DNA from: Sinorhizobium meliloti
Lineage (GTDB): Bacteria; Pseudomonadota; Alphaproteobacteria; Rhizobiales; Rhizobiaceae
Length of the DNA: 32,000 nt
Direction of reading: 5' to 3'
Assembly: GCF_017876815.1 (NCBI RefSeq)
Contig: NZ_JAGIOS010000003.1
Location: 330,001 to 362,000 of the forward strand
Part shown: piece by piece, positions 1 through 32,000 of the stretch
Numbering within the stretch: the first letter of the stretch is position 1
How the letters are laid out: every line of letters starts with the position of its first letter
Translations under genes and position numbers: made by a program
The notes under the pieces: model-generated
Told to the model about the DNA's origin: nothing
Databases searched by the model: none
What the model saw: the letters and a program-made list of their open reading frames with translations, nothing else

Positions 1-61
1 GTTGGCGACGACGTGTCCGCGGCGCGGATTCCGCCGCGGCACGCCGATTTCAGGACGCGGC

Positions 62-1156
62 TCAGCTGAGCTTGCCGATCATTCCCCTGACGAACCAGTT
101 CATCCCCCGGATGTCGGTATCCGAAAGAACCGACCCGGCAGCGACCTTGGTGTTGCCGTCCTGGTCCTTGAGCTCGCCGGCATAGGGATGGATCTTGCCC
201 GCTGCGATATCGGCTTCGAGCTGCTTCAATTTGGCCTGGATGTCGGCAGGGATCGCCTCGTTATAGGGGGCCATCTTGACCACGCCGGCGGCAAGCCCAT
301 CCCAACGCGCCTCGGCCTTCCAGGTGCCCTCCGCGACGCCTTTTGCGGCACGCAGATACTCACTGGACCAGTCGAGCGTAAAGGCCGTGAGTTGTTTGCC
401 GGAGCCGAACTTGGCCATGTCGCTGGCGTAGCCGATCGACCAGGCGCCGCCTTCGCCGGCCACCTGTACGCCGGTTGCCGTATCGGTCATCGAACAGATG
501 ACGTCGCAGCCTTGCGACAGCAGCGTATTGGCGGCTTCCTTCTCCTTGCCCGGGTCGAACCAGGAGTTGAGGAAGATGGCGTTGCAGGTGACCTCCGGAT
601 TGACGCTCTGCGCGCCGAGAAGAAGCGCATTCGCCGGCCCGACAATGTCCGGGATCGGGAAGCCGCCGATGAAGCCGATCTTGCCGGACTTGCTCATATG
701 CCCGCCGGCAGCGCCCGCGACGAAGGTGCCCTCGTAATATTTGGCCTCGAAGGTGCCGAGGTTTGCGCGGTGCACGATGCCCGAACAGTGTTCGAAGGCC
801 GTCTTGGGGAAGCGCGGCGCCACCTTCTGCATCGGCGTGCCGTGCGAGAAGCTGGTCCCGAAAATCAGCTGATTTCCCGAGGCGGCGAGCTCGCGGAAGA
901 CGCGCTCGGCATCCTGGGGCATGAAGATGTTGTCGATGACCGTTATGGCGACTTTGTCGCCGAATTCCTTCTTGATCGCGTCGACGCCCAGGCTGTGCTG
1001 TTTGGTCCAGCCAATCTCGGCGATCGGCGAGACATAGACGACGCCGATCTTGAGCGGCTCCTCTGCGCCCGCGAAGCTGGCAAGGCTTCCGGTTCCGAGT
1101 GCCACACCGGTCGCGCCGGAATATCGAAGGAATTGTCGTCTGGTCAGGTTGAACAT
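62..1156 (-). CDS. BMP-family (Bmp/PnrA-like) ABC transporter substrate-binding protein with a Tat-type leader
   Basis: 364-aa ORF. N-terminal twin-arginine leader TRRQFLRYSGATGVALG. The body resembles the basic-membrane-protein/nucleoside-binding SBP family (KIGVVYVSPI, GFIGGFPIPDIV, NSWFDPGKEKEAA). An SD-like AAAGGGG lies upstream of the ATG at 1156. Confidence 0.85.
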   Translation of the reverse strand: MFNLTRRQFLRYSGATGVALGTGSLASFAGAEEPLKIGVVYVSPIAEIGWTKQHSLGVDAIKKEFGDKVAITVIDNIFMPQDAERVFRELAASGNQLIFGTSFSHGTPMQKVAPRFPKTAFEHCSGIVHRANLGTFEAKYYEGTFVAGAAGGHMSKSGKIGFIGGFPIPDIVGPANALLLGAQSVNPEVTCNAIFLNSWFDPGKEKEAANTLLSQGCDVICSMTDTATGVQVAGEGGAWSIGYASDMAKFGSGKQLTAFTLDWSSEYLRAAKGVAEGTWKAEARWDGLAAGVVKMAPYNEAIPADIQAKLKQLEADIAAGKIHPYAGELKDQDGNTKVAAGSVLSDTDIRGMNWFVRGMIGKLS

Positions 1157-1209
1157 GGCAGTACCCCTTTGTCGGTTCGTGTCGTTTCTCCGGCTTGTGT
1201 CCGCCGGAT

Positions 1210-1980
1210 CTATTTCGTGGCGTGAACGTGGCGACCCGCGCCGGTCCAGCCGCTTTCTCCCGTTTTCCTGCGCGGCGCCGGCTTAGGCGCCTCGTCGGCT
1301 TTGCCGTCGAGATAGGGCTGAAGCGCCTCCCGCGGCGTCAGCTCCGGAAAGACCTGCCGATCCATGATATAACCGCGTACGACGCTGCGGTGATGGGTGT
1401 CGATCAGTTCCATGACGGGCTTCAGCCGGCCCTTTTCGAGCAGATCGATCACGCGCTGGTGGTCGTCCAGCAGATTGCAATAGTCGAAATCGGCGGAGAT
1501 CAGTGAGCGCAGGAGCGTGGTGCGCCGCACGAGCTGCGCGTGAATTTCCTGCATGACCTTGTTTCGGCTGAGGCGAACGAAGAGAGTATGAAACTCCTGG
1601 CCGAGAACGTCGGCAAGCGCGTCGTTGCCGGATGCGACGGCCTGGCGTTGCCGCTCCACGTGCTGGCGCAACTCGGCGAAGCCGGCGGGCCCGAGCCGGT
1701 CGCAGAGCTGGGCGGCGACGCCCTGTTCCACGAGCGTCAGCGCGTCGTATATCTCCATCGCCTCTTGCATGCTCGGGCGCGCGACGAAGGCGCCGCGATT
1801 GCGCTCGATCTGCGCCAGCCCGTCGTCGGCAAGCCTGATCAGCGCCTGGCGGATGACGATGCGGCTGACCTCGAAGATTTCCGCAAGTTCGCGCTCGCCG
1901 AGCTTGCATCCGGGTACGAGCCGGTGATCGATGATCGCCCGGGTCAGGATATCGGCAATCGCCTGCGAACGGCTGCTCAT
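1210..1980 (-). CDS. GntR-family transcriptional regulator (FadR/FCD subfamily)
   Basis: N-terminal winged HTH (LGERELAEIFEVSRIVIRQALIRLADDGL) followed by an all-helical FCD-like C-terminal domain. The ORF track starts at 1995 (MERPVMSS). The ATG at 1980 has a well-spaced GGAGAG SD, whereas the 1995 ATG has GGGAG directly abutting it. The start is therefore 1980 or 1995. Confidence 0.85.
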   Translation of the reverse strand: MSSRSQAIADILTRAIIDHRLVPGCKLGERELAEIFEVSRIVIRQALIRLADDGLAQIERNRGAFVARPSMQEAMEIYDALTLVEQGVAAQLCDRLGPAGFAELRQHVERQRQAVASGNDALADVLGQEFHTLFVRLSRNKVMQEIHAQLVRRTTLLRSLISADFDYCNLLDDHQRVIDLLEKGRLKPVMELIDTHHRSVVRGYIMDRQVFPELTPREALQPYLDGKADEAPKPAPRRKTGESGWTGAGRHVHATK

Positions 1981-2131
1981 GACGGGTCTCTCCATCTCCC
2001 GCAGAAAATCTGCGGGACGGTCGCACCGGAATGTTGCATGGCCACATATCCGGCGTTACGAATTCCATATCGGTATTCAATCAAATCAAGCTGTCAATCA
2101 AAAAACACGTTTTGCCATGCAAATTTTCATT

Positions 2132-2146
2132 GATTGGTATCCAATC
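2132..2146. promoter_or_regulatory. Candidate GntR operator: perfect palindrome GATTGG-TAT-CCAATC in an AT-rich divergent promoter region
   Basis: 6-bp arms with a 3-bp spacer, read directly from the sequence. It lies between the divergent GntR gene and the oxygenase operon. Flanking motifs are TCAATCAAA at 2078-2086 and 2094-2102, with a near-complement TTGATTGG at 2130-2137. Confidence 0.4.
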
Positions 2147-2211
2147 TTGTGGTTCCAATGAGTCCATCAAGGAGCTAGGTTCATCGGGAAGTGCTAGCCA
2201 GGGAGGGTGCG

Positions 2212-3078
2212 ATGAGCAGAACTGCCCTTTGTAGCGATCGAGTTCTTCTTAATGACTGGCATGTCGTTGCGGACCTGACGAACCTGTCGTCGACCGCGCC
2301 CTTTCACACCCGCCTGCTCGGTGTTGATCTCACCATCCACTGTGGTGGGCGCTATCGCCGACAGGTGGTTCGCAGCGATGGCGGCGAGCCGGTGAATTCC
2401 GACAGCCGTTACGGTTTTCTCTGGGCTTGTCTCGGCACGCCCGAGCGCGACATCGTCTTCGTGCCGGAGGCGAACGAGGCGGGCCGTTATCTCGTGACCG
2501 GTGGATCGATCGCCGTGAACGTCTCGGGGCTGCGCGCGGTCGAGAACTTCCTAGACATGGGGCACTTTCCTTTCATTCACACGGGCTGGCTCGGTGAGGA
2601 ACCGCACACCGAGGTCGCGCCCTACAAGGTCGAGCTTACCGACGCCGACGAGGTCATGGCGACCGAATGCAAGTTCTATCAGCCGGTCGCATCGCCAACA
2701 GCGAAGGAAGGCTTCGTCGTCGATTACATCTACAAGGTGATCCGTCCGTACACGGTGGCGCTTTACAAGAGCAATCCTGTTCATAAGGCGCGGCTCGACG
2801 TAATCACGCTCTTCGTGCAGCCGGTTGACGAGGAACGCTGCATCGCCCATCCGTTCCTCTGCTACCTGAAGGAAGGCGTCAGCGAGGCCTCGATCCGCAG
2901 CTTCATGCAATTGATCTTCGCCCAGGACAAGCCGATCCTGGAAAATCAGCTGCCGAAAAGGCTGCCGCTTGACCCGCGCGCCGAAACCCCGATCCGAGCC
3001 GATGCCGTTTCCGTCTATTACCGCCGATGGCTGCGCGATCGCGCGGTCACCTTCGGCGCGATCCCGGCCCGGATGTAA
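2212..3078 (+). CDS. Rieske-less oxygenase catalytic subunit (VanA/NdmC-like non-heme Fe domain), paralog 1
   Basis: Mononuclear-iron motif ENFLDMGHFPFIH (D-x2-H-x4-H) at nt 2542-2580. C-terminal FAQDKPILENQ motif (putative third Fe ligand Asp). The N-terminal ~100 aa keep Rieske-fold flanks (NDWHVV..., RYGFLWACLG) but lack the C-x-H...C-x2-H cluster ligands. ATG at 2212 is preceded by GGGAGGG. The ORF-track GTG start at 2191 is less likely. Confidence 0.8.
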   Translation: MSRTALCSDRVLLNDWHVVADLTNLSSTAPFHTRLLGVDLTIHCGGRYRRQVVRSDGGEPVNSDSRYGFLWACLGTPERDIVFVPEANEAGRYLVTGGSIAVNVSGLRAVENFLDMGHFPFIHTGWLGEEPHTEVAPYKVELTDADEVMATECKFYQPVASPTAKEGFVVDYIYKVIRPYTVALYKSNPVHKARLDVITLFVQPVDEERCIAHPFLCYLKEGVSEASIRSFMQLIFAQDKPILENQLPKRLPLDPRAETPIRADAVSVYYRRWLRDRAVTFGAIPARM

Positions 3079-3108
3079 CCGCCTTATGATCAGACGCCAT
3101 TCACGGAG

Positions 3109-4023
3109 ATGAACGACATGAGCCCGACCAAATGCCAGGACCAGGTGGTTCTCGATCTTTGGCACCCGCTGGCGGCGCTGGAGGAGATGCCGGCGAGGAC
3201 GGTTCAGGATACGGTGCTGCTCGAGGAACGCATCAGCTATGTCTCGGACGGCGAAGGCAAGGCGGCCGCCTGGCATTCGCGCCCGGAGCTCCCTGCCGGC
3301 AGCCGGGTCGATATCGATACGCTCGACGGCGGTCTTCCGGTCAAGATGGCCTACGGGTATATCTGGACCTCGCTGGGCACGCCGCCGGCCGAGCTGTTCG
3401 CGATTCCGGAATATGCGGAGTCTGACCGTCGCAGACTGAATGCTGCCAGCATCGGCGTCAATGTCTCGGCGCCGCGCGCGATCGAGAATTTCCTCGACAT
3501 GGGCCATTTCCCCTATGTCCACACCGACATTCTCGGAGCCGAACCGCACACGGAGGTCAAGGAGTACGACGTCGAGCTTTCGGTCGAGCGCGATGAGATC
3601 GTCGCCACGCGCTGTCGCTTCTTTCAGCCGATGGCCTCGACCGCATCGACCGGCGGTGCCGATGTCGAGTACATCTATCGGGTGCCGCACCCCTACTGCT
3701 CGGTGCTTTACAAATCCAGCCCCGTCGACGAGAGCCGCCTCGACGTCATCGCCGTTTTCCTTCAGCCGGTCGATCAGGAGCATGTCCGCGCGCATATGAT
3801 GCTCTGTGTCCTCGACGAAGAGAACGAAGACAAGGTGATCAAACGCTTCCAGCAAACGATCTTCGGCCAGGACAAGCCGATCCTGGAAAACCAGTTTCCG
3901 AAGCGTCTCCCGCTCGACCCGCGGGCCGAGACGCCGATCCGCGCCGACAAGTCTGCGATCGCCTACCGCCGTTGGCTCAGCCAGAAGGGCGTGACCTACG
4001 GGGTCATCCCGGCCGCCACCTGA
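3109..4023 (+). CDS. Rieske-less oxygenase catalytic subunit (VanA/NdmC-like), paralog 2
   Basis: IENFLDMGHFPYVH at nt 3481-3522 and FGQDKPILENQFPKRLPLDPRAETPIRAD. The latter is nearly identical at protein level, and partly at DNA level, to paralog 1. There are no Cys/His Rieske ligands in the N-terminal third. The alternative start ATG 3118 has better spacing to GGAG. Confidence 0.8.
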   Translation: MNDMSPTKCQDQVVLDLWHPLAALEEMPARTVQDTVLLEERISYVSDGEGKAAAWHSRPELPAGSRVDIDTLDGGLPVKMAYGYIWTSLGTPPAELFAIPEYAESDRRRLNAASIGVNVSAPRAIENFLDMGHFPYVHTDILGAEPHTEVKEYDVELSVERDEIVATRCRFFQPMASTASTGGADVEYIYRVPHPYCSVLYKSSPVDESRLDVIAVFLQPVDQEHVRAHMMLCVLDEENEDKVIKRFQQTIFGQDKPILENQFPKRLPLDPRAETPIRADKSAIAYRRWLSQKGVTYGVIPAAT

Positions 4024-4047
4024 CGTTTCAGAATTCTGGAGAGAACG

Positions 4048-5814
4048 ATGCTCGATACCGCCAAGACCAGATGGCATCCCGTTGCCGCATCCTATGATCT
4101 GCCGTTCCGCCACATCTTTCATGCCCAGTTGCTCGGCCGCGAGTTCGCCGTCTGGCGTGCCGACGACGGCTACGTCAATATCTGGGAGAACCGCTGTCTG
4201 CACCGCGGCGTCCGCCTTTCGATCGGCATCAACGATGGCCGTGAGTTGAAGTGCCAGTATCATGGCTGGCGCTATTCCAACCGCACCGCCGGCTGTACCT
4301 ATATTCCGGCGCACCCGGCCGACGCTCCGGCCCGCACCATTACCAACCGTACCTTTGCGAGCGTCGAGCGCTATGGCCTCGTCTGGACGGCGGAGGAGCC
4401 TCAAGGGGACGTGCCGGAAGTTACAGGCCTCGCCGAAGGCGATCTTCTCACCCTTCGCGGCATTCCGGTCAATGCGCCGGCCGATGTCGTGGTGGCGGCT
4501 CTGACAGGCTACCGCTTCCAGCCGAACGGCCGCCTCGAAGGCAGAGCGGCGGATATGTCGCTAAAGGCGAGCGACGGCTTCTCGGTGGCGCTCACGGCCC
4601 GCGAAGAGGGCGCCGAGACGCTTGCCGTGTTCTTCGTCCAGCCGGTCGACTCCAACCGTTCGGTCATCCGCGGCGTACTCGATTCCTCGCCGCGCGGCGC
4701 CGAGCGGCTTACCGTCCTGCACCACCACAACGAACGGCTTTCGAAGCTTCGCGAGATCGTGGAGCGCGAGGCTCAAGCCGCACCGCAGCCGGCGCCGCTC
4801 GAGCCGGTGATCGAGCGCGTTTCGCCGGAACTGGCCGAGCTGCCGGAGATGACCGCCCACGGCCGCAAGGCGACGATCCGTGTCACGGTCGCGCGAAAGT
4901 GGATGGCCGCGGACGGGATCGCGGCGTTCGAGCTTCGCCCGATCAAGGGCCTGCTGCCGACTTTCCAGCCCGGCGCCCATATCGACGTGCACATGCCGAA
5001 CGGGCTGATCCGGCAATATTCGATCACCAATGGCCCGGGCGAAAGCGACAGCTACGTCATCGGGGTCAAGCTGGAACGGGAATCGAAGGGCGGCTCGCGA
5101 TGCATGCATGAGACGCTTCGCGAGGGCGACGTCCTGGCGATTTCGGAGCCGCGCAACAATTTCCCGCTGCGTCGCGATGCCGAGAAGACGATTTTCGTCG
5201 CCGGCGGCATCGGCGCCACGCCGCTGATTGCCATGGCACAGGCTCTTAAGAACCAGAGCCTGGACTTCGCCTTCCACTACTTCGCCCAGAACCAGGCACA
5301 GCTCGCCTTTCCGGAAAAGACCGCTCTCCTCGGCGAGGCGCTGAAGCCCCAGCTCGGGCTCGACCCGGAAGGGACTGCCGCTAAGCTCAAGGACATTCTT
5401 TCCGGGTATCGGCCCGGCATGCATGTCTATCTCTGCGGTCCGGGGCCTATGCTCGAGGCGGCGCGCCGGATCGCTGCGGAGGTCGGCTGGCCGGAAACTG
5501 CGGTGCATTTCGAGTATTTCAAGAACACCAATACGATAGACGACAGTTCGAGCTTCGAGGTGGCGCTGGCGCGCTCCTGCGTGACATTTAAGGTGCCGGC
5601 CGGCAGGACCATCCTCGATGTGATGCGCGAAGTCGGGATCGACATGCCGTCATCCTGCGAGCAGGGTGCCTGCGGCACCTGTCTTGCGACCGTGATCGAG
5701 GGTGAGCCCGATCACCAGGACGTCTATTTGAACGACGCCGAGCGCAAGTCCGGCACCAAGATCATGACCTGCGTGTCGCGCGCCAAATCCGCGCGCCTCG
5801 TCCTCGATCTCTAG
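4048..5814 (+). CDS. Fusion protein: N-terminal Rieske [2Fe-2S] domain + degenerate oxygenase-like middle domain + phthalate-dioxygenase-reductase-type module (flavin/NAD(P)H binding + plant-type [2Fe-2S]); NdmD-like
   Basis: Rieske ligands C50-L-H52 (CLHRG) and C69-Q-Y-H72 (CQYHGW). FNR-family motifs RQYSITN and GGIGATP. C-terminal ferredoxin motif CEQGACGTC plus a downstream Cys (IMTCVS). GGAGAG SD before the ATG at 4048. Confidence 0.85.
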   Translation: MLDTAKTRWHPVAASYDLPFRHIFHAQLLGREFAVWRADDGYVNIWENRCLHRGVRLSIGINDGRELKCQYHGWRYSNRTAGCTYIPAHPADAPARTITNRTFASVERYGLVWTAEEPQGDVPEVTGLAEGDLLTLRGIPVNAPADVVVAALTGYRFQPNGRLEGRAADMSLKASDGFSVALTAREEGAETLAVFFVQPVDSNRSVIRGVLDSSPRGAERLTVLHHHNERLSKLREIVEREAQAAPQPAPLEPVIERVSPELAELPEMTAHGRKATIRVTVARKWMAADGIAAFELRPIKGLLPTFQPGAHIDVHMPNGLIRQYSITNGPGESDSYVIGVKLERESKGGSRCMHETLREGDVLAISEPRNNFPLRRDAEKTIFVAGGIGATPLIAMAQALKNQSLDFAFHYFAQNQAQLAFPEKTALLGEALKPQLGLDPEGTAAKLKDILSGYRPGMHVYLCGPGPMLEAARRIAAEVGWPETAVHFEYFKNTNTIDDSSSFEVALARSCVTFKVPAGRTILDVMREVGIDMPSSCEQGACGTCLATVIEGEPDHQDVYLNDAERKSGTKIMTCVSRAKSARLVLDL

Positions 5815-5824
5815 GAGCTGCCCG

Positions 5825-6472
5825 ATGATCACCCTCTACGATTACGAACTCTCGGGCAACTGCTACAAGCTCAGACTTCTGATGAGCATGCTCGGCATCG
5901 AGTACAAGACGGTACCGGTCGATTTCTATCCCGGCCGCGAACACAAGTCGGATTGGTTCCTGAAGCTCAATCCGCTTGGACAACTCCCGGTGATCGAGGA
6001 TGACGGACTGGTGCTGCGCGACGCGCAGGCGATCCTCGTCTACATCGGCTCCAAATATGATCCTTCCGGCACCTGGTATCCGCGTGACAACCCGGCGCTG
6101 CTCGGCGAGATCAGTCAGTGGCTCGCCTTTGCGGACGGGATCACGGGCACGGCTTCGGCCGCGCGTCTCCATGACGGCCTGTTCTACGAACTGGACGTCG
6201 AGGCGGCTCGGGCCGGTGCGCATAGGCTGTTTCGCATCCTCGACGAGCATCTCTGGTTCGGCGAGCAGGAAGGGCGCGACTGGATCTGCTCGGCCCCACA
6301 CCCGACCGTCGCTGACATCGCCTGTTTCCCCTACATCATGCTGTCGGAAGAGGGGGGCATTCCCCGGCAGGACTATCCGGCAATCCGTCGTTGGTGCGAT
6401 CGCCTCAAGCGGATCAAAGGCTTCACGGTCATGTCGGGGATTTTTCCTGCCGGCCCGGCGCGTGCCGCTTGA
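5825..6472 (+). CDS. Glutathione S-transferase family protein (positional NdmE analogue)
   Basis: 215-aa ORF with a thioredoxin-like N-terminal domain (LYDYELSGNCYKLRLLMSMLGIEY, LNPLGQLPVIEDDGLVLRDAQAILVYI) and a helical C-terminal domain. It starts 10 nt after the reductase stop, and an AGGAG overlaps that stop. Confidence 0.85.
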   Translation: MITLYDYELSGNCYKLRLLMSMLGIEYKTVPVDFYPGREHKSDWFLKLNPLGQLPVIEDDGLVLRDAQAILVYIGSKYDPSGTWYPRDNPALLGEISQWLAFADGITGTASAARLHDGLFYELDVEAARAGAHRLFRILDEHLWFGEQEGRDWICSAPHPTVADIACFPYIMLSEEGGIPRQDYPAIRRWCDRLKRIKGFTVMSGIFPAGPARAA

Positions 6473-6672
6473 GGGCGTTCCAGCGACTGGATTGCGTGCG
6501 TCGATACGGCGAGGTCGCGCAGTCGACATCCGTACGGCGCTCGCATTGGTGGAGCGGCAACTCCGCCTGAGGAGGCGGGAACCTCTCACAGCGCATGCAC
6601 GCTATCGCCGCCGCCCACGGAGCGGAACCCTCCCGATTGCGCCAATGACAGTTCCTGCGGGGCCGGTACGCC

Positions 6673-7785
6673 CTACGGCAGAACTGCCGCGATCGCTTCG
6701 GCCAAGCGATCGACATTCTCGATCCGACAAGTCTCGCCCATCAGTCCGATGCGCCAGATGCGCCCGGCGAGCGGCCCGAGTCCTCCGCCGATCTCGATCC
6801 CGAATTCGTCAAGCAGCCGTCTTCGCTCGGGCACGTCCTTCACGCCTTCCGGGAGCCAAACCGTATTCAGCTGCGGCAGTCGGTGCTCCTTGTCGACGAC
6901 TAAGGCGATGCCCAGCCCTTGTAACCGTTCGACCAGCCGGTCATGGGCGGCGCGGTGACGCGCCCAGGCAGTCTCCAAGCCTTCGCCCAGCAGGCGGGAA
7001 AGGCTTTCGTGCAGGCCGTAAAGCGCATTGACCGGCGCGGTGTGGTGATAGGATCTGGCACCCTCCCCCTCCCAGTACCCAAGCATAAGACCGAGATCGA
7101 GGAACCAGCTCTGGATTGGCGTCTTGCGCGCCTTCACTGCCGAGACGGCGCGATCGGAAAAGGTGATCGGCGCAAGGCCTGGCGGCGCGGACAGACATTT
7201 CTGCGTACCGGCATAGACGGCGTCCGCCTGCCATTCGTCAACCGACACCGGAATCCCGCCGAGGCCCGTAACGGTATCCACGACCGACAGCAACCCCGCT
7301 TCGCGCGCGAGGGCACAGAGGGAGGCCGCATCCGATCGCACTCCGGTCGAAGTCTCCGCGTGCACGAAAGCGAGCAGCTTGGCCTGCGGTGCCTCCAGAA
7401 TCGACGCGCGAACCGCCTCGGGGTCAACAGGCTTGCCCCATTCGACGGAAACCAGCCGTACCTCCGCGCCCGCGCGCCGGGCAATTTCGGCCATGCGTCC
7501 TCCGAACACGCCGTTTTGCGCGATGATGGCGGTGTCGCCTGGCTCGAGCAGCGTCACCAACGCCATCTCCATGGCGAGCGATGCCGGGGCCGATAGGGGG
7601 AAAGTCACACGGTTATCTGTTCGGAAAGCGAGGCGGAGTTGATCCTTGATGCGGTCCATCAATCCCACGAAGCTGGGGTCGAGATGGCCGATCGTCGGTC
7701 GCGCCTGTGCCGCGAGCACTTCCGGCGAGACGTTGGAGGGACCGGGGCCCATCAGCAGGCGGGGCGGCGGGGAAAAAGCATTCAT
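6673..7785 (-). CDS. Class V PLP-dependent aminotransferase (serine/alanine-glyoxylate or AEP-pyruvate aminotransferase-like)
   Basis: N-terminal LLMGPGPSNV. Putative PLP-lysine context AVYAGTQKCLSAPPG. HAETSTGV motif. Typical length of 370 aa. Confidence 0.85.
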   Translation of the reverse strand: MNAFSPPPRLLMGPGPSNVSPEVLAAQARPTIGHLDPSFVGLMDRIKDQLRLAFRTDNRVTFPLSAPASLAMEMALVTLLEPGDTAIIAQNGVFGGRMAEIARRAGAEVRLVSVEWGKPVDPEAVRASILEAPQAKLLAFVHAETSTGVRSDAASLCALAREAGLLSVVDTVTGLGGIPVSVDEWQADAVYAGTQKCLSAPPGLAPITFSDRAVSAVKARKTPIQSWFLDLGLMLGYWEGEGARSYHHTAPVNALYGLHESLSRLLGEGLETAWARHRAAHDRLVERLQGLGIALVVDKEHRLPQLNTVWLPEGVKDVPERRRLLDEFGIEIGGGLGPLAGRIWRIGLMGETCRIENVDRLAEAIAAVLP

Positions 7786-8114
7786 CAGAGCATTCCTCTG
7801 CCGGCGGTCCCGGCGCGTTTGTTGCCGGGAGAAAGATGCAAGCAGAGGCGGCGTTAAGTAAAGTTTAGTTTATTTAGAAGTTCGATAAGAAAATTTTATC
7901 CACGCCAGCCATTGCAGGTGCGCCCTTTGGAGCCGTTTTTCAGGCGAGATCGACGCATCGGCCACCAGGTTCCAGCCGCTGCCGCAGATCCCGAGCCGAG
8001 GCGAACAAGTCGGGCAAAACCCAAGGCCAAGGAAAATGGTAAGGAAGCGTCGCCCGCTGGTTTCTGCTAAGCTCTGAAACGTGTGAACTTTGACTAGCAA
8101 AGGCGGGGCTTCCA

Positions 8115-8348
8115 ATGAGCGATCCAAAACCCGAAAGGCTCCACCTTACCTTGGCTGAGCTAATCAGCGAACAAATTGAGCAACGGCATGCAACCGAGCT
8201 GCGAGCCGTGCTGTCAACCGGAAACGAAATTACCATGCATGGAAGGTTCACAGTCGGCAGCGACTTTATAATCTACAGAACTGCGAAGGATAATAGCGGC
8301 AAATGGGCGATGACTCCCTTTGCTCATATCGTACAGCTGGCAATCTGA
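8115..8348 (+). CDS. Hypothetical small protein (77 aa) in a low-GC patch
   Basis: Only an intact ORF with a weak SD-like AGGCGGGG upstream. The composition is visibly more AT-rich than the neighbours. I recognise no family. Confidence 0.35.
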   Translation: MSDPKPERLHLTLAELISEQIEQRHATELRAVLSTGNEITMHGRFTVGSDFIIYRTAKDNSGKWAMTPFAHIVQLAI

Positions 8349-8743
8349 TTTCAGCTCCGGGGTCATGCCTGAGGGCATCATCCGCCACGAAGACAAGGCC
8401 ACCGGTCGGCTTGTAACCGACTGCGATAGCGCGTGCCATGCCGGACGCAGTTTTCGGCACGCGGGAGAGACGCTCTCTTCCGATATTGTGCATTCTGCAA
8501 ATCTTTGCGTGCAGACGACCGCGAACACCTAGCACGGATGGACACCTGCGGCGGCGGCGAACACGGAACGCAGATCGTCCGCGCTGCCCAGTTCAACGTC
8601 GACGCGCCGCCAACGTGGCTGGCAATCCACATCTTGCCCTCGCTGCCATCGTCCATGCTGGCGTACGGGCCACGCAGGAAGATCTTTCGCTCCTGATCTC
8701 GGAGCCCTTACCGCCCGCGGCTCGTCCGCGTGCGGCCTATGTC

Positions 8744-9667
8744 TTAAGCATCTCGCGTTCCCTCGGAATCTGGTGTGCCATGGTGTCGCAGGGCGTCCAC
8801 GATCACCTTGAATGCGGGTGAGTTGTGGTGTCGGCTAGGGTAGTAAATGTAGTACCCGGCAAACGGAGGCGACCAGGGCTCGAGCAGCGCTACCAGGCGT
8901 CCTGCCGCAATGTGCCCCGCGACGAGATCTTCCGGCAGATAGGCTATGCCGTGACCTTTCATGGCGGCATCGACCATGGGGTATGAGCTATTGAAGGTGA
9001 GTTGTCCGTCGACCCTGACGCGGAGCTCTTGCCCGTTCTTCTCGAACTCCCATACATAATGTCCGCCGCCTGTTGCCTGGCGCGAGTTGATGCAATTGTG
9101 CTGGATCAGTTCCTGTGGATGCTCTGGCAACGGACGATCTGCCAGGTAGTCGGGCGAAGCCACTGCCAGAAGCCGCCAGTCCGGTCCGATACGGACCGCG
9201 ATCATGTCCTTTTCGACGCTCTCGCCGAGGCGAATGCCTGCGTCGAAACCATCTTCCACGATGTTCCTGAAGCCGTTGTCCCTGCTCAACTCGAGCCGAA
9301 TGTCGGGGTATTCCAGAAGAACCGGCTGTAGTTTCGGCCAGACGAGGCTCTCCAGGGCGTGGTCGGACAAAGTGATTTTGACCGAGCCGGACGGTTTGTC
9401 GCGAAAGGCCATAAGGGCCGCGATTTCGTCCCTTATGGCCGATATCCGCGGCGCCAGCGAACGAAGCAGGCGCTCGCCAGCTTCCGTCACGGCAACGCTC
9501 CGGGTGGTCCTGGTCAGAAGCCTCAGGCCCATCCTCGTTTCGAGGCGCTTGATCGTGTGACTGAGCGTCGATTGGGTTATGCCGAGCTTGGCAGCGGCCC
9601 TGGTGAAGCTGCGCTCCTCGGCCACGGCGAGAAACCACAGCAGATCGTTGAAGTCTTCCTTGGGCAT
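8744..9667 (-). CDS. LysR-family transcriptional regulator
   Basis: N-terminal HTH (FLAVAEERSFTRAAAKLGITQSTLSHTIKRLE) plus a LysR substrate-binding domain. Divergent from the Mo-hydroxylase operon. Confidence 0.9.
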   Translation of the reverse strand: MPKEDFNDLLWFLAVAEERSFTRAAAKLGITQSTLSHTIKRLETRMGLRLLTRTTRSVAVTEAGERLLRSLAPRISAIRDEIAALMAFRDKPSGSVKITLSDHALESLVWPKLQPVLLEYPDIRLELSRDNGFRNIVEDGFDAGIRLGESVEKDMIAVRIGPDWRLLAVASPDYLADRPLPEHPQELIQHNCINSRQATGGGHYVWEFEKNGQELRVRVDGQLTFNSSYPMVDAAMKGHGIAYLPEDLVAGHIAAGRLVALLEPWSPPFAGYYIYYPSRHHNSPAFKVIVDALRHHGTPDSEGTRDA

Positions 9668-9826
9668 ACTCTACATCCGCACGCTCGATTTATGGTTCAT
9701 GTCGATAGATGTAAGAGAACTATGCCCACTAATCCATAGGCTATGCTTTTGCTACCGTCCCAGCTGAAACAGTTTGCTCGCTGTTTCCGCGCCCGTTTTC
9801 CCGCAAGCTGCATTGAGGACACCGCC

Positions 9827-10273
9827 ATGGAACTCACCACCAACGGCTTTAGACACCAGGTGGACATCGAGCCGGATACGCCGCTGCTCTGGGTTCTTCG
9901 CGATGAACTCGGCATGACCGGAACCAAATATGGTTGCGGCCTCGCCCAGTGCGGCGCCTGCACGGTTCTCGTCGACGGACAGGCGACGCGCTCCTGCGTC
10001 ACTGCGGTGGAGAGCGTTGCCGGTTCCGAGATCATGACCATCGAGGCCATCACCGAAGATCCAGTGGGCCAGAAAGTAGTCGAGGCATGGGTTTCCAATC
10101 AGGTACCTCAATGCGGCTACTGTCAGTCGGGCCAGGTCATGGCCGCGACGGCGCTCATAAAGCAGAGTCCTCGGCCGAGCGACGAGGACATTGCCGGCGC
10201 AATGATCAATCTCTGTCGCTGTGGCACCTATAACGCCATTGCGGCTGCCGTCCGGCAGGCCGCTGAGGCTTGA
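9827..10273 (+). CDS. (2Fe-2S)-binding small subunit of a molybdenum hydroxylase (IorA/CoxS-like)
   Basis: Motifs GCGLAQCGACTV and CGYCQSGQ. ATG at 9827 is preceded by GAGGAC. The ORF-track start at 9743 adds an implausible 28-aa extension. Confidence 0.85.
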   Translation: MELTTNGFRHQVDIEPDTPLLWVLRDELGMTGTKYGCGLAQCGACTVLVDGQATRSCVTAVESVAGSEIMTIEAITEDPVGQKVVEAWVSNQVPQCGYCQSGQVMAATALIKQSPRPSDEDIAGAMINLCRCGTYNAIAAAVRQAAEA

Positions 10274-10287
10274 TCGGGAGCGACACC

Positions 10288-12531
10288 ATGAACGACATGA
10301 CACCGGTTACCTCTGAAATCACTGCCAGCGAGATCGGCAAGCCCTTCAAGCTTTCTCGGCGAGGCTTTCTCGGCGCCTCGCTCGGCGCCCTCGTCCTCGG
10401 CGTCACTCTTCCGGCCGGCCGGGCCAGAGCGCAGGCAGCCGCTGCGGCCATAACGCCCGGCACCCGGATTTCCGCATTTCTGGAGATCCTGCCCGACGAG
10501 ACCGTCCTGTTCCGCAGTGCTTTCATCGAGGGAGGGCAGGGCATATTCACCGCCATGGCGCAGATCGTCGGTGAGGAACTGGACGTCGACCCGATGCAGT
10601 TCGTCGTCGAAGGCGCGCCTCCGGGTCCCGATTATCTGCTGACCGGCGGCGGGCGGTTCACCGGCGGCAGCATGTCCGTGCGCATGAGCTACGACGCCAT
10701 GCGTAAGCTCGGCGCTTCCGCGCGCCACATGCTCATTCAAGCCGCTGCGGTACGGCTGCGCGTGCCGGTATCGGAGCTGTCGACGGAGCCCGGCCGCGTC
10801 GTGCACGGCGCTTCGGGGCGGACCCTTCCATACGGTGAGATCGCGGATGCGGCAGCGGGCTTGCCGCTCCCCACCAATGTCGTGCTGCGCGCTCGCGCAG
10901 ACTTCCGCTGGATCGGCAAGCCGGTCGCGCGGCTCGATGTGCGCGACAAGTCGACGGGCAAGGCTCGGTACGCAATCGATTTGAAAGTCGACGGAATGCT
11001 GCATGCCGCGGTCCAGCACAGCCCGCGTCTCGGTGGCGAGCCCGGTGCTTTGCAGAATGAAGCGGACGTGCGCGGCATGCCCGGCGTCCATTCCATTCAC
11101 AGCCTGCCCGGCACCGTCGCCGTGGTCGCCGATAGCTGGTGGCGCGCGCGCATGGCAGCCGAAGCCCTGCAGGTGACCTGGACGGAGCCGACTCGCGGAA
11201 CGGCCCACGTCATGCCGGCGGATTTTTCCACCGAGGCGCACATGGCGATGCTGAAGGCGACGCCGGGGGAGGGCGTCGCCTACGAGACCGTCGGGAATGC
11301 TGCAACAGCGCTTGGTGATGCTGCGCGGGTGGTCGAGGCGACTTATGACGCGCCATATCTGGTGCATGGGCAACTCGAGCCGCCATCCGCGCTTGCGCGC
11401 TGGAACGACGACGGCTCGCTCGACCTCTGGGTTCCCAATCAGGCACCGGAGATGTTTCAGGCAGAGGCCGCGAAGGTAGCCGGCATCGCGCCGGAGAAGG
11501 TCACCATCCACTCGCCGATGCTCGGCGGCTTCTTCGGGAGGCATTTCCTCTATCAAACGGCCAATCCGTTCCCACAGGCGATCCTGCTTGCAAAGGCTGT
11601 CGCTCGGCCGGTCAAACTCATCTGGAGCCGCGAGGAGGAGTTCCTGCGAGACACCCTGAGGCCGATGGGCGCCGTTCGTTTCCGCGCCGGGCTCGACGCC
11701 GAAGGATTGCCGGTGGCACTGGAGGCGGTGGCGGTGGGCGAAGGTCCGACGGGCCGCTGGTTCGGCCGCCAGCCGGACAAGGTCGATAGTTCTTCCGTCG
11801 AGGGCATTGCGGGCAAAGTCTATTCGATCCCCAACCGGCATGTCGGCCAGGTTCATGTGGACGACCCCACGATCATCGGCTTCTGGCGGTCCGTCGGTCA
11901 CTCGATGAACGACTTCTTCTACGAGACGTTCTTCGACGAGATGGCCGATGCGGGTCAGCAGGATCCTTACGAATTGCGGCGGCGTCTCCTCGCGGACAGC
12001 CCGCGGCACAGAGCCCTGCTGGAAGCCGTGGCCGAGCTCTCCGGCGGTTGGCGGCGAGGACCGTTCATGGCGGACGACGGCACGCGCCGCGCCCGGGGCG
12101 TGGCCATGGCCTCACCCTTCGGCAGCGAGGTGGCGACGATTGCCGAAGTGTCGTTGCGGAGCGGCGAGGTCGTCGTGCACGACGTCTGGGTGGCTATCGA
12201 TCCGGGCAGTATCGTCAATCCGGCGATTATCGAGGCACAGGTGAACTCGGCCGTCGCGCTCGGACTTTCCTCGGCTTTGCTGGAAGAGGTCGTCTATGTC
12301 GACGGCATGCCGCAGGCCCGCAACTACGATGGCTATCCGATTTTGACGCCGGATCGCATGCCGCGGGTTCATGTGCGGATCGTAGCAAGCGGCGCTCCCA
12401 TGGGCGGCATTGGCGAGCCCGGTTTGCCCGGGGTGCCTCCGGCCATCGCAAACGCCGTTTCCGTTCTGGCAGGCCGGCGCGTTCGAAGCCTGCCGCTGTC
12501 CAAACACGATTTCAAAGGAGTCGACGGTTGA
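10288..12531 (+). CDS. Molybdopterin-binding large subunit of an aldehyde/isoquinoline oxidoreductase-type hydroxylase (IorB-like), Tat signal
   Basis: Twin-arginine leader SRRGFLGASLGALVLGV. ~750 aa with xanthine-dehydrogenase-family blocks by eye. Probable start ATG 10288 after GGGAG. The ORF-track start 10270 overlaps the upstream stop. Confidence 0.85.
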   Translation: MNDMTPVTSEITASEIGKPFKLSRRGFLGASLGALVLGVTLPAGRARAQAAAAAITPGTRISAFLEILPDETVLFRSAFIEGGQGIFTAMAQIVGEELDVDPMQFVVEGAPPGPDYLLTGGGRFTGGSMSVRMSYDAMRKLGASARHMLIQAAAVRLRVPVSELSTEPGRVVHGASGRTLPYGEIADAAAGLPLPTNVVLRARADFRWIGKPVARLDVRDKSTGKARYAIDLKVDGMLHAAVQHSPRLGGEPGALQNEADVRGMPGVHSIHSLPGTVAVVADSWWRARMAAEALQVTWTEPTRGTAHVMPADFSTEAHMAMLKATPGEGVAYETVGNAATALGDAARVVEATYDAPYLVHGQLEPPSALARWNDDGSLDLWVPNQAPEMFQAEAAKVAGIAPEKVTIHSPMLGGFFGRHFLYQTANPFPQAILLAKAVARPVKLIWSREEEFLRDTLRPMGAVRFRAGLDAEGLPVALEAVAVGEGPTGRWFGRQPDKVDSSSVEGIAGKVYSIPNRHVGQVHVDDPTIIGFWRSVGHSMNDFFYETFFDEMADAGQQDPYELRRRLLADSPRHRALLEAVAELSGGWRRGPFMADDGTRRARGVAMASPFGSEVATIAEVSLRSGEVVVHDVWVAIDPGSIVNPAIIEAQVNSAVALGLSSALLEEVVYVDGMPQARNYDGYPILTPDRMPRVHVRIVASGAPMGGIGEPGLPGVPPAIANAVSVLAGRRVRSLPLSKHDFKGVDG

Positions 12532-12896
12532 ACAAGGTCGTCATTGCTGCGCTCGTTTCTCTTGCTGTTTCAGGCCACGCCACGCCGGCTCTGTCTCAGG
12601 AGGCTGCGCCAGGTCAGAAGCTGTTTCAGCAACGCTGCGGTGCGTGCCATCAGCTCGAGACACCTCGAAACGGCGTCGGACCGCATCTGCTGGGTGTCGT
12701 CGGCCGAACGGCCGGCAGCGTTGACGGCTTCAGGTATTCCGCGGCTCTTAAAGGTTCCGGTTTCGCATGGACCGCCGAAACGCTGGAAACCTTCCTGAGC
12801 AATCCCGCCGCGATGGTTCGCGGAACGCGCATGGCCCAGCGTTTCAACAACGCCGACGAGCGTCGAGCGATCATCGCGTTCCTTAGGGCGCAATAG
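12528..12896 (+). CDS. Class I c-type cytochrome subunit, Sec signal peptide
   Basis: Heme motif CGACH and a distal Met region. Signal peptide KVVIAALVSLAVSGHATPALSQEA. TTG start overlaps the IorB stop (TTGA) and is preceded by AAAGGAG at 12514-12520. The upstream part of the track ORF starting at 12048 lies inside iorB. Confidence 0.75.
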   Translation: MNKVVIAALVSLAVSGHATPALSQEAAPGQKLFQQRCGACHQLETPRNGVGPHLLGVVGRTAGSVDGFRYSAALKGSGFAWTAETLETFLSNPAAMVRGTRMAQRFNNADERRAIIAFLRAQ

Positions 12897-12919
12897 TCCT
12901 TCCGTCCGTGCTCTTTGCT

Positions 12920-12949
12920 CGGCGGCGTTGGCTTCGGTCGGCGCCGCCG
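12920..12949 (+). terminator. Candidate intrinsic terminator hairpin after the cytochrome c gene
   Basis: CGGCGGCGTTGGC-TTCG-GTCGGCGCCGCCG. GC-rich stem with some G.U pairs and a UUCG-type tetraloop, followed by CTTCGTT (a poor U-tract). Confidence 0.45.
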
Positions 12950-13124
12950 CTTCGTTACAGGCGAGACTGGGAGTGAATGCCGGGAGCTTTCACCGCATTC
13001 GGTCACTTATGCACCCTGTCGATAAACGAAATCGAATTATAGCGGCCAATGCCATCGATGCCGGGCTGCTACATTCGGCCGTGGAGGAACTTGCGACAGG
13101 CTTCGGCCTATAAGGAACAGACAT

Positions 13125-13692
13125 ATGACGAATCCAACATTCGGCGAGACAATCGTCAAAACCGCCGCGGCCTGGGGCGCAGTGGCGTCCATGGCGCTGT
13201 GCGTTGCAGTGCTGATCGCTTCGGAATTCATGCCGGTCAGCCTCCTGACGCCGATCGCCCGTGATCTTGGTATGAGCGAGGGCCAGGCCGGACAGGCGAT
13301 TTCGATCTCCGGTCTGTTCGCCGTGTTGACCAGTCTCTTCATTGCGGGGTTCACGCGGAAGATCGACCGCAAGTTCGTCCTGTCCTCGTTCTCGCTCATG
13401 CTGATCGTCTCGGGGCTCGTCGTATCCTTCGCCCCCAATTACGCGGCTCTGATGGTCGGTCGGGCGCTGCTCGGCGTTGCCATCGGCGGATTCTGGTCGA
13501 TGTCCACCGCGGTCGTCATGCGCCTCCTGCTGGAGAGTGCGGTGCCGGAGGGCCTTGCGTTGCTGAATGCCGGCAACGCTATCGCTGCCACGATCTCCGC
13601 TCCGCTCGGCAGCTTTCTGGGATTACATCGGCTGGCGGGGCGCGTTCTTCTTCGTGGTTCCGCTGGCGCTCATTGCGCGCCGCGGGTCTTGA
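13125..13692 (+). pseudogene. MFS transporter remnant (N-terminal ~6 TM), frameshifted near 13620 and truncated
   Basis: The first ~165 aa are MFS-like (LTPIARDLGMSEGQAGQAISISGLF, GRALLGVAIGGFWS). After ...GSFLG the expected continuation DYIGWRGAFFFVVPLALIA is present only in the +1 frame (13621-13677). That frame stops at 13690-13692. No second six-helix half follows. Confidence 0.7.
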
Positions 13693-13754
13693 TCGGCGGC
13701 GCCATCACCAGGGCCGTACTGCCGCGCCTGGTATGGGCTCAAAAGGAGACTAAC

Positions 13755-14105
13755 ATGAAGATGCGCATTGCCTTTGCCGATCACGTGTTCACGGCTACGC
13801 TCTACGACAGCCCCCCGGCGCGCGACCTCTGGTCGATGCTCCCGCTCGAGCTGGAGATCGACAATTACGCCAACAACGAGAAGATCGCCTATCTGCCCCG
13901 AAAGCTGACGGAGGAAGGCAGCGGTTCGTTCTCCAACGAAGCCCCGGGCGACCTCTGCTACTATGCTCCCTGGGGTAATCTGGCATTCTTCTACGCTGGC
14001 TATCGCTACTCGGCCGGTCTGATCCGGCTTGGCCGGCTGGATGGCGGCGTCGAACCTTTGCTCACACGCGGAAAGTTTCCACTCCGCATCGAACGACTGT
14101 CCTGA
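13755..14105 (+). CDS. Small cyclophilin-like-fold protein (116 aa)
   Basis: MKMRIAFADHVFTATLYDSPPARDLWSMLPLELEIDNYANNEKIAYLP...GDLCYYAPWGNLAFFY resembles the cyclophilin-like superfamily of small proteins. It has its own AAGGAG SD at 13743-13748. It shares a frame with the upstream remnant, which explains the fused track ORF. Confidence 0.65.
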   Translation: MKMRIAFADHVFTATLYDSPPARDLWSMLPLELEIDNYANNEKIAYLPRKLTEEGSGSFSNEAPGDLCYYAPWGNLAFFYAGYRYSAGLIRLGRLDGGVEPLLTRGKFPLRIERLS

Positions 14106-14129
14106 AGATCATGCTCGCACCTGTTCTAC

Positions 14130-14155
14130 CGTGCCGCCTGTAGAGGGACGGCACG
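14130..14155. terminator. Possible bidirectional hairpin between convergent genes
   Basis: CGTGCCG-(12 nt)-CGGCACG, a 7-bp stem between the stop at 14105 (+) and the stop at 14166 (-). No clear U-tract. Confidence 0.3.
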
Positions 14156-14165
14156 CATCTGTCCG

Positions 14166-16586
14166 TCACATTCGAAGCCTTTCGCCTGCGGGGTCGAAGG
14201 GCGGCCGTTCCAGGATGACTGCGTCATGGGCGCGGCCGAGGATCGCAACACTCACCTTGTTACCCGGTTTCGCCATTTCAGCCTTGATGTAGCAGAGCGC
14301 TAGCGACATGCCGACCGTATAGCCGTAGGCGCCGGATGAAACCTGGCCGATCGGGGTGCCGTCCCGGAGAAAGATCGGCTCGCCGCCGGTGGCGTCCGCA
14401 TCCGTGGCGTCGATCGATATCATGGCGAGCTTCTGCCTCGGAAGCTTCCCTGCGATTTCCTGGTAAGGGGCCTTGTTCAGGAACACGTCCTTGTCGAGCT
14501 TGATCAGCCGGTCGAGAGCGCATTCCTGCGGCCAGTATTCCGGCGAATACTCGCGGCTCCAGCTGCCATAGCCCTTTTCGATGCGCAGCGAGGCGAGTGC
14601 GCGTGAGCCGACCGGACCCGCGCCGAGATCCGCGCCGGCTTCCAGCAAGGCGTCGTAGAGCGCGACCTGCCTTTCGGCGTCGCAGTAGAGTTCCCAGCCG
14701 AGATCGCCGGTGAACGAGACGCGCAGCGCGATGACCTCGACGCCAGCGACGCGCATCCTGCGCGACCGCATGAAGGAGAAGTTCTCGTTGGAAAGGTCGT
14801 CATTCGTCAGGCGCATCAGCAATTCGCGCGATTTCGGCCCGGCGATGTTGAAGGCGCAAAGGCGCTCCGTGAGCGAGGTGAAGGTCGTGTCGTCGGGAAG
14901 CGGAACCGCATTGAAGAAGCGCTGATGGTAGCGTTCCGCCATGCCTGAGCCGAAGATCATGAACTCGTCGTCGCCGAGCTTCGTCACCGTGAAATCCCCG
15001 GCGATGCCGCCCCGCTTGCCGATGAGAGGCGTCAGGCACGAGCGGCCGACCCCAGTAGGCATGCGGTTGGCAAAAAGCGCGTTCAGCCAGTCGGAGGCAC
15101 CCGCTCCCTTCACTGCGTATTTCGCAAAGTTCGAGATGTCGATAATGCCGGCGCTTTCGCGCAGCATGCGGGCCTCGCGGCCGACGGGCGCCCACCAGTT
15201 CTGGCGGGTAAAACCGATCGTCTCTTCCTTCGGCTCGCCCTCGGCGGAAAACCAGAGCGGATGCTCCCAGCCGAAATTCAGGCCGAAGACGGCGCCCGTT
15301 GCCTTCTGTTTCTCATAAGCCGGCCGGGTGCGAACGGGTCGTCCGGCTGCCCGCTCCTCATTGGGAAAGTGGATCTTGAAACGGTGGCTGTACTGGTCCT
15401 GGACGCGCGCCTTGGTGAAGGCCTTGTTCGCCCAGTGACCGAAGCGCGCCATGTCCCAGCCGAACATGTCGAGCGACGGCTCGCCCTCGATCATCCATTC
15501 CGCTGCAAGCTTGCCCATCCCGCCCGACTGCGAGAATCCGGGGATGATGCCGTTGCAGCAGAAATAATTCGTCATTTCCGGTACCGGACCGAAGAGGACC
15601 GCGCTATCTGGCGACCAGATCATCGGCCCGTTGATGACGCGCTTGATGCCCGCCGTTCCGACCACCGGCACGCGATCGATCGCGCGCATCATATTTTCCT
15701 CGATGCGTTCAAGGTCGTCGGGGAAGAGTTCGTGACCGAAACCGAGCGGCGTGCCGTCCTCGGCCCAGAAGCGCATGTCGCGCTCATAGGCGCCGATCAG
15801 GAGGCCCAGGCCCTCCTGCCGCAGGTAATACTCGCCGTCGCGATCAGCGACGGAGGGAAGCCGCCGGTCAAGGGCGGCGATCTCCGCTATGGTCTCGGTG
15901 ACGAAATACTGGTGTTCCGTCGGCATCAGCGGAAGTTCGAGGCCCGCCATGGCGGCGACTTCACGGCCCCACAATCCTGCGGCGTTGACCACCCACCGGG
16001 TGCGTATGTCGCCTTTCGGGGTGCGCACGATCCAGCTGCCGTCCGCTTGCGCCTCCGTACCGGTGACGGGCGTGAAGCGGTGTATTTCGGCGCCGCGCCT
16101 GCGCGCGCCTGCGGCATAGGCCATCGTCACACCGGAGGGGTCGACATTGCCGCCCTCCGGCTCGTACATGATGCAGCGGATGCCGTCGAAGTTGACGAGC
16201 GGATGCAGCCGCTCGGCCTCGTCACGGCCGATCTCGTAGAAGTTCATCTTGTAGCGGCGCGCCTTGGCCTCTTGGAGCCGGAGCTGGTGCTCGCGCGCCT
16301 CGGTCTGAGCAAGATAGAGCGATCCCGGCTGGAAGATGCCGCATCCTTGCCCGGTCTCGACCTCCAGCTCCTTGTAGAGCGCCATCGTATAATGCTGAAG
16401 CAGGCTGATATTGGTGGAGTCGTGCAGGCCGTGGATGTTGGCGGCCGCATGCCAGGTCGACCCTGATGTCAGTTCGCTCCGCTCGAGAAGCACGACGTCG
16501 GACCAGCCGAGCTTGGTGAGATGGTAGAGAATGGAGCAGCCGATGAGACCGCCGCCGATGACGACCGCTTGAGCGTGGGAGCGCAT
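14166..16586 (-). CDS. FAD-dependent oxidoreductase fused to a GcvT-type folate-binding domain (dimethylglycine/sarcosine dehydrogenase family)
   Basis: 806 aa. N-terminal dinucleotide fold VVIGGGLIGCSILYHL, with HAAANIHG close by. C-terminal aminomethyltransferase-like half (ISNFAKYAVKG, GYGSWSREY...). Length and architecture are typical of DMGDH/SARDH. Confidence 0.85.
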   Translation of the reverse strand: MRSHAQAVVIGGGLIGCSILYHLTKLGWSDVVLLERSELTSGSTWHAAANIHGLHDSTNISLLQHYTMALYKELEVETGQGCGIFQPGSLYLAQTEAREHQLRLQEAKARRYKMNFYEIGRDEAERLHPLVNFDGIRCIMYEPEGGNVDPSGVTMAYAAGARRRGAEIHRFTPVTGTEAQADGSWIVRTPKGDIRTRWVVNAAGLWGREVAAMAGLELPLMPTEHQYFVTETIAEIAALDRRLPSVADRDGEYYLRQEGLGLLIGAYERDMRFWAEDGTPLGFGHELFPDDLERIEENMMRAIDRVPVVGTAGIKRVINGPMIWSPDSAVLFGPVPEMTNYFCCNGIIPGFSQSGGMGKLAAEWMIEGEPSLDMFGWDMARFGHWANKAFTKARVQDQYSHRFKIHFPNEERAAGRPVRTRPAYEKQKATGAVFGLNFGWEHPLWFSAEGEPKEETIGFTRQNWWAPVGREARMLRESAGIIDISNFAKYAVKGAGASDWLNALFANRMPTGVGRSCLTPLIGKRGGIAGDFTVTKLGDDEFMIFGSGMAERYHQRFFNAVPLPDDTTFTSLTERLCAFNIAGPKSRELLMRLTNDDLSNENFSFMRSRRMRVAGVEVIALRVSFTGDLGWELYCDAERQVALYDALLEAGADLGAGPVGSRALASLRIEKGYGSWSREYSPEYWPQECALDRLIKLDKDVFLNKAPYQEIAGKLPRQKLAMISIDATDADATGGEPIFLRDGTPIGQVSSGAYGYTVGMSLALCYIKAEMAKPGNKVSVAILGRAHDAVILERPPFDPAGERLRM

Positions 16587-16821
16587 GGAAATCCAGCCTT
16601 GAAACGATGACCTGTGCCGCCGGCGGATCTCTGCCGGCGCGGCTCCAGTTTAGGGACGGGCCGTTTTTTGCAAAGCTGCGTAATGCGGGAAATCGGGCCC
16701 TTTTGTCATCGGATGGACAAATAAAACGAGGTCATTGATCTCGCAATTTTCGTTTGTTGCGCGGCAAGTTCCGGCTAGTTTGAAATCGGCCCTTTCCGGC
16801 ATCGAGCCAACGGGTCACCGG

Positions 16822-17709
16822 TCAGCCGATCACCTTCTGAGCCTCGGCGATGATCCAGTCGCGCACCTTCGAGACGGTCGTTCCTTTCGACGCCTGTCCT
16901 TCGGCGAGGTAGTAGTTCCACGCGCTCCTGGTGCGGATCTGAAACGGCTCGACGAGCAGGCCGCGATCCACATAGGTCCGCGCGAGCGACTGGGTGGTCA
17001 CGATGCAGCCGGCGCCGCTCGCCGCCATTTCCAGCGCGATATTGGTGGAATTGGTGGAAAGCCGCTTGTCGTTTGCGGATGCATCTATGCCGAGCGCATC
17101 GGCCATTTCCTGCCAGAACTCCTGCCGCCCGTGCACGGCGATCCAATTCGATTTAAGAACGTCGGCCGGCGTCCTGATTGCATTCTGGCCGTGGACGAGC
17201 TGGGGCGCGCATAGAAGCACAAGCCGGTCGTTCCACAATTGCATGCCGCTTGCCGGCATGTTGTCGAATCGTCGGATCGAAATCAGGATGTCGGCGATTT
17301 GCTCGGTCGAATCCTCCCAGATCGTACCGTGCAGAAGGATTTCCACGTCGGGATGTTTCCTGCTGAACCCGGCCACGCACCTTGCCAGCCAGTTTTCGGC
17401 AAGGCTCGTTGGGCAGGAGATGACGACGGTTTTGTTGCGTGCCGACGCAAGAACCGCTTCCGTAGCGAAATCGATCTGGTTCAGAGCCTGGCGCAGGGTG
17501 GGAAGAAAGGCCTCGCCCATCTCGGTCAGCTTGAGGCTGCGCGGATAGCGGATGAAGAGCTGGCGCCCGAGATATTGCTCGAGCGCCCGCACATGATTGC
17601 TGATGGCGGCCTGCGTATAGCCCAGTTCGCTGGCCGCCTCGGTGAAGCTGAGATGCCGGGCAGAGCACTCGAAGGAGCGGATGTAGTTCAATGGCGGCGG
17701 CGGCTTCAT
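16822..17709 (-). CDS. LysR-family transcriptional regulator
   Basis: HTH SFECSARHLSFTEAASELGYTQAAISNHVRALE. Start taken at MKPPPPLNYIRSF (ATG 17709, preceded by GGGAA). The 35-aa upstream extension in the track ORF (to 17814) is atypical for LysR proteins. Confidence 0.85.
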   Translation of the reverse strand: MKPPPPLNYIRSFECSARHLSFTEAASELGYTQAAISNHVRALEQYLGRQLFIRYPRSLKLTEMGEAFLPTLRQALNQIDFATEAVLASARNKTVVISCPTSLAENWLARCVAGFSRKHPDVEILLHGTIWEDSTEQIADILISIRRFDNMPASGMQLWNDRLVLLCAPQLVHGQNAIRTPADVLKSNWIAVHGRQEFWQEMADALGIDASANDKRLSTNSTNIALEMAASGAGCIVTTQSLARTYVDRGLLVEPFQIRTRSAWNYYLAEGQASKGTTVSKVRDWIIAEAQKVIG

Positions 17710-17753
17710 CTGAAGTTCCCTTTTGTGCGACGCTAGCCTGCCCGCTCCGGCAC

Positions 17754-17766
17754 TTGCAAGACGCAA
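17754..17766. promoter_or_regulatory. Candidate LysR box (T-N11-A): TTGC-AAGAC-GCAA
   Basis: Inverted repeat TTGC/GCAA with a 5-nt spacer, 13 nt in total, in the 224-bp divergent region between the LysR gene and the MttB-family gene. A CCATG-A-CATGG palindrome and a T8 run follow at 17772-17790. Confidence 0.35.
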
Positions 17767-17933
17767 GCGTGCCATGACATGGTTTTTTTTGGGCATTGCC
17801 GCCGAACTTATCATGTGAAGACCGGTGCATCATTGGCCATAGTTTCGGTGAGCGGAACAGAAAAAGCACAAGTATTCGGAGCAGGCCTTCTGTGGCCTAG
17901 CTGCGCGGATCAGGGGATGAAAGGCAGTTCTCG

Positions 17934-19469
17934 ATGAGCGGCAGACGCGGCGGCGGAAGACGATCGCGAGCAATCCGGGGCGGCGATGGTATCTCGCAGC
18001 TGCCATGGCAGGAGGTCGTCAACACCTATGCCCCGATGCAGCTTCTCGACGAGGAGCGTATTGAGGCCCTTCACCGCAATTCGATGCGCATCCTCTCCGA
18101 AATCGGCATTCGCGTTATGAGCGAAAAGGCGATGGCGCTGTTCGAGAAGGCGGGCGCAATCGTCGACCGCGAGAACCTGATGATCCGCATCGACGAATCC
18201 ATCGTCGAGGCGGCGCTCGCCACGACGCCGTCTTCCTTCACGCTGACCAGCCGCAATCCCGAAAAACGGCTGACGATCGGCGGCAACACGATCGCCTTTG
18301 GGCTCGTGGCAGGTCCGCCCAACGTGCACGACCGGGTCAACGGCCGGCGGCAAGGCAATCTCGCCGATTACCAGAACTTCACGCGTCTGGCCCACCACTT
18401 CAACGCTATCCACATTCTCGGGAACCAGGTCTGCGCGCCGATGGAGCTGCCGGCCAATTCCCGGCACCTCGATACCTACAAGGCGAATCTTACGCTCAGC
18501 GATCTTTGCTTCCACTGCACCGCCATCGGGCGGGGGCGGGCCGTGGACGGCATCAACATGATGGCGATCGCGCGCGGCATCAGCGTCGAGGAGATGAGCC
18601 AATCCCCCGGCGTCATCACGATCATCTCGGTGAACTCGCCGCGGCTTTTCGACGACGCGATGGCGGACGGACTGATCGCCATGGCCGAGCACGGGCAGCC
18701 GGTGACCATCACGCCCTTCACGCTGATGGGCGCCATGACGCCGGTGACGCTTGCGGCAGCACTCTGCCAGCAGAATGCCGAGGCGCTGTTCGGCGTCACG
18801 CTTGCGCAGCTGGTCAATCCGGGTACGCCGGTCATGTATGGTGCATTCACGTCCAATGTGGACATGCGCTCCGGCGCCCCCGCCTTCGGCACGCCGGAGA
18901 ACGCCAAGGCCAACATTATCGCGGGCCAGCTCGCGCGGCGCTACAAGCTTCCCTATCGCACGTCGAACGCAAATGCCTCTAACGCCGTCGACCTTCAGGC
19001 AGCCTACGAGACGGAAATGGCGACTTGGGGTGCGGTGCTCGGGGGTGCCAACCTCATCTATCACGCGGCGGGATGGCTCGAAGGCGGCCTCACGGCCTCC
19101 TATGAGAAGCTCGTGCTCGATGTGGAGATCCTGCAGAACATGATGGGCTTCCTCGAGCCCATGCCCTTCTCCGAGGACGATCTCGGCTTCGACGCTATCA
19201 GATCCGTACCGGCGGGCGGGCACTTCTTCGGTTCCGAACACACGATGGCGCGATACGAGACGGCCTTCTATCAGCCGATGCTGTCCAACTGGCAGAATTA
19301 CGGCAGCTGGCAGGAAGCCGGCGGCCGCGACGCGCTGGAGCGCGCGACCGACATCTGGCAGCAGGCCCTGCGAGAATATGAGGAGCCGGTACTCGACCCG
19401 GCGATCCGGGAAGAGCTCGATGCCTACATGATCAAGCGGCGCGCGGAGATCGGGGCGGGCGAACCTTGA
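17934..19469 (+). CDS. MttB-superfamily (trimethylamine methyltransferase-like) protein, non-pyrrolysine type
   Basis: 511 aa, uninterrupted with no in-frame amber codon. Arg/Gly-rich N-terminus followed by LPW...N.Y.P...L..E.IE.LH..SMRILSEIGI, as I recall for bacterial non-Pyl MttB homologues. TIM-barrel-sized body. Confidence 0.8.
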   Translation: MSGRRGGGRRSRAIRGGDGISQLPWQEVVNTYAPMQLLDEERIEALHRNSMRILSEIGIRVMSEKAMALFEKAGAIVDRENLMIRIDESIVEAALATTPSSFTLTSRNPEKRLTIGGNTIAFGLVAGPPNVHDRVNGRRQGNLADYQNFTRLAHHFNAIHILGNQVCAPMELPANSRHLDTYKANLTLSDLCFHCTAIGRGRAVDGINMMAIARGISVEEMSQSPGVITIISVNSPRLFDDAMADGLIAMAEHGQPVTITPFTLMGAMTPVTLAAALCQQNAEALFGVTLAQLVNPGTPVMYGAFTSNVDMRSGAPAFGTPENAKANIIAGQLARRYKLPYRTSNANASNAVDLQAAYETEMATWGAVLGGANLIYHAAGWLEGGLTASYEKLVLDVEILQNMMGFLEPMPFSEDDLGFDAIRSVPAGGHFFGSEHTMARYETAFYQPMLSNWQNYGSWQEAGGRDALERATDIWQQALREYEEPVLDPAIREELDAYMIKRRAEIGAGEP

Positions 19470-19476
19470 GGGGCAG

Positions 19477-20469
19477 ATGAGGGATACGCAGGAAATCCGC
19501 TTTGCGGTATTGATGTTTCCGAACTTTCCGTTGATGGCTTTCAGTTCGGTCATCGAGCCGCTGCGCGCAGCCAACACGTTGTCCGGCAGGCGCTGCTATT
19601 CCTGGCTCACGGTCGCTGCCGGCGAGAAGATCAGCGCGTCGAATGGCATCGGTATCGAGCCGGACTTTCATGTGCGCAACGCACCAGAGGTTGATCGAAT
19701 TGTCGTGTGTTCGGGCGGTGACGCAGAGCATCTCGTCGCGGACGAGGAGATGGCGTGGATCCGCAAGAATCTCCGCGCCGGGGCGCTACTTGGTGCGGTG
19801 GCCGATGCTGCCTTCTTCCTGGCGCGCAAAGGGCTGCTCGACGGCCACTCCTGCACGCTCCACTGGACCAGCCAGCCGGCCTTCAAGGAAGCGTTCCCGC
19901 ATCTCGACATGCGCTCGGACCTCTATGTGATCGACCGCCGCCGCTTCACCTCCGTCGGCGGCATCGGCAGCCTCGACATGATGCTGGACATGATCGGACG
20001 GGACTATGGCGCCGAGCTCGCCGACGGCGTCGCCGGCTGGTTCATGCACAGCCCGCTGCGGCCGGACGCCGATCGCCGGAAGCTGACCTTGCGTATCCGG
20101 AGCGGCATCGCCGACGACCTGGTCCTTTCCGCGGTGGCGATGATGGAGGACGCCATCGAGGACGTTTTGCGGATCGAGGACCTGGCAAGCCGGCTGAATG
20201 TCTCATCCGATAAGCTCGAACGCGCCTTCAAGGCCGAACTTGGCGTGTCGCCCAACAGCTACTATCGCAATCTGCGGCTCGGTCATGCGGCAGACATGCT
20301 GACGCATTCAAACCTCAAGGTGAATGAAGTCGCCGTCGCGTGCGGTTTCGTAAATGCCGCAAACTTCTCCCGCGCCTTCAAAGAGCAGTTCGGATATGTC
20401 CCGCACAGCGTTCGCCGCCGCGTCTCGCGAGCGGGCGAGGCGCCCCGCGCAGTCGCGGGGCTGAAATAA
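19477..20469 (+). CDS. GlxA-family regulator (DJ-1/PfpI-like N-domain + AraC HTH); GbdR/CdhR/SouR-type
   Basis: N-terminal FAVLMFPNFPLMAFSSVIEPLRAAN and GGIGSLDMMLDMI (amidotransferase-like sensor domain). C-terminal AraC HTH (VACGFVNAANFSRAFKEQFGYVP). Starts 7 nt after the MttB-family stop. Confidence 0.85.
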   Translation: MRDTQEIRFAVLMFPNFPLMAFSSVIEPLRAANTLSGRRCYSWLTVAAGEKISASNGIGIEPDFHVRNAPEVDRIVVCSGGDAEHLVADEEMAWIRKNLRAGALLGAVADAAFFLARKGLLDGHSCTLHWTSQPAFKEAFPHLDMRSDLYVIDRRRFTSVGGIGSLDMMLDMIGRDYGAELADGVAGWFMHSPLRPDADRRKLTLRIRSGIADDLVLSAVAMMEDAIEDVLRIEDLASRLNVSSDKLERAFKAELGVSPNSYYRNLRLGHAADMLTHSNLKVNEVAVACGFVNAANFSRAFKEQFGYVPHSVRRRVSRAGEAPRAVAGLK

Positions 20470-20560
20470 TGAAGCCGCGCGGATTCTGGCATAGATCCTG
20501 CGGAATCGGCGCAAATGCGCGCTCCGACTCTTCTCCATCCTGCTGGAAAAGGAGAATGTC

Positions 20561-21865
20561 ATGAGCATTGTTGTATTCGATCCCGACAGCGTGGATGACG
20601 TGGACTTCAAGGACCGGATGCGCCATCCGGAGACAGCCGATCCGGCCGGCGGCATGTGGCTTTCGGACACGGAACCGTCCTTTATCGACGCCGACGCCCT
20701 GCGCAACGGGCGTTTGAAGAAGCTTCGCGACTGGATGCGCGCTGCCGGTTACGGCGCGGTGGTCCTTTTCGACCCCTATAACCAACGCTACGCGACGGGC
20801 TCCCGAAACATGTTCGGGTATTTCCTGCGTAACTCCACCCGCTATTTCTTCATCCCCACTGAAGGTCCGGTCGTCCTCTTCGAATATCCGCAGAGCTATC
20901 ACGTCTCGATGGTCCTCGACACGATAGACGAGGCTCGCCCCTCCAAGCTTGTCTGGTCCTCCGTCTCCGGTAAGGACGACGAGACCGCCGGGCCGTTCGC
21001 GGACGAGATTACCGATTTGCTCAAGCAGCATGGCGGCGGGTCGATGAAGCTCGGCATGGACCGCTGCAGCCATCTGCAGGCACTGGCGCTCGAAAAGCGC
21101 GGGTGCGAGGTGAAGGACTGCCAGGGCGAAATTCTCGCCGTCAGGGCCGTCAAGACTCCTGAAGAGATCAAATGCCTACAGGTATCCATGGCCGGCGCCG
21201 AAGCTGCCGTGGCCGCCGTGCGCGAAGCGATCAAGCCGGGCGTTTCCGAAAACGAGCTCTTCGCGATCATGTATCATGAAGTGATTCGGCAGGGCGGCGA
21301 GTTCATCGAGACCCGGCTGCTGAGTTCCGGCCAGCGAACCAATCCCTGGTTCAACGAGGCAAGCGGCCGCAAGATCAGGCCGGGTGAGCTCGTGGCCCTC
21401 GATACCGATACGATCGGCTGCTACGGCTACTATTCCGATTTCTCGCGAACCTTCCGCTGCGGTCCCGGTAAGCCGACCCCTTACCAGAAGTCGCTCTACC
21501 GGATGGCCTACGACCAGGTTCAGCACAATATCGACATCGTCAAGCCGGGTATGGCCTTCCGCGAGATCGCCGAAAAGGCCTGGAAGATACCAGACCGCTT
21601 CGTCGATCAGCGTTACACGTCCGTGATGCACGGCGTCGGCATGCACGGCGAGACGCCGTTCATCGCCCATGCGATGGACTACGAGACCTACGGTCGCGAT
21701 GGACATCTCGTGCCCGGAATGGTCGTGTCGGTCGAAAGCTATATCGGCGAAAAGGGCGGCCGAGAGGGCGTGAAACTCGAAGACGAGATCCTCATTACGG
21801 AGAACGGCACGGAGCTCCTGTCGCGCTTTCCCTATGAGGACGAATTCCTGAGCGGGGAGACTTGA
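20561..21865 (+). CDS. M24-family metallohydrolase (creatinase/prolidase fold), DddP-like by eye
   Basis: Creatinase_N-like segment (RLKKLRDWMRAAGYGAVVLFDPYNQRYATG). Metal-ligand pattern ALDTDTIGCYGYYSDFSRTF, MHGVG, VSVESY, KLEDEILITENG. AAGGAG SD before the ATG. Confidence 0.8.
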   Translation: MSIVVFDPDSVDDVDFKDRMRHPETADPAGGMWLSDTEPSFIDADALRNGRLKKLRDWMRAAGYGAVVLFDPYNQRYATGSRNMFGYFLRNSTRYFFIPTEGPVVLFEYPQSYHVSMVLDTIDEARPSKLVWSSVSGKDDETAGPFADEITDLLKQHGGGSMKLGMDRCSHLQALALEKRGCEVKDCQGEILAVRAVKTPEEIKCLQVSMAGAEAAVAAVREAIKPGVSENELFAIMYHEVIRQGGEFIETRLLSSGQRTNPWFNEASGRKIRPGELVALDTDTIGCYGYYSDFSRTFRCGPGKPTPYQKSLYRMAYDQVQHNIDIVKPGMAFREIAEKAWKIPDRFVDQRYTSVMHGVGMHGETPFIAHAMDYETYGRDGHLVPGMVVSVESYIGEKGGREGVKLEDEILITENGTELLSRFPYEDEFLSGET

Positions 21866-22545
21866 TGAAGAAACCGTTGCGGATCGACCGCGCGAAAGCC
21901 GCCGCCCTTTTTATCGATCTCCAGGAGGAGCATCGCCGCGACGAGCGCTATCTCGTCGAAGGTTACGATACGGTGCTCGGCAATGCCGCACGCCTTCAGT
22001 CGGCGGCCCGCCGAAGCGGCATCCCCGTCTTTCACTGCGCCTATATCGTCGATCTCGCCGACAATCTTCGCCCGTTCCATCCGATCGGACCGGACGGACG
22101 TTCCGCCTTCAGCGACAAGGACGATCCGCTCACGGCGATTTGCCCGGAGGTCGCTCCGCTTCCGTCGGAGCGGCTGCTTGTCAAAAACGAAGCGAGCGCC
22201 TTCGGCAAGAGCCCCTTGATCGGCGAATTGCGGGACGCAGGCGTGGAATGGCTGGTGATCGCCGGCGTCTGGACCGAGGCTTGTGTCGATGCAACGGTCA
22301 AGGACGCGATCAACCTTGGCCTGCATGTCCTACTCGTCAAGGATGGCTGCGGCAGCGGCGGCCTTGCGATGCACCAGACCGGCATTCTCAATCTGGCGAA
22401 CCGCCTCTATGGCGGTGCGGTCGTCGGTACCGAAGCCGCTTGCGCCCTTCTGGAAGGAGATACGGTCGAAGCATGGCGGGTCGAGGGATCGGTGCCCCTG
22501 CGTTACACTTTCGAGAATGCCGCTAAACTTTACGGCGAACTCTGA
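21865..22545 (+). CDS. Isochorismatase-family cysteine hydrolase
   Basis: Candidate Asp-Lys-Cys triad contexts ALFIDLQ, LLVKNEASAF and GVWTEACVD. The ATG at 21865 overlaps the upstream TGA (TGATG). The track uses TTG 21862. Confidence 0.8.
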   Translation: MKKPLRIDRAKAAALFIDLQEEHRRDERYLVEGYDTVLGNAARLQSAARRSGIPVFHCAYIVDLADNLRPFHPIGPDGRSAFSDKDDPLTAICPEVAPLPSERLLVKNEASAFGKSPLIGELRDAGVEWLVIAGVWTEACVDATVKDAINLGLHVLLVKDGCGSGGLAMHQTGILNLANRLYGGAVVGTEAACALLEGDTVEAWRVEGSVPLRYTFENAAKLYGEL

Positions 22546-22566
22546 CGAGCGTTGATAGGGGCACGC

Positions 22567-22610
22567 ATCAGAGCGGAAGGCCGGGTGTTCCGCCTGCATC
22601 CCGCTCTGAT
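22567..22610 (+). terminator. Candidate intrinsic terminator or large intergenic hairpin
   Basis: Perfect 10-bp arms ATCAGAGCGG / CCGCTCTGAT enclose a 24-nt segment with its own short helix. TTATT follows. It lies 21 nt after the isochorismatase stop. Confidence 0.5.
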
Positions 22611-22695
22611 TTATTGGAATCGGTCACGCGCATGGTTTCAGGTCGAACCGGCCTGAGACATCGTGATGCAGTTTAGGAGAGGCAGGCGGCAACGA

Positions 22696-23358
22696 ATGGA
22701 GATCGTTCGGTTCATCATCGACAATCTGGACATCATAGGCACGCGGACGATCGAGCACATTTCGATCGTCTTCCTGGCGGTTGGGATTGCGATCGCGACG
22801 GCCGTTCCGATCGGGGTTGCGATCACGCAGTCGAAGAGCACGGCCGACACCGTTCTCTATCTCGCGTCGATGATGATCACCGTTCCCTCGATTGCGCTGT
22901 TCGGCCTGATGATCCCGCTGCTCTCGCCGATCGGGCATGGCATCGGCTATGTCCCGGCGGTCGTAGCCGTCATTCTCTATTCCCAGCTTCCCATCATCCG
23001 CAACACCTACACCGCCATCACCAATGTCGATCCGGCTCTTCGGGAGGCCGCGAAAGGGATGGGGATGAGCACCTGGCAACGTCTGCGCCAGGTCGAAATC
23101 CCGCTTGCCATTCCGGTCATCATGGCCGGCGTCAGGACTGCCGTCGTCATGAACATCGGCGTGACAGCGATTGCGGCCTATATCGGCGCAGGCGGCCTTG
23201 GCACGTTCATCTCGCGCGGCATCAGCCAGTCCGATCCCCGTCAACTGGTGACCGGAGCGCTGGCGGTTTCGCTGCTTGCGATCGCAGCCGACCTTTTCCT
23301 CGCGCTCGTGCAGCGCCTTCTCACGTCACGCGGTATTCAGGGGGAGGTCACGCCATGA
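22696..23358 (+). CDS. ABC transporter permease, OpuCB/OpuBB (betaine/choline/carnitine) type
   Basis: Polytopic membrane protein carrying the binding-protein-dependent permease signature region (LREAAKGMGMSTWQRLRQVEIPLAIPVIMAGVRT). The start is uncertain: ATG 22696, ATG 22666 or GTG 22663. Confidence 0.8.
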   Translation: MEIVRFIIDNLDIIGTRTIEHISIVFLAVGIAIATAVPIGVAITQSKSTADTVLYLASMMITVPSIALFGLMIPLLSPIGHGIGYVPAVVAVILYSQLPIIRNTYTAITNVDPALREAAKGMGMSTWQRLRQVEIPLAIPVIMAGVRTAVVMNIGVTAIAAYIGAGGLGTFISRGISQSDPRQLVTGALAVSLLAIAADLFLALVQRLLTSRGIQGEVTP

Positions 23359-24470
23359 TCCGGCTCGAGAATCTGACGAAACACTACGGCCCGGCGCATG
23401 ATCCGCTCATTGCCGTCGACAATGTGAGTCTAGACTTACCCACCGGAGAGATCTGCGTGCTGCTCGGTCCCTCGGGATGCGGCAAGACGACGACGATGAA
23501 GATGATCAACCGTCTGATCCAGCCAACCAGCGGCAAGGTCTTCATCAACGGCAAGGACACGAGCACCATCGATCCGATCAAGCTGCGGCGGACCATCGGC
23601 TATGTGATCCAGCAGATCGGCCTTTTCCCGAACAAGACGATCGAGGAAAATATCTGTGTCGTGCCGGACCTTCTGGGCTGGGATCGCCGCAAGTCGCGCG
23701 CCCGCGCCAAAGAGCTCCTCGAGCTTGTCGGCCTCCAGCCCGACCTTTTCCTCAAGCGCTACCCGAAGGAACTTTCAGGCGGCCAGCAGCAGCGTGTCGG
23801 CGTTCTGCGCGCCCTTGCGGCCGATCCGCCGGTCATGCTGATGGACGAGCCGTTCGGGGCGATCGATCCGATCAACCGCGAAGCCATCCAGGAGGAGTTC
23901 CTGAAGATGCAGCGGGAGATCCGCAAGACGATCATCTTCGTCTCACACGATCTCGACGAAGCGGTGAAGATGGCGGACAAGATCGCGATCTTCCGCAGCG
24001 GCAGGCTCGAACAATATGCCGCGCCCGACGAACTGCTCGCCCGTCCCGCCAACAGCTTCATCGAAGACTTCCTGGGCTCGGACCGGGCACTCAAGCGGCT
24101 GAGGCTCGTCTCGGTGCGCGACGCCATGGAGACGGGTTTCATCACGGTCCGGAGCTCGGACTCGGTCGAGCATGCGCTTGAGCGCATGCGATCGTCGCGC
24201 AGCGCTGCAGTCTTTGTGCTGAACGCCGACGGCGCACCGCAATCTCTCTTGAGTGAGCAGGTGGCGGAGCTGCGCTCCGGTACGGTGGGCGATCATGCGG
24301 AACCGGTAAAGTCTGCCGTCCCGACCACCGGCGATCTTAGGCAGGCCGTGTCGATAATGTTCGCCCACGACATGCCGCTGCTGCCCTGCGTCGACGAGGG
24401 CGGTCGGATGGCAGGCGTGATGAGCTACCGTTCCATCGTGCACTATCTCGCCCATGGAGCAAAGGCATGA
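23355..24470 (+). CDS. ABC transporter ATP-binding protein with a C-terminal tandem CBS domain (OpuCA/OpuBA type)
   Basis: Walker A GPSGCGKTT. Signature LSGGQQQRV. Walker B VMLMDEPF. CBS-like C-terminal ~120 aa. ATGA overlap with the upstream permease. Confidence 0.9.
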   Translation: MIRLENLTKHYGPAHDPLIAVDNVSLDLPTGEICVLLGPSGCGKTTTMKMINRLIQPTSGKVFINGKDTSTIDPIKLRRTIGYVIQQIGLFPNKTIEENICVVPDLLGWDRRKSRARAKELLELVGLQPDLFLKRYPKELSGGQQQRVGVLRALAADPPVMLMDEPFGAIDPINREAIQEEFLKMQREIRKTIIFVSHDLDEAVKMADKIAIFRSGRLEQYAAPDELLARPANSFIEDFLGSDRALKRLRLVSVRDAMETGFITVRSSDSVEHALERMRSSRSAAVFVLNADGAPQSLLSEQVAELRSGTVGDHAEPVKSAVPTTGDLRQAVSIMFAHDMPLLPCVDEGGRMAGVMSYRSIVHYLAHGAKA

Positions 24471-25222
24471 GCGCTCTCGTCAGCCCGGCCGCACCGCAGC
24501 AAAGGCGCCGGATCGAGACCGCGCCTTTGATCGTGCTCATCGTGCTGGCCGGAACCGTCGCCTGGCTGTGGTGGAGCGGCATGGCAGAGGAAATCCTCGC
24601 CTATTCCGACGACATCTCCTATCTCACCGTGCAGCATCTGGAACTGGTCGCCTGGGCGGGAGGGCTTGCCATCCTTGTGGCCGTACCGGTCGGCATCGTG
24701 CTTTCGCGGCCCGCCTTCCGCCTCGTTTCGGAGGCGGTGATGCAAGTCTTCAATATCGGCAGCACCGTGCCGACGCTTGCGATTCTGGCGCTTTCTATGA
24801 CGCTGCTCGGGATCGGTACGGTGCCCGCGGTCTTCGGTCTCTGGGCGGCCACCCTCCTTCCGATCGTGCGCAACACCTATGCCGGCCTGCGCGCCGTGCC
24901 GCCGCACCTCGTGGAGGCCGCAACCGGCATGGGCATGACGCCGCGGCAGGTTCTGTGGCGGGTCGAACTTCCAAACGCCCTCTTCGTGATCTTCGGCGGC
25001 ATCCGCACGGCGCTCGCGATCTGCGTCGGCTCCGCGCCTCTGGTCTTTCTGATCGGCGCGGGCGGGCTTGGCGAACTGATCTTCACCGGGATCTCGCTGG
25101 ACGAACTCCCGATGATGATGGCCGGGGCCATTCCCACGGCAATGCTCGCGGTCCTGGTCGATTTCATCGTCGGCCAGATTCAGTACTACCTCGTTCCACG
25201 GGGCATCAATCCGCTGCGATAA
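24467..25222 (+). CDS. ABC transporter permease, OpuCD/OpuBD type
   Basis: Second polytopic permease with the EAA-like region (LVEAATGMGMTPRQVLWRVELPNALFVIFGGIRT). ATGA overlap with the ATPase gene. Confidence 0.88.
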   Translation: MSALVSPAAPQQRRRIETAPLIVLIVLAGTVAWLWWSGMAEEILAYSDDISYLTVQHLELVAWAGGLAILVAVPVGIVLSRPAFRLVSEAVMQVFNIGSTVPTLAILALSMTLLGIGTVPAVFGLWAATLLPIVRNTYAGLRAVPPHLVEAATGMGMTPRQVLWRVELPNALFVIFGGIRTALAICVGSAPLVFLIGAGGLGELIFTGISLDELPMMMAGAIPTAMLAVLVDFIVGQIQYYLVPRGINPLR

Positions 25223-25245
25223 CAAAATGAGAGAGAGGAACTGAA

Positions 25246-26136
25246 ATGAACTTCGCACCGAAACTTGCCAAGACCCTTCTGTCGGCGGCGGCCATCGCGC
25301 TCGTAACGACGACCGCCTGGGCCGCCACCATTACCGTCGGCGGGAAAAACTTCACCGAGCAGCTGATCATCGCAGAGATTACCAAGCAGCTCCTCGAGAG
25401 CAAGGGCCACACCGTCGACAAGAAAGACGGCATGGGCACGAAGATCGTCCGCGCCGCACTGGAGAATGGCGAGGTCGATCTCTACTGGGAATACACGGGG
25501 ACGTCGCTCATCACCTTCAACAAGGTGACGGAACGGCTTTCGCCGGAGGAGACCTACAACCGCGTCAAGGAACTGGACGGCGAAAAAGGCCTCGTCTGGC
25601 TCGCACCGTCCGCAGCGAACAATACTTACGCCTATGTCGTCAAGCCGGGTAACGCCAAGACGGAAGGCATGGAGACGATCTCCGACCTCGCCAAGGCATA
25701 TAACGACGGCAAGGATATACTCATGGGCACGACGGCCGAATTTCCGAAGCGGCCGGACGGCCTGATCGGCCTGGAGAAGGTCTACGGCTTCGAGACAGGG
25801 CGCGCCAATGTGCGGCCGATGGACCTTGGTCTTGCCTACAATGCGCTGGCCAACGGCGATCTCGACACCATCGCCGCGCAGGCGACCGACGGCCAGATCG
25901 CGGCACTCGGCTTGAAGACGCTGAAGGACGACAAGGGCTTCTTTCCCAACTATGCGCTGACCCCCGTCGTGCGCAAGGAAGTGCTCGACGCGAATCCGGA
26001 CCTCAAGGAAACGCTCGAAACGGTCTCGAAGAAGCTCGATGACGCCACGATGCAGCGTTTGAACAGCCAGGTCGATGTGGAGAAGAAGACCATCGAAACG
26101 GTCGCCGCCAACTATCTGAAGTCGCTCGGCATGTAA
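25246..26136 (+). CDS. Glycine betaine/quaternary-amine ABC substrate-binding protein (OpuCC/OpuBC-like), Sec signal
   Basis: Signal peptide ...LVTTTAWA|A. TVGGKNFTEQLIIAEI, DLYWEYTGT and a C-terminal LN..VD region, typical of the OpuAC-fold family. Confidence 0.85.
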   Translation: MNFAPKLAKTLLSAAAIALVTTTAWAATITVGGKNFTEQLIIAEITKQLLESKGHTVDKKDGMGTKIVRAALENGEVDLYWEYTGTSLITFNKVTERLSPEETYNRVKELDGEKGLVWLAPSAANNTYAYVVKPGNAKTEGMETISDLAKAYNDGKDILMGTTAEFPKRPDGLIGLEKVYGFETGRANVRPMDLGLAYNALANGDLDTIAAQATDGQIAALGLKTLKDDKGFFPNYALTPVVRKEVLDANPDLKETLETVSKKLDDATMQRLNSQVDVEKKTIETVAANYLKSLGM

Positions 26137-26167
26137 AACGCGCCGCATTTATCGACGAACGTCTCGT

Positions 26168-26194
26168 CCCGCCTGCAGGTTTCCTGCCGGCGGG
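26168..26194 (+). terminator. Intergenic GC-rich hairpin after the SBP gene (possible attenuator or terminator)
   Basis: CCCGCCTGCAGG-TTT-CCTGCCGGCGGG. 12 positions with 1 mismatch and a tight loop. No U-tract, so read-through into the enolase gene is plausible. Confidence 0.35.
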
Positions 26195-26271
26195 CGGGAA
26201 GGATGCGTGCCGGAGAACCCGGCGCAGATATACCGGATCGGCCGTGCCGGCCGTCTTTTCGAGGAACGAGA

Positions 26272-27396
26272 ATGGTCAAAATATCAAACGTCCGCGTCCG
26301 CCCGCTGGTTCTGCCGCTCAAGCAGCCCTACCACTGGTCCTACGGCATCCGCGAATCTTTTGCGGTCAACCTTATCGAGATCGAGGCGGATGACGGCACG
26401 GTCGGCATCGGCGAATGCACGGTCGCGCCGGACCAGACCGGTACGGCGGCGATCCTTTATCGCCTCGCCAAACATCTCGTCGGCCATTCGCCTCACGACG
26501 TGGCACCGCTCATCGCTCGCATCTTCCACCAGGAATATCTCGGGCATGGCGCCAATATCATGCGGGCGGCCAACCAGATATTTTCTGGCATCGACATGGC
26601 CATGTGGGATCTTCAAGGCAAGCTCGCCGGCCTGCCGGTTCACCAGCTGCTTGGGGGCGCTCACCGGAAGGCGGTCGGCTACTTCTATTTCCTGCAGGGC
26701 GAAACCGCCGAGGAGCTTGCGCGCGATGCCGCCGTCGGCCACGCCCAGGGCGAGCGGGTCTTCTATCTCAAGGTCGGCCGCGGAGAGAAACTCGACCTCG
26801 AGATCACCGCGGCGGTTCGCGGCGAGATCGGCGACGCGCGGCTTCGCCTCGATGCGAACGAAGGCTGGAGCGTCCATGACGCGATCAACATGTGCCGCAA
26901 GCTCGAAAAATACGACATCGAATTCATCGAGCAGCCGACCGTCAGCTGGAGCATTCCGGCCATGGCGCATGTGCGCGAGAAAGTCGGTATTCCGATCGTT
27001 GCGGATCAGGCTGCCTTCACGCTCTACGACGTCTACGAGATATGCCGCCAGCGTGCTGCGGACATGATCTGCATCGGCCCGCGCGAGATCGGCGGCATAC
27101 AGCCGATGATGAAGGCGGCAGCCGTGGCGGAGGCCGCCGGACTGAAGATCTGCATCCACTCTTCCTTCACCACGGGCATCACCACCTGCGCTGAGCACCA
27201 TATCGGGCTTGCCATTCCCAATCTCGACGACGGAAACCAGATCATGTGGCAGCTCGTCCAGGAGGACATCGTCTCCTCGCCCGATCTCGCGCCCAAAAAC
27301 GGCTGGCTCGATGCCTTCAGGAAGCCGGGACTTGGTTTCCAGCTCGCCGAAGACCTGGTCGCCGAAGGCGAAGGACGCTACGCGGCAAGCCGATGA
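26272..27396 (+). CDS. Enolase-superfamily protein (mandelate racemase/muconate lactonizing enzyme family), atypical catalytic residues
   Basis: Barrel motifs FYLKVGRG, RLDANEGW, IEQP, IVADQ and ICIHSS. ATG at 26272 follows GAGGAACGAG. The 23-aa upstream extension in the track ORF is not typical. Confidence 0.8.
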   Translation: MVKISNVRVRPLVLPLKQPYHWSYGIRESFAVNLIEIEADDGTVGIGECTVAPDQTGTAAILYRLAKHLVGHSPHDVAPLIARIFHQEYLGHGANIMRAANQIFSGIDMAMWDLQGKLAGLPVHQLLGGAHRKAVGYFYFLQGETAEELARDAAVGHAQGERVFYLKVGRGEKLDLEITAAVRGEIGDARLRLDANEGWSVHDAINMCRKLEKYDIEFIEQPTVSWSIPAMAHVREKVGIPIVADQAAFTLYDVYEICRQRAADMICIGPREIGGIQPMMKAAAVAEAAGLKICIHSSFTTGITTCAEHHIGLAIPNLDDGNQIMWQLVQEDIVSSPDLAPKNGWLDAFRKPGLGFQLAEDLVAEGEGRYAASR

Positions 27397-28397
27397 CGCC
27401 GGTCGAGACCTCCTGGGAAGAGATCGAGGCGGTTTGCCTCGAGGCGCTGACGCTCCATGGTGCGGCAGCCGAAAACGCACGCGCCGTGGCGGGCGCGATC
27501 GCCACGGCTGAGGCCGATGGCAATCGCGTCTGCGGCCTTTACTACCTGCCGATCTTCTGCAGGCACCTGGCGATCGGAAAGGTCGATGGAGAAGCCGTTC
27601 CCGCGGTGACGACGCGCGGTGTGACGGTTACGGTCGACGCAAGATCCGGCTTCGCACATCCCGCCATAGCCGCCGGCACGCCGGCCCTGATCGACCTTGC
27701 ACGCCAGGCGGGCCTCGCGGCAATGGCGGTGCGCAACTCCTATAATTGCCTCGCGCTCGGTCATCACGTCCGGCCCCTTGCCGACGCCTGCCTTATCGGC
27801 ATCTGCGTTTCGAATGCGCCTGCCTCTGTCGCGCCGCCCGGTGCGACGCGGGCGCTCTTCGGCACGAACCCGCTTGCCTTCGCCGTACCTTCGAAAGAAG
27901 GGGCTCCGACAATCATGGTCGATCAGAGCATGAGTGCTGTCACCAAGACGGAGATGATCCTGCGCCGCGATCGAGGCGAGGCAATCCCGATCGGCTGGGC
28001 GCAGGACGGGAACGGACAGCCGACGACCGACGCGGCCACCGGGCTGGAAGGCTCTCTGCTGCCCGCCGGCGGTCGCAAGGGCGCCAATATCGCCCTTCTC
28101 GTGGAAGTCCTTGCTGCGGCCCTGACGGGTTCGGCCCTCAGCACGGAGGCGAGCGCCTTTGGAAACGAGGAGGGTGGGCCGCCGCATGTCGGCCAGTTCC
28201 TGATCGCGATCGACCCTGATCACTTCGCCGCCGGTCACTTCTCCGAAGCGATGGATAATCTGGTCGCCTCCCATGGCGCCGCCGGGGTAAGGCTTCCCGG
28301 CCACTTTGGACGAAAGCAGCCCGTTTGCGTCGATGCTGATCTTTGGAAGAGGGCCGTTTTGCTTTCGCAATCGAAGGTCGGTCAGAAGCCTGGATAA
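27393..28397 (+). CDS. Ldh2-family (malate/L-lactate dehydrogenase type 2, DpkA/ComC/AllD-like) protein, atypical active site
   Basis: Conserved family blocks GTNPLAFAVP, LPAGGRKGANIALLVEVL and GQFLIAIDP. ATG 27393 overlaps the enolase-gene stop (ATGA). The track ORF start 27246 lies inside the upstream gene. Confidence 0.8.
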   Translation: MTPVETSWEEIEAVCLEALTLHGAAAENARAVAGAIATAEADGNRVCGLYYLPIFCRHLAIGKVDGEAVPAVTTRGVTVTVDARSGFAHPAIAAGTPALIDLARQAGLAAMAVRNSYNCLALGHHVRPLADACLIGICVSNAPASVAPPGATRALFGTNPLAFAVPSKEGAPTIMVDQSMSAVTKTEMILRRDRGEAIPIGWAQDGNGQPTTDAATGLEGSLLPAGGRKGANIALLVEVLAAALTGSALSTEASAFGNEEGGPPHVGQFLIAIDPDHFAAGHFSEAMDNLVASHGAAGVRLPGHFGRKQPVCVDADLWKRAVLLSQSKVGQKPG

Positions 28398-28440
28398 AAG
28401 TGAAAAGTCAGCTCATCATCGATTGGCGGTCGTGTCGGTC

Positions 28441-28469
28441 TTGCGAAACTGCATGCACTGCCATATATT
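28441..28469 (+). promoter_or_regulatory. Sigma-70-like promoter of the toxin-antitoxin operon: TTGCGA-17 nt-TATATT
   Basis: Read directly: -35 TTGCGA (28441-28446), a 17-nt spacer, and -10 TATATT (28464-28469). An inverted repeat ATATTT-N8-AAATAT (28465-28484) overlaps the -10 and is a plausible antitoxin operator. Confidence 0.5.
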
Positions 28470-28504
28470 TTGCACAGGAAATATGTTCTTGGATATGACG
28501 CAAT

Positions 28505-28894
28505 ATGGCTCAGGCTCAAAAGATCCAAAGCGATAGCGGACCGCTGATACTTTCCTACATGGACAAGGGCGGAAAGATCGCGATTCAGCAGGTCGCGGAC
28601 GGCTTCGGCATGTCGAAAACGCAACTTGCCGAAACGGCCGGGCTTGCGCGTGAAACGCTCTACCGGCCGGAGCGCAGCCGGGGGACGAAGACGCAGAACC
28701 GTCTCCGCGAAATGCTCGAGATCATCAGCCGGGTCACCGACTGGGCGGGCGGCAAGGAGCAGGCAATGGCGTGGTATCGCGCCCAGCCCCTCCCGGCATT
28801 CGGCGGGCGAACGGCCGAAGCTCTGGTGAAGGACGGCAAGGCGGCGGCCGTGCGCGATTATCTCGATCACATGGCCCTCGGGGGCTTTGCTTGA
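28505..28894 (+). CDS. Xre-like antitoxin with a DUF2384 (MbcA/ParS-type) toxin-binding domain
   Basis: 129 aa. HTH-like segment (IQQVADGFGMSKTQLAETAGLARETLYR). C-terminal ...AMAWYRAQPLPAFGGRTAEALVKDGKAAAVRDYLDHMALGGF is typical of DUF2384 antitoxins paired with RES toxins. Confidence 0.85.
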   Translation: MAQAQKIQSDSGPLILSYMDKGGKIAIQQVADGFGMSKTQLAETAGLARETLYRPERSRGTKTQNRLREMLEIISRVTDWAGGKEQAMAWYRAQPLPAFGGRTAEALVKDGKAAAVRDYLDHMALGGFA

Positions 28895-29409
28895 GGTTCA
28901 AGGGAACCTGCTATCGCGCGCATGACCCTCGCTGGGCTTTCAAACCTGCATCCGGCGATGGCGCGGCAATAAAGGGCGCGCGCTTCAATCCGAAGGGTGT
29001 GAAGACGCTTTACCTTGCACTCAGCATCATGACAGCGGTCAAGGAGGCCAATCAGGGCTTCGCTCATCGTATCGATCCTTGCGTTCTTTGCTCCTACGAC
29101 ATCGATTGCGCTGACATCGCTGATCTCACGGCGGAGAGGGGGAGAGCGGAACACGGGGTATCGCTGGAGGAGATGGCCTGCAGCTGGGCGGGCGCGTTTG
29201 CCGAGGGGAGGCGTCCGGCTTCCTGGGCCATTTACAACCGCCTCCATCCGCGCGGGACCGCCGGCATTCTGGTTCCGAGTTTCGCACCGGGGACCGAAGC
29301 GGGAGACCGGAATCTCGTCCTTTGGACGTGGGGACCGGATCTGCCGCATCGCCTCGACGTGTATGATCCAAGTGGTCGGCTTCCTAAGGATCAGCTCTCC
29401 TGGGGTTGA
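28891..29409 (+). CDS. RES-domain toxin (MbcT/ParT-type NAD+-targeting enzyme family)
   Basis: CYRAHDPRW..., GARFNPKG (Arg), VKEANQG (Glu) and ILVPSFA (Ser) give an R-E-S pattern. A TTG start at 28891 overlapping the antitoxin stop (TTGA) is the only sensible start. The track ORF start 28771 lies inside the antitoxin gene. Confidence 0.8.
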   Translation: MRFKGTCYRAHDPRWAFKPASGDGAAIKGARFNPKGVKTLYLALSIMTAVKEANQGFAHRIDPCVLCSYDIDCADIADLTAERGRAEHGVSLEEMACSWAGAFAEGRRPASWAIYNRLHPRGTAGILVPSFAPGTEAGDRNLVLWTWGPDLPHRLDVYDPSGRLPKDQLSWG

Positions 29410-30434
29410 GTGCGTTTCCGTGGTGAACTGCTTTCCGCGAAATCCGTCTGCGTGGCATTACGCCGGAATTGCGCCGGGGACTTTCCGGTCCATTTCCGGA
29501 ATGCGCGGTGAAAGGCGCTCGGCTCGGAAAAGCCGAGCTCGACGGCAAGCAGGGCCACATTCGTCCGGCCGTCAGCCAGGGCTTCCATCGCAAGCGCCCG
29601 GCGCAGGTCCTCCTTGATCGATCGATAGGTCTGGCCCTCCTGCCTCAATCTCCGCCGAAGGGTCGGCGCTGCAATCCGCATGCGCGCGGCAATCGGCTCG
29701 AAACCCGGCCAAGCGGATGGAGCCGTAGCATGGAGCCGCTGGCGTATTGCCGCGGACAATCCCGCGTCGTGGCGATATCGCACGAGAATATTTGCAGGCG
29801 CATGCCGGAGGAAGTGCTTCAGCGCCCGCTCGTCACGGATGGGCGGCAGTTTGAGGTACTCGGCATCGAAGACAAGCCGCGTCCGGGGCTGATCGAAGTG
29901 GACGGGCGCGCCGAAGAAGAGCCGATAATCGGTTCCGGCGGGTGGCGCACTGCAGCGGAAGTCGACCCAGCGGATCGGAAGCCGGCGCCCGATCAGCCAG
30001 CAATTGACGCCATGCAGGATGATCCAGAAGGTACGGTAGGCGAAGGCGGAGCGCGTCGCCCCGGCGTCCTTCAGGACAATCTGTGCCAGACCGTTTTCGA
30101 CGACCAGCTCGCCGTGCGGATTCTCGAGGACCACCCTTAGGAAGCGCAGTGCTCGCCGCAGTGCATGTTCGAGCGTCGCGGTGGAAAGAATGGCGTGGCA
30201 GAGCAATGCGAAGCTGCCGGCGCGCATCGGCCGTGCGCCCTCGCCGAAAAACTCGTCATCCATCGCCTGCGCCACCGCATGCCAAAAGGCGCCGTATTGA
30301 TCGGCCGAAACGGGCCCGGTGACGATGGATGGCAGGCCGGCTTGTGCAAGGAGGGGTCCGGCATCCACTCCATGGCGCCGGAGGCATTCGAGCGTGTCGT
30401 CCATGAAACATGGGGCGATCATCCGGCGTTCCAT
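29391..30434 (-). CDS. AraC-family transcriptional regulator (N-terminal AraC-binding-like domain)
   Basis: C-terminal double HTH (IAARMRIAAPTLRRRLRQEGQTYRSIKEDLR...ELGFSEPSAFHRAFRKWTGKSPAQFRR). The 3' end overlaps the RES gene 3' end by 19 nt (convergent). Confidence 0.88.
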   Translation of the reverse strand: MERRMIAPCFMDDTLECLRRHGVDAGPLLAQAGLPSIVTGPVSADQYGAFWHAVAQAMDDEFFGEGARPMRAGSFALLCHAILSTATLEHALRRALRFLRVVLENPHGELVVENGLAQIVLKDAGATRSAFAYRTFWIILHGVNCWLIGRRLPIRWVDFRCSAPPAGTDYRLFFGAPVHFDQPRTRLVFDAEYLKLPPIRDERALKHFLRHAPANILVRYRHDAGLSAAIRQRLHATAPSAWPGFEPIAARMRIAAPTLRRRLRQEGQTYRSIKEDLRRALAMEALADGRTNVALLAVELGFSEPSAFHRAFRKWTGKSPAQFRRNATQTDFAESSSPRKRTQPQES

Positions 30435-30554
30435 GAGCGACGATCCTTCTCATTGAACATTGCAAAAGCGATCACATAAGCTGAGCCATTCGGTCATTGC
30501 ATACCATATTTTTCCTCTGCATCATCCGATTGGAAACAGTTGGAGCTGGAGCCT

Positions 30555-31322
30555 ATGCAACTCAAGAGCCGCGTCTTTATCGTTACGGGGGCCAGTTCCG
30601 GGCTCGGCGCGGCTGTGACGCGCATGCTGGCTCAGGAGGGCGCGACAGTGCTGGGGCTGGACCTGAAGCCGCCAGCGGGGGAAGAGCCTGCCGCCGAGCT
30701 CGGCGCGGCGGTGCGCTTCCGAAATGCCGACGTGACGAATGAGGCCGACGCCACCGCCGCTCTGGCATTTGCGAAACAGGAATTCGGGCACGTCCACGGA
30801 TTGGTGAATTGTGCCGGCACTGCGCCCGGCGAGAAGATTCTCGGCAGGAGCGGCCCGCACGCACTGGATAGTTTCGCCCGCACGGTCGCCGTCAACCTGA
30901 TCGGGACATTCAACATGATACGGCTTGCCGCCGAGGTCATGTCGCAGGGAGAGCCGGACGCCGACGGCGAGCGGGGGGTGATCGTCAATACCGCCTCTAT
31001 CGCCGCTTTCGACGGGCAAATCGGCCAGGCCGCCTACGCTGCGTCGAAGGGCGGCGTCGCAGCCCTAACGCTTCCGGCCGCGCGCGAGCTCGCGCGTTTC
31101 GGAATTCGCGTCGTCACCATTGCGCCTGGCATCTTCGATACGCCGATGATGGCCGGCATGCCTCAGGATGTTCAGGATGCGCTCGCGGCAAGCGTGCCCT
31201 TTCCCCCGCGCCTTGGTCGGGCGGAGGAGTATGCCGCCCTCGTGAAGCATATTTGCGAGAATACGATGCTCAATGGCGAGGTCATCCGCCTCGACGGGGC
31301 TTTGCGCATGGCGCCCCGGTAA
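30555..31322 (+). CDS. Short-chain dehydrogenase, type II 3-hydroxyacyl-CoA (3-hydroxy-2-methylbutyryl-CoA) dehydrogenase-like
   Basis: TGASSGLG cofactor motif, NTASIAAF and YAASKGG (Y-x3-K). ATG 30555 follows GGAGC. The track ORF begins at an upstream TTG (30540). Confidence 0.85.
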
Positions 31323-31346
31323 GCATGGCCATGCAGGGAGGTTCGA

Positions 31347-32000
31347 ATGAACAAGCAGGATCCTGTGGTCATCGTCGGGCAGGCACGAACCCCGCTTGGC
31401 AGTTTCCAAGGTGAGTTGAAGGACCTTTCCGCCGCCGACCTCGGCGCGGCCGCGATTGTCGATGCTCTGAAGCGCGCCGGACTTGCGCCGGATGCGGTCG
31501 ATGAGGTGATGTTCGGTTGTGTCCTGACCGCGGGACAGGGACAGGCGCCAGCCCGTCAGGCGGCGCTCGGTGCGGGTCTTCCGCCCGGCGTCGGCGCGAC
31601 CACCGTGAACAAGATGTGTGGTTCGGGCATGAAGGCGGCGATGCTGGCGCATGACCTGATCAAGGCGAAATCGGCCTCGATCGTGGTTGCGGGCGGCATG
31701 GAAAGCATGACCAATGCCCCCTATCTGCTCGACCGCGCGCGGCAGGGCTATCGCATCGGGCACCAGAAGGTTCTGGACCACATGTTCCTCGATGGGCTGG
31801 AGGATGCCTATGACAAGGGGCGCCTGATGGGCACCTTTGCCGAGGATTGCGCGGAAGCCTATCAATTCACCCGCAGTGCCCAGGATGAGTATGCCATTGC
31901 GTCCCTGGAGAAGGCGCAGAAGGCAAGCGCCGACGGCAGCTTTGCGGAGGAGATCGTCCCCTTGAGCATCGCCTCGGGCAAGGGGGAACGGACCGTCAAC
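31347..32000 (+). CDS. Acetyl-CoA C-acetyltransferase (thiolase II), 5' partial, continues beyond the window
   Basis: Not in the ORF track because it is open at the window end. My translation from ATG 31347 (AGGGAG SD at 31335-31340) gives MNKQDPVVIVGQARTPLGSFQGEL...TTVNKMCGSGMKAAMLAHD...VAGGMESMTNAPY, which includes the thiolase nucleophile Cys motif. The frame is open to nt 32000. Confidence 0.88.
   Translation, partial: MNKQDPVVIVGQARTPLGSFQGELKDLSAADLGAAAIVDALKRAGLAPDAVDEVMFGCVLTAGQGQAPARQAALGAGLPPGVGATTVNKMCGSGMKAAMLAHDLIKAKSASIVVAGGMESMTNAPYLLDRARQGYRIGHQKVLDHMFLDGLEDAYDKGRLMGTFAEDCAEAYQFTRSAQDEYAIASLEKAQKASADGSFAEEIVPLSIASGKGERTVN

Follow-up and report, generated by a model that had tools for sequence, protein, structure and literature searches.

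A four-gene NdmCDE-type operon of Sinorhizobium meliloti with two Rieske-less oxygenase subunits: a candidate methylpurine N-demethylase

Introduction

How is a Rieske oxygenase organized, and on what does it act, when its catalytic subunits have no Rieske domain of their own? This question is raised by four consecutive genes (g1–g4) of Sinorhizobium meliloti, which lie in the 32,000-nt window analysed here (GCF_017876815.1, NZ_JAGIOS010000003.1, positions 330,001–362,000, forward strand). To our knowledge, NdmCDE is the only characterized Rieske oxygenase that carries a Rieske domain on its reductase and requires a GST-like partner. In this system NdmC is Rieske-less, the extra Rieske domain resides on NdmD, and NdmE is needed for solubility and activity in the N7-demethylation of 7-methylxanthine (PMC4408171; PMC13237722); its structure was unsolved as of May 2026 (PMC13237722). 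The resemblance of rhizobial clusters to NdmCDE is not new, since Summers et al. (2013), as cited in PMC4408171, already listed ndmCDE-homologous clusters without known function, mainly from Sinorhizobium and Mesorhizobium. A literature search found no paper giving the present cassette a function.

The role of the GST in NdmCDE has so far only been postulated, and its linkage and unusual conservation in this family give material on assembly and on why a GST is needed. Here, we add to the known resemblance the clade of g1 paralogues, the complementary deletions that relate the two halves of an α subunit, unfused four-gene versions, and a conserved GntR palindrome with purine-type substrate-binding protein (SBP) neighbours. 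The best explanation of the locus as a whole, to which we assign a probability of about 0.6, is a divergon whose NdmCDE-type operon encodes an oxygenase with a split α subunit, a structural GST and a methylated purine as substrate.

Results and discussion

Locus and gene organization

The window is 100% identical to the S. meliloti SM11 megaplasmid (NC_017327.1), and the g1–g4 cassette occurs at ≥99% identity in 46 Sinorhizobium plasmid records; it is therefore a real and stable locus. The ORF coordinates (Table 1) bear out the initial annotation, which had described four co-directional genes with gaps of 30, 24 and 10 nt; all four lie on the + strand. The ATG of g1 is preceded by AGGGAGGG, and the longest ORF starts at a GTG at 2191; g3 is a single ORF (4048–5814, + strand). 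The locus is a divergon: one strand encodes the GntR regulator together with the purine-type BMP ABC importer, and the other the NdmCDE-type monooxygenase operon of four genes. The permease and ATPase genes of the BMP system lie beyond the window start, and permeases are annotated upstream in strain R28.

Table 1. Features of the divergon, in window coordinates
Feature	Position	Strand	Basis
BMP-family (PnrA-like) ABC substrate-binding protein, TAT signal	62..1156	-	Pfam Bmp 4.9e-43
GntR/FCD-family transcriptional regulator	1210..1995	-	Pfam GntR 9.4e-18, FCD 1.7e-16
Second operator-like site ATCGGTATTCAAT	2069..2081		13-mer, sequence reading
Perfect inverted repeat GATTGG-TAT-CCAATC, core ATTGGTATCCAAT	2132..2146		Candidate GntR operator
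g1, Rieske-less NdmC-like oxygenase, accessory paralogue	2212..3078	+	Pfam VanA_C only
g2, Rieske-less NdmC-like oxygenase, core catalytic subunit	3109..4023	+	Pfam VanA_C only
g3 residues 1–125, Rieske [2Fe-2S] domain	4048..4422	+	Pfam Rieske
g3 residues 126–275, linker domain	4423..4872	+	AF2 model, structure and sequence alignments
g3 residues 276–588, phthalate-dioxygenase-reductase (PDR)-type module	4873..5814	+	2pia match, Fer2
g4, NdmE-type GST-like protein	5825..6472	+	Pfam GST_N, GST_C_2

Two catalytic subunits without Rieske ligands

VanA_C is the sole Pfam match of both g1 (1.9e-20) and g2 (2.6e-21); neither protein has a Rieske match at E ≤ 0.01, and a regular-expression search of both for the C-x-H...C-x2-H pattern was negative. 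On alignment with intact NdmA and NdmB, a stretch of about 55 residues that holds both Rieske ligand pairs is deleted in g1, g2 and NdmC, and the deletion in g1 and g2 is exactly that of NdmC. These three approaches agree with the earlier reading that g1 and g2 lack Rieske ligands. The mononuclear-iron motifs that had been reported for both proteins, ENFLDMGHFPF/YxH and QDKPILENQ, are present. g1 thus has a ligand-free, vestigial Rieske fold together with an intact 2-His-1-carboxylate site.

Over their full length g1 and g2 are 45.6% and 46.9% identical, respectively, to the NdmC orthologue encoded in a caffeine cluster of Pseudomonas; identity to intact NdmA/B is 21–29%. g1 and g2 fall in sister clades apart from the genuine NdmC clade, and the motif at the Asp ligand reads QDKPILENQ in g1 and g2 but QDLMILxNQ in proteins of the NdmC clade. 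Owing to these separate clades and the variant motif, the substrate and regiochemistry may differ from those of NdmC, and identical specificity should not be assumed from the sequences. The best PDB matches of g2 cover the catalytic domain only and are SxtDIOX/SxtT (1e-25) and NdmA (1e-12). SxtT and GxtA, the closest solved relatives of this domain, are C–H hydroxylases and not demethylases, an observation that counts against methylpurine demethylation.

The Rieske–reductase fusion and a proposed split α subunit

In g3, Pfam recognizes a Rieske domain (residues 9–90, 2.8e-16), an NAD-binding/DmmA-like_N module and Fer2 (510–580, 4.7e-16), which upholds the proposed fusion of a Rieske domain to a PDR-type reductase; all of the motifs first read in it (CLHRG...CQYHGW, RQYSITN, GGIGATP and CEQGACGTC) are there. 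The Rieske ligands, C50-x-H52 and C69-x2-H72, are invariant in 28 orthologues and 18 family representatives, so that this domain looks functional. Residues 276–588 match 2pia (1.7e-65) as a complete PDR module with FMN and NAD(H) binding and a plant-type [2Fe-2S] ferredoxin.

The protein is collinear with NdmD (UniProt NDMD_PSEPU) over residues 7–588 of 588, at 38% identity (E 1e-132). The initial annotation had named, as a finding that would count against it, a g3 no closer to NdmD-type than to ordinary PDR-type reductases, and in part this is what the comparison shows. The Rieske module shares 52% identity with the NdmD Rieske and 26% with an NdmA-like one, whereas the reductase module is 43.5% identical to that of NdmD and 50–54% to some standalone PDR-type reductases; taken alone, the reductase module is not specifically NdmD-like. 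It is therefore the Rieske module and the overall architecture, rather than the reductase module, that tie g3 to NdmD.

The best solved-structure matches of the g3 Rieske domain are SxtT/GxtA (2e-21 to 4e-22), and in a Foldseek search with an AF2 model of g3 whole SxtT/GxtA α subunits align with the N-terminal module over 272–305 columns (E ~1e-14). The model is of moderate overall quality (mean pLDDT 68), but residues 126–250, which form a sheet and a long helix, reach pLDDT 75–92. Residues 190–233 give a collinear, sub-threshold match to SxtT 236–279, and the alignment shows that the His-x4-His and Asp iron ligands are missing from the linker; compared alone, the g3 and NdmD linkers have no pairwise similarity. 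The linker is thus modelled as a reduced helix-grip fold, that of the oxygenase catalytic domain, with its iron ligands lost. In unfused loci, moreover, this module stands alone as a protein of 220–247 aa; proteins of 224–247 aa cover g3 residues 1–240, and a reductase of 315–322 aa covers residues 276–588.

From the AF2/Foldseek result, the complementary deletions and the unfused loci, we conclude that NdmC-like proteins and the N-terminal modules of NdmD derive from one α subunit by complementary deletions, a relationship added by the present analysis. One oxygenase α subunit would have been split in two: the NdmC-like proteins would have kept the iron site and lost the Rieske ligands, while the N-terminal ~250 residues of g3 would have kept the Rieske domain, lost the iron site and become fused to an ordinary PDR-type reductase. 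Electrons would then pass from NADH through FMN and the plant-type [2Fe-2S] cluster of the g3 C-terminal module to the Rieske [2Fe-2S] cluster of its N-terminal module, with the mononuclear Fe(II) of g2 and g1, which lack a Rieske centre, as the last acceptor.

A coherent family across several phyla

Our survey comprised 42 loci with a Rieske–reductase fusion, from Proteobacteria and Actinomycetota. A Rieske-less NdmC-like gene accompanies the fusion in 41 of them, and a GST lies directly downstream of it, again in 41/42; both exceptions are truncated contigs. The order C-D-E is common to the Pseudomonas caffeine cluster and Janthinobacterium, and corresponds here to g2-g3-g4. Because of the homology to NdmC, NdmD and NdmE and this co-occurrence, the cassette is an NdmCDE-type system. 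The earlier assignment as a rhizobial cassette of this type is thereby supported (46–47% identity of g1/g2 to the NdmC orthologue, 38% of g3 to NdmD and 63–65% of g4 to NdmE/Gst9). Systems with the NdmCDE architecture make up a coherent family that extends over several phyla, from Alpha-, Beta- and Gammaproteobacteria to Actinomycetota, with a recurrent two-catalytic-subunit subtype and unfused versions. Both the subtype and the naturally unfused versions are concrete material for solving NdmCDE-type assembly.

Regulator, transporter and substrate class

The divergent GntR gene is conserved in S. medicae, Labrys, Mesorhizobium, Aminobacter, Hoeflea and others, and the Janthinobacterium and Pseudomonas caffeine clusters contain a GntR gene as well. 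The inverted repeat, about 65 nt upstream of g1, is conserved in the intergenic region between the GntR and NdmC-like genes in 8 of 11 scorable loci. Hoeflea and a Rhodospirillales MAG carry it unchanged, each as the sole copy within the locus; S. medicae, Labrys, Mesorhizobium CC13 and Aminobacter differ from it at one position (ATTGATATCCAAT), and Primorskyibacter at two. A second site, ATCGGTATTCAAT, lies 64 nt upstream of the main palindrome, and S. medicae, Mesorhizobium CC13 and Aminobacter have this 13-mer in the corresponding place. We infer that the palindrome is a candidate GntR operator.

The best solved relatives of the SBP are AtzT (6pi5, 1.2e-94) and 3s99 (9.4e-90). The ligands of AtzT include guanine (110 nM) and adenine (2.5 µM) as well as triazines, namely 2-hydroxyatrazine (2.2 µM) and ammeline (0.36 µM) (PMC6834077). 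The aromatic sandwich and Ser-Phe contacts of the AtzT pocket are conserved in the SBP, but three polar contacts are changed (Glu165→Asp, Asn218→Met and Asn220→Asp), which makes a modified purine a more probable ligand than guanine itself. The SBP is probably the uptake component. A BMP SBP is found in the flanks of 25/42 fusion loci, and a BMP SBP, a xanthine/uracil permease or a Tsx channel in 31/42. In M. kowhaii a guanine deaminase (equivalog-level) directly follows the GST, and in Janthinobacterium a xanthine/uracil permease follows the NdmCDE-like genes.

The AtzT-like SBP, these recurrent transport neighbours, the M. kowhaii deaminase and the Janthinobacterium permease all point to methylated purine bases. 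The most likely function is thus NADH-dependent N-demethylation of a methylated purine base, for example of the 7-methylxanthine or 7-methylguanine type, which would be imported by the adjacent transporter; g2 and g1 would hydroxylate the N-methyl group, which would leave as formaldehyde. For the rhizobial enzymes, the search for a substrate is narrowed to this class by the conserved purine-type transporter and, in some loci, by guanine deaminase, and a methylated-purine substrate, if true, would define an uncharacterized nutrient or salvage route in rhizosphere bacteria. As new regiospecific N-demethylases, NdmCDE-type enzymes could also be of use in the biocatalysis of methylxanthines.

The same architecture might instead serve another chemistry or substrate, namely hydroxylation or N-dealkylation of another N-heterocycle such as an s-triazine, a pterin, a cytokinin-type N6-alkyladenine or a plant alkaloid. 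SxtT and GxtA, to which the catalytic domains are closest, hydroxylate saxitoxin C–H bonds; the triazine binding of AtzT, the nearest characterized relative of the SBP, the three unlike pocket residues and the position of g1 and g2 outside the genuine NdmC clade also fit such a role. Nevertheless, every characterized protein of the Rieske-less clade and of the intact enzymes nearest to it (NdmA/B/C) is a purine N-demethylase, and xanthine/uracil permeases, Tsx channels and guanine deaminase recur near family members. We consider another heterocycle unlikely on this balance, with some chance left to it.

The role of g1

The catalytic subunit had been described as duplicated. Two paralogues are indeed present, but they are not a recent tandem copy: g1 is only 49% identical to g2, and its clade is monophyletic and confined to tandem g1–g2 loci, in nine sampled species. 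The iron motifs are invariant across this clade, and its divergence rate resembles that of g2. By these sequence measures g1 belongs to an old, constrained paralogue clade and appears functional. A g2-type gene, on the other hand, is found in every related locus, and S. medicae, Agrobacterium, Labrys, M. kowhaii and Pseudomonas Cab53 have no other NdmC-like gene there. In the predicted complex g2 would be the core catalytic subunit, and g1 a second one that draws on the same Rieske–reductase as g2 and probably contributes specificity for another position or substrate.

Rieske oxygenases of the g1/g2 class are α3 trimers in which the Rieske cluster of one subunit feeds the iron of its neighbour. 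It is conceivable from this organization that g1 is structural, and that g1, g2 and the g3 N-terminal module, which resembles a whole α subunit, form a pseudo-α3 heterotrimer of which only the Rieske-adjacent subunit turns over; within the alpha/actinobacterial clade g1 occurs only alongside g2 and never as its substitute. However, a purely structural subunit would not be expected to keep its iron ligands and the motifs around them invariant, a single NdmC-like protein suffices in most of the family (33/42 loci), and several g1-less loci carry an extra intact NdmA-like oxygenase, which suggests that g1 supplies a second activity. A purely structural g1 is therefore doubtful.

A broader scheme, which we offer as speculation, would make the g1–g4 module one example of a widespread salvage of methylated purines from nucleic-acid turnover (7-methylguanine, 7-methylxanthine), with caffeine degradation as a late specialization. 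The oxygenase would then be a pseudo-α3 assembly of complementary, half-inactivated α subunits (iron-only g1/g2 and the Rieske-only g3 N-terminal module), which a non-catalytic GST would keep in register, and the unfused four-gene loci would be evolutionary intermediates.

The GST-like partner

The identification of g4 as a GST holds, with both GST_N and GST_C_2 matched. Its identity is 62.7% with the NdmE orthologue and 65.2% with Gst9, a protein that functionally replaces NdmE (PMC13237722); the best ordinary GSTs in the PDB match at about 1e-19. Across 51 homologues the median identity to g4 is 64%. By analogy with P. putida NdmCDE, g4 would be an obligatory and probably structural partner.

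Alternatively, g4 could be a glutathione-dependent catalyst that, for example, traps formaldehyde or carbinolamine, or reduces the enzyme, instead of scaffolding it. The GST is the most conserved component (63–65% to NdmE/Gst9, versus 46% for the catalytic subunits and 37% for the reductase), its family keeps the GST-typical N-terminal Ser/Cys motif YELSGNCYK and the cis-Pro loop, and the caffeine cluster also encodes GSH-dependent formaldehyde detoxification (PMC4408171). Yet the canonical Glu-Ser of the GSH γ-glutamyl site is replaced family-wide by Asp-Ala (LRDAQAILVYL), and the Streptomyces and Saccharopolyspora copies have an 11-residue deletion in the glutathione-binding loop and are still kept within the C-D-E operon. 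Actinomycetes, furthermore, use mycothiol instead of glutathione. On balance a catalytic role seems improbable, and g4 is more likely a structural partner.

The downstream methylamine-catabolism island

The betaines and trigonelline that the initial annotation named among possible substrates are not favoured, as the conserved context is purine-type; that the cassette acts on a quaternary amine or betaine (trigonelline, stachydrine, glycine betaine or carnitine) as part of a downstream methylamine-catabolism island is very improbable, for although the window holds a DMG-dehydrogenase-like flavoprotein, an MttB-family methyltransferase, a creatinase/prolidase-like protein, an isochorismatase and a glycine-betaine ABC transporter, and class IA Rieske betaine demethylases exist (with weak GbcA/GbcB matches in NCBIfam), these downstream genes form separate units with their own LysR/GlxA regulators, >7 kb off and partly on the other strand, are not syntenic with the cassette in S. 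medicae, Agrobacterium, Labrys, Mesorhizobium, Pseudomonas or Janthinobacterium, the conserved partner is the purine-type BMP transporter, and the NCBIfam betaine-oxygenase models score far below their cut-offs.

Comparison with known systems

The closest characterized system is NdmCDE of P. putida CBB5, a tight complex that converts 7-methylxanthine into xanthine and formaldehyde and likewise combines a Rieske-less non-haem-iron subunit, a 588-aa reductase with an N-terminal Rieske domain and an NdmE-type GST, in the order C-D-E with a GntR gene nearby (identities of 46–47%, 38% and 63% for C, D and E). The differences are that NdmCDE has one catalytic subunit whereas the rhizobial cassette has two paralogues, that the rhizobial locus lacks NdmA/NdmB partners and frmA/frmB, and that the linked transporter is a BMP-type ABC system here but a xanthine permease and Tsx at NdmCDE. 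The ndmCDE-like cluster of Janthinobacterium sp. Marseille is similarly a stand-alone GntR and C-D-E arrangement without NdmA/B, and its Gst9, 65% identical to g4, can experimentally stand in for NdmE; it differs in having a single NdmC-like gene of the genuine NdmC clade, followed by the xanthine/uracil permease, and no BMP ABC system.

NdmA and NdmB with NdmD (PDB 6ICK, 6ICL) share the catalytic fold, iron motifs and reductase family, but NdmA and NdmB have their own Rieske domain and g1 and g2 do not. SxtT and GxtA (SxtDIOX; PDB 6WN3, 6WNC), the best solved matches to the g1/g2 catalytic domains (1e-25), are single-chain α subunits with both cofactor sites that carry out C–H hydroxylation without a GST partner. 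Ordinary PDR/VanB-type reductases are ~320 aa long and lack the N-terminal Rieske-plus-linker module of g3. Finally, ordinary class IA Rieske oxygenases (VanAB, phthalate dioxygenase, GbcAB) carry the Rieske domain and the iron site on one α polypeptide, unlike the system described here, which shares with them the PDR-type reductase with FMN and a plant-type [2Fe-2S] cluster.

Gene organization and occurrence of the cassette

Sequence comparison supports the four-gene operon g1-g2-g3-g4 as a new, so far uncharacterised member of the NdmCDE-type systems, that is, systems like the N7-demethylase complex of Pseudomonas putida CBB5, in which NdmC lacks a Rieske centre, the reductase NdmD carries an extra one and NdmE is GST-like. 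ORF calling confirmed the four forward-strand genes of the initial annotation, with gaps of 30, 24 and 10 nt (g1/g2, g2/g3 and g3/g4, respectively), and the Pfam domains agreed with its description of g1 and g2 as Rieske-less, g3 as a Rieske-reductase fusion and g4 as a GST. No Pfam match to Rieske was obtained in g1 or g2 at E ≤ 0.01, and none of the four proteins is assigned to an NCBIfam model. The start of g1 is likely to be the ATG at 2212 rather than the GTG at 2191, since AGGGAGGG precedes the former.

The window matches the pSymA-type megaplasmid of S. meliloti SM11 (NC_017327.1) with 100% identity, and 46 Sinorhizobium plasmid records carry the cassette at ≥99% identity, among them Sm1021 pSymA, where it lies at about 828 kb. 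A g1-g2 query found two match places in NC_003037.1 and NC_020527.1 (pSymA of Sm1021 and Sm2011) and in NZ_CP021798.1, and one in most other strains, which hints at a second copy, partial or diverged, on pSymA of the 1021 lineage.

Positions of the cassette genes, neighbouring features of the window and an unfused relative
Feature	Position	Strand	Description
BMP-family SBP	62-1156	-	ABC binding protein
Second candidate operator	2069-2081		GntR-g1 intergenic region
Candidate operator palindrome	2132-2146		GntR-g1 intergenic region
g1	2212-3078	+	ORF; VanA_C sole Pfam domain
g2	3109-4023	+	ORF; VanA_C sole Pfam domain
g3	4048-5814	+	ORF; Pfam Rieske (residues 9-90), NAD-binding module, C-terminal Fer2
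g4	5825-6472	+	ORF; Pfam GST_N and GST_C
Aminotransferase	6673-7785	-	AGXT family
Mo-hydroxylase unit	8744-12531		
LysR	8744-9667	-	Mo-hydroxylase unit
2Fe-2S protein	9743-10273	+	Mo-hydroxylase unit
Mo-cofactor subunit	10270-12531	+	Mo-hydroxylase unit; cytochrome c gene after
MFS/cyclophilin-like ORF	13125-14105		326 aa
DMG-dehydrogenase-like flavoprotein	14166-16586	-	Catabolism island
MttB-family methyltransferase	17934-19469		Catabolism island
Unfused version	L046 5924-9089		Pseudaminobacter soli; separate genes

Regulation and neighbouring genes

Upstream of the operon and divergent from it, Pfam identifies a GntR/FCD regulator and a BMP-family binding protein (SBP) with a TAT signal. 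Between GntR and g1 lie the perfect palindrome GATTGG-TAT-CCAATC and, related to it, the site ATCGGTATTCAAT. Of 11 scorable GntR-linked loci, eight have the core 13-mer, with 0-2 mismatches, in the corresponding place, and four of these, S. meliloti counted, also have the second site; both are good candidates for GntR operators. Simple scans for an intrinsic terminator of the operon gave only one terminator-like match, the palindrome itself, and similar scans found no convincing sigma-70 promoter.

The AGXT-family aminotransferase downstream was considered as a member of the system and rejected, as it is convergent and is missing near the cassette in the other genera compared. Beyond it, 2-3 kb downstream of the cassette, lies a LysR-regulated molybdenum hydroxylase that is IorA/IorB-like (xanthine-dehydrogenase/aldehyde-oxidase family). 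The cassette of M. kowhaii is also adjoined by a Mo-hydroxylase, with a cytochrome c domain (L007 13008-17065), and a link to the cassette, for example in N-heterocycle hydroxylation, is possible. The single ORF that follows joins the N-terminal half of an MFS transporter (residues 24-166) to a cyclophilin-like domain (216-323); its counterpart in strain R28 is annotated as two overlapping genes, for a full-length MFS transporter of 409 aa and a cyclophilin-like protein of 156 aa, and SM11 may carry a deletion or frameshift here. The region 14166-26200 is an island for quaternary-amine and one-carbon catabolism, which further encodes LysR and GlxA/AraC regulators, a creatinase/prolidase-like M24 protein, an isochorismatase and a glycine-betaine-type ABC transporter. 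In other genera this island shows no synteny with the cassette; because its betaine genes form separate units as well, they are no guide to the substrate.

Distribution of the module

Among the 1.84 billion cluster representatives searched, full-length Rieske-reductase fusions formed about 20 clusters at 50% identity, below which ordinary reductases of ~320 aa appeared. We collected at least 42 loci encoding g3-like fusions, which belong to Alpha-, Beta- and Gammaproteobacteria and to Actinomycetota (Nocardioides, Streptomyces, Saccharopolyspora and Acidimicrobiia). The P. putida and Janthinobacterium loci were reached through a separate homologue search. Among the matches listed, a Rieske-less NdmC-like gene is present in 41 of 42 loci and a GST in 41 of 42, in the order C-D-E; both exceptions are contigs that end at that point. 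The C-D-E module is therefore one coherent and widely distributed family.

In Pseudomonas sp. Cab53 (L003, AP021902.1; 9075-12425), the orthologues of g2, g3 and g4 are ~84% identical to the S. meliloti proteins and fall well inside the rhizobial clade, although the host is a gammaproteobacterium, which suggests recent horizontal transfer out of Rhizobiales. A Tsx channel, a BMP ABC transporter and an intact NdmA-like oxygenase adjoin the module there.

A conserved second, presumably catalytic paralogue

With only 49% identity to each other, g1 and g2 did not arise by duplication in recent times. A rough NJ tree of the NdmC-like proteins resolved three groupings. The g1 clade is monophyletic, and its members occur solely in tandem g1-g2-g3-g4 loci, in S. 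meliloti, Mesorhizobium sp. CC13, Aminobacter aganoensis, Hoeflea, Primorskyibacter and MAGs of Paracoccaceae, Rhizobiales and Rhodospirillales. The main clade includes g2 and adjoins every fusion in Alphaproteobacteria and Actinomycetota, and genuine NdmC clusters with beta- and gammaproteobacterial sequences.

Only the g2 type is found in S. medicae, Agrobacterium Kerr14, Labrys, M. kowhaii and Pseudomonas sp. Cab53. DNA similarity in S. medicae starts within the final ~160 nt of g1 (window 2915-3078), and the g1 site retains only a 37-aa ORF (L004 7961-8074); the absence of g1 there suggests a lineage-specific deletion within Sinorhizobium. Sinorhizobium sp. K101, C101 and M103 and one S. 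meliloti plasmid match just 64% of the g1-g2 region.

The g1 clade keeps the iron motifs ENFLDMGHFPF[IV]H and FAQDKPILENQ without variation, and orthologues of g1 and g2 diverge at about equal rates (54-92% versus 61-95% identity). Since its motifs are fixed and its divergence is g2-like, g1 is a constrained and presumably catalytic paralogue. We infer that it adds a second demethylase specificity and uses g3 in common with g2, an idea that fits several loci without g1, which encode an extra intact NdmA-like oxygenase and a separate reductase for it.

Evidence for a split α subunit

The AlphaFold2 model of g3 is only of moderate confidence overall (mean pLDDT 68), but residues 126-250 are confidently predicted (pLDDT 75-92) to form an antiparallel sheet and then a long helix. 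Foldseek matched whole SxtT/GxtA α subunits (311-329 aa) to this model at E~1e-14 across 272-305 columns, a length that far exceeds the ~120 residues of a Rieske domain alone. A collinear sequence match of g3 190-233 to SxtT 236-279, although sub-threshold, agrees with reading this part as an α subunit. In the family alignment, the His-x4-His motif and the Asp ligand are missing from the N-terminal modules of both g3 and NdmD. Pairwise BLAST of the N-terminal part of g3 against g2 recovered the first Rieske strand only, and pairwise comparison of the g3 and NdmD linkers revealed no similarity; because pairwise similarity fails, the reading as a dead catalytic domain rests on AlphaFold2, Foldseek and the family alignment.

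The same parts also occur as separate genes. In P. soli, a 224-aa protein corresponds to g3 residues 1-240 and a 322-aa reductase to residues 277-588, with an NdmC-like oxygenase and a GST as further separate genes. Leisingera, Pseudooceanicola and two MAGs have like arrangements, and L045, L048, L053 and L066 are unfused as well; across the unfused loci the standalone Rieske-plus-linker protein has 220-247 aa and the reductase 315-322 aa. Given these versions, NdmD is best described as a fusion of a Rieske-only pseudo-α subunit with a PDR-type reductase. The NdmC-like proteins are the complementary, iron-only half of the α subunit, and the iron-only and Rieske-only halves could assemble as a pseudo-α3 ring. 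Some Rhodobacterales loci have two unfused modules side by side, one with the divergent iron motif DNVIDNAHFPF[LV]H.

Role of the GST

The g4 proteins form a distinct and highly conserved GST subfamily (median identity to g4 64% over 51 loci). A family-specific LRDAQAILVYL stands in place of the canonical Glu-Ser glutathione contact, and the Streptomyces and Saccharopolyspora GSTs have lost 11 residues at the glutathione-binding loop but keep their place in the operon. As this contact is replaced and the loop deletion is tolerated, the sequences favour a structural, non-catalytic g4, the role published for NdmE-type GSTs (PMC4408171; PMC13237722). The deleted loop is PGREHKSxxF, and the genes concerned lie directly downstream of the fusion in Streptomyces cavernicola (L040 9709-) and Saccharopolyspora elongata (L025 9708-).

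Transport and probable substrate

The closest solved relatives of the SBP, whose ABC permease genes lie outside the window, are AtzT (1e-94) and 3s99 (9e-90). Binding to AtzT has been measured at 110 nM for guanine and 2.5 uM for adenine, and adenine is the ligand modelled in 3s99 (PMC6834077). Compared with the published contacts, the aromatic sandwich of Trp50 and Trp199 and Ser102-Phe103 are kept, and Glu165 is changed to Asp, Asn218 to Met and Asn220 to Asp, so the pocket is predicted to be of purine type with altered polar contacts. Among the matches listed, the 42 fusion loci include 25 with a BMP SBP, seven with a xanthine/uracil permease and four with a Tsx channel, at least one of the three being present in 31. 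The M. kowhaii gene directly after the GST (L007 11457-12824) passes the NCBIfam equivalog threshold for guanine deaminase (413 bits against a cut-off of 375.4), and amidohydrolases of this family flank five of the 42 listed loci (the others being L015, L019, L029 and L032).

Methylxanthine demethylation is common to all characterised relatives (PMC4408171). Because of this, and of the purine-type SBP, the permeases and Tsx channels and the guanine deaminase, we consider N-demethylation of a methylated purine base, with moderate confidence, the likeliest function. A connection with pyridoxine/B6 catabolism, raised by weak NCBIfam matches of the SBP and the aminotransferase, was rejected, as the scores are far under the cut-offs.

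Comparison with NdmCDE

Clusters homologous to ndmCDE, with function unassigned, were reported in 18 organisms, 'predominantly Sinorhizobium and Mesorhizobium' (Summers et al., 2013, as relayed in PMC4408171). The breadth of the family is consistent with the statement in this relayed form, by which the central insight of the initial annotation was already published; the presence of rhizobial clusters in the literature since 2013 makes the cassette less of a surprise. Our literature search found no function for these clusters in later papers and nothing relevant under the Sm1021 locus-tag prefixes SMa147-150. Nor did the searchable literature contain the conserved second paralogue, the evidence for a split α subunit from complementary deletions and unfused variants, the extreme GST conservation or the purine-type context, which make the substrate, the assembly and the role of the GST directly testable.

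The references were UniProt NDMD_PSEPU (P0405) for NdmD and, for NdmC and NdmE, the orthologues on Pseudomonas contig L089, whose NdmD is 80% identical to that of CBB5. The caffeine-type cluster on this contig is complete and comprises two intact NdmA/B-like oxygenases, Tsx, GntR, a xanthine permease, the three proteins NdmC, NdmD and NdmE, and genes for formaldehyde detoxification. The NdmC orthologue is 45.6% identical to g1 and 46.9% to g2, as against only 21-29% for NdmA/B. In a multiple alignment, NdmC, g1 and g2 have in common a ~55-residue deletion spanning C-x-H...C-x2-H, but retain the strands on either side and a complete iron site. NdmC has QDLMILxNQ where g1 and g2 have QDKPILENQ; this and its separate clade argue against assuming the exact specificity of NdmC.

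NdmD and g3, both of 588 aa, are 38% identical and collinear over residues 7-588. The view that g3 is closer to NdmD-type than to ordinary PDR reductases holds for the Rieske module (52% identity to that of NdmD, 26% to an NdmA-like Rieske) and for the architecture, but not for the reductase module alone, which is 43.5% identical to that of NdmD and 50-54% identical to some standalone PDR-type reductases. The relationship is defined by the Rieske module and overall architecture rather than by the reductase module. The GST g4 is 62.7% identical to the NdmE orthologue and 65.2% to Gst9 from the Janthinobacterium sp. Marseille locus L088, nearly the closeness of those two to one another (68.7%); Gst9 can replace NdmE in experiment (PMC13237722). 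Homology to NdmC, NdmD and NdmE, together with the shared loss of the Rieske ligands, upholds the proposal that the cassette is of the NdmCDE type.

What the first reader, a model, noticed from the sequence alone, without database searches (positions are those of the whole stretch)
2212..4800. Reciprocal domain decay among three paralogous oxygenase modules implies an obligate hetero-oligomer
All three proteins begin with a Rieske-fold-like segment flanked by W-H-x-V/L-A and by RYGF/YGYIW/RYGLVW.
- Only the third keeps the cluster ligands. In the first two, the ligand loops are deleted or replaced.
- The third protein has a middle segment (about aa 118-250, nt ~4399-4800) that still resembles the catalytic domain of the other two. 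Compare LAVFFVQPVDSNRSVIRGVL with ITLFVQPVDEERCIAHPFL and IAVFLQPVDQEHVRAHMML.
- That middle segment lacks the D-x2-H-x4-H and QDKPILE iron-ligand motifs.

So the operon holds two subunits with Fe but no Rieske centre, and one with a Rieske centre but no Fe.

In alpha3 Rieske oxygenases the electron passes from the Rieske cluster of one subunit to the iron of the neighbouring subunit. Complementary loss therefore fits a mixed trimer, or a docked complex, in which the reductase-borne Rieske domain serves one or two distinct active sites.

The tandem paralogs share long identical blocks (DKPILENQxPKRLPLDPRAETPIRAD), which argues for purifying selection rather than pseudogenisation.
Basis: partly seen in the sequence, partly recalled or inferred. 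Interest (0 to 1): 0.75.

Follow-up and report, generated by a model that had tools for sequence, protein, structure and literature searches.

The report
Split Rieske oxygenase operon, NdmCDE-like
This Sinorhizobium meliloti pSymA operon encodes an oxygenase whose iron-sulfur centre and catalytic iron sit on separate, mutually degenerate sister proteins plus a glutathione-transferase-like partner, an arrangement already known from the bacterial caffeine demethylase NdmCDE and here duplicated in its catalytic subunit.

Summary
P1 (2212-3078) and P2 (3109-4023) are VanA/NdmA-type catalytic subunits. They keep the Asp/His/His/Asp iron site but have lost the Rieske cluster-binding loops, leaving a remnant of the Rieske fold. 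P3 (4048-5814) has an intact Rieske domain, then a shrunken, ligand-less catalytic-type domain (aa ~118-250), then a phthalate-dioxygenase-reductase-type module.

Profile-profile comparison with controls, two confident AlphaFold models and Foldseek all support this reciprocal decay.

- the GST-like gene immediately downstream (5825-6472);
- the precedent. This is the NdmC/NdmD/NdmE architecture of Pseudomonas putida CBB5, and ndmCDE-like clusters in Sinorhizobium were already noted in 2013.

A hetero-oligomer is therefore very likely. A three-way complex that needs both paralogs is not supported. P2-P3-GST is the conserved core. P1 belongs to an old, separately conserved clade that many genomes lack, and it was cleanly deleted in S. 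medicae.

Possibly new points:
- the N-terminal 250 residues of the reductase form a whole degenerate alpha subunit, not just a Rieske domain;
- the same module exists free-standing (~250 aa) in triads with a Rieske-less oxygenase and a GST.

The substrate is unknown; I infer an N-methylated heterocycle. Verdict: new member of a known kind, moderate interest.

The parts
62..1156 (-). BMP/PnrA-family ABC-transporter substrate-binding protein with a TAT signal. Probable uptake component for the substrate.
   Evidence: Pfam Bmp 4.9e-43. It travels with GntR and the oxygenase genes in the Rhizobiales-type loci.
1210..1995 (-). GntR/FCD-family regulator, divergently transcribed.
   Evidence: Pfam GntR + FCD. 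Conserved next to the operon in related loci.
2132..2146 (.). Inverted repeat GATTGG-TAT-CCAATC in the GntR-P1 intergenic region. Candidate operator (inference).
   Evidence: Sequence read. Picked up as a stem by the terminator scan. Not tested further.
2212..3078 (+). P1, NdmC-like catalytic subunit, accessory paralog (C1 clade). The Rieske-fold remnant is aa ~1-75. The VanA_C-type catalytic domain has D115, H118, H123 and D239.
   Evidence: SD-like AGGGAGGG lies upstream of ATG 2212.
3109..4023 (+). P2, NdmC-like catalytic subunit, core paralog (C2 clade). The Rieske-fold remnant without cluster loops is aa ~10-100. The catalytic domain has D130, H133, H138 and D255. Another strain's annotation starts the gene at the ATG equivalent to 3118.
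4048..4398 (+). P3 aa 1-117: intact Rieske [2Fe-2S] domain (C50, H52, C69, H72).
   Evidence: Pfam Rieske 2.8e-16. The ligands are invariant in 50 relatives. dN/dS 0.04-0.10 against the closer orthologs.
4399..4797 (+). P3 aa 118-250: shrunken catalytic-type domain (strands plus a long helix) without iron ligands.
   Evidence: BLASTP against P1, E 6e-4. hhalign probability 89-90%. AF2 model and Foldseek. dN/dS 0.25-0.37 against the closer orthologs.
4798..5814 (+). P3 aa 251-588: linker, then a phthalate-dioxygenase-reductase-type module (flavin/NAD(P)H-binding part and a plant-type [2Fe-2S] ferredoxin domain).
   Evidence: PDB 2pia E 1.7e-65 over aa 276-588. NdmD ferredoxin domain 6icm_D E 7.6e-19 over aa 503-588. 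Pfam Fer2.
5825..6472 (+). GST-like protein, the NdmE-like third subunit. It starts 10 nt after P3.
   Evidence: Pfam GST_N / GST_C_2. It lies next to the P3 homolog in 76 of 80 loci, and the other 4 are cut by a contig end. It is also present in the free-standing triads.

Best explanation
**What it is.** The operon P1-P2-P3-GST on S. meliloti pSymA encodes an NdmCDE-type split Rieske monooxygenase.

**Proposed mechanism.**
1. NAD(P)H reduces the flavin of P3's C-terminal phthalate-dioxygenase-reductase-like module.
2. Electrons pass through its plant-type [2Fe-2S] domain to the Rieske cluster at the N-terminus of the same protein.
3. From there they pass across a subunit interface to the mononuclear iron of a Rieske-less catalytic subunit, P2 or P1. 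The conserved Asp of the D-x2-H-x4-H motif is the likely bridge. This subunit hydroxylates, and thereby removes, an N- or O-methyl group.
4. The GST-like protein is a non-catalytic scaffold, as proposed for NdmE.

**Roles of the paralogs.** P2 is the core catalytic partner. P1 is an old paralog that most likely adds a second substrate or position specificity on the shared electron-donor module, as NdmA and NdmB share NdmD.

**Origin.** P1/P2 and the first 250 residues of P3 all descend from full-length SxtT/NdmA-like alpha subunits. They lost complementary halves, each keeping a structural remnant of the lost half. The Rieske-keeping copy also exists as a free ~250-aa protein elsewhere and is fused to the reductase here.

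**Shown here:** domain content, ligand conservation, folds, selection and synteny.
**Inferred:** the complex, the electron path, the role of the GST and the substrate class. I infer an N-methylated heterocycle taken up by the adjacent BMP-type ABC transporter.
For: **Domain content and homology**
- Domains.
- Rieske ligands are invariant in the P3 family.
- The iron ligands D130, H138 and D255 are kept in all 70 NdmC-like sequences and H133 in 69. None has Rieske ligands.
- Reciprocal remnants, with controls: hhalign probability 98.4% and 89.4% against 0.1-0.3%.
- AF2 models: pLDDT 92 and 82.5.
- Both models match full-length alpha3 oxygenases. P3 aa 1-275 has TM 0.70-0.73 normalised to the query. 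P2 has 0.73-0.78 normalised to the query and 0.71-0.73 to the target.

**Selection and synteny**
- Purifying selection acts on every part. It is strongest on the Rieske and catalytic domains and relaxed, but below 0.5, on the remnants for the closer orthologs.
- The order NdmC-like, Rieske-reductase, GST is conserved in 80 loci from Rhizobiales, Rhodobacterales, Devosia, Gammaproteobacteria and Acidimicrobiia.
- Free-standing Rieske modules sit in the same triad in 5 of 6 sampled contigs.

**Literature on the prototype**
- NdmC lacks a Rieske cluster. NdmD carries an extra N-terminal Rieske cluster. NdmE, a GST-like protein, is required. ndmCDE-like clusters occur in Sinorhizobium and Mesorhizobium (PMC4408171).
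- The NdmD Rieske ligands are C50 and C69, the same numbers as in P3 (bioRxiv 10.1101/2021.12.17.472166).
- The complex is about 360 kDa, 3:3:3 (PMC10380055).
Against: - No NdmC, full-length NdmD or NdmE sequence was available, so orthology to the prototype rests on architecture, on the 87-residue NdmD ferredoxin domain in the PDB and on a review's statement.
- No complex was modelled. The interface and stoichiometry are inferred, and the NdmCDE structure was still unsolved in May 2026 (PMC13237722).
- The substrate is unknown. There are no ndmA/ndmB-like genes or xanthine-pathway genes nearby, and the surrounding island is about betaines.
- dS is near saturation for the more distant pairs, so those dN/dS values are rough.
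Confidence: 0.8

Rival explanations
1. Obligate three-way assembly. P1, P2 and the N-terminal module of P3 form one mixed alpha-type trimer, and the enzyme needs both paralogs.
For: All three are alpha-subunit-shaped. P1 and P2 are co-inherited as a tandem pair in 29 of 80 loci across distant proteobacteria, and both are under purifying selection. Two tandem VanA_C-only genes also occur in a free-standing triad.
Against: - Most related loci have a single NdmC-like gene next to P3-GST.
- S. medicae deleted P1 cleanly and kept P2-P3-GST under selection.
- A few loci appear to have only a C1-type gene, for example L041.
- In a head-to-tail 1:1:1 ring only one of the two iron sites would face the single live Rieske cluster (inference from alpha3 geometry).
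- The prototype works with one NdmC.
Confidence: 0.12
2. The Rieske module of P3 is a functionless relic. P1 and P2 receive electrons directly from the plant-type ferredoxin domain, and the middle segment is only a linker.
For: NdmA and NdmB do not need NdmD's Rieske cluster. Pfam sees nothing in the middle segment in any of 50 relatives.
Against: - The Rieske domain is the most constrained part of P3 (dN/dS 0.04-0.10 against the closer orthologs), and its ligands are invariant.
- The module persists as a free protein next to Rieske-less oxygenases with no fused reductase.
- The middle segment folds confidently (pLDDT mostly above 90) into a catalytic-type domain and has dN/dS well below 1.
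- P1/P2 lack any cluster of their own.
- A review states that the NdmD Rieske domain is essential for NdmC.
Confidence: 0.04
3. P1 is a decaying duplicate, inactive or on its way to loss, and only P2 is functional.
For: P1 is absent from many genomes and deleted in S. medicae. Its Rieske remnant is shorter than that of P2.
Against: The reading frame is intact in all 46 near-identical S. meliloti plasmids. dN/dS of the catalytic domain is 0.06-0.17. All four iron-site residues are conserved in 17 of 17 C1-clade members. The C1 clade is old and monophyletic across orders.
Confidence: 0.04

Closest known systems
NdmCDE N7-demethylase complex of Pseudomonas putida CBB5 (Summers et al. 2013, as summarised in PMC4408171 and PMC10380055)
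   Same: - A Rieske-less non-heme-iron catalytic subunit.
- A reductase with an extra N-terminal Rieske cluster, with Cys ligands at positions 50 and 69 in both, plus a flavin/NADH part and a plant-type ferredoxin domain.
- An adjacent GST-like gene.
- The NdmD ferredoxin domain (6icm_D) matches P3 aa 503-588 at E 7.6e-19.
- Homologous clusters in Sinorhizobium were already noted.
   Different: - There are two catalytic paralogs in tandem (49% identical) instead of one.
- No ndmA/ndmB genes are nearby.
- The context is a BMP-type ABC transporter, a GntR regulator and a betaine-catabolism island rather than caffeine/xanthine genes.
- The substrate is unknown.
- Orthology to NdmC and NdmE could not be checked by sequence here.
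Canonical alpha3 Rieske monooxygenases SxtT/GxtA, NdmA/NdmB, VanA
   Same: They are the best sequence and fold matches for both P1/P2 and the first 250 residues of P3. They share the D-x2-H-x4-H...D iron site and the Rieske CxH...CxxH motif.
   Different: In these enzymes one polypeptide carries both centres. Here no polypeptide does: P1/P2 lack the cluster loops and P3 lacks the iron ligands.
Phthalate dioxygenase reductase / VanB-type reductases
   Same: P3 aa 276-588 aligns end to end with 2pia (E 1.7e-65).
   Different: P3 has an extra 275-residue N-terminal extension, consisting of a degenerate alpha subunit and a linker.

Membership tests
NdmCDE-type split Rieske oxygenase | Catalytic subunit with a VanA_C-type non-heme-iron domain and no Rieske cluster ligands | tested here: met
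   Pfam finds VanA_C only. Of 70 sequences, 0 have CxH...CxxH. All 70 keep D130, H138 and D255, and 69 keep H133.
NdmCDE-type split Rieske oxygenase | [quoted passage not shown] | tested here: met
   The Rieske Cys residues are at positions 50 and 69, as reported for NdmD.
NdmCDE-type split Rieske oxygenase | GST-like third gene in the same cluster | tested here: met
   Window 5825-6472. It is adjacent in 76 of 80 related loci.
NdmCDE-type split Rieske oxygenase | Sequence orthology to NdmC, NdmD and NdmE themselves | tested here: inconclusive
   Only the NdmD ferredoxin domain (6icm_D) was available, E 7.6e-19. Full NdmC/D/E sequences were not at hand. A review reports ndmCDE homologs in Sinorhizobium.
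NdmCDE-type split Rieske oxygenase | The three proteins form one soluble complex (reported ~360 kDa, 3:3:3) | not testable with these tools
   Taken from the literature only. No multimer modelling was available.
NdmCDE-type split Rieske oxygenase | N7-demethylation of 7-methylxanthine | not testable with these tools
   The gene context differs from the caffeine cluster. The substrate is probably different.
Canonical alpha3 Rieske oxygenase (SxtT/NdmA/VanA type) | Rieske cluster ligands and the mononuclear iron ligands in the same polypeptide | tested here: not met
   P1/P2 lack the cluster loops. The P3 middle domain lacks D-x2-H-x4-H and the Asp ligand.
Canonical alpha3 Rieske oxygenase (SxtT/NdmA/VanA type) | Two-domain alpha-subunit fold (Rieske domain plus helix-grip catalytic domain) | tested here: met
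   Foldseek TM 0.70-0.78 to full-length SxtT/GxtA for both P3 aa 1-275 and P2.
Phthalate dioxygenase reductase family | Flavin/NAD(P)H-binding part followed by a C-terminal plant-type [2Fe-2S] domain | tested here: met
   2pia E 1.7e-65 over P3 aa 276-588. Pfam Fer2 and NAD_binding_1.

The most novel reading that the evidence does not exclude
The NdmD-type 'extra Rieske domain' is in fact a complete but catalytically dead alpha-subunit paralog. It co-assembles with Rieske-less alpha paralogs through the ancestral alpha-alpha interface, scaffolded by a GST.

On this reading the system arose by gene duplication and complementary degeneration. It did not arise by splitting a Rieske domain off the oxygenase and fusing it to the reductase, as the literature describes it. 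Free-standing ~250-aa forms would then be surviving intermediates.

Together these would define a widespread three-protein class of split Rieske oxygenases, with a fused or a separate reductase and with one or two catalytic paralogs sharing one electron-donor subunit.
Probability: 0.5. Interest if true: 0.55.

Novelty: new member of a known kind. Interest (0 to 1): 0.42.

Why it matters
The structure of the NdmCDE complex was still unsolved in May 2026, and its rhizobial relatives have no assigned function.

If both partners keep remnants of each other's lost domain, the subunit interface can be predicted: it should be the ancestral head-to-tail alpha-alpha contact. Clear mutational targets follow from that. 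It would also recast the system as a case of subfunctionalisation at the level of domains.

The S. meliloti / S. medicae pair is a natural P1 knockout. It could be used to find the substrates of these plasmid-borne demethylases, which sit in an island for plant-derived N-methyl compounds.

Tried and rejected
- **Pfam on the middle segment.** A scan of 50 Rieske-module relatives found nothing beyond Rieske. Profile-profile comparison and structure prediction were needed.
- **AF2 with locus-derived sequences.** I used database hits instead (A3).
- **Apparent gene fusions.** The NdmC-like plus Rieske-module 'fusions' among the representatives (P0266, P0364) are frameshifted read-throughs, not Rosetta-stone evidence.
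- **Finding NdmD by name.** Looking up cluster members gave only generic names.
- **Summers et al. 2013.** The paper could not be read, by DOI or by PMC id.
- **Literature on the rhizobial genes.** Searches on trigonelline, homarine and rhizobial ndm homologs gave nothing beyond the 2015 review.
- **Strain 2011 annotation.** The pSymA record carries no annotation in the collection, so no SMa locus tags were obtained.
- **Trigonelline as substrate.** I considered it, but found nothing that links this locus to trigonelline catabolism.
- **Gene conversion.** I rejected it as the cause of the identical P1/P2 block, because the block differs at synonymous sites.


Full report
**Source and gene layout.** The window is 100% identical to pSmeSM11c of Sinorhizobium meliloti SM11, a pSymA-type megaplasmid, and more than 99% identical to 46 S. 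meliloti plasmids. The finding covers three tightly spaced + strand ORFs: P1 2212-3078 (288 aa), P2 3109-4023 (304 aa) and P3 4048-5814 (588 aa). A divergent GntR/FCD regulator (1210-1995) and a BMP/PnrA-family ABC substrate-binding protein (62-1156) lie upstream. A class-V aminotransferase lies downstream on the other strand.

Pfam sees only the VanA_C catalytic domain in P1 and P2. In P3 it sees Rieske, an FNR-like part and a plant-type Fer2 domain. P1 and P2 are 49% identical. For all three proteins the closest solved structures are the alpha3 Rieske monooxygenases SxtT/GxtA and NdmA/NdmB. P3 aa 276-588 aligns end to end with phthalate dioxygenase reductase at E 1.7e-65, and its last 86 residues match the NdmD ferredoxin domain at E 7.6e-19.

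**P1 and P2 keep a Rieske remnant without the cluster loops.**
- A profile of the P1/P2 family matches SxtT in two pieces: profile positions 7-54 with SxtT residues 4-53, and positions 68-296 with residues 102-333. The 48 SxtT residues that hold the cluster loops therefore correspond to about 13 profile positions.
- The first 100 residues of 70 NdmC-like sequences match the Rieske profile of the P3 family at probability 98.4%, E 6.5e-15. A 32-column gap falls exactly over P3 residues 49-83, the CxH...CxxH segment.
- The AF2 model of P2 (pLDDT 82.5, above 90 over residues 10-110) matches full-length SxtT/GxtA. The TM score is 0.73-0.78 normalised to the query and 0.71-0.73 normalised to the target. 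That is more than the catalytic domain alone could give.
- None of the 70 sequences has Rieske ligands. All keep D130, H138 and D255, and 69 keep H133.

**P3's middle segment is a shrunken, ligand-less catalytic domain.**
- Profile-profile comparison gives probability 89-90%, E 1-2e-6, against two versions of the catalytic profile. Cross-controls (middle segment vs Rieske; P1/P2 N-terminus vs catalytic domain) give 0.1-0.3%.
- The AF2 model of P3 aa 1-275 is confident (pLDDT 92, pTM 0.84). After the Rieske domain it shows short strands, a short helix, four strands and a long helix.
- Foldseek's top hits are full-length SxtT/GxtA (E about 6e-21, TM 0.70-0.73 normalised to the query, 280-296 columns) and NdmA (0.65-0.69). 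A Rieske domain alone could reach about 0.42 at most.
- The segment has none of the iron ligands. Its own near-invariant residues are R137, P199 and R235.

**All parts are under selection.** dN/dS was computed against orthologs, and dS is near saturation for the more distant ones, so the ranges below are for the closer orthologs.

| Part | dN/dS |
|---|---|
| P2 catalytic domain | 0.03-0.10 |
| P1 catalytic domain | 0.06-0.17 |
| P3 Rieske domain | 0.04-0.10 |
| P3 reductase module | 0.10-0.22 |
| GST | 0.06-0.11 |
| P2 Rieske remnant | 0.2-0.46 |
| P3 middle domain | 0.25-0.37 |

The remnants are relaxed but still constrained, as expected for structural rather than catalytic roles. The 26-residue block shared by P1 and P2 is only 80% identical in nucleotides, with many synonymous differences. 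It therefore reflects selection on the protein, not recent gene conversion.

**Comparative context changes the interpretation.** A scan of species-representative genomes gave 80 loci from Rhizobiales, Rhodobacterales, Devosia, Gammaproteobacteria, Rhodospirillales and Acidimicrobiia.
- A GST gene follows the P3 homolog in 76 loci. The other four are cut by the contig end.
- A P2-type gene almost always lies immediately upstream. A P1-type gene accompanies it in only 29 loci.
- In a neighbour-joining tree the P1-type and P2-type proteins form two deep, separate clades, each spanning several orders. The duplication is therefore old and both copies have been retained in parallel.
- P1 is nevertheless dispensable for the rest. 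In S. medicae the sequence equivalent to window ~2245-3039 is cleanly deleted, while P2-P3-GST remain intact and constrained.
- P2-P3-GST is therefore the core. P1 most likely adds a second specificity on the same donor module.

**The Rieske module is an evolutionary unit of its own.** An exhaustive search with P3 aa 1-275 found many free-standing proteins of ~220-280 aa that match across residues ~7-245. It also found ~585-aa fusions. In five of six sampled contigs the free module lies between, or next to, a VanA_C-only gene and a GST gene. One contig has two VanA_C-only genes in tandem. The sixth lies next to a TauD-family gene. Neighbours of these triads often include A_deaminase, Amidohydro_1, Bmp-type transporters and GCV_T genes. 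This is a weak hint at N-methylated purine-like or other N-heterocyclic substrates.

**Comparison with what is known.** This is the architecture of NdmCDE from Pseudomonas putida CBB5.
- NdmC is a non-heme-iron monooxygenase without a Rieske cluster.
- NdmD is a reductase with an extra N-terminal Rieske cluster.
- NdmE is a GST-like protein needed for solubility and activity.
- According to a 2015 review, the 2013 paper already listed ndmCDE-like clusters of unknown function, predominantly in Sinorhizobium and Mesorhizobium (PMC4408171).
- The NdmD Rieske ligands are C50 and C69, the same positions as in P3.
- The complex is reported as about 360 kDa, 3:3:3 (PMC10380055). Its structure was still unsolved in May 2026 (PMC13237722).

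The evidence here fits a different route better. A whole alpha-subunit gene was duplicated, the two copies lost complementary halves while each kept a remnant of the lost half, and the Rieske-keeping copy was later fused to the reductase in some lineages. I found no statement of this in the papers I could read, but I could not read the 2013 paper or the 2019 structural paper.

**Mechanism.** The proposed path is NAD(P)H to flavin, to the plant-type [2Fe-2S] cluster, to the Rieske cluster of P3, then across an alpha-alpha-like interface to the iron of P2 or P1. The conserved Asp of D-x2-H-x4-H would act as the bridge and the GST as a scaffold. Domain content, ligands, folds, selection and synteny are shown here. 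Complex formation, geometry, the role of the GST and the substrate are inferred by analogy with NdmCDE and with alpha3 oxygenases. Whether P1 and P2 share one particle is open. The presence/absence data argue that neither needs the other.

**Verdict.**
A hetero-oligomer is likely, but an obligate three-paralog assembly is not, and both the GST and the NdmCDE precedent were missed.
- Novelty: a new, uncharacterised member of a known kind.
- There is a modest new structural and evolutionary point: a dead catalytic domain in the NdmD-type module, free-standing triads, and two ancient catalytic clades.

Noticed in passing
window 14166-28397: A betaine-type catabolism island:
- a DMGDH-like FAD oxidoreductase with a GCV_T domain (14166-16586, -)
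- a LysR regulator
- an MttB-family methyltransferase (17934-19469)
- an AraC/DJ-1-type regulator
- a creatinase/M24 hydrolase
- an isochorismatase
- an OpuA-type betaine ABC transporter
- an enolase-superfamily (MR/MLE) protein
- an Ldh_2-family dehydrogenase

From memory, the last two resemble proline-betaine / hydroxyproline-betaine catabolic genes.
   Followed up: partly
window 8744-12896: A LysR regulator, then a three-part molybdenum hydroxylase: a [2Fe-2S] small subunit (9830-10276), a MoCo-binding large subunit (10270-12531) and a cytochrome c. It is of the isoquinoline-oxidoreductase / nicotinate-dehydrogenase type and could act on an N-heterocycle downstream of the demethylase.
   Followed up: partly
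window 13125-14105; L001 23929-25568: In this strain a single 326-aa ORF joins the first ~165 residues of an MFS transporter to a cyclophilin-like domain. In strain R28 the two are separate genes (a 408-aa MFS protein and a cyclophilin-like protein). This suggests a deletion of ~0.66 kb in the SM11-type sequence.
   Followed up: partly
window 28771-29409: A RES-domain protein, the toxin of RES-Xre type toxin-antitoxin pairs. The upstream partner was not examined.
   Followed up: no
L002 5796-6000 vs window 2045-3040: S. medicae carries a clean deletion of almost all of P1. Only the first ~11 and last ~13 codons remain. The same shortened match is seen in 12 S. medicae plasmids, and a similar one in Sinorhizobium sp. 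K101, C101 and M103 and in one S. meliloti plasmid.
   Followed up: yes
window 2132-2146: A perfect inverted repeat GATTGG-TAT-CCAATC between the GntR gene and P1. It is a candidate GntR operator.
   Followed up: no
L032, L034, L036, L038, L039, L042, L043, L058 (about 9.5-12.5 kb): In Acidimicrobiia, beside the GST gene, there is an additional intact Rieske oxygenase (Rieske plus catalytic domain) and a further Rieske-less NdmC-like gene. The layout recalls the full ndmA/B + ndmCDE set.
   Followed up: no
L089 2473-4174: One distant free-standing Rieske module (P0385, 30% identical) lies next to a TauD-family Fe/2-oxoglutarate dioxygenase instead of a VanA_C-only gene.
   Followed up: no
P0134, P0436: A 'Pseudomonas sp. 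Cab53' assembly holds P3 and P2 homologs 84% identical to the rhizobial proteins. This points to recent horizontal transfer or a mislabelled or contaminated assembly.
   Followed up: no
P0351: A 355-aa protein appears to join an NdmC-like N-terminus, whose catalytic domain lacks the His motif, to a Rieske module. It may be a real fusion of two degenerate modules. P0266 and P0364, by contrast, are clearly frameshifted.
   Followed up: partly

Follow-up and report, generated by a model that had tools for sequence, protein, structure and literature searches.

The MttB-family protein encoded in the analysed stretch of DNA (the window, 32 kb) only looks partnerless: the genes for its corrinoid carrier, folate methyltransferase and activase lie on the chromosome. 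We consider it rather probable that the protein is a substrate-specific 'spoke' of an MtgBCD-type, cobalamin-dependent demethylation shared with the split methionine synthase. The window was 100% identical to Sinorhizobium meliloti SM11 plasmid NC_017327.1 and is part of the pSymA-type symbiotic megaplasmid of this strain. All six genes listed in a preliminary description of the locus were found on the strands given there, with nearly exact coordinates (Table 1). Its interpretation stood in part: partners encoded elsewhere, a step for the DMGDH-like enzyme and import by the OpuC-type system were retained, whereas the operon boundary and an undescribed mechanism were not.

Table 1. Features of the locus, with positions within the window.
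Feature	Position	Strand	Basis
DMGDH-like FAD/THF-dependent N-methyl amine dehydrogenase, 806 aa	14166..16586	-	Pfam DAO+FAO_M+GCV_T+GCV_T_C
LysR-family regulator, GcvA-like, divergent from MttB	16822..17709 (ORF extendable to 17814)	-	Pfam HTH_1+LysR_substrate
LysR/MttB divergent intergenic region, presumed promoter and operator	17710..17933	.	direct reading
Non-pyrrolysine MttB-superfamily methyltransferase, 511 aa	17934..19469	+	PF06253, 705.7 bits
GATase1-like AraC-family (GlxA/GbdR-type) regulator	19477..20469	+	DJ-1_PfpI+HTH_18
M24 metalloenzyme, DddP-like fold	20561..21865	+	Creatinase_N+Peptidase_M24
Isochorismatase-family cysteine hydrolase, amidase type	21865..22545 (start 21862/21865)	+	PF00857, 130.8 bits
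S. meliloti-specific dispersed repeat with hairpin 22567-22610	22546..22668	.	comparison with relatives
OpuC-type ABC transporter: permease, CBS-domain ATPase, permease	22696..25222	+	BPD_transp_1, ABC_tran+CBS, BPD_transp_1
OpuAC-type betaine-binding periplasmic protein	25246..26136	+	PF04069, 227.7 bits
Enolase-superfamily (MLE subgroup) enzyme	26272..27396	+	MR_MLE_N+MR_MLE_C
Ldh_2-family NAD(P)H oxidoreductase	27393..28397	+	PF02615, 260.9 bits

The match of the MttB-family protein to PF06253 (MTTB; cut-off 25) covered residues 5-507. As described before, it is of the non-pyrrolysine type. The pyrrolysine-type trimethylamine methyltransferase MttB was ruled out by a score below the cut-off of its model (TIGR02369, 311.6 versus 525) and by the uninterrupted 511-codon reading frame, which had no in-frame amber codon. 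Orthologues were present in 80 species at 76-97% identity.

The earlier statement that the 32 kb contain no B12-binding or pterin-binding gene held in both Pfam and tblastn searches. Pfam detected neither domain in 30 window ORFs, a set without the short ORFs at approximately 7.8-8.8 kb and the Xre/RES genes at 28.5-29.4 kb. The Sinorhizobium MtgC, MtgD, RACo and DUF1638 proteins gave zero tblastn matches to the window in six frames. In pSymA of strain ml59, no partner genes were annotated in the 20 kb on either side. The same four queries gave no tblastn match in 91 loci (of 93, the hub loci L092 and L093 being left out), 80 of which cover 10 kb around the orthologue in other species, and they were absent from every pSymA or pSymB record. 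A complete set was found on the Sinorhizobium chromosome. There, a hub (L092) beside a paralogous MttB gene encoded MtgC, DUF1638, MTHFR, MtgD, a RACo activase and Bhmt/MtgE, with the domains B12-binding_2 plus B12-binding (232 aa), Pterin_bind (319 aa), RACo (683 aa), S-methyl_trans and CbiA. The adjoining MttB paralogue was identical to PDB 4YYC. In Sinorhizobium sp. K101, the hub was located on a 3.52-Mb replicon and a 772-kb plasmid carried the window operon, so that MtgC, MtgD and a reductive activase, which are required at the genome level, occur together with the operon in one genome. A corrinoid set immediately outside the window, which had been put forward as the mark of an ordinary system, was not found, and its absence nearby does not make the system unusual.

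That the partners are encoded apart has been described before in aerobic Alphaproteobacteria, S. meliloti among them: a genome may hold up to seven MttB paralogues, scattered but sharing one core, and in S. meliloti MtgBCDE, reactivation genes and cob genes are co-located (Mausz et al. 2025, PMC12478193). The aerobic MtgBCD(E) systems of Ruegeria pomeroyi, Phaeobacter inhibens and S. meliloti resemble the present one in having a pfam06253 enzyme encoded apart from a shared MtgC, MtgD and RACo/DUF1638 reactivation set and several paralogues per genome, within the same bacterial class (PMC12478193). In contrast, the window protein shared only 37% identity with the chromosomal MttB beside MtgC, had Ala at the position of MtgB Tyr97, was encoded on a symbiotic megaplasmid and was accompanied by a transporter, a flavoenzyme, an enolase and a reductase of its own. 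Eubacterium limosum follows the same principle, many substrate-specific paralogues feeding one corrinoid protein (PMC12478193). By their published description, its MtpB, MtcB, MtyB and MthB are the proline betaine, carnitine, gamma-butyrobetaine and phosphocholine enzymes of an anaerobic acetogen.

The preliminary description had also considered that the protein might work without a corrinoid protein and transfer the methyl group directly to THF, perhaps via the THF-binding domain of the DMGDH-like enzyme. That none of 80 species has a corrinoid or pterin gene less than 10 kb from the orthologue would agree with this, as would the conservation of a THF-dependent DMGDH-like enzyme as partner. 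However, the genome holds the complete corrinoid hub adjoining the paralogue, it is the published norm that scattered paralogues share one core (PMC12478193), and the protein has the MtgB fold with its carboxylate-binding residues kept. The literature searched contained no corrinoid-free MttB-family enzyme. This mechanism, by which the protein would be the first in the MttB superfamily to work independently of a corrinoid protein, found no support and is very improbable.

Gene order was compared among the orthologous loci, in which the trio of MttB, DMGDH-like and LysR genes was conserved. LysR was present in 68 of the 80 loci; it scored below the cut-off of the GcvA subfamily model (222.7 versus 288 bits). 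Other annotations start it at 17709 (295 aa), with the ORF also readable to 17814, and no consensus sigma-70 site was found between it and the MttB gene (17710..17933). The DMGDH-like protein contained all four domains expected of its type and matched human DMGDH (5L46) with 634 bits. In 37 of the 80 loci, its gene was found close to that of the MttB orthologue (78-93% identity), often directly adjacent, and one further locus had only a paralogue with 38% identity. This synteny supports the earlier suggestion that the DMGDH-like enzyme takes the next methyl group, which it probably does. Downstream, type I loci kept the OpuC-type transporter in synteny with MttB (68-96% identity), again in line with the proposed uptake of a quaternary amine by this adjacent system, so the transporter probably imports the MttB substrate. 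Its OpuAC-type binding protein scored 187.9 with the OsmF model (cut-off 400). In Tabrizicola, other Paracoccaceae and Shinella, the genes for MttB, the ABC transporter, the enolase and the Ldh_2 protein formed one tight operon without the regulator and M24 genes. The conserved unit therefore continues beyond the operon boundary drawn earlier, through the ABC transporter, enolase and Ldh_2 genes, and the core unit comprises the DMGDH-like enzyme, LysR, MttB, the OpuC-type transporter, the enolase and the DpkA-like reductase.

These comparisons also speak to the original delimitation, a self-contained operon of six genes ended by a hairpin, in which the two hydrolases act on the MttB product. 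The spacing is tight, with 8 bp between the MttB and regulator genes and the M24 stop codon overlapped by the isochorismatase gene, and there is a stable hairpin 3' of the latter (22567-22610; -28.2 kcal/mol, z = -0.87), whose perfect 10-bp outer stem was reached in 0 of 100 shuffles. The hairpin thus exists as described, but it probably does not mark the operon end. It does not qualify as a canonical intrinsic terminator, and the 123 bp that hold it, between the genes for the isochorismatase and the permease, are an S. meliloti-specific insert. This repeat was not present in S. medicae, S. psoraleae, Shinella or Rhizobium, in which approximately 24 bp separate the stop codon from the next ATG; it occurred at 455 places in 133 plasmid records, all from Sinorhizobium. 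Since Shinella and Paracoccaceae loci with MttB and the downstream genes moreover lacked those for the regulator and the M24 protein, a closed six-gene operon is quite doubtful.

The GlxA-type regulator was absent from Shinella (L008, L009) and Paracoccaceae (L033, L045) loci in which the rest of the operon was kept, and the M24 gene was likewise missing; both genes are an optional, lineage-specific insert. The isochorismatase-type amidase was kept more widely, in 14 of 18 type I loci. Its Asp-Lys-Cys triad (motifs FIDLQ, KNEASAF and TEACV) was conserved in 14 orthologues, and it matched N-carbamoylsarcosine amidase and biuret hydrolase weakly. The best model for the regulator was GbdR, with 289 bits below the cut-off of 480 (NF052371); a GbdR equivalog was ruled out, and the DJ-1/PfpI and AraC HTH domains of the wider GATR class were present. 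The M24 protein, 92-98% identical across genera, was closest to the M24-type DMSP lyase DddP (PDB 4RZY, 4S01, 4B28; 247 bits to 4RZY/4S01), from which it kept the six metal ligands D295, D297, D307, H371, E406 and E421 as well as Y366. It differs from DddP in its soil-bacterium host, its location in a betaine cluster and the position of the catalytic base D377, which was Gly and invariant in 12 orthologues. Assignment to DddP was ruled out by this substitution and the score with the DddP model (NF043017, 316.6 versus a cut-off of 600).

The enolase-superfamily gene product was identical to PDB 2PGW (852 bits) and 83-95% identical among type I loci. The cis-3-hydroxyproline dehydratase model gave 117.9 (cut-off 500) and no NCBIfam equivalog matched. 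We propose a racemase/epimerase or dehydratase acting alpha to the carboxylate. Among the enolases of the MLE subgroup are proline betaine racemase, hydroxyproline betaine 2-epimerase and cis-3-hydroxyproline dehydratase (PMC5144071; PMC3950512). An HpbD orthologue was ruled out, the 80.6 bits to 4E8G/4IZG being no better than for many superfamily members. The Ldh_2 gene overlapped the enolase gene by 4 bp, and its product had DpkA as the best PDB match (1WTJ, 190.8 bits), with no NCBIfam equivalog match. DpkA is a pyrroline/piperideine-2-carboxylate reductase and N-methyl-amino-acid dehydrogenase. The HpbD/HpbB1C1/HpbA pathway of Paracoccus denitrificans follows the same logic, with a betaine transporter, an enolase-superfamily enzyme, two sequential N-demethylations and a LysR regulator (PMC3950512). 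There, however, the first demethylase is a Rieske oxygenase rather than an MttB protein; the present cluster has a non-orthologous enolase and an additional DpkA-like reductase.

The residues of the substrate pocket were compared with those of MtgB from Desulfitobacterium hafniense (DSY3156; PDB 2QNE/9YCE), which shares the fold (37% identity, 329 bits) and belongs to an anaerobe in which its cognate corrinoid system is adjacent. The glycine betaine motif of MtgB consists of Y97 and F356, which form cation-pi contacts, and R312 and H348, which bind the carboxylate (PMC13080624). The window protein did not have the full motif: R312 and H348 were invariant in 120 orthologues, as was Gly at the position of F356, and Tyr97 was replaced by Ala in 120 of 120. 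The chromosomal paralogues had Tyr in 120 of 120. In the E. limosum enzymes, too, R312 is conserved, H348 less strictly so, and the aromatic pair is not (PMC13080624). Because Tyr97 is Ala in the orthologues and Tyr in the chromosomal paralogues, the window protein is probably not a glycine betaine enzyme. We propose that it is a substrate:corrinoid methyltransferase for another carboxylate betaine.

The opposite reading makes it a second glycine betaine methyltransferase (MtgB) within an island for methylated glycine derivatives. MttB would convert glycine betaine to dimethylglycine and the DMGDH-like enzyme dimethylglycine to sarcosine under a GbdR/SouR/CahR-type regulator, and the M24 and isochorismatase proteins would feed in sarcosine from creatine-like or N-carbamoylsarcosine-like compounds. 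It gains from the score of the flavoenzyme with human DMGDH, the regulator's best model, the N-carbamoylsarcosine amidases among the isochorismatase-family matches, and the SoxBDAG-like genes that adjoin the Mesorhizobium and Fuscovulum orthologues. In its favour, too, the M24 family includes creatinase, which stands under a GATR-type regulator in Pseudomonas putida. Creatinase is not known to have a metal site. The M24 protein here kept the full metal site and reached only 44 bits to creatinase 7YTO and 38 bits to 1CHM, compared with 247 to DddP, by which creatinase was ruled out. The chromosomal paralogue not only keeps Tyr97 but is also closer to D. hafniense MtgB (45% versus 37% identity), and a Y97A change cripples glycine betaine binding in MtgB, raising its KM approximately 340-fold (PMC13080624). 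The tightly co-operonic enolase and DpkA-like reductase, or the PrpD-like protein that accompanies the orthologue in other genera, would moreover have no role with an achiral substrate. Taken together, a second glycine betaine enzyme is unlikely.

For the preferred reading, a spoke feeding the shared MtgC, we infer the methyl transfer to MtgC, the order of the steps and the substrate. The link to MtgC is suggested by homology, genome co-occurrence and one published model organism. The OpuC-type ABC system would import a carboxylate-bearing quaternary amine, which MttB would bind, passing one N-methyl group to Co(I) of MtgC. MtgD would then hand the methyl group to tetrahydrofolate, while the RACo-type activase and DUF1638 would keep the cobalamin reduced; MtgC, MtgD and the activase would be supplied from the chromosome rather than the megaplasmid. 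The divergently encoded DMGDH-like flavoenzyme would remove the next N-methyl group, released as methylene-THF. Finally, the enolase and the DpkA-like reductase would process the chiral alpha-carbon or a cyclic imine of the demethylated product.

As substrate, we tentatively suggest a betaine of a chiral alpha-amino acid, similar in type to proline betaine, and our best guesses are stachydrine isomers, hydroxystachydrines and homostachydrine. Legumes make all of these. According to work cited in PMC3950512, S. meliloti has a Rieske-type stachydrine demethylase, so L-stachydrine would be redundant as a substrate. In Mesorhizobium, Fuscovulum and Leisingera, the orthologues had another context with PrpD-like, SoxBDAG-like, DHDPS and 2-hydroxyacid dehydrogenase genes. 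This context fits a proline-type substrate only loosely; the SoxBDAG set would suit a three-methyl betaine. As a whole, the cluster could possibly represent an aerobic and B12-dependent route, not described so far, for a chiral betaine of plant origin. If so, this route would give new functions to the 2PGW enolase and the DddP-like M24 enzyme.

The gene layout of the preliminary description proved to be real in Pfam and NCBIfam scans. The MttB-family gene contained no internal stop codons, and its product scored 311.6 with TIGR02369 (cut-off 525). The window matched the pSymA-type megaplasmid of S. meliloti SM11 (NC_017327.1) at 100% identity, and the region was approximately 99.5% identical in strains 1021, 2011, Rm41, BL225C and many more.

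Features of the window and the basis of their assignment
Feature	Position	Strand	Evidence or remark
Two oxygenase alpha-subunit-like ORFs and the 588-aa protein that follows them	2191–5814	+	the two ORFs have the VanA_C catalytic domain only
LysR regulator of the molybdo-hydroxylase	8744–9667	-	
Three-part molybdo-hydroxylase	9743–12896	+	2Fe-2S subunit, molybdopterin subunit, cytochrome c
326-aa ORF	13125–14105	+	N-terminal part of MFS transporter fused to cyclophilin-like domain
DMGDH-like four-domain flavoenzyme	14166–16586	-	Pfam and NCBIfam scans
GcvA-like LysR regulator	16822–17709 (ORF extendable to 17814)	-	Pfam and NCBIfam scans
MttB-family protein, non-pyrrolysine	17934–19469	+	PF06253, 705.7 bits
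GlxA/GbdR-type regulator	19477–20469	+	GbdR model 289, cut-off 480
M24 protein	20561–21865	+	Pfam and NCBIfam scans
Isochorismatase-family protein	21865–22545	+	Pfam and NCBIfam scans
Dispersed Sinorhizobium repeat with 10-bp-stem hairpin	22546–22668 (123 bp)		between isochorismatase and permease genes
Xre/ParS-type antitoxin and RES-domain toxin pair	28505–29409	+	directly after Ldh_2; Pfam, in the identical locus L001

The earlier observation that the 32 kb contain no gene for a B12-binding or pterin-binding protein was confirmed: Pfam found neither domain on 30 ORFs of the window, and the Sinorhizobium partner proteins had no match in a six-frame tblastn search. No such gene was annotated within 20 kb on either side in strain ml59, and no pSymA or pSymB record contained a homologue of MtgC. 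MtgC, MtgD, RACo and DUF1638 were also absent from 91 further loci (the two chromosomal loci that encode these proteins omitted), 80 of which came from other species and comprised the orthologue plus a flank of up to 10 kb per side. Since the partner genes are missing from the loci searched, separation from them is the rule for this group of MttB orthologues. Scanning the window for Rfam families and tRNAs gave no hits, and thus no cobalamin riboswitch was found in it.

The preliminary description had left two explanations for this absence, namely partners encoded elsewhere or a mechanism not yet described. In the aerobe Ruegeria pomeroyi, pfam06253 proteins (MtgB) use a common cobalamin-binding protein (MtgC) and a common pterin-binding methyltransferase (MtgD), which double as a split methionine synthase and are encoded at another site of the genome (Mausz et al. 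2025, PMC12478193). The same study reported up to seven pfam06253 paralogues per genome and, in S. meliloti, the co-location of MtgBCDE, reactivation genes and the cob operon (PMC12478193). The nearest solved structure to the window protein was 4YYC, a Sinorhizobium chromosomal paralogue (contigs up to 3.65 Mb). Around its gene were genes for a B12-binding_2 plus B12-binding protein (232 aa), DUF1638, MTHFR, a Pterin_bind protein (319 aa) and a RACo-type activase (683 aa), together with an S-methyl_trans (Bhmt/MtgE) gene, an OpuAC ABC system and CbiA. This hub was located on a 3.52-Mb replicon of Sinorhizobium sp. K101, and the window operon, with 94.5% nucleotide identity, on a 772-kb plasmid of the same strain; the two therefore share one genome, and the partners are indeed encoded elsewhere. 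The separation of the MttB gene from the hub fits the expectation of the published model, which in principle already resolves the apparent puzzle of an aerobe whose MttB protein lacks its B12 machinery. The one observation in favour of a corrinoid-independent mechanism, the local absence of the partner genes, is equally predicted by the hub model, and we consider such a mechanism highly improbable. As the shared hub explains the apparent orphan, the finding is not a pointer to new chemistry. The cluster belongs to a known kind of system, of which it is a new member with an uncharacterised substrate.

In the glycine betaine site of D. hafniense MtgB, the quaternary nitrogen is held by Y97 and F356 and the carboxylate by R312 and H348, and the Y97A substitution raised the KM approximately 340-fold (PMC13080624). 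Other MttB-family enzymes that act on acidic quaternary amines keep R312 and, less strictly, H348, but not the aromatic pair (PMC13080624). The window protein was aligned with MtgB and with two sets of 120 sequences each, its own orthologues and those of the chromosomal paralogue. R312 and H348 were invariant in both groups, and both had Gly at the F356 position. The Y97 position was occupied by Ala in all 120 window orthologues and by Tyr in all 120 chromosomal ones. Identity to MtgB was 45% for the chromosomal paralogue and 37% for the window protein. The retained Tyr97 and the higher identity make the chromosomal gene beside MtgC the better candidate for glycine betaine. Judged from these residues, the megaplasmid protein most likely binds a carboxylate betaine other than glycine betaine, which would probably be bulkier. 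A literature search returned nothing relevant on MttB with stachydrine or on a trimethylamine methyltransferase on pSymA.

MttB orthologues with 76–97% identity were found in 80 species (Rhizobiaceae, Phyllobacteriaceae, Labrys, Paracoccaceae and others). Mapping the window proteins onto these loci and reading Pfam-annotated examples defined two gene contexts. In type I (Sinorhizobium, Shinella, Rhizobium, Phyllobacterium, Labrys, Pseudaminobacter, Tabrizicola and other Paracoccaceae), the DMGDH-like and LysR genes are divergent from MttB, which is followed by the OpuC-type ABC transporter, an enolase-superfamily enzyme and Ldh_2. In type II (Mesorhizobium, Fuscovulum, Leisingera and some MAGs), a LysR gene precedes a PrpD-like gene, optional SoxBDAG-like and DHDPS genes, a 2-hydroxyacid dehydrogenase, MttB and, optionally, the DMGDH-like gene. 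The constant partners of MttB were the LysR regulator and the DMGDH-like enzyme (78–93% identity, often directly adjacent). This constant partnership supports the earlier proposal that the DMGDH-like flavoenzyme may take the next methyl group; synteny likewise supports the predicted import of a quaternary amine by the adjacent OpuC-type transporter. The GlxA-type regulator and M24 genes were missing from Shinella (L008, L009) and Paracoccaceae loci (L033, L045) in which all else was kept, and are thus an optional insert rather than core.

At Mesorhizobium loci such as L087 (11555–20150), a cluster resembling hydantoinase/carbamoylase pathways adjoined the MttB orthologue (Amidohydro_3, isochorismatase-family Cys hydrolase, M20 carbamoylase-like protein, DAO, FrhB-like protein, CN_hydrolase, Amidohydro_1 and RidA). 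Isochorismatase-family hydrolases therefore recur near MttB in both context types; those of Mesorhizobium were only 37–42% identical to that of the window.

The operon had been thought to end at the hairpin, yet the conserved unit continues beyond it. In S. medicae, S. psoraleae, Shinella and Rhizobium, approximately 24 bp separate the isochorismatase stop codon from the permease ATG and the 123-bp insert that carries the hairpin in S. meliloti is absent. The insert recurred at 455 sites, spread over 133 plasmid records that were all from Sinorhizobium. The hairpin, which belongs to this dispersed repeat, was rejected as a canonical terminator. In another S. meliloti strain (locus L002, GCA_028888155.1, 14612–20715), serine recombinase and IS66-family genes have inserted immediately downstream of the isochorismatase gene, and between it and the ATPase gene no gene for the first permease was called, so that the betaine operon is split.

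The nearest relative of the M24 protein was DddP (247 bits), whose metal ligands D295, D297, D307, H371, E406 and E421 are kept, as is Tyr366. A DMSP lyase of known mechanism was rejected because the catalytic base Asp377 is replaced by Gly, invariantly in 12 orthologues, and the score was below the DddP cut-off; a creatinase was rejected at only 38–44 bits. Across genera, M24 was conserved more strongly than any other protein of the cluster (92–98% identity, with MttB at 85–97% at the same loci, L007–L084), which suggests strong constraint or recent horizontal spread. In the isochorismatase-family protein, the amidase-branch triad Asp-Lys-Cys was retained. The protein of the enolase superfamily has its structure in the PDB (2PGW), where it was deposited with no function assigned, and a literature search found no functional study of it; sequence comparison rejected it as an HpbD orthologue. 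MLE-subgroup enolases include proline betaine racemase, hydroxyproline betaine 2-epimerase and cis-3-hydroxyproline dehydratase/2-epimerase, the last forming pyrroline-2-carboxylate (PMC5144071, PMC3950512). The Ldh_2 protein was nearest to DpkA, a pyrroline/piperideine-2-carboxylate reductase and N-methyl-amino-acid dehydrogenase. No NCBIfam equivalog matched the enolase, the Ldh_2 protein or the type II PrpD-like protein.

From this gene content, we tentatively propose a proline-type betaine of a chiral alpha-amino acid as the substrate, a guess somewhat short of an even chance. The guess rests on four features in combination: an enzyme that acts alpha to a carboxylate (the enolase of type I loci or the PrpD-like protein of type II loci), a reductase of 2-imino/2-oxo acids, a dedicated set of exactly two N-demethylases, and a transporter for betaines. 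A simple stachydrine assignment is opposed by the SoxBDAG-like set of type II loci and by the Rieske stachydrine demethylase already present in S. meliloti. The Sox genes would instead suit a second glycine betaine enzyme within a glycine betaine/creatine 'methylated glycine' island, as would the strong similarity of the flavoenzyme to DMGDH, the GbdR-like regulator and the hydrolases, whose families serve in the breakdown of creatine and creatinine; this island is made unlikely by the invariant Ala in place of Tyr97 and by the enolase and reductase encoded in the same operon.

The Rieske-type oxygenase and molybdo-hydroxylase genes were dropped from the pathway, since neither was syntenic with an MttB orthologue in any of the 80 loci. 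Both oxygenase-like ORFs lack a Rieske domain and are followed by a 588-aa protein in which a Rieske domain is joined to a DmmA-like/FNR reductase and to a plant-type ferredoxin; it seems that the Rieske centre has been transferred to the reductase. The molybdo-hydroxylase resembles isoquinoline oxidoreductase or nicotinate dehydrogenase. At the site of the 326-aa fusion ORF, pSymA of ml59 carries two genes, an intact one for a 430-aa MFS protein and another for a cyclophilin-like protein, which indicates an internal deletion or fusion in SM11 and several other strains (L001–L004).

The value of the finding is narrower than a new mechanism, and lies in the substrates of the additional MttB paralogues found in aerobic Alphaproteobacteria, which are explicitly an open question (PMC12478193). 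The orthologue group is well defined (76–97% identity, 80 species, invariant Ala at Tyr97, fixed DMGDH-like partner) and lies, with an adjoining betaine transporter, on the symbiotic megaplasmid of an alfalfa symbiont. Two neighbouring enzymes lack an assigned function, one having its own structure (2PGW) and the other being nearest to DddP structures. Substrate discovery is therefore directly testable, and could tie the vitamin B12 demand of rhizobia to the use of host-derived betaines.

What the first reader, a model, noticed from the sequence alone, without database searches (positions are those of the whole stretch)
26272..28397. Translationally coupled enolase-superfamily / Ldh2 pair in which both members lack canonical catalytic residues
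The context resembles the hydroxyproline-betaine/proline-betaine loci in which the enolase-superfamily epimerase HpbD was discovered. Those loci combine a betaine SBP, demethylases and downstream proline-derivative enzymes. By-eye alignment shows deviations in both proteins.

Enolase member:
- Metal ligands appear present (DANEGW, IEQP, IVAD).
- The strand-2 K-x-K reads Y-L-K.
- The position 24 residues after the third ligand, where MLE-subgroup racemases/epimerases carry the second catalytic Lys (D-x-x-x-I-K-x-x-K-x-GG), reads I-G-P-R-E-I-GG, so Lys is replaced by Gly.
- A His appears about 51 residues after the third ligand (ICIHSS), as in the mandelate-racemase subgroup.

Ldh2 member:
- The family hallmark G-x-x-S-H-G-x-x-R (GFTSHGIGR in ComC, GIHSHGAVR in AllD, as I recall) reads GNRVCGLYY, so the His and Arg are lost.
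- The second conserved His (NHFG/GHSG) is also absent (SYNCLA).
- Structural blocks (GTNPLAFAVP, PAGGRKG, IAIDP) are retained.

An ATGA overlap couples the two genes. A co-evolved pair with altered chemistry is plausible.
Basis: partly seen in the sequence, partly recalled or inferred. Interest (0 to 1): 0.65.

Follow-up and report, generated by a model that had tools for sequence, protein, structure and literature searches.

The report
Odd enolase/Ldh2 pair in betaine locus
Two adjacent genes on the Sinorhizobium meliloti pSymA plasmid encode intact, selected enzymes of known folds whose usual catalytic residues are replaced in a conserved way; they sit in a betaine-breakdown gene cluster and their reaction is still unknown.

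Summary
Genes 26272-27396 (enolase superfamily, identical to PDB 2PGW, no assigned function) and 27393-28397 (Ldh_2 family) overlap by ATGA. Profile alignments confirm the register. The enolase protein keeps the three metal ligands and the strand-2 Lys (K167). It has Tyr for the first Lys of K-x-K, Gly269 for the strand-6 Lys, and His296 at strand 7. The Ldh_2 protein has Cys47 for the catalytic His, Tyr51 for the Arg and Asn118 for the second His. It keeps the NAD(P)H-binding Thr/Pro/Asp/Lys/Gly and a DpkA-like fold (TM 0.89).

These replacements are fixed in all 120 best homologues of each protein and in all 84 enolase loci. Both genes are under purifying selection (omega about 0.04-0.08 and about 0.2), so neither is decaying.

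All six Cys-type Ldh_2 genes whose surroundings I read have this enolase type within two genes, but the enolase gene often occurs without it. The enolase gene travels with N-demethylases (MttB, DMGDH-like, BHMT, Rieske), amidohydrolases and betaine-type transporters.

Best reading: a working module of quaternary-amine or N-methyl-amino-acid catabolism. A Lys/His enolase-type enzyme acts at C-alpha, and an Ldh_2 enzyme does hydride transfer on a tertiary-amine/iminium substrate that needs no His. The substrate is unknown. It is a new variant of known kinds.

The parts
26272..27396 (+). Enolase-superfamily gene (374 aa), the 2PGW family. Metal ligands D194, E220, D245. Y165-x-K167 at strand 2, G269 at strand 6, H296 at strand 7. 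E272 is invariant.
   Evidence: (373/374 residues identical to PDB 2PGW). Omega 0.04-0.08.
27393..28397 (+). Ldh_2-family gene (334 aa), Cys/Tyr variant clade. C47 replaces the catalytic His, Y50-Y51 replace Phe-Arg, Y117-N118 replace His-His. T158, P160, D177, K229 and G303 are kept.
   Evidence: AlphaFold model pLDDT 95.3. Foldseek to DpkA 1WTJ gives TM 0.89. Omega about 0.2.
27393..27396 (+). ATGA stop/start overlap of the two genes.
   Evidence: Kept in L002, L003, L004, L007 and L008. 4-nt overlaps also occur in L169, and in reversed gene order in L036.
26137..26271 (+). Structured intergenic region between the binding-protein gene and the enolase gene. GC hairpin at 26167-26199. Terminator-like hairpin at 26239-26253 followed by TCTTTTC, 19 nt before the ATG.
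   Evidence: z = -2.2, modest.
22663..26136 (+). ABC importer of the glycine-betaine/proline-betaine type: permease, CBS-domain ATPase, permease, OpuAC-family binding protein.
   Evidence: The binding protein is named SMa1462, 'ABC-type glycine-betaine transporter', in PMC3596328; assigning that locus tag to this gene is my inference from position, not checked against the 1021 annotation.
21862..22545 (+). Isochorismatase-family hydrolase (Cys amidohydrolase type).
   Evidence: Recurs next to the enolase gene in distant loci.
20561..21865 (+). M24 (creatinase/prolidase fold) protein, DddP-like but below the DddP cut-off (316.6 versus 600 bits).
   Evidence: Recurs in Kiloniella and in Halofilum (L028/L086, annotated by look-up); a 64%-identical tblastn match to the window's M24 gene lies next to the enolase gene in the Ectothiorhodospiraceae MAG L030.
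19477..20469 (+). GbdR-like AraC/DJ-1 regulator.
   Evidence: 289 bits, cut-off 480.
17934..19469 (+). MttB-superfamily (non-pyrrolysine) quaternary-amine methyltransferase.
   Evidence: 705.7 bits. Kept in the cluster in 20 of the 24 close relatives, and adjacent to the enolase gene in L036 and L037.
16822..17814 (-). Divergent LysR (GcvA-like) regulator.
14166..16586 (-). DMGDH-like FAD + GcvT fusion, a tetrahydrofolate-linked N-demethylase. This is one of the two most widely recurring neighbour families of the enolase gene.
   Evidence: 70-90% identical orthologues within a few kb of the enolase gene in 17 of the 80 loci, 8 of them distant.

Best explanation
Shown: both genes encode folded, functional proteins under purifying selection. 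They belong to two uncharacterised sub-families, and the substituted active-site residues are themselves conserved. The Cys-type Ldh_2 gene is found with this enolase type in every locus looked up. The enolase gene is embedded, in many lineages, in loci for uptake and N-demethylation of betaines or N-methyl amino acids.

Inferred mechanism:
1. The cluster imports a quaternary or N-methylated amino acid, of the proline-betaine kind.
2. The MttB-family methyltransferase, probably passing the methyl group to a corrinoid protein encoded elsewhere, and the DMGDH-like enzyme remove N-methyl groups.
3. The enolase-superfamily enzyme binds the substrate carboxylate on Mg2+ (D194/E220/D245). It abstracts or returns the alpha-proton with Lys167 on one face and His296 on the other. 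His296 takes over from the lost strand-6 Lys, giving a mandelate-racemase-like base pair in a muconate-lactonizing-like scaffold. The result is a 1,1-proton transfer (racemase/epimerase) or, if a beta leaving group is present, an elimination.
4. The Ldh_2 enzyme still binds NAD(P)(H) and transfers hydride to or from C-alpha of an N-alkylated substrate (tertiary amine <-> iminium cation). Such a substrate has no N-H proton to move, which makes the family's general acid/base His dispensable.
5. The Arg and His residues that bind anionic or neutral 2-oxo/imino acids are replaced by Tyr/Phe/Tyr. These suit a cationic methyl-ammonium group.

The identity of the substrate is not established.
For: Function and selection:
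- Omega is 0.04-0.08 for the enolase gene and 0.18-0.22 for the Ldh_2 gene, against five relatives.
- The variant motifs are fixed: F-Y-L-K, C-I-G-P-R-E-x-G-G and C-I-H-S-S in 120 homologues and 84 loci; G-N-x-V-C-G-L-[FY]-Y and S-Y-N in 120 homologues.

Cofactor site and fold:
- Five of the seven Ldh_2 cofactor-site residues listed for AllD (Thr156, Pro158, Asp174, Lys224, Gly306; PMC3527362) are invariant here as T158, P160, D177, K229 and G303.
- The model has pLDDT 95.3 and TM 0.89 to DpkA.

Catalytic geometry of the enolase member:
- K167 aligns with the strand-2 Lys of 2P88 and 3CT2.
- H296 is 51 residues after the third ligand. From my own knowledge, that is the spacing of His297 in mandelate racemase. 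It is also the spacing of the substrate-binding Asp293 of pdHpbD (D242+51).

Context:
- Close relatives share DMGDH/LysR/MttB/(GbdR, M24)/IsoC/OpuAC-ABC/ENO/LDH2.
- Distant enolase loci sit with BHMT + 2x DMGDH, TRAP + DMGDH, Opp-like SBP_bac_5 + esterase + GbdR + IsoC + DMGDH, GbcA-like Rieske + SoxA/B-like, BCCT + CN_hydrolase + M24, and DAO + RidA.

Aromatic-for-Arg pattern:
- Other Ldh_2 sub-clades with Arg->Tyr or Arg->Trp also lie next to MttB, Opp-like ABC and unusual enolase-superfamily genes.

Precedents:
- DpkA is described in the literature as an imine reductase used for reductive N-methylamination of 2-oxo acids (abstracts listed); that it also acts as an N-methyl-L-amino-acid dehydrogenase is from my own knowledge.
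- MttB-family MtgB works in aerobic alphaproteobacteria with a shared corrinoid module (PMC12478193).
Against: - No substrate has been identified, and there are no biochemical or genetic data for either protein.
- In Roseovarius the enolase gene lies between BHMT and two DMGDH-like genes. That is the glycine-betaine route, whose intermediates have no stereocentre, so a racemase role is not obvious there.
- In AllD, R48A and H116A are inactive, so the Ldh_2 variant could be dead as a dehydrogenase.
- The Asp partner of the mandelate-racemase His-Asp dyad is absent (Gly269).
- I could not inspect 2PGW coordinates or the model's side chains. The Lys/His geometry and the 'aromatic box' are inferred from sequence only.
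- The enolase gene often occurs without the Ldh_2 gene.
- S. meliloti already has other stachydrine genes elsewhere on pSymA (own knowledge; references cited).
Confidence: 0.45

Rival explanations
1. A dehydratase plus iminium/imine reductase. This would be an N-methylated analogue of the known cis-3-hydroxy-L-proline dehydratase (enolase superfamily) / delta1-pyrroline-2-carboxylate reductase (Ldh_2 or OCD family) route. The enolase enzyme would eliminate a beta-hydroxyl (Lys167 as base, His296 as acid), giving an enamine/iminium. The Ldh_2 enzyme would reduce it with NAD(P)H.
For: - The best NCBIfam and PDB relatives include the cis-3-hydroxy-L-proline dehydratase model (117.9 bits) and 4MGG (101.6 bits).
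- The closest solved Ldh_2 structure is the cyclic imine reductase DpkA.
- In Microvirga the enolase gene follows a DAO-type oxidase and a RidA imine/enamine deaminase.
- In Halofilum it follows a BesD/HalD-type Fe/2OG amino-acid hydroxylase-like gene and M24.
- One base plus one acid is enough for an elimination.
Against: - It scores far below the dehydratase cut-off (117.9 versus 500).
- The known dehydratase uses the Lys/Lys pair, which is broken here.
- A DpkA-type reduction of a neutral imine would need the missing His.
- No hydroxylated betaine has been tied to these loci.
Confidence: 0.2
2. The Ldh_2 protein is a catalytically dead pseudoenzyme. It would be kept as a structural, chaperoning or regulatory partner of the enolase enzyme, produced in fixed ratio through translational coupling.
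For: - It has lost three residues, two of which are essential in AllD (R48A and H116A are inactive). Both histidines are called invariant in the family.
- It evolves about five times faster at non-synonymous sites than its partner.
- The Cys-type clade was found with this enolase type in every case looked up.
- ATGA coupling.
Against: - The cofactor-site residues T158, P160, D177, K229 and G303 are invariant, and the replacing residues (C47, Y51, N118) are themselves conserved. This points to a working pocket.
- Sister clades show graded changes: His kept with Arg->Tyr, or Arg->Trp. This looks like specificity evolution.
- In Rhodobacterales the two genes are divergently oriented and separated by a binding-protein gene, and elsewhere the enolase gene works without it.
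Confidence: 0.15
3. The genes are what their database names say: a muconate cycloisomerase and a malate/lactate or sulfolactate dehydrogenase. Or they are decaying relics with no specific function.
For: The PDB entry 2PGW is titled 'muconate cycloisomerase'. JGI names homologues 'muconate cycloisomerase' and '(2R)-3-sulfolactate dehydrogenase'.
Against: - Every equivalog model is far below cut-off: TIGR02534 142 versus 335, sulfolactate DH 131 versus 500, AllD 108 versus 496.
- The catalytic strand-6 Lys of cycloisomerases and the His/Arg of Ldh_2 dehydrogenases are absent.
- There are no aromatic-catabolic or sulfonate genes nearby.
- Strong purifying selection excludes decay.
Confidence: 0.03

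Closest known systems
PDB 2PGW, 'muconate cycloisomerase' from Sinorhizobium meliloti 1021 (structural-genomics entry)
   Same: The same protein: 373 of 374 residues identical.
   Different: The deposit name is a homology label. No function is published in the searchable literature, and the protein lacks the strand-6 Lys that cycloisomerases use.
HpbD, 4-hydroxyproline betaine 2-epimerase / proline betaine racemase (P. denitrificans 4E8G/4J1O/4IZG)
   Same: Enolase-superfamily fold. Almost identical metal-ligand spacing (D194/E219/D242 versus D194/E220/D245). The strand-2 Lys is kept (Lys164 versus K167). Both are encoded beside betaine transporters and N-demethylases.
   Different: Only 80.6 bits of similarity. 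HpbD's second base Lys266 is Gly269 here. HpbD's ammonium-binding Asp293 position is His296 here. The partner demethylases are MttB/DMGDH types rather than Rieske/flavin types.
Mandelate racemase subgroup of the enolase superfamily (Lys at strand 2, His-Asp dyad at strands 7/6)
   Same: Lys at strand 2 and a His about 50 residues after the third ligand (the mandelate racemase numbering is from my own knowledge).
   Different: The Asp of the dyad is Gly269. Overall sequence is closer to the muconate-lactonizing subgroup (best hits 2P88 and 3CT2).
cis-3-hydroxy-L-proline dehydratase (enolase superfamily) with delta1-pyrroline-2-carboxylate reductase
   Same: The same two superfamilies working as neighbours on a cyclic amino/imino acid.
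   Different: NF043002 scores 117.9 versus a cut-off of 500. The Lys/Lys pair and the reductase His/Arg are missing.
DpkA, delta1-piperideine-2-carboxylate/pyrroline-2-carboxylate reductase, also an N-methyl-L-amino-acid dehydrogenase (1WTJ/2CWH)
   Same: Closest solved relative: E 2.8e-55, 34-35% identity, TM 0.89. Same fold and the same NADPH-site residues.
   Different: The general acid His54 is Cys47. The carboxylate-binding Arg58 is Tyr51. His-His of SHHF is Tyr-Asn. AHGD (His192-Gly193 backbone binders) is TKTE.
AllD / ComC / YiaK (canonical Ldh_2 dehydrogenases)
   Same: Pfam family and fold.
   Different: His44, Arg48 and His116 (AllD numbering) are all replaced. R48A and H116A AllD are inactive.

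Membership tests
Enolase superfamily (MR_MLE) | N-terminal capping domain plus C-terminal barrel domain | tested here: met
   PF02746 65.8 bits and PF13378 165.2 bits, both above cut-off. Identical to solved structure 2PGW.
Enolase superfamily (MR_MLE) | Three carboxylate metal ligands at the ends of strands 3, 4 and 5 | tested here: met
   D194, E220 and D245 align with the ligands of 2P88 and 3CT2. Invariant in 84/84 loci.
Muconate-lactonizing (MLE) subgroup | K-x-K at strand 2 and a catalytic Lys at strand 6 | tested here: not met
   Y165-L-K167 and G269.
Muconate/chloromuconate cycloisomerase (TIGR02534) | Score above the curated family cut-off | tested here: not met
   142.3 bits versus 334.95.
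Mandelate racemase subgroup | Strand-2 Lys plus strand-7 His hydrogen-bonded to a strand-6 Asp | tested here: inconclusive
   K167 and H296 are present and invariant. The Asp position is Gly269. Whether invariant E272 substitutes could not be checked without coordinates.
HpbD (hydroxyproline betaine 2-epimerase) | Close sequence relationship and the Lys164/Lys266 base pair with Asp293/Trp312 binding the ammonium group | tested here: not met
   80.6 bits to 4E8G. Lys266 is Gly and Asp293 is His.
cis-3-hydroxy-L-proline dehydratase (NF043002) | Score above the equivalog cut-off | tested here: not met
   117.9 bits versus 500.
Ldh_2 family (PF02615) | Family profile match and fold | tested here: met
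   261.5 bits versus 38.8. Model pLDDT 95.3, TM 0.89 to 1WTJ.
Ldh_2 family (PF02615) | Cofactor-site residues Thr156, Pro158, Asp174, Lys224, Gly306 (AllD numbering) | tested here: met
   T158, P160, D177, K229 and G303 are invariant in the clade.
Ldh_2 family (PF02615) | The two 'invariant' histidines (AllD His44 and His116) and the substrate Arg48 | tested here: not met
   C47, N118 and Y51.
DpkA / Pyr2C reductase / N-methyl-amino-acid dehydrogenase | General acid His54, carboxylate-binding Arg58 and Thr166 | tested here: not met
   His54 is Cys47 and Arg58 is Tyr51. The Thr of GTNP is kept.
DpkA / Pyr2C reductase / N-methyl-amino-acid dehydrogenase | NAD(P)H-dependent reduction of cyclic imino acids | not testable with these tools
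   Needs an enzyme assay.
Sulfolactate / ureidoglycolate / diketogulonate dehydrogenases | Score above equivalog cut-offs | tested here: not met
   131.5 versus 500; 108.4 versus 496.2; 108.6 versus 316.

The most novel reading that the evidence does not exclude
Enolase-superfamily plus Ldh_2-variant pairs form a recurrent, so far unrecognised two-enzyme module of aerobic quaternary-amine catabolism. It has arisen in several sequence flavours: the 2PGW type with Cys/Tyr Ldh_2, the 2PGW type with the 'GHGFYW' Ldh_2, and a different E-x-K enolase type with His/Tyr Ldh_2. In this module an Ldh_2 enzyme would carry out hydride transfer on permanently or transiently cationic N-methyl iminium substrates without any general acid/base, using an aromatic pocket in place of His/Arg/His. 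That would be a new catalytic solution within the Ldh_2 family. It would also open a new route for N-methyl amino acid or betaine breakdown, possibly releasing methylamines from C-alpha rather than by N-demethylation.
Probability: 0.25. Interest if true: 0.75.

Novelty: new variant of a known kind. Interest (0 to 1): 0.55.

Why it matters
Betaines and N-methyl amino acids are major plant, algal and osmolyte carbon and nitrogen sources for rhizobia and marine alphaproteobacteria. Parts of their aerobic catabolism are still being discovered; MtgBCD was reported only in 2025.

This locus carries a solved-but-unassigned enolase-superfamily structure (2PGW). Its catalytic layout fits neither classical subgroup. 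Beside it is an Ldh_2 clade that breaks the family's 'invariant histidine' rule while staying under selection.

Assigning their reaction would:
- give a function to a structural-genomics orphan;
- correct widespread 'muconate cycloisomerase' and 'sulfolactate dehydrogenase' annotations;
- possibly reveal a missing step in quaternary-amine degradation on a symbiotic plasmid.

Tried and rejected
1. Literature. Searches for 2PGW, SMa145x-148x locus tags, MttB/enolase/betaine combinations and proline-betaine terms found no functional study. SMa1462 appears only as a 'glycine-betaine ABC transporter' in one microarray paper.

2. Homarine. I suspected an N-methyl-pyridinium substrate. The published homABCDER operon has different enzymes (FAD protein, HomB, peptidase, aldehyde dehydrogenase), so there is no match.

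3. Trigonelline. It depends on pSymA. From my own recollection the trc genes map near nifAB, not here, and I could not verify this. Left as unlikely.

4. Single-sequence AlphaFold of the Ldh_2 protein was useless (pLDDT 34). I repeated it with a 78-sequence alignment. That used both prediction jobs, so no model of the enolase protein or of a complex was possible. Model coordinates are not exposed, so side-chain geometry could not be inspected.

5. The metagenome scan seeded with the Cys-clade alignment used generic patterns and returned only sister Ldh_2 clades. It did not give the reverse co-occurrence count I wanted, but it exposed the sister clades.

6. My own ORF caller (longest ORF, then GC3-weighted) missed genes in low-GC loci. 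Neighbour tallies are therefore lower bounds.

7. Rfam found no riboswitch or other RNA family in the window.

8. Decay or pseudogene status is rejected by dN/dS.
Full report
**Origin and anatomy**

The window is Sinorhizobium meliloti megaplasmid pSymA. It is 100% identical to strains SM11 and RU11/001 over the finding, and 99% identical to 1021 at 803336-805461. The finding's coordinates are exact.
- The enolase-superfamily gene runs from ATG 26272, nine bases after GAGGA, to the stop at 27394-27396.
- The Ldh_2 gene starts at ATG 27393 and ends at 28397. The two therefore overlap as ATGA.
- Homologue lengths (374-376 aa and 325-340 aa, full coverage) support both starts.
- The overlap is kept in Sinorhizobium psoraleae, S. 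medicae, Rhizobium sp. Root482 and two Shinella genomes.

**Checking the residue claims: the enolase member**

- Pfam places it in MR_MLE_N/MR_MLE_C.
- It is the crystallised protein 2PGW (373/374 identical), deposited as 'muconate cycloisomerase'. I found no functional paper for it.
- phmmer alignments to 2P88 and 3CT2 and numbering give metal ligands D194, E220 and D245.
- The strand-2 motif is Y165-L-K167 where relatives have K-x-K.
- G269 stands where relatives have the strand-6 catalytic Lys.
- H296 lies 51 residues after the third ligand.
- It reaches no NCBIfam equivalog cut-off: cycloisomerase 142 versus 335, cis-3-hydroxyproline dehydratase 118 versus 500.

**Checking the residue claims: the Ldh_2 member**

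- It scores 261.5 bits to PF02615. Its closest solved relative is the cyclic imine reductase DpkA (E 2.8e-55).
- DpkA DGSHSHGIFRIP aligns with DGNRVCGLYYLP. The general acid His54 becomes Cys47 and Arg58 becomes Tyr51.
- The SHHF/NHFG block reads SYNC, so the second His becomes Asn118.
- The AllD structure paper calls the two histidines invariant in the family. It reports R48A and H116A as inactive, and lists Thr156, Pro158, Asp174, Lys224 and Gly306 as the other cofactor-site residues (PMC3527362).
- A modelling paper describes His54 as DpkA's general acid and Arg58/Thr166 as carboxylate binders (PMC10127515).
- Here T158, P160, D177, K229 and G303 are all present.

**Is it more than chance or decay?**

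- All 120 best homologues of the Ldh_2 protein (49-97% identity) keep G-N-x-[VI]-C-G-L-[FY]-Y and S-Y-N-[CA]-L, as well as GTNP, DQS and GGxKG. In a 51-sequence alignment Y51, T158, P160, D177, K229 and G303 are invariant, and C47 and N118 are more than 90% conserved.
- All 120 best homologues of the enolase protein (59-99%) keep F-Y-L-K, C-I-G-P-[RV]-E-x-G-G and C-I-H-[SG]-S.
- All 84 genomic loci keep D194/E220/D245, Y-x-K, Gly and His.
- Nei-Gojobori estimates against five relatives give omega 0.04-0.08 for the enolase gene and 0.18-0.22 for the Ldh_2 gene.

Both genes are maintained by selection. The Ldh_2 gene is under looser constraint.

An AlphaFold model built on a 78-sequence alignment is confident (pLDDT 95.3). 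It superposes on DpkA with TM 0.89 and rmsd 2.1-2.2 Å, so the fold is intact.

**The wider Ldh_2 landscape**

An exhaustive search of cluster representatives shows that the query's neighbourhood in the family is not uniform. Besides the canonical S/G-H-G-x-x-R + S-H-H type there are four other types:
- the Cys/Tyr clade, to which this protein belongs;
- a large clade with S-H-G-L-x-Y + S-Y-N-C-G, in which the first His is kept, Arg becomes Tyr and the second His is lost;
- a G-H-G-F-Y-W clade, in which Arg becomes Trp;
- clades with Val or Ile at the His position.

The literature's 'invariant' histidines reflect the few solved members. Loss of the canonical residues is therefore a property of a whole branch, not of this pair alone.

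**Genomic context of the pair**

In the window the pair ends a same-strand run of genes. A DMGDH-like FAD/GcvT N-demethylase (14166-16586) and a LysR regulator (16822-17814) are read divergently from it. The run is:
- MttB-family methyltransferase (17934-19469);
- GbdR-like regulator (19477-20469);
- DddP-like M24 protein (20561-21865);
- isochorismatase-family hydrolase (21862-22545);
- a betaine-type ABC importer with an OpuAC binding protein (22663-26136), which I take to be the SMa1462 that one paper calls an 'ABC-type glycine-betaine transporter' (the tag assignment is my inference);
- the enolase and Ldh_2 genes.

A structured 135-nt spacer with a terminator-like hairpin precedes the enolase gene. 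A RES/Xre toxin-antitoxin pair follows the Ldh_2 gene.

**Context in other genomes**

A scan of one genome per species returned 80 loci.
- In relatives with more than 84% enolase identity the cluster DMGDH/LysR/MttB/(GbdR, M24)/IsoC/ABC/ENO/LDH2 is conserved. These are Sinorhizobium, Shinella, Rhizobium, Pseudaminobacter, Phyllobacterium, Mesorhizobium, Kumtagia, Tabrizicola and a Paracoccaceae MAG. GbdR, M24 or IsoC are sometimes missing.
- The five Labrys genomes and Rhizobium LjRoot254 lack the Ldh_2 gene.
- Across these genera the enolase protein stays 84-95% identical while the Ldh_2 protein drops to 59-84%.

More distant enolase loci (51-72%) show other partners:
- Opp-like SBP_bac_5 + esterase + GbdR-like + IsoC + DMGDH, with the Ldh_2 gene divergent (Rhodobacterales);
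- TRAP transporter + DMGDH (Roseovarius);
- BHMT (599 bits, above cut-off) - ENO - two DMGDH-like genes (Roseovarius);
- CN_hydrolase - ENO - LDH2 - M24 beside a BCCT transporter (Kiloniella);
- HalD-like hydroxylase - M24 - ENO (Halofilum);
- DAO - RidA - ENO (Microvirga);
- OpuAC - ENO - LDH2 followed by SoxA/B-like flavoproteins and a GbcA-like Rieske oxygenase (522 bits; Ancylobacter);
- no informative neighbours (Pacificispira).

All five Cys-type Ldh_2 look-ups, plus the window, have this enolase type within two genes: directly adjacent in four loci and separated by one divergently read SBP_bac_5 gene in two. Nineteen homologue pairs share a contig length. The dependence is therefore one-way: the Ldh_2 variant follows the enolase gene, not the reverse.

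**A wider pattern**

- In L036 and L066 the same enolase type is paired with the G-H-G-F-Y-W Ldh_2 type and an MttB gene. In L036 the order is SBP_bac_5 - LDH2 - ENO - MttB, again with a 4-nt overlap.
- In metagenome contigs the G-H-G-F-Y-W and S-H-G-L-x-R/Y types lie beside MttB, Opp-like ABC genes and a different, also unusual, enolase-superfamily protein with E-x-K at strand 2.

Enolase-superfamily plus non-canonical Ldh_2 thus looks like a recurring module in quaternary-amine loci. In each version the Ldh_2 Arg is replaced by an aromatic residue. From my own knowledge, the S. meliloti Prb proline-betaine importer is Opp-like. This makes the SBP_bac_5 association compatible with proline-betaine-type substrates.

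**Comparison with HpbD**

pdHpbD (4E8G/4J1O/4IZG) has ligands Asp194/Glu219/Asp242, catalytic Lys164 and Lys266, and substrate-binding Asp293 and Trp312 (PMC3950512).
- The present protein has the same ligand spacing and the Lys164 equivalent (K167).
- It has Gly for Lys266, and His296 at exactly the Asp293 position.
- It shares only 80.6 bits with HpbD.

It is not an HpbD orthologue. It could still work like a racemase or epimerase if His296, as in mandelate racemase (own knowledge: Lys166/His297), serves as the second base.

**Mechanistic reading**

Shown:
- intact folds;
- conserved metal and cofactor sites;
- conserved replacement residues;
- purifying selection;
- association with betaine transporters and four kinds of N-demethylase (MttB, DMGDH-like, BHMT, Rieske).

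Inferred:
- The enolase enzyme stabilises an enolate on Mg2+ and uses K167/H296 for proton transfer at C-alpha of an N-methylated amino-acid carboxylate.
- The Ldh_2 enzyme performs NAD(P)(H)-dependent hydride transfer at C-alpha of a tertiary amine/iminium. This step needs no N-H proton transfer and so no His.
- Tyr50/Tyr51/Tyr117 provide a pocket suited to a cationic N-methyl group instead of the Arg/His set that binds 2-oxo or imino acids.

DpkA's published use as an imine reductase for reductive N-methylamination of 2-oxo acids, and its N-methyl-L-amino-acid dehydrogenase activity (own knowledge), is a precedent for the chemistry. MtgB-type methyltransferases working aerobically with a shared corrinoid module (PMC12478193) explain an MttB gene without a neighbouring corrinoid protein.

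The main doubts:
- The substrate is unknown.
- The Roseovarius arrangement sits inside the glycine-betaine route, whose intermediates are achiral.
- AllD mutagenesis suggests the Ldh_2 variant might be inactive.
- I could not inspect three-dimensional side-chain geometry.

**Rivals**

- A dehydratase/iminium-reductase version, analogous to cis-3-hydroxyproline dehydratase plus Pyr2C reductase. It is favoured by the RidA, DAO and hydroxylase neighbours.
- A pseudoenzyme partner role for the Ldh_2 protein. It is favoured by the lost residues, the faster evolution and the one-way dependence.
- The database names, or decay. These are rejected by sub-threshold scores, missing residues, context and dN/dS.

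**Verdict**

These are new variants of two known enzyme families with unknown substrate. One of them is a structural-genomics orphan. Both sit in a betaine or N-methyl-amine catabolic island of a symbiotic plasmid.

Interest is moderate. A specialist would find the conserved loss of the 'invariant' Ldh_2 histidines and the Lys/His enolase layout notable and directly testable. It is not a new kind of system, and no function is demonstrated.

Noticed in passing
window 13125-14105 (junction at 13678): Relative to S. meliloti RCAM1750 the window lacks 653 bp (L001 6761-7413) inside an MFS transporter gene. The result is a chimeric ORF with an MFS_1 N-terminus (residues 24-166) fused to a cyclophilin-like domain.
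   Followed up: partly
window 28505-29409: An Xre/MbcA/ParS-type antitoxin (DUF2384) and a RES-domain NAD+ phosphorylase toxin lie immediately downstream of the Ldh_2 gene. A sigma-70-like promoter match sits at 28441-28469.
   Followed up: no
window 26137-26271: The spacer between the binding-protein gene and the enolase gene folds into a 10-bp GC hairpin (26167-26199). A terminator-like hairpin (26239-26253, then TCTTTTC) lies 19 nt before the start codon. This may be partial termination or mRNA stabilisation that sets the binding-protein-to-enzyme ratio (z = -2.2).
   Followed up: partly
window 9743-12896: A three-gene molybdenum hydroxylase of the IorAB/NicAB type: 2Fe-2S subunit, MoCo subunit and a cytochrome c subunit. 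It has its own LysR regulator (8744-9667). Xanthine-dehydrogenase-family genes also neighbour the pair in Kiloniella (L084) and L167.
   Followed up: no
window 2191-5814: Two paralogous oxygenase genes match only the VanA_C catalytic domain, with no Rieske domain detected. They are followed by a 588-aa fusion of a Rieske domain, a DmmA-like domain and a Fer2 reductase module. This is an unusual split of a Rieske-type demethylase system.
   Followed up: no
L036 5916-9650; L066; L132 216-4486; L138 6001-8467: A different Ldh_2 sub-clade (G-H-G-F-Y-W-L-Q, Arg->Trp, second His lost) lies next to MttB, Opp-like SBP_bac_5 transporters and enolase-superfamily genes, in marine and other metagenomes.
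   Followed up: partly
L114 2508-3617, L129 4821-5897, L137 4832-5938: Another uncharacterised enolase-superfamily type is encoded directly upstream of S-H-G-L-x-R Ldh_2 genes that have S-Y-N or S-Y-Y in place of S-H-H. It has F-E-F-K at strand 2, G-D at strand 6, Arg instead of His at strand 7, and an apparent gap at the third metal ligand.
   Followed up: no
L036 8019-9650: The MttB-family gene of this marine Rhodobacteraceae single-cell genome is split into two ORFs by an in-frame stop (8019-8714 and 8736-9650). This could be a sequencing error, a pseudogene or a recoded codon; I did not resolve it.
   Followed up: no
L074 6889-16499 and L078: In two Roseovarius genomes the enolase gene lies between a bona fide betaine-homocysteine methyltransferase (599 bits, above cut-off) and two DMGDH-like genes. 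This places it inside a glycine-betaine demethylation cluster whose intermediates are achiral.
   Followed up: partly
close-relative loci L002-L022: Across genera the enolase, M24 and MttB proteins stay 83-98% identical. The Ldh_2, isochorismatase and ABC ATPase proteins fall to 59-75%. This suggests recent horizontal spread of the cluster with very uneven constraint among its genes.
   Followed up: no
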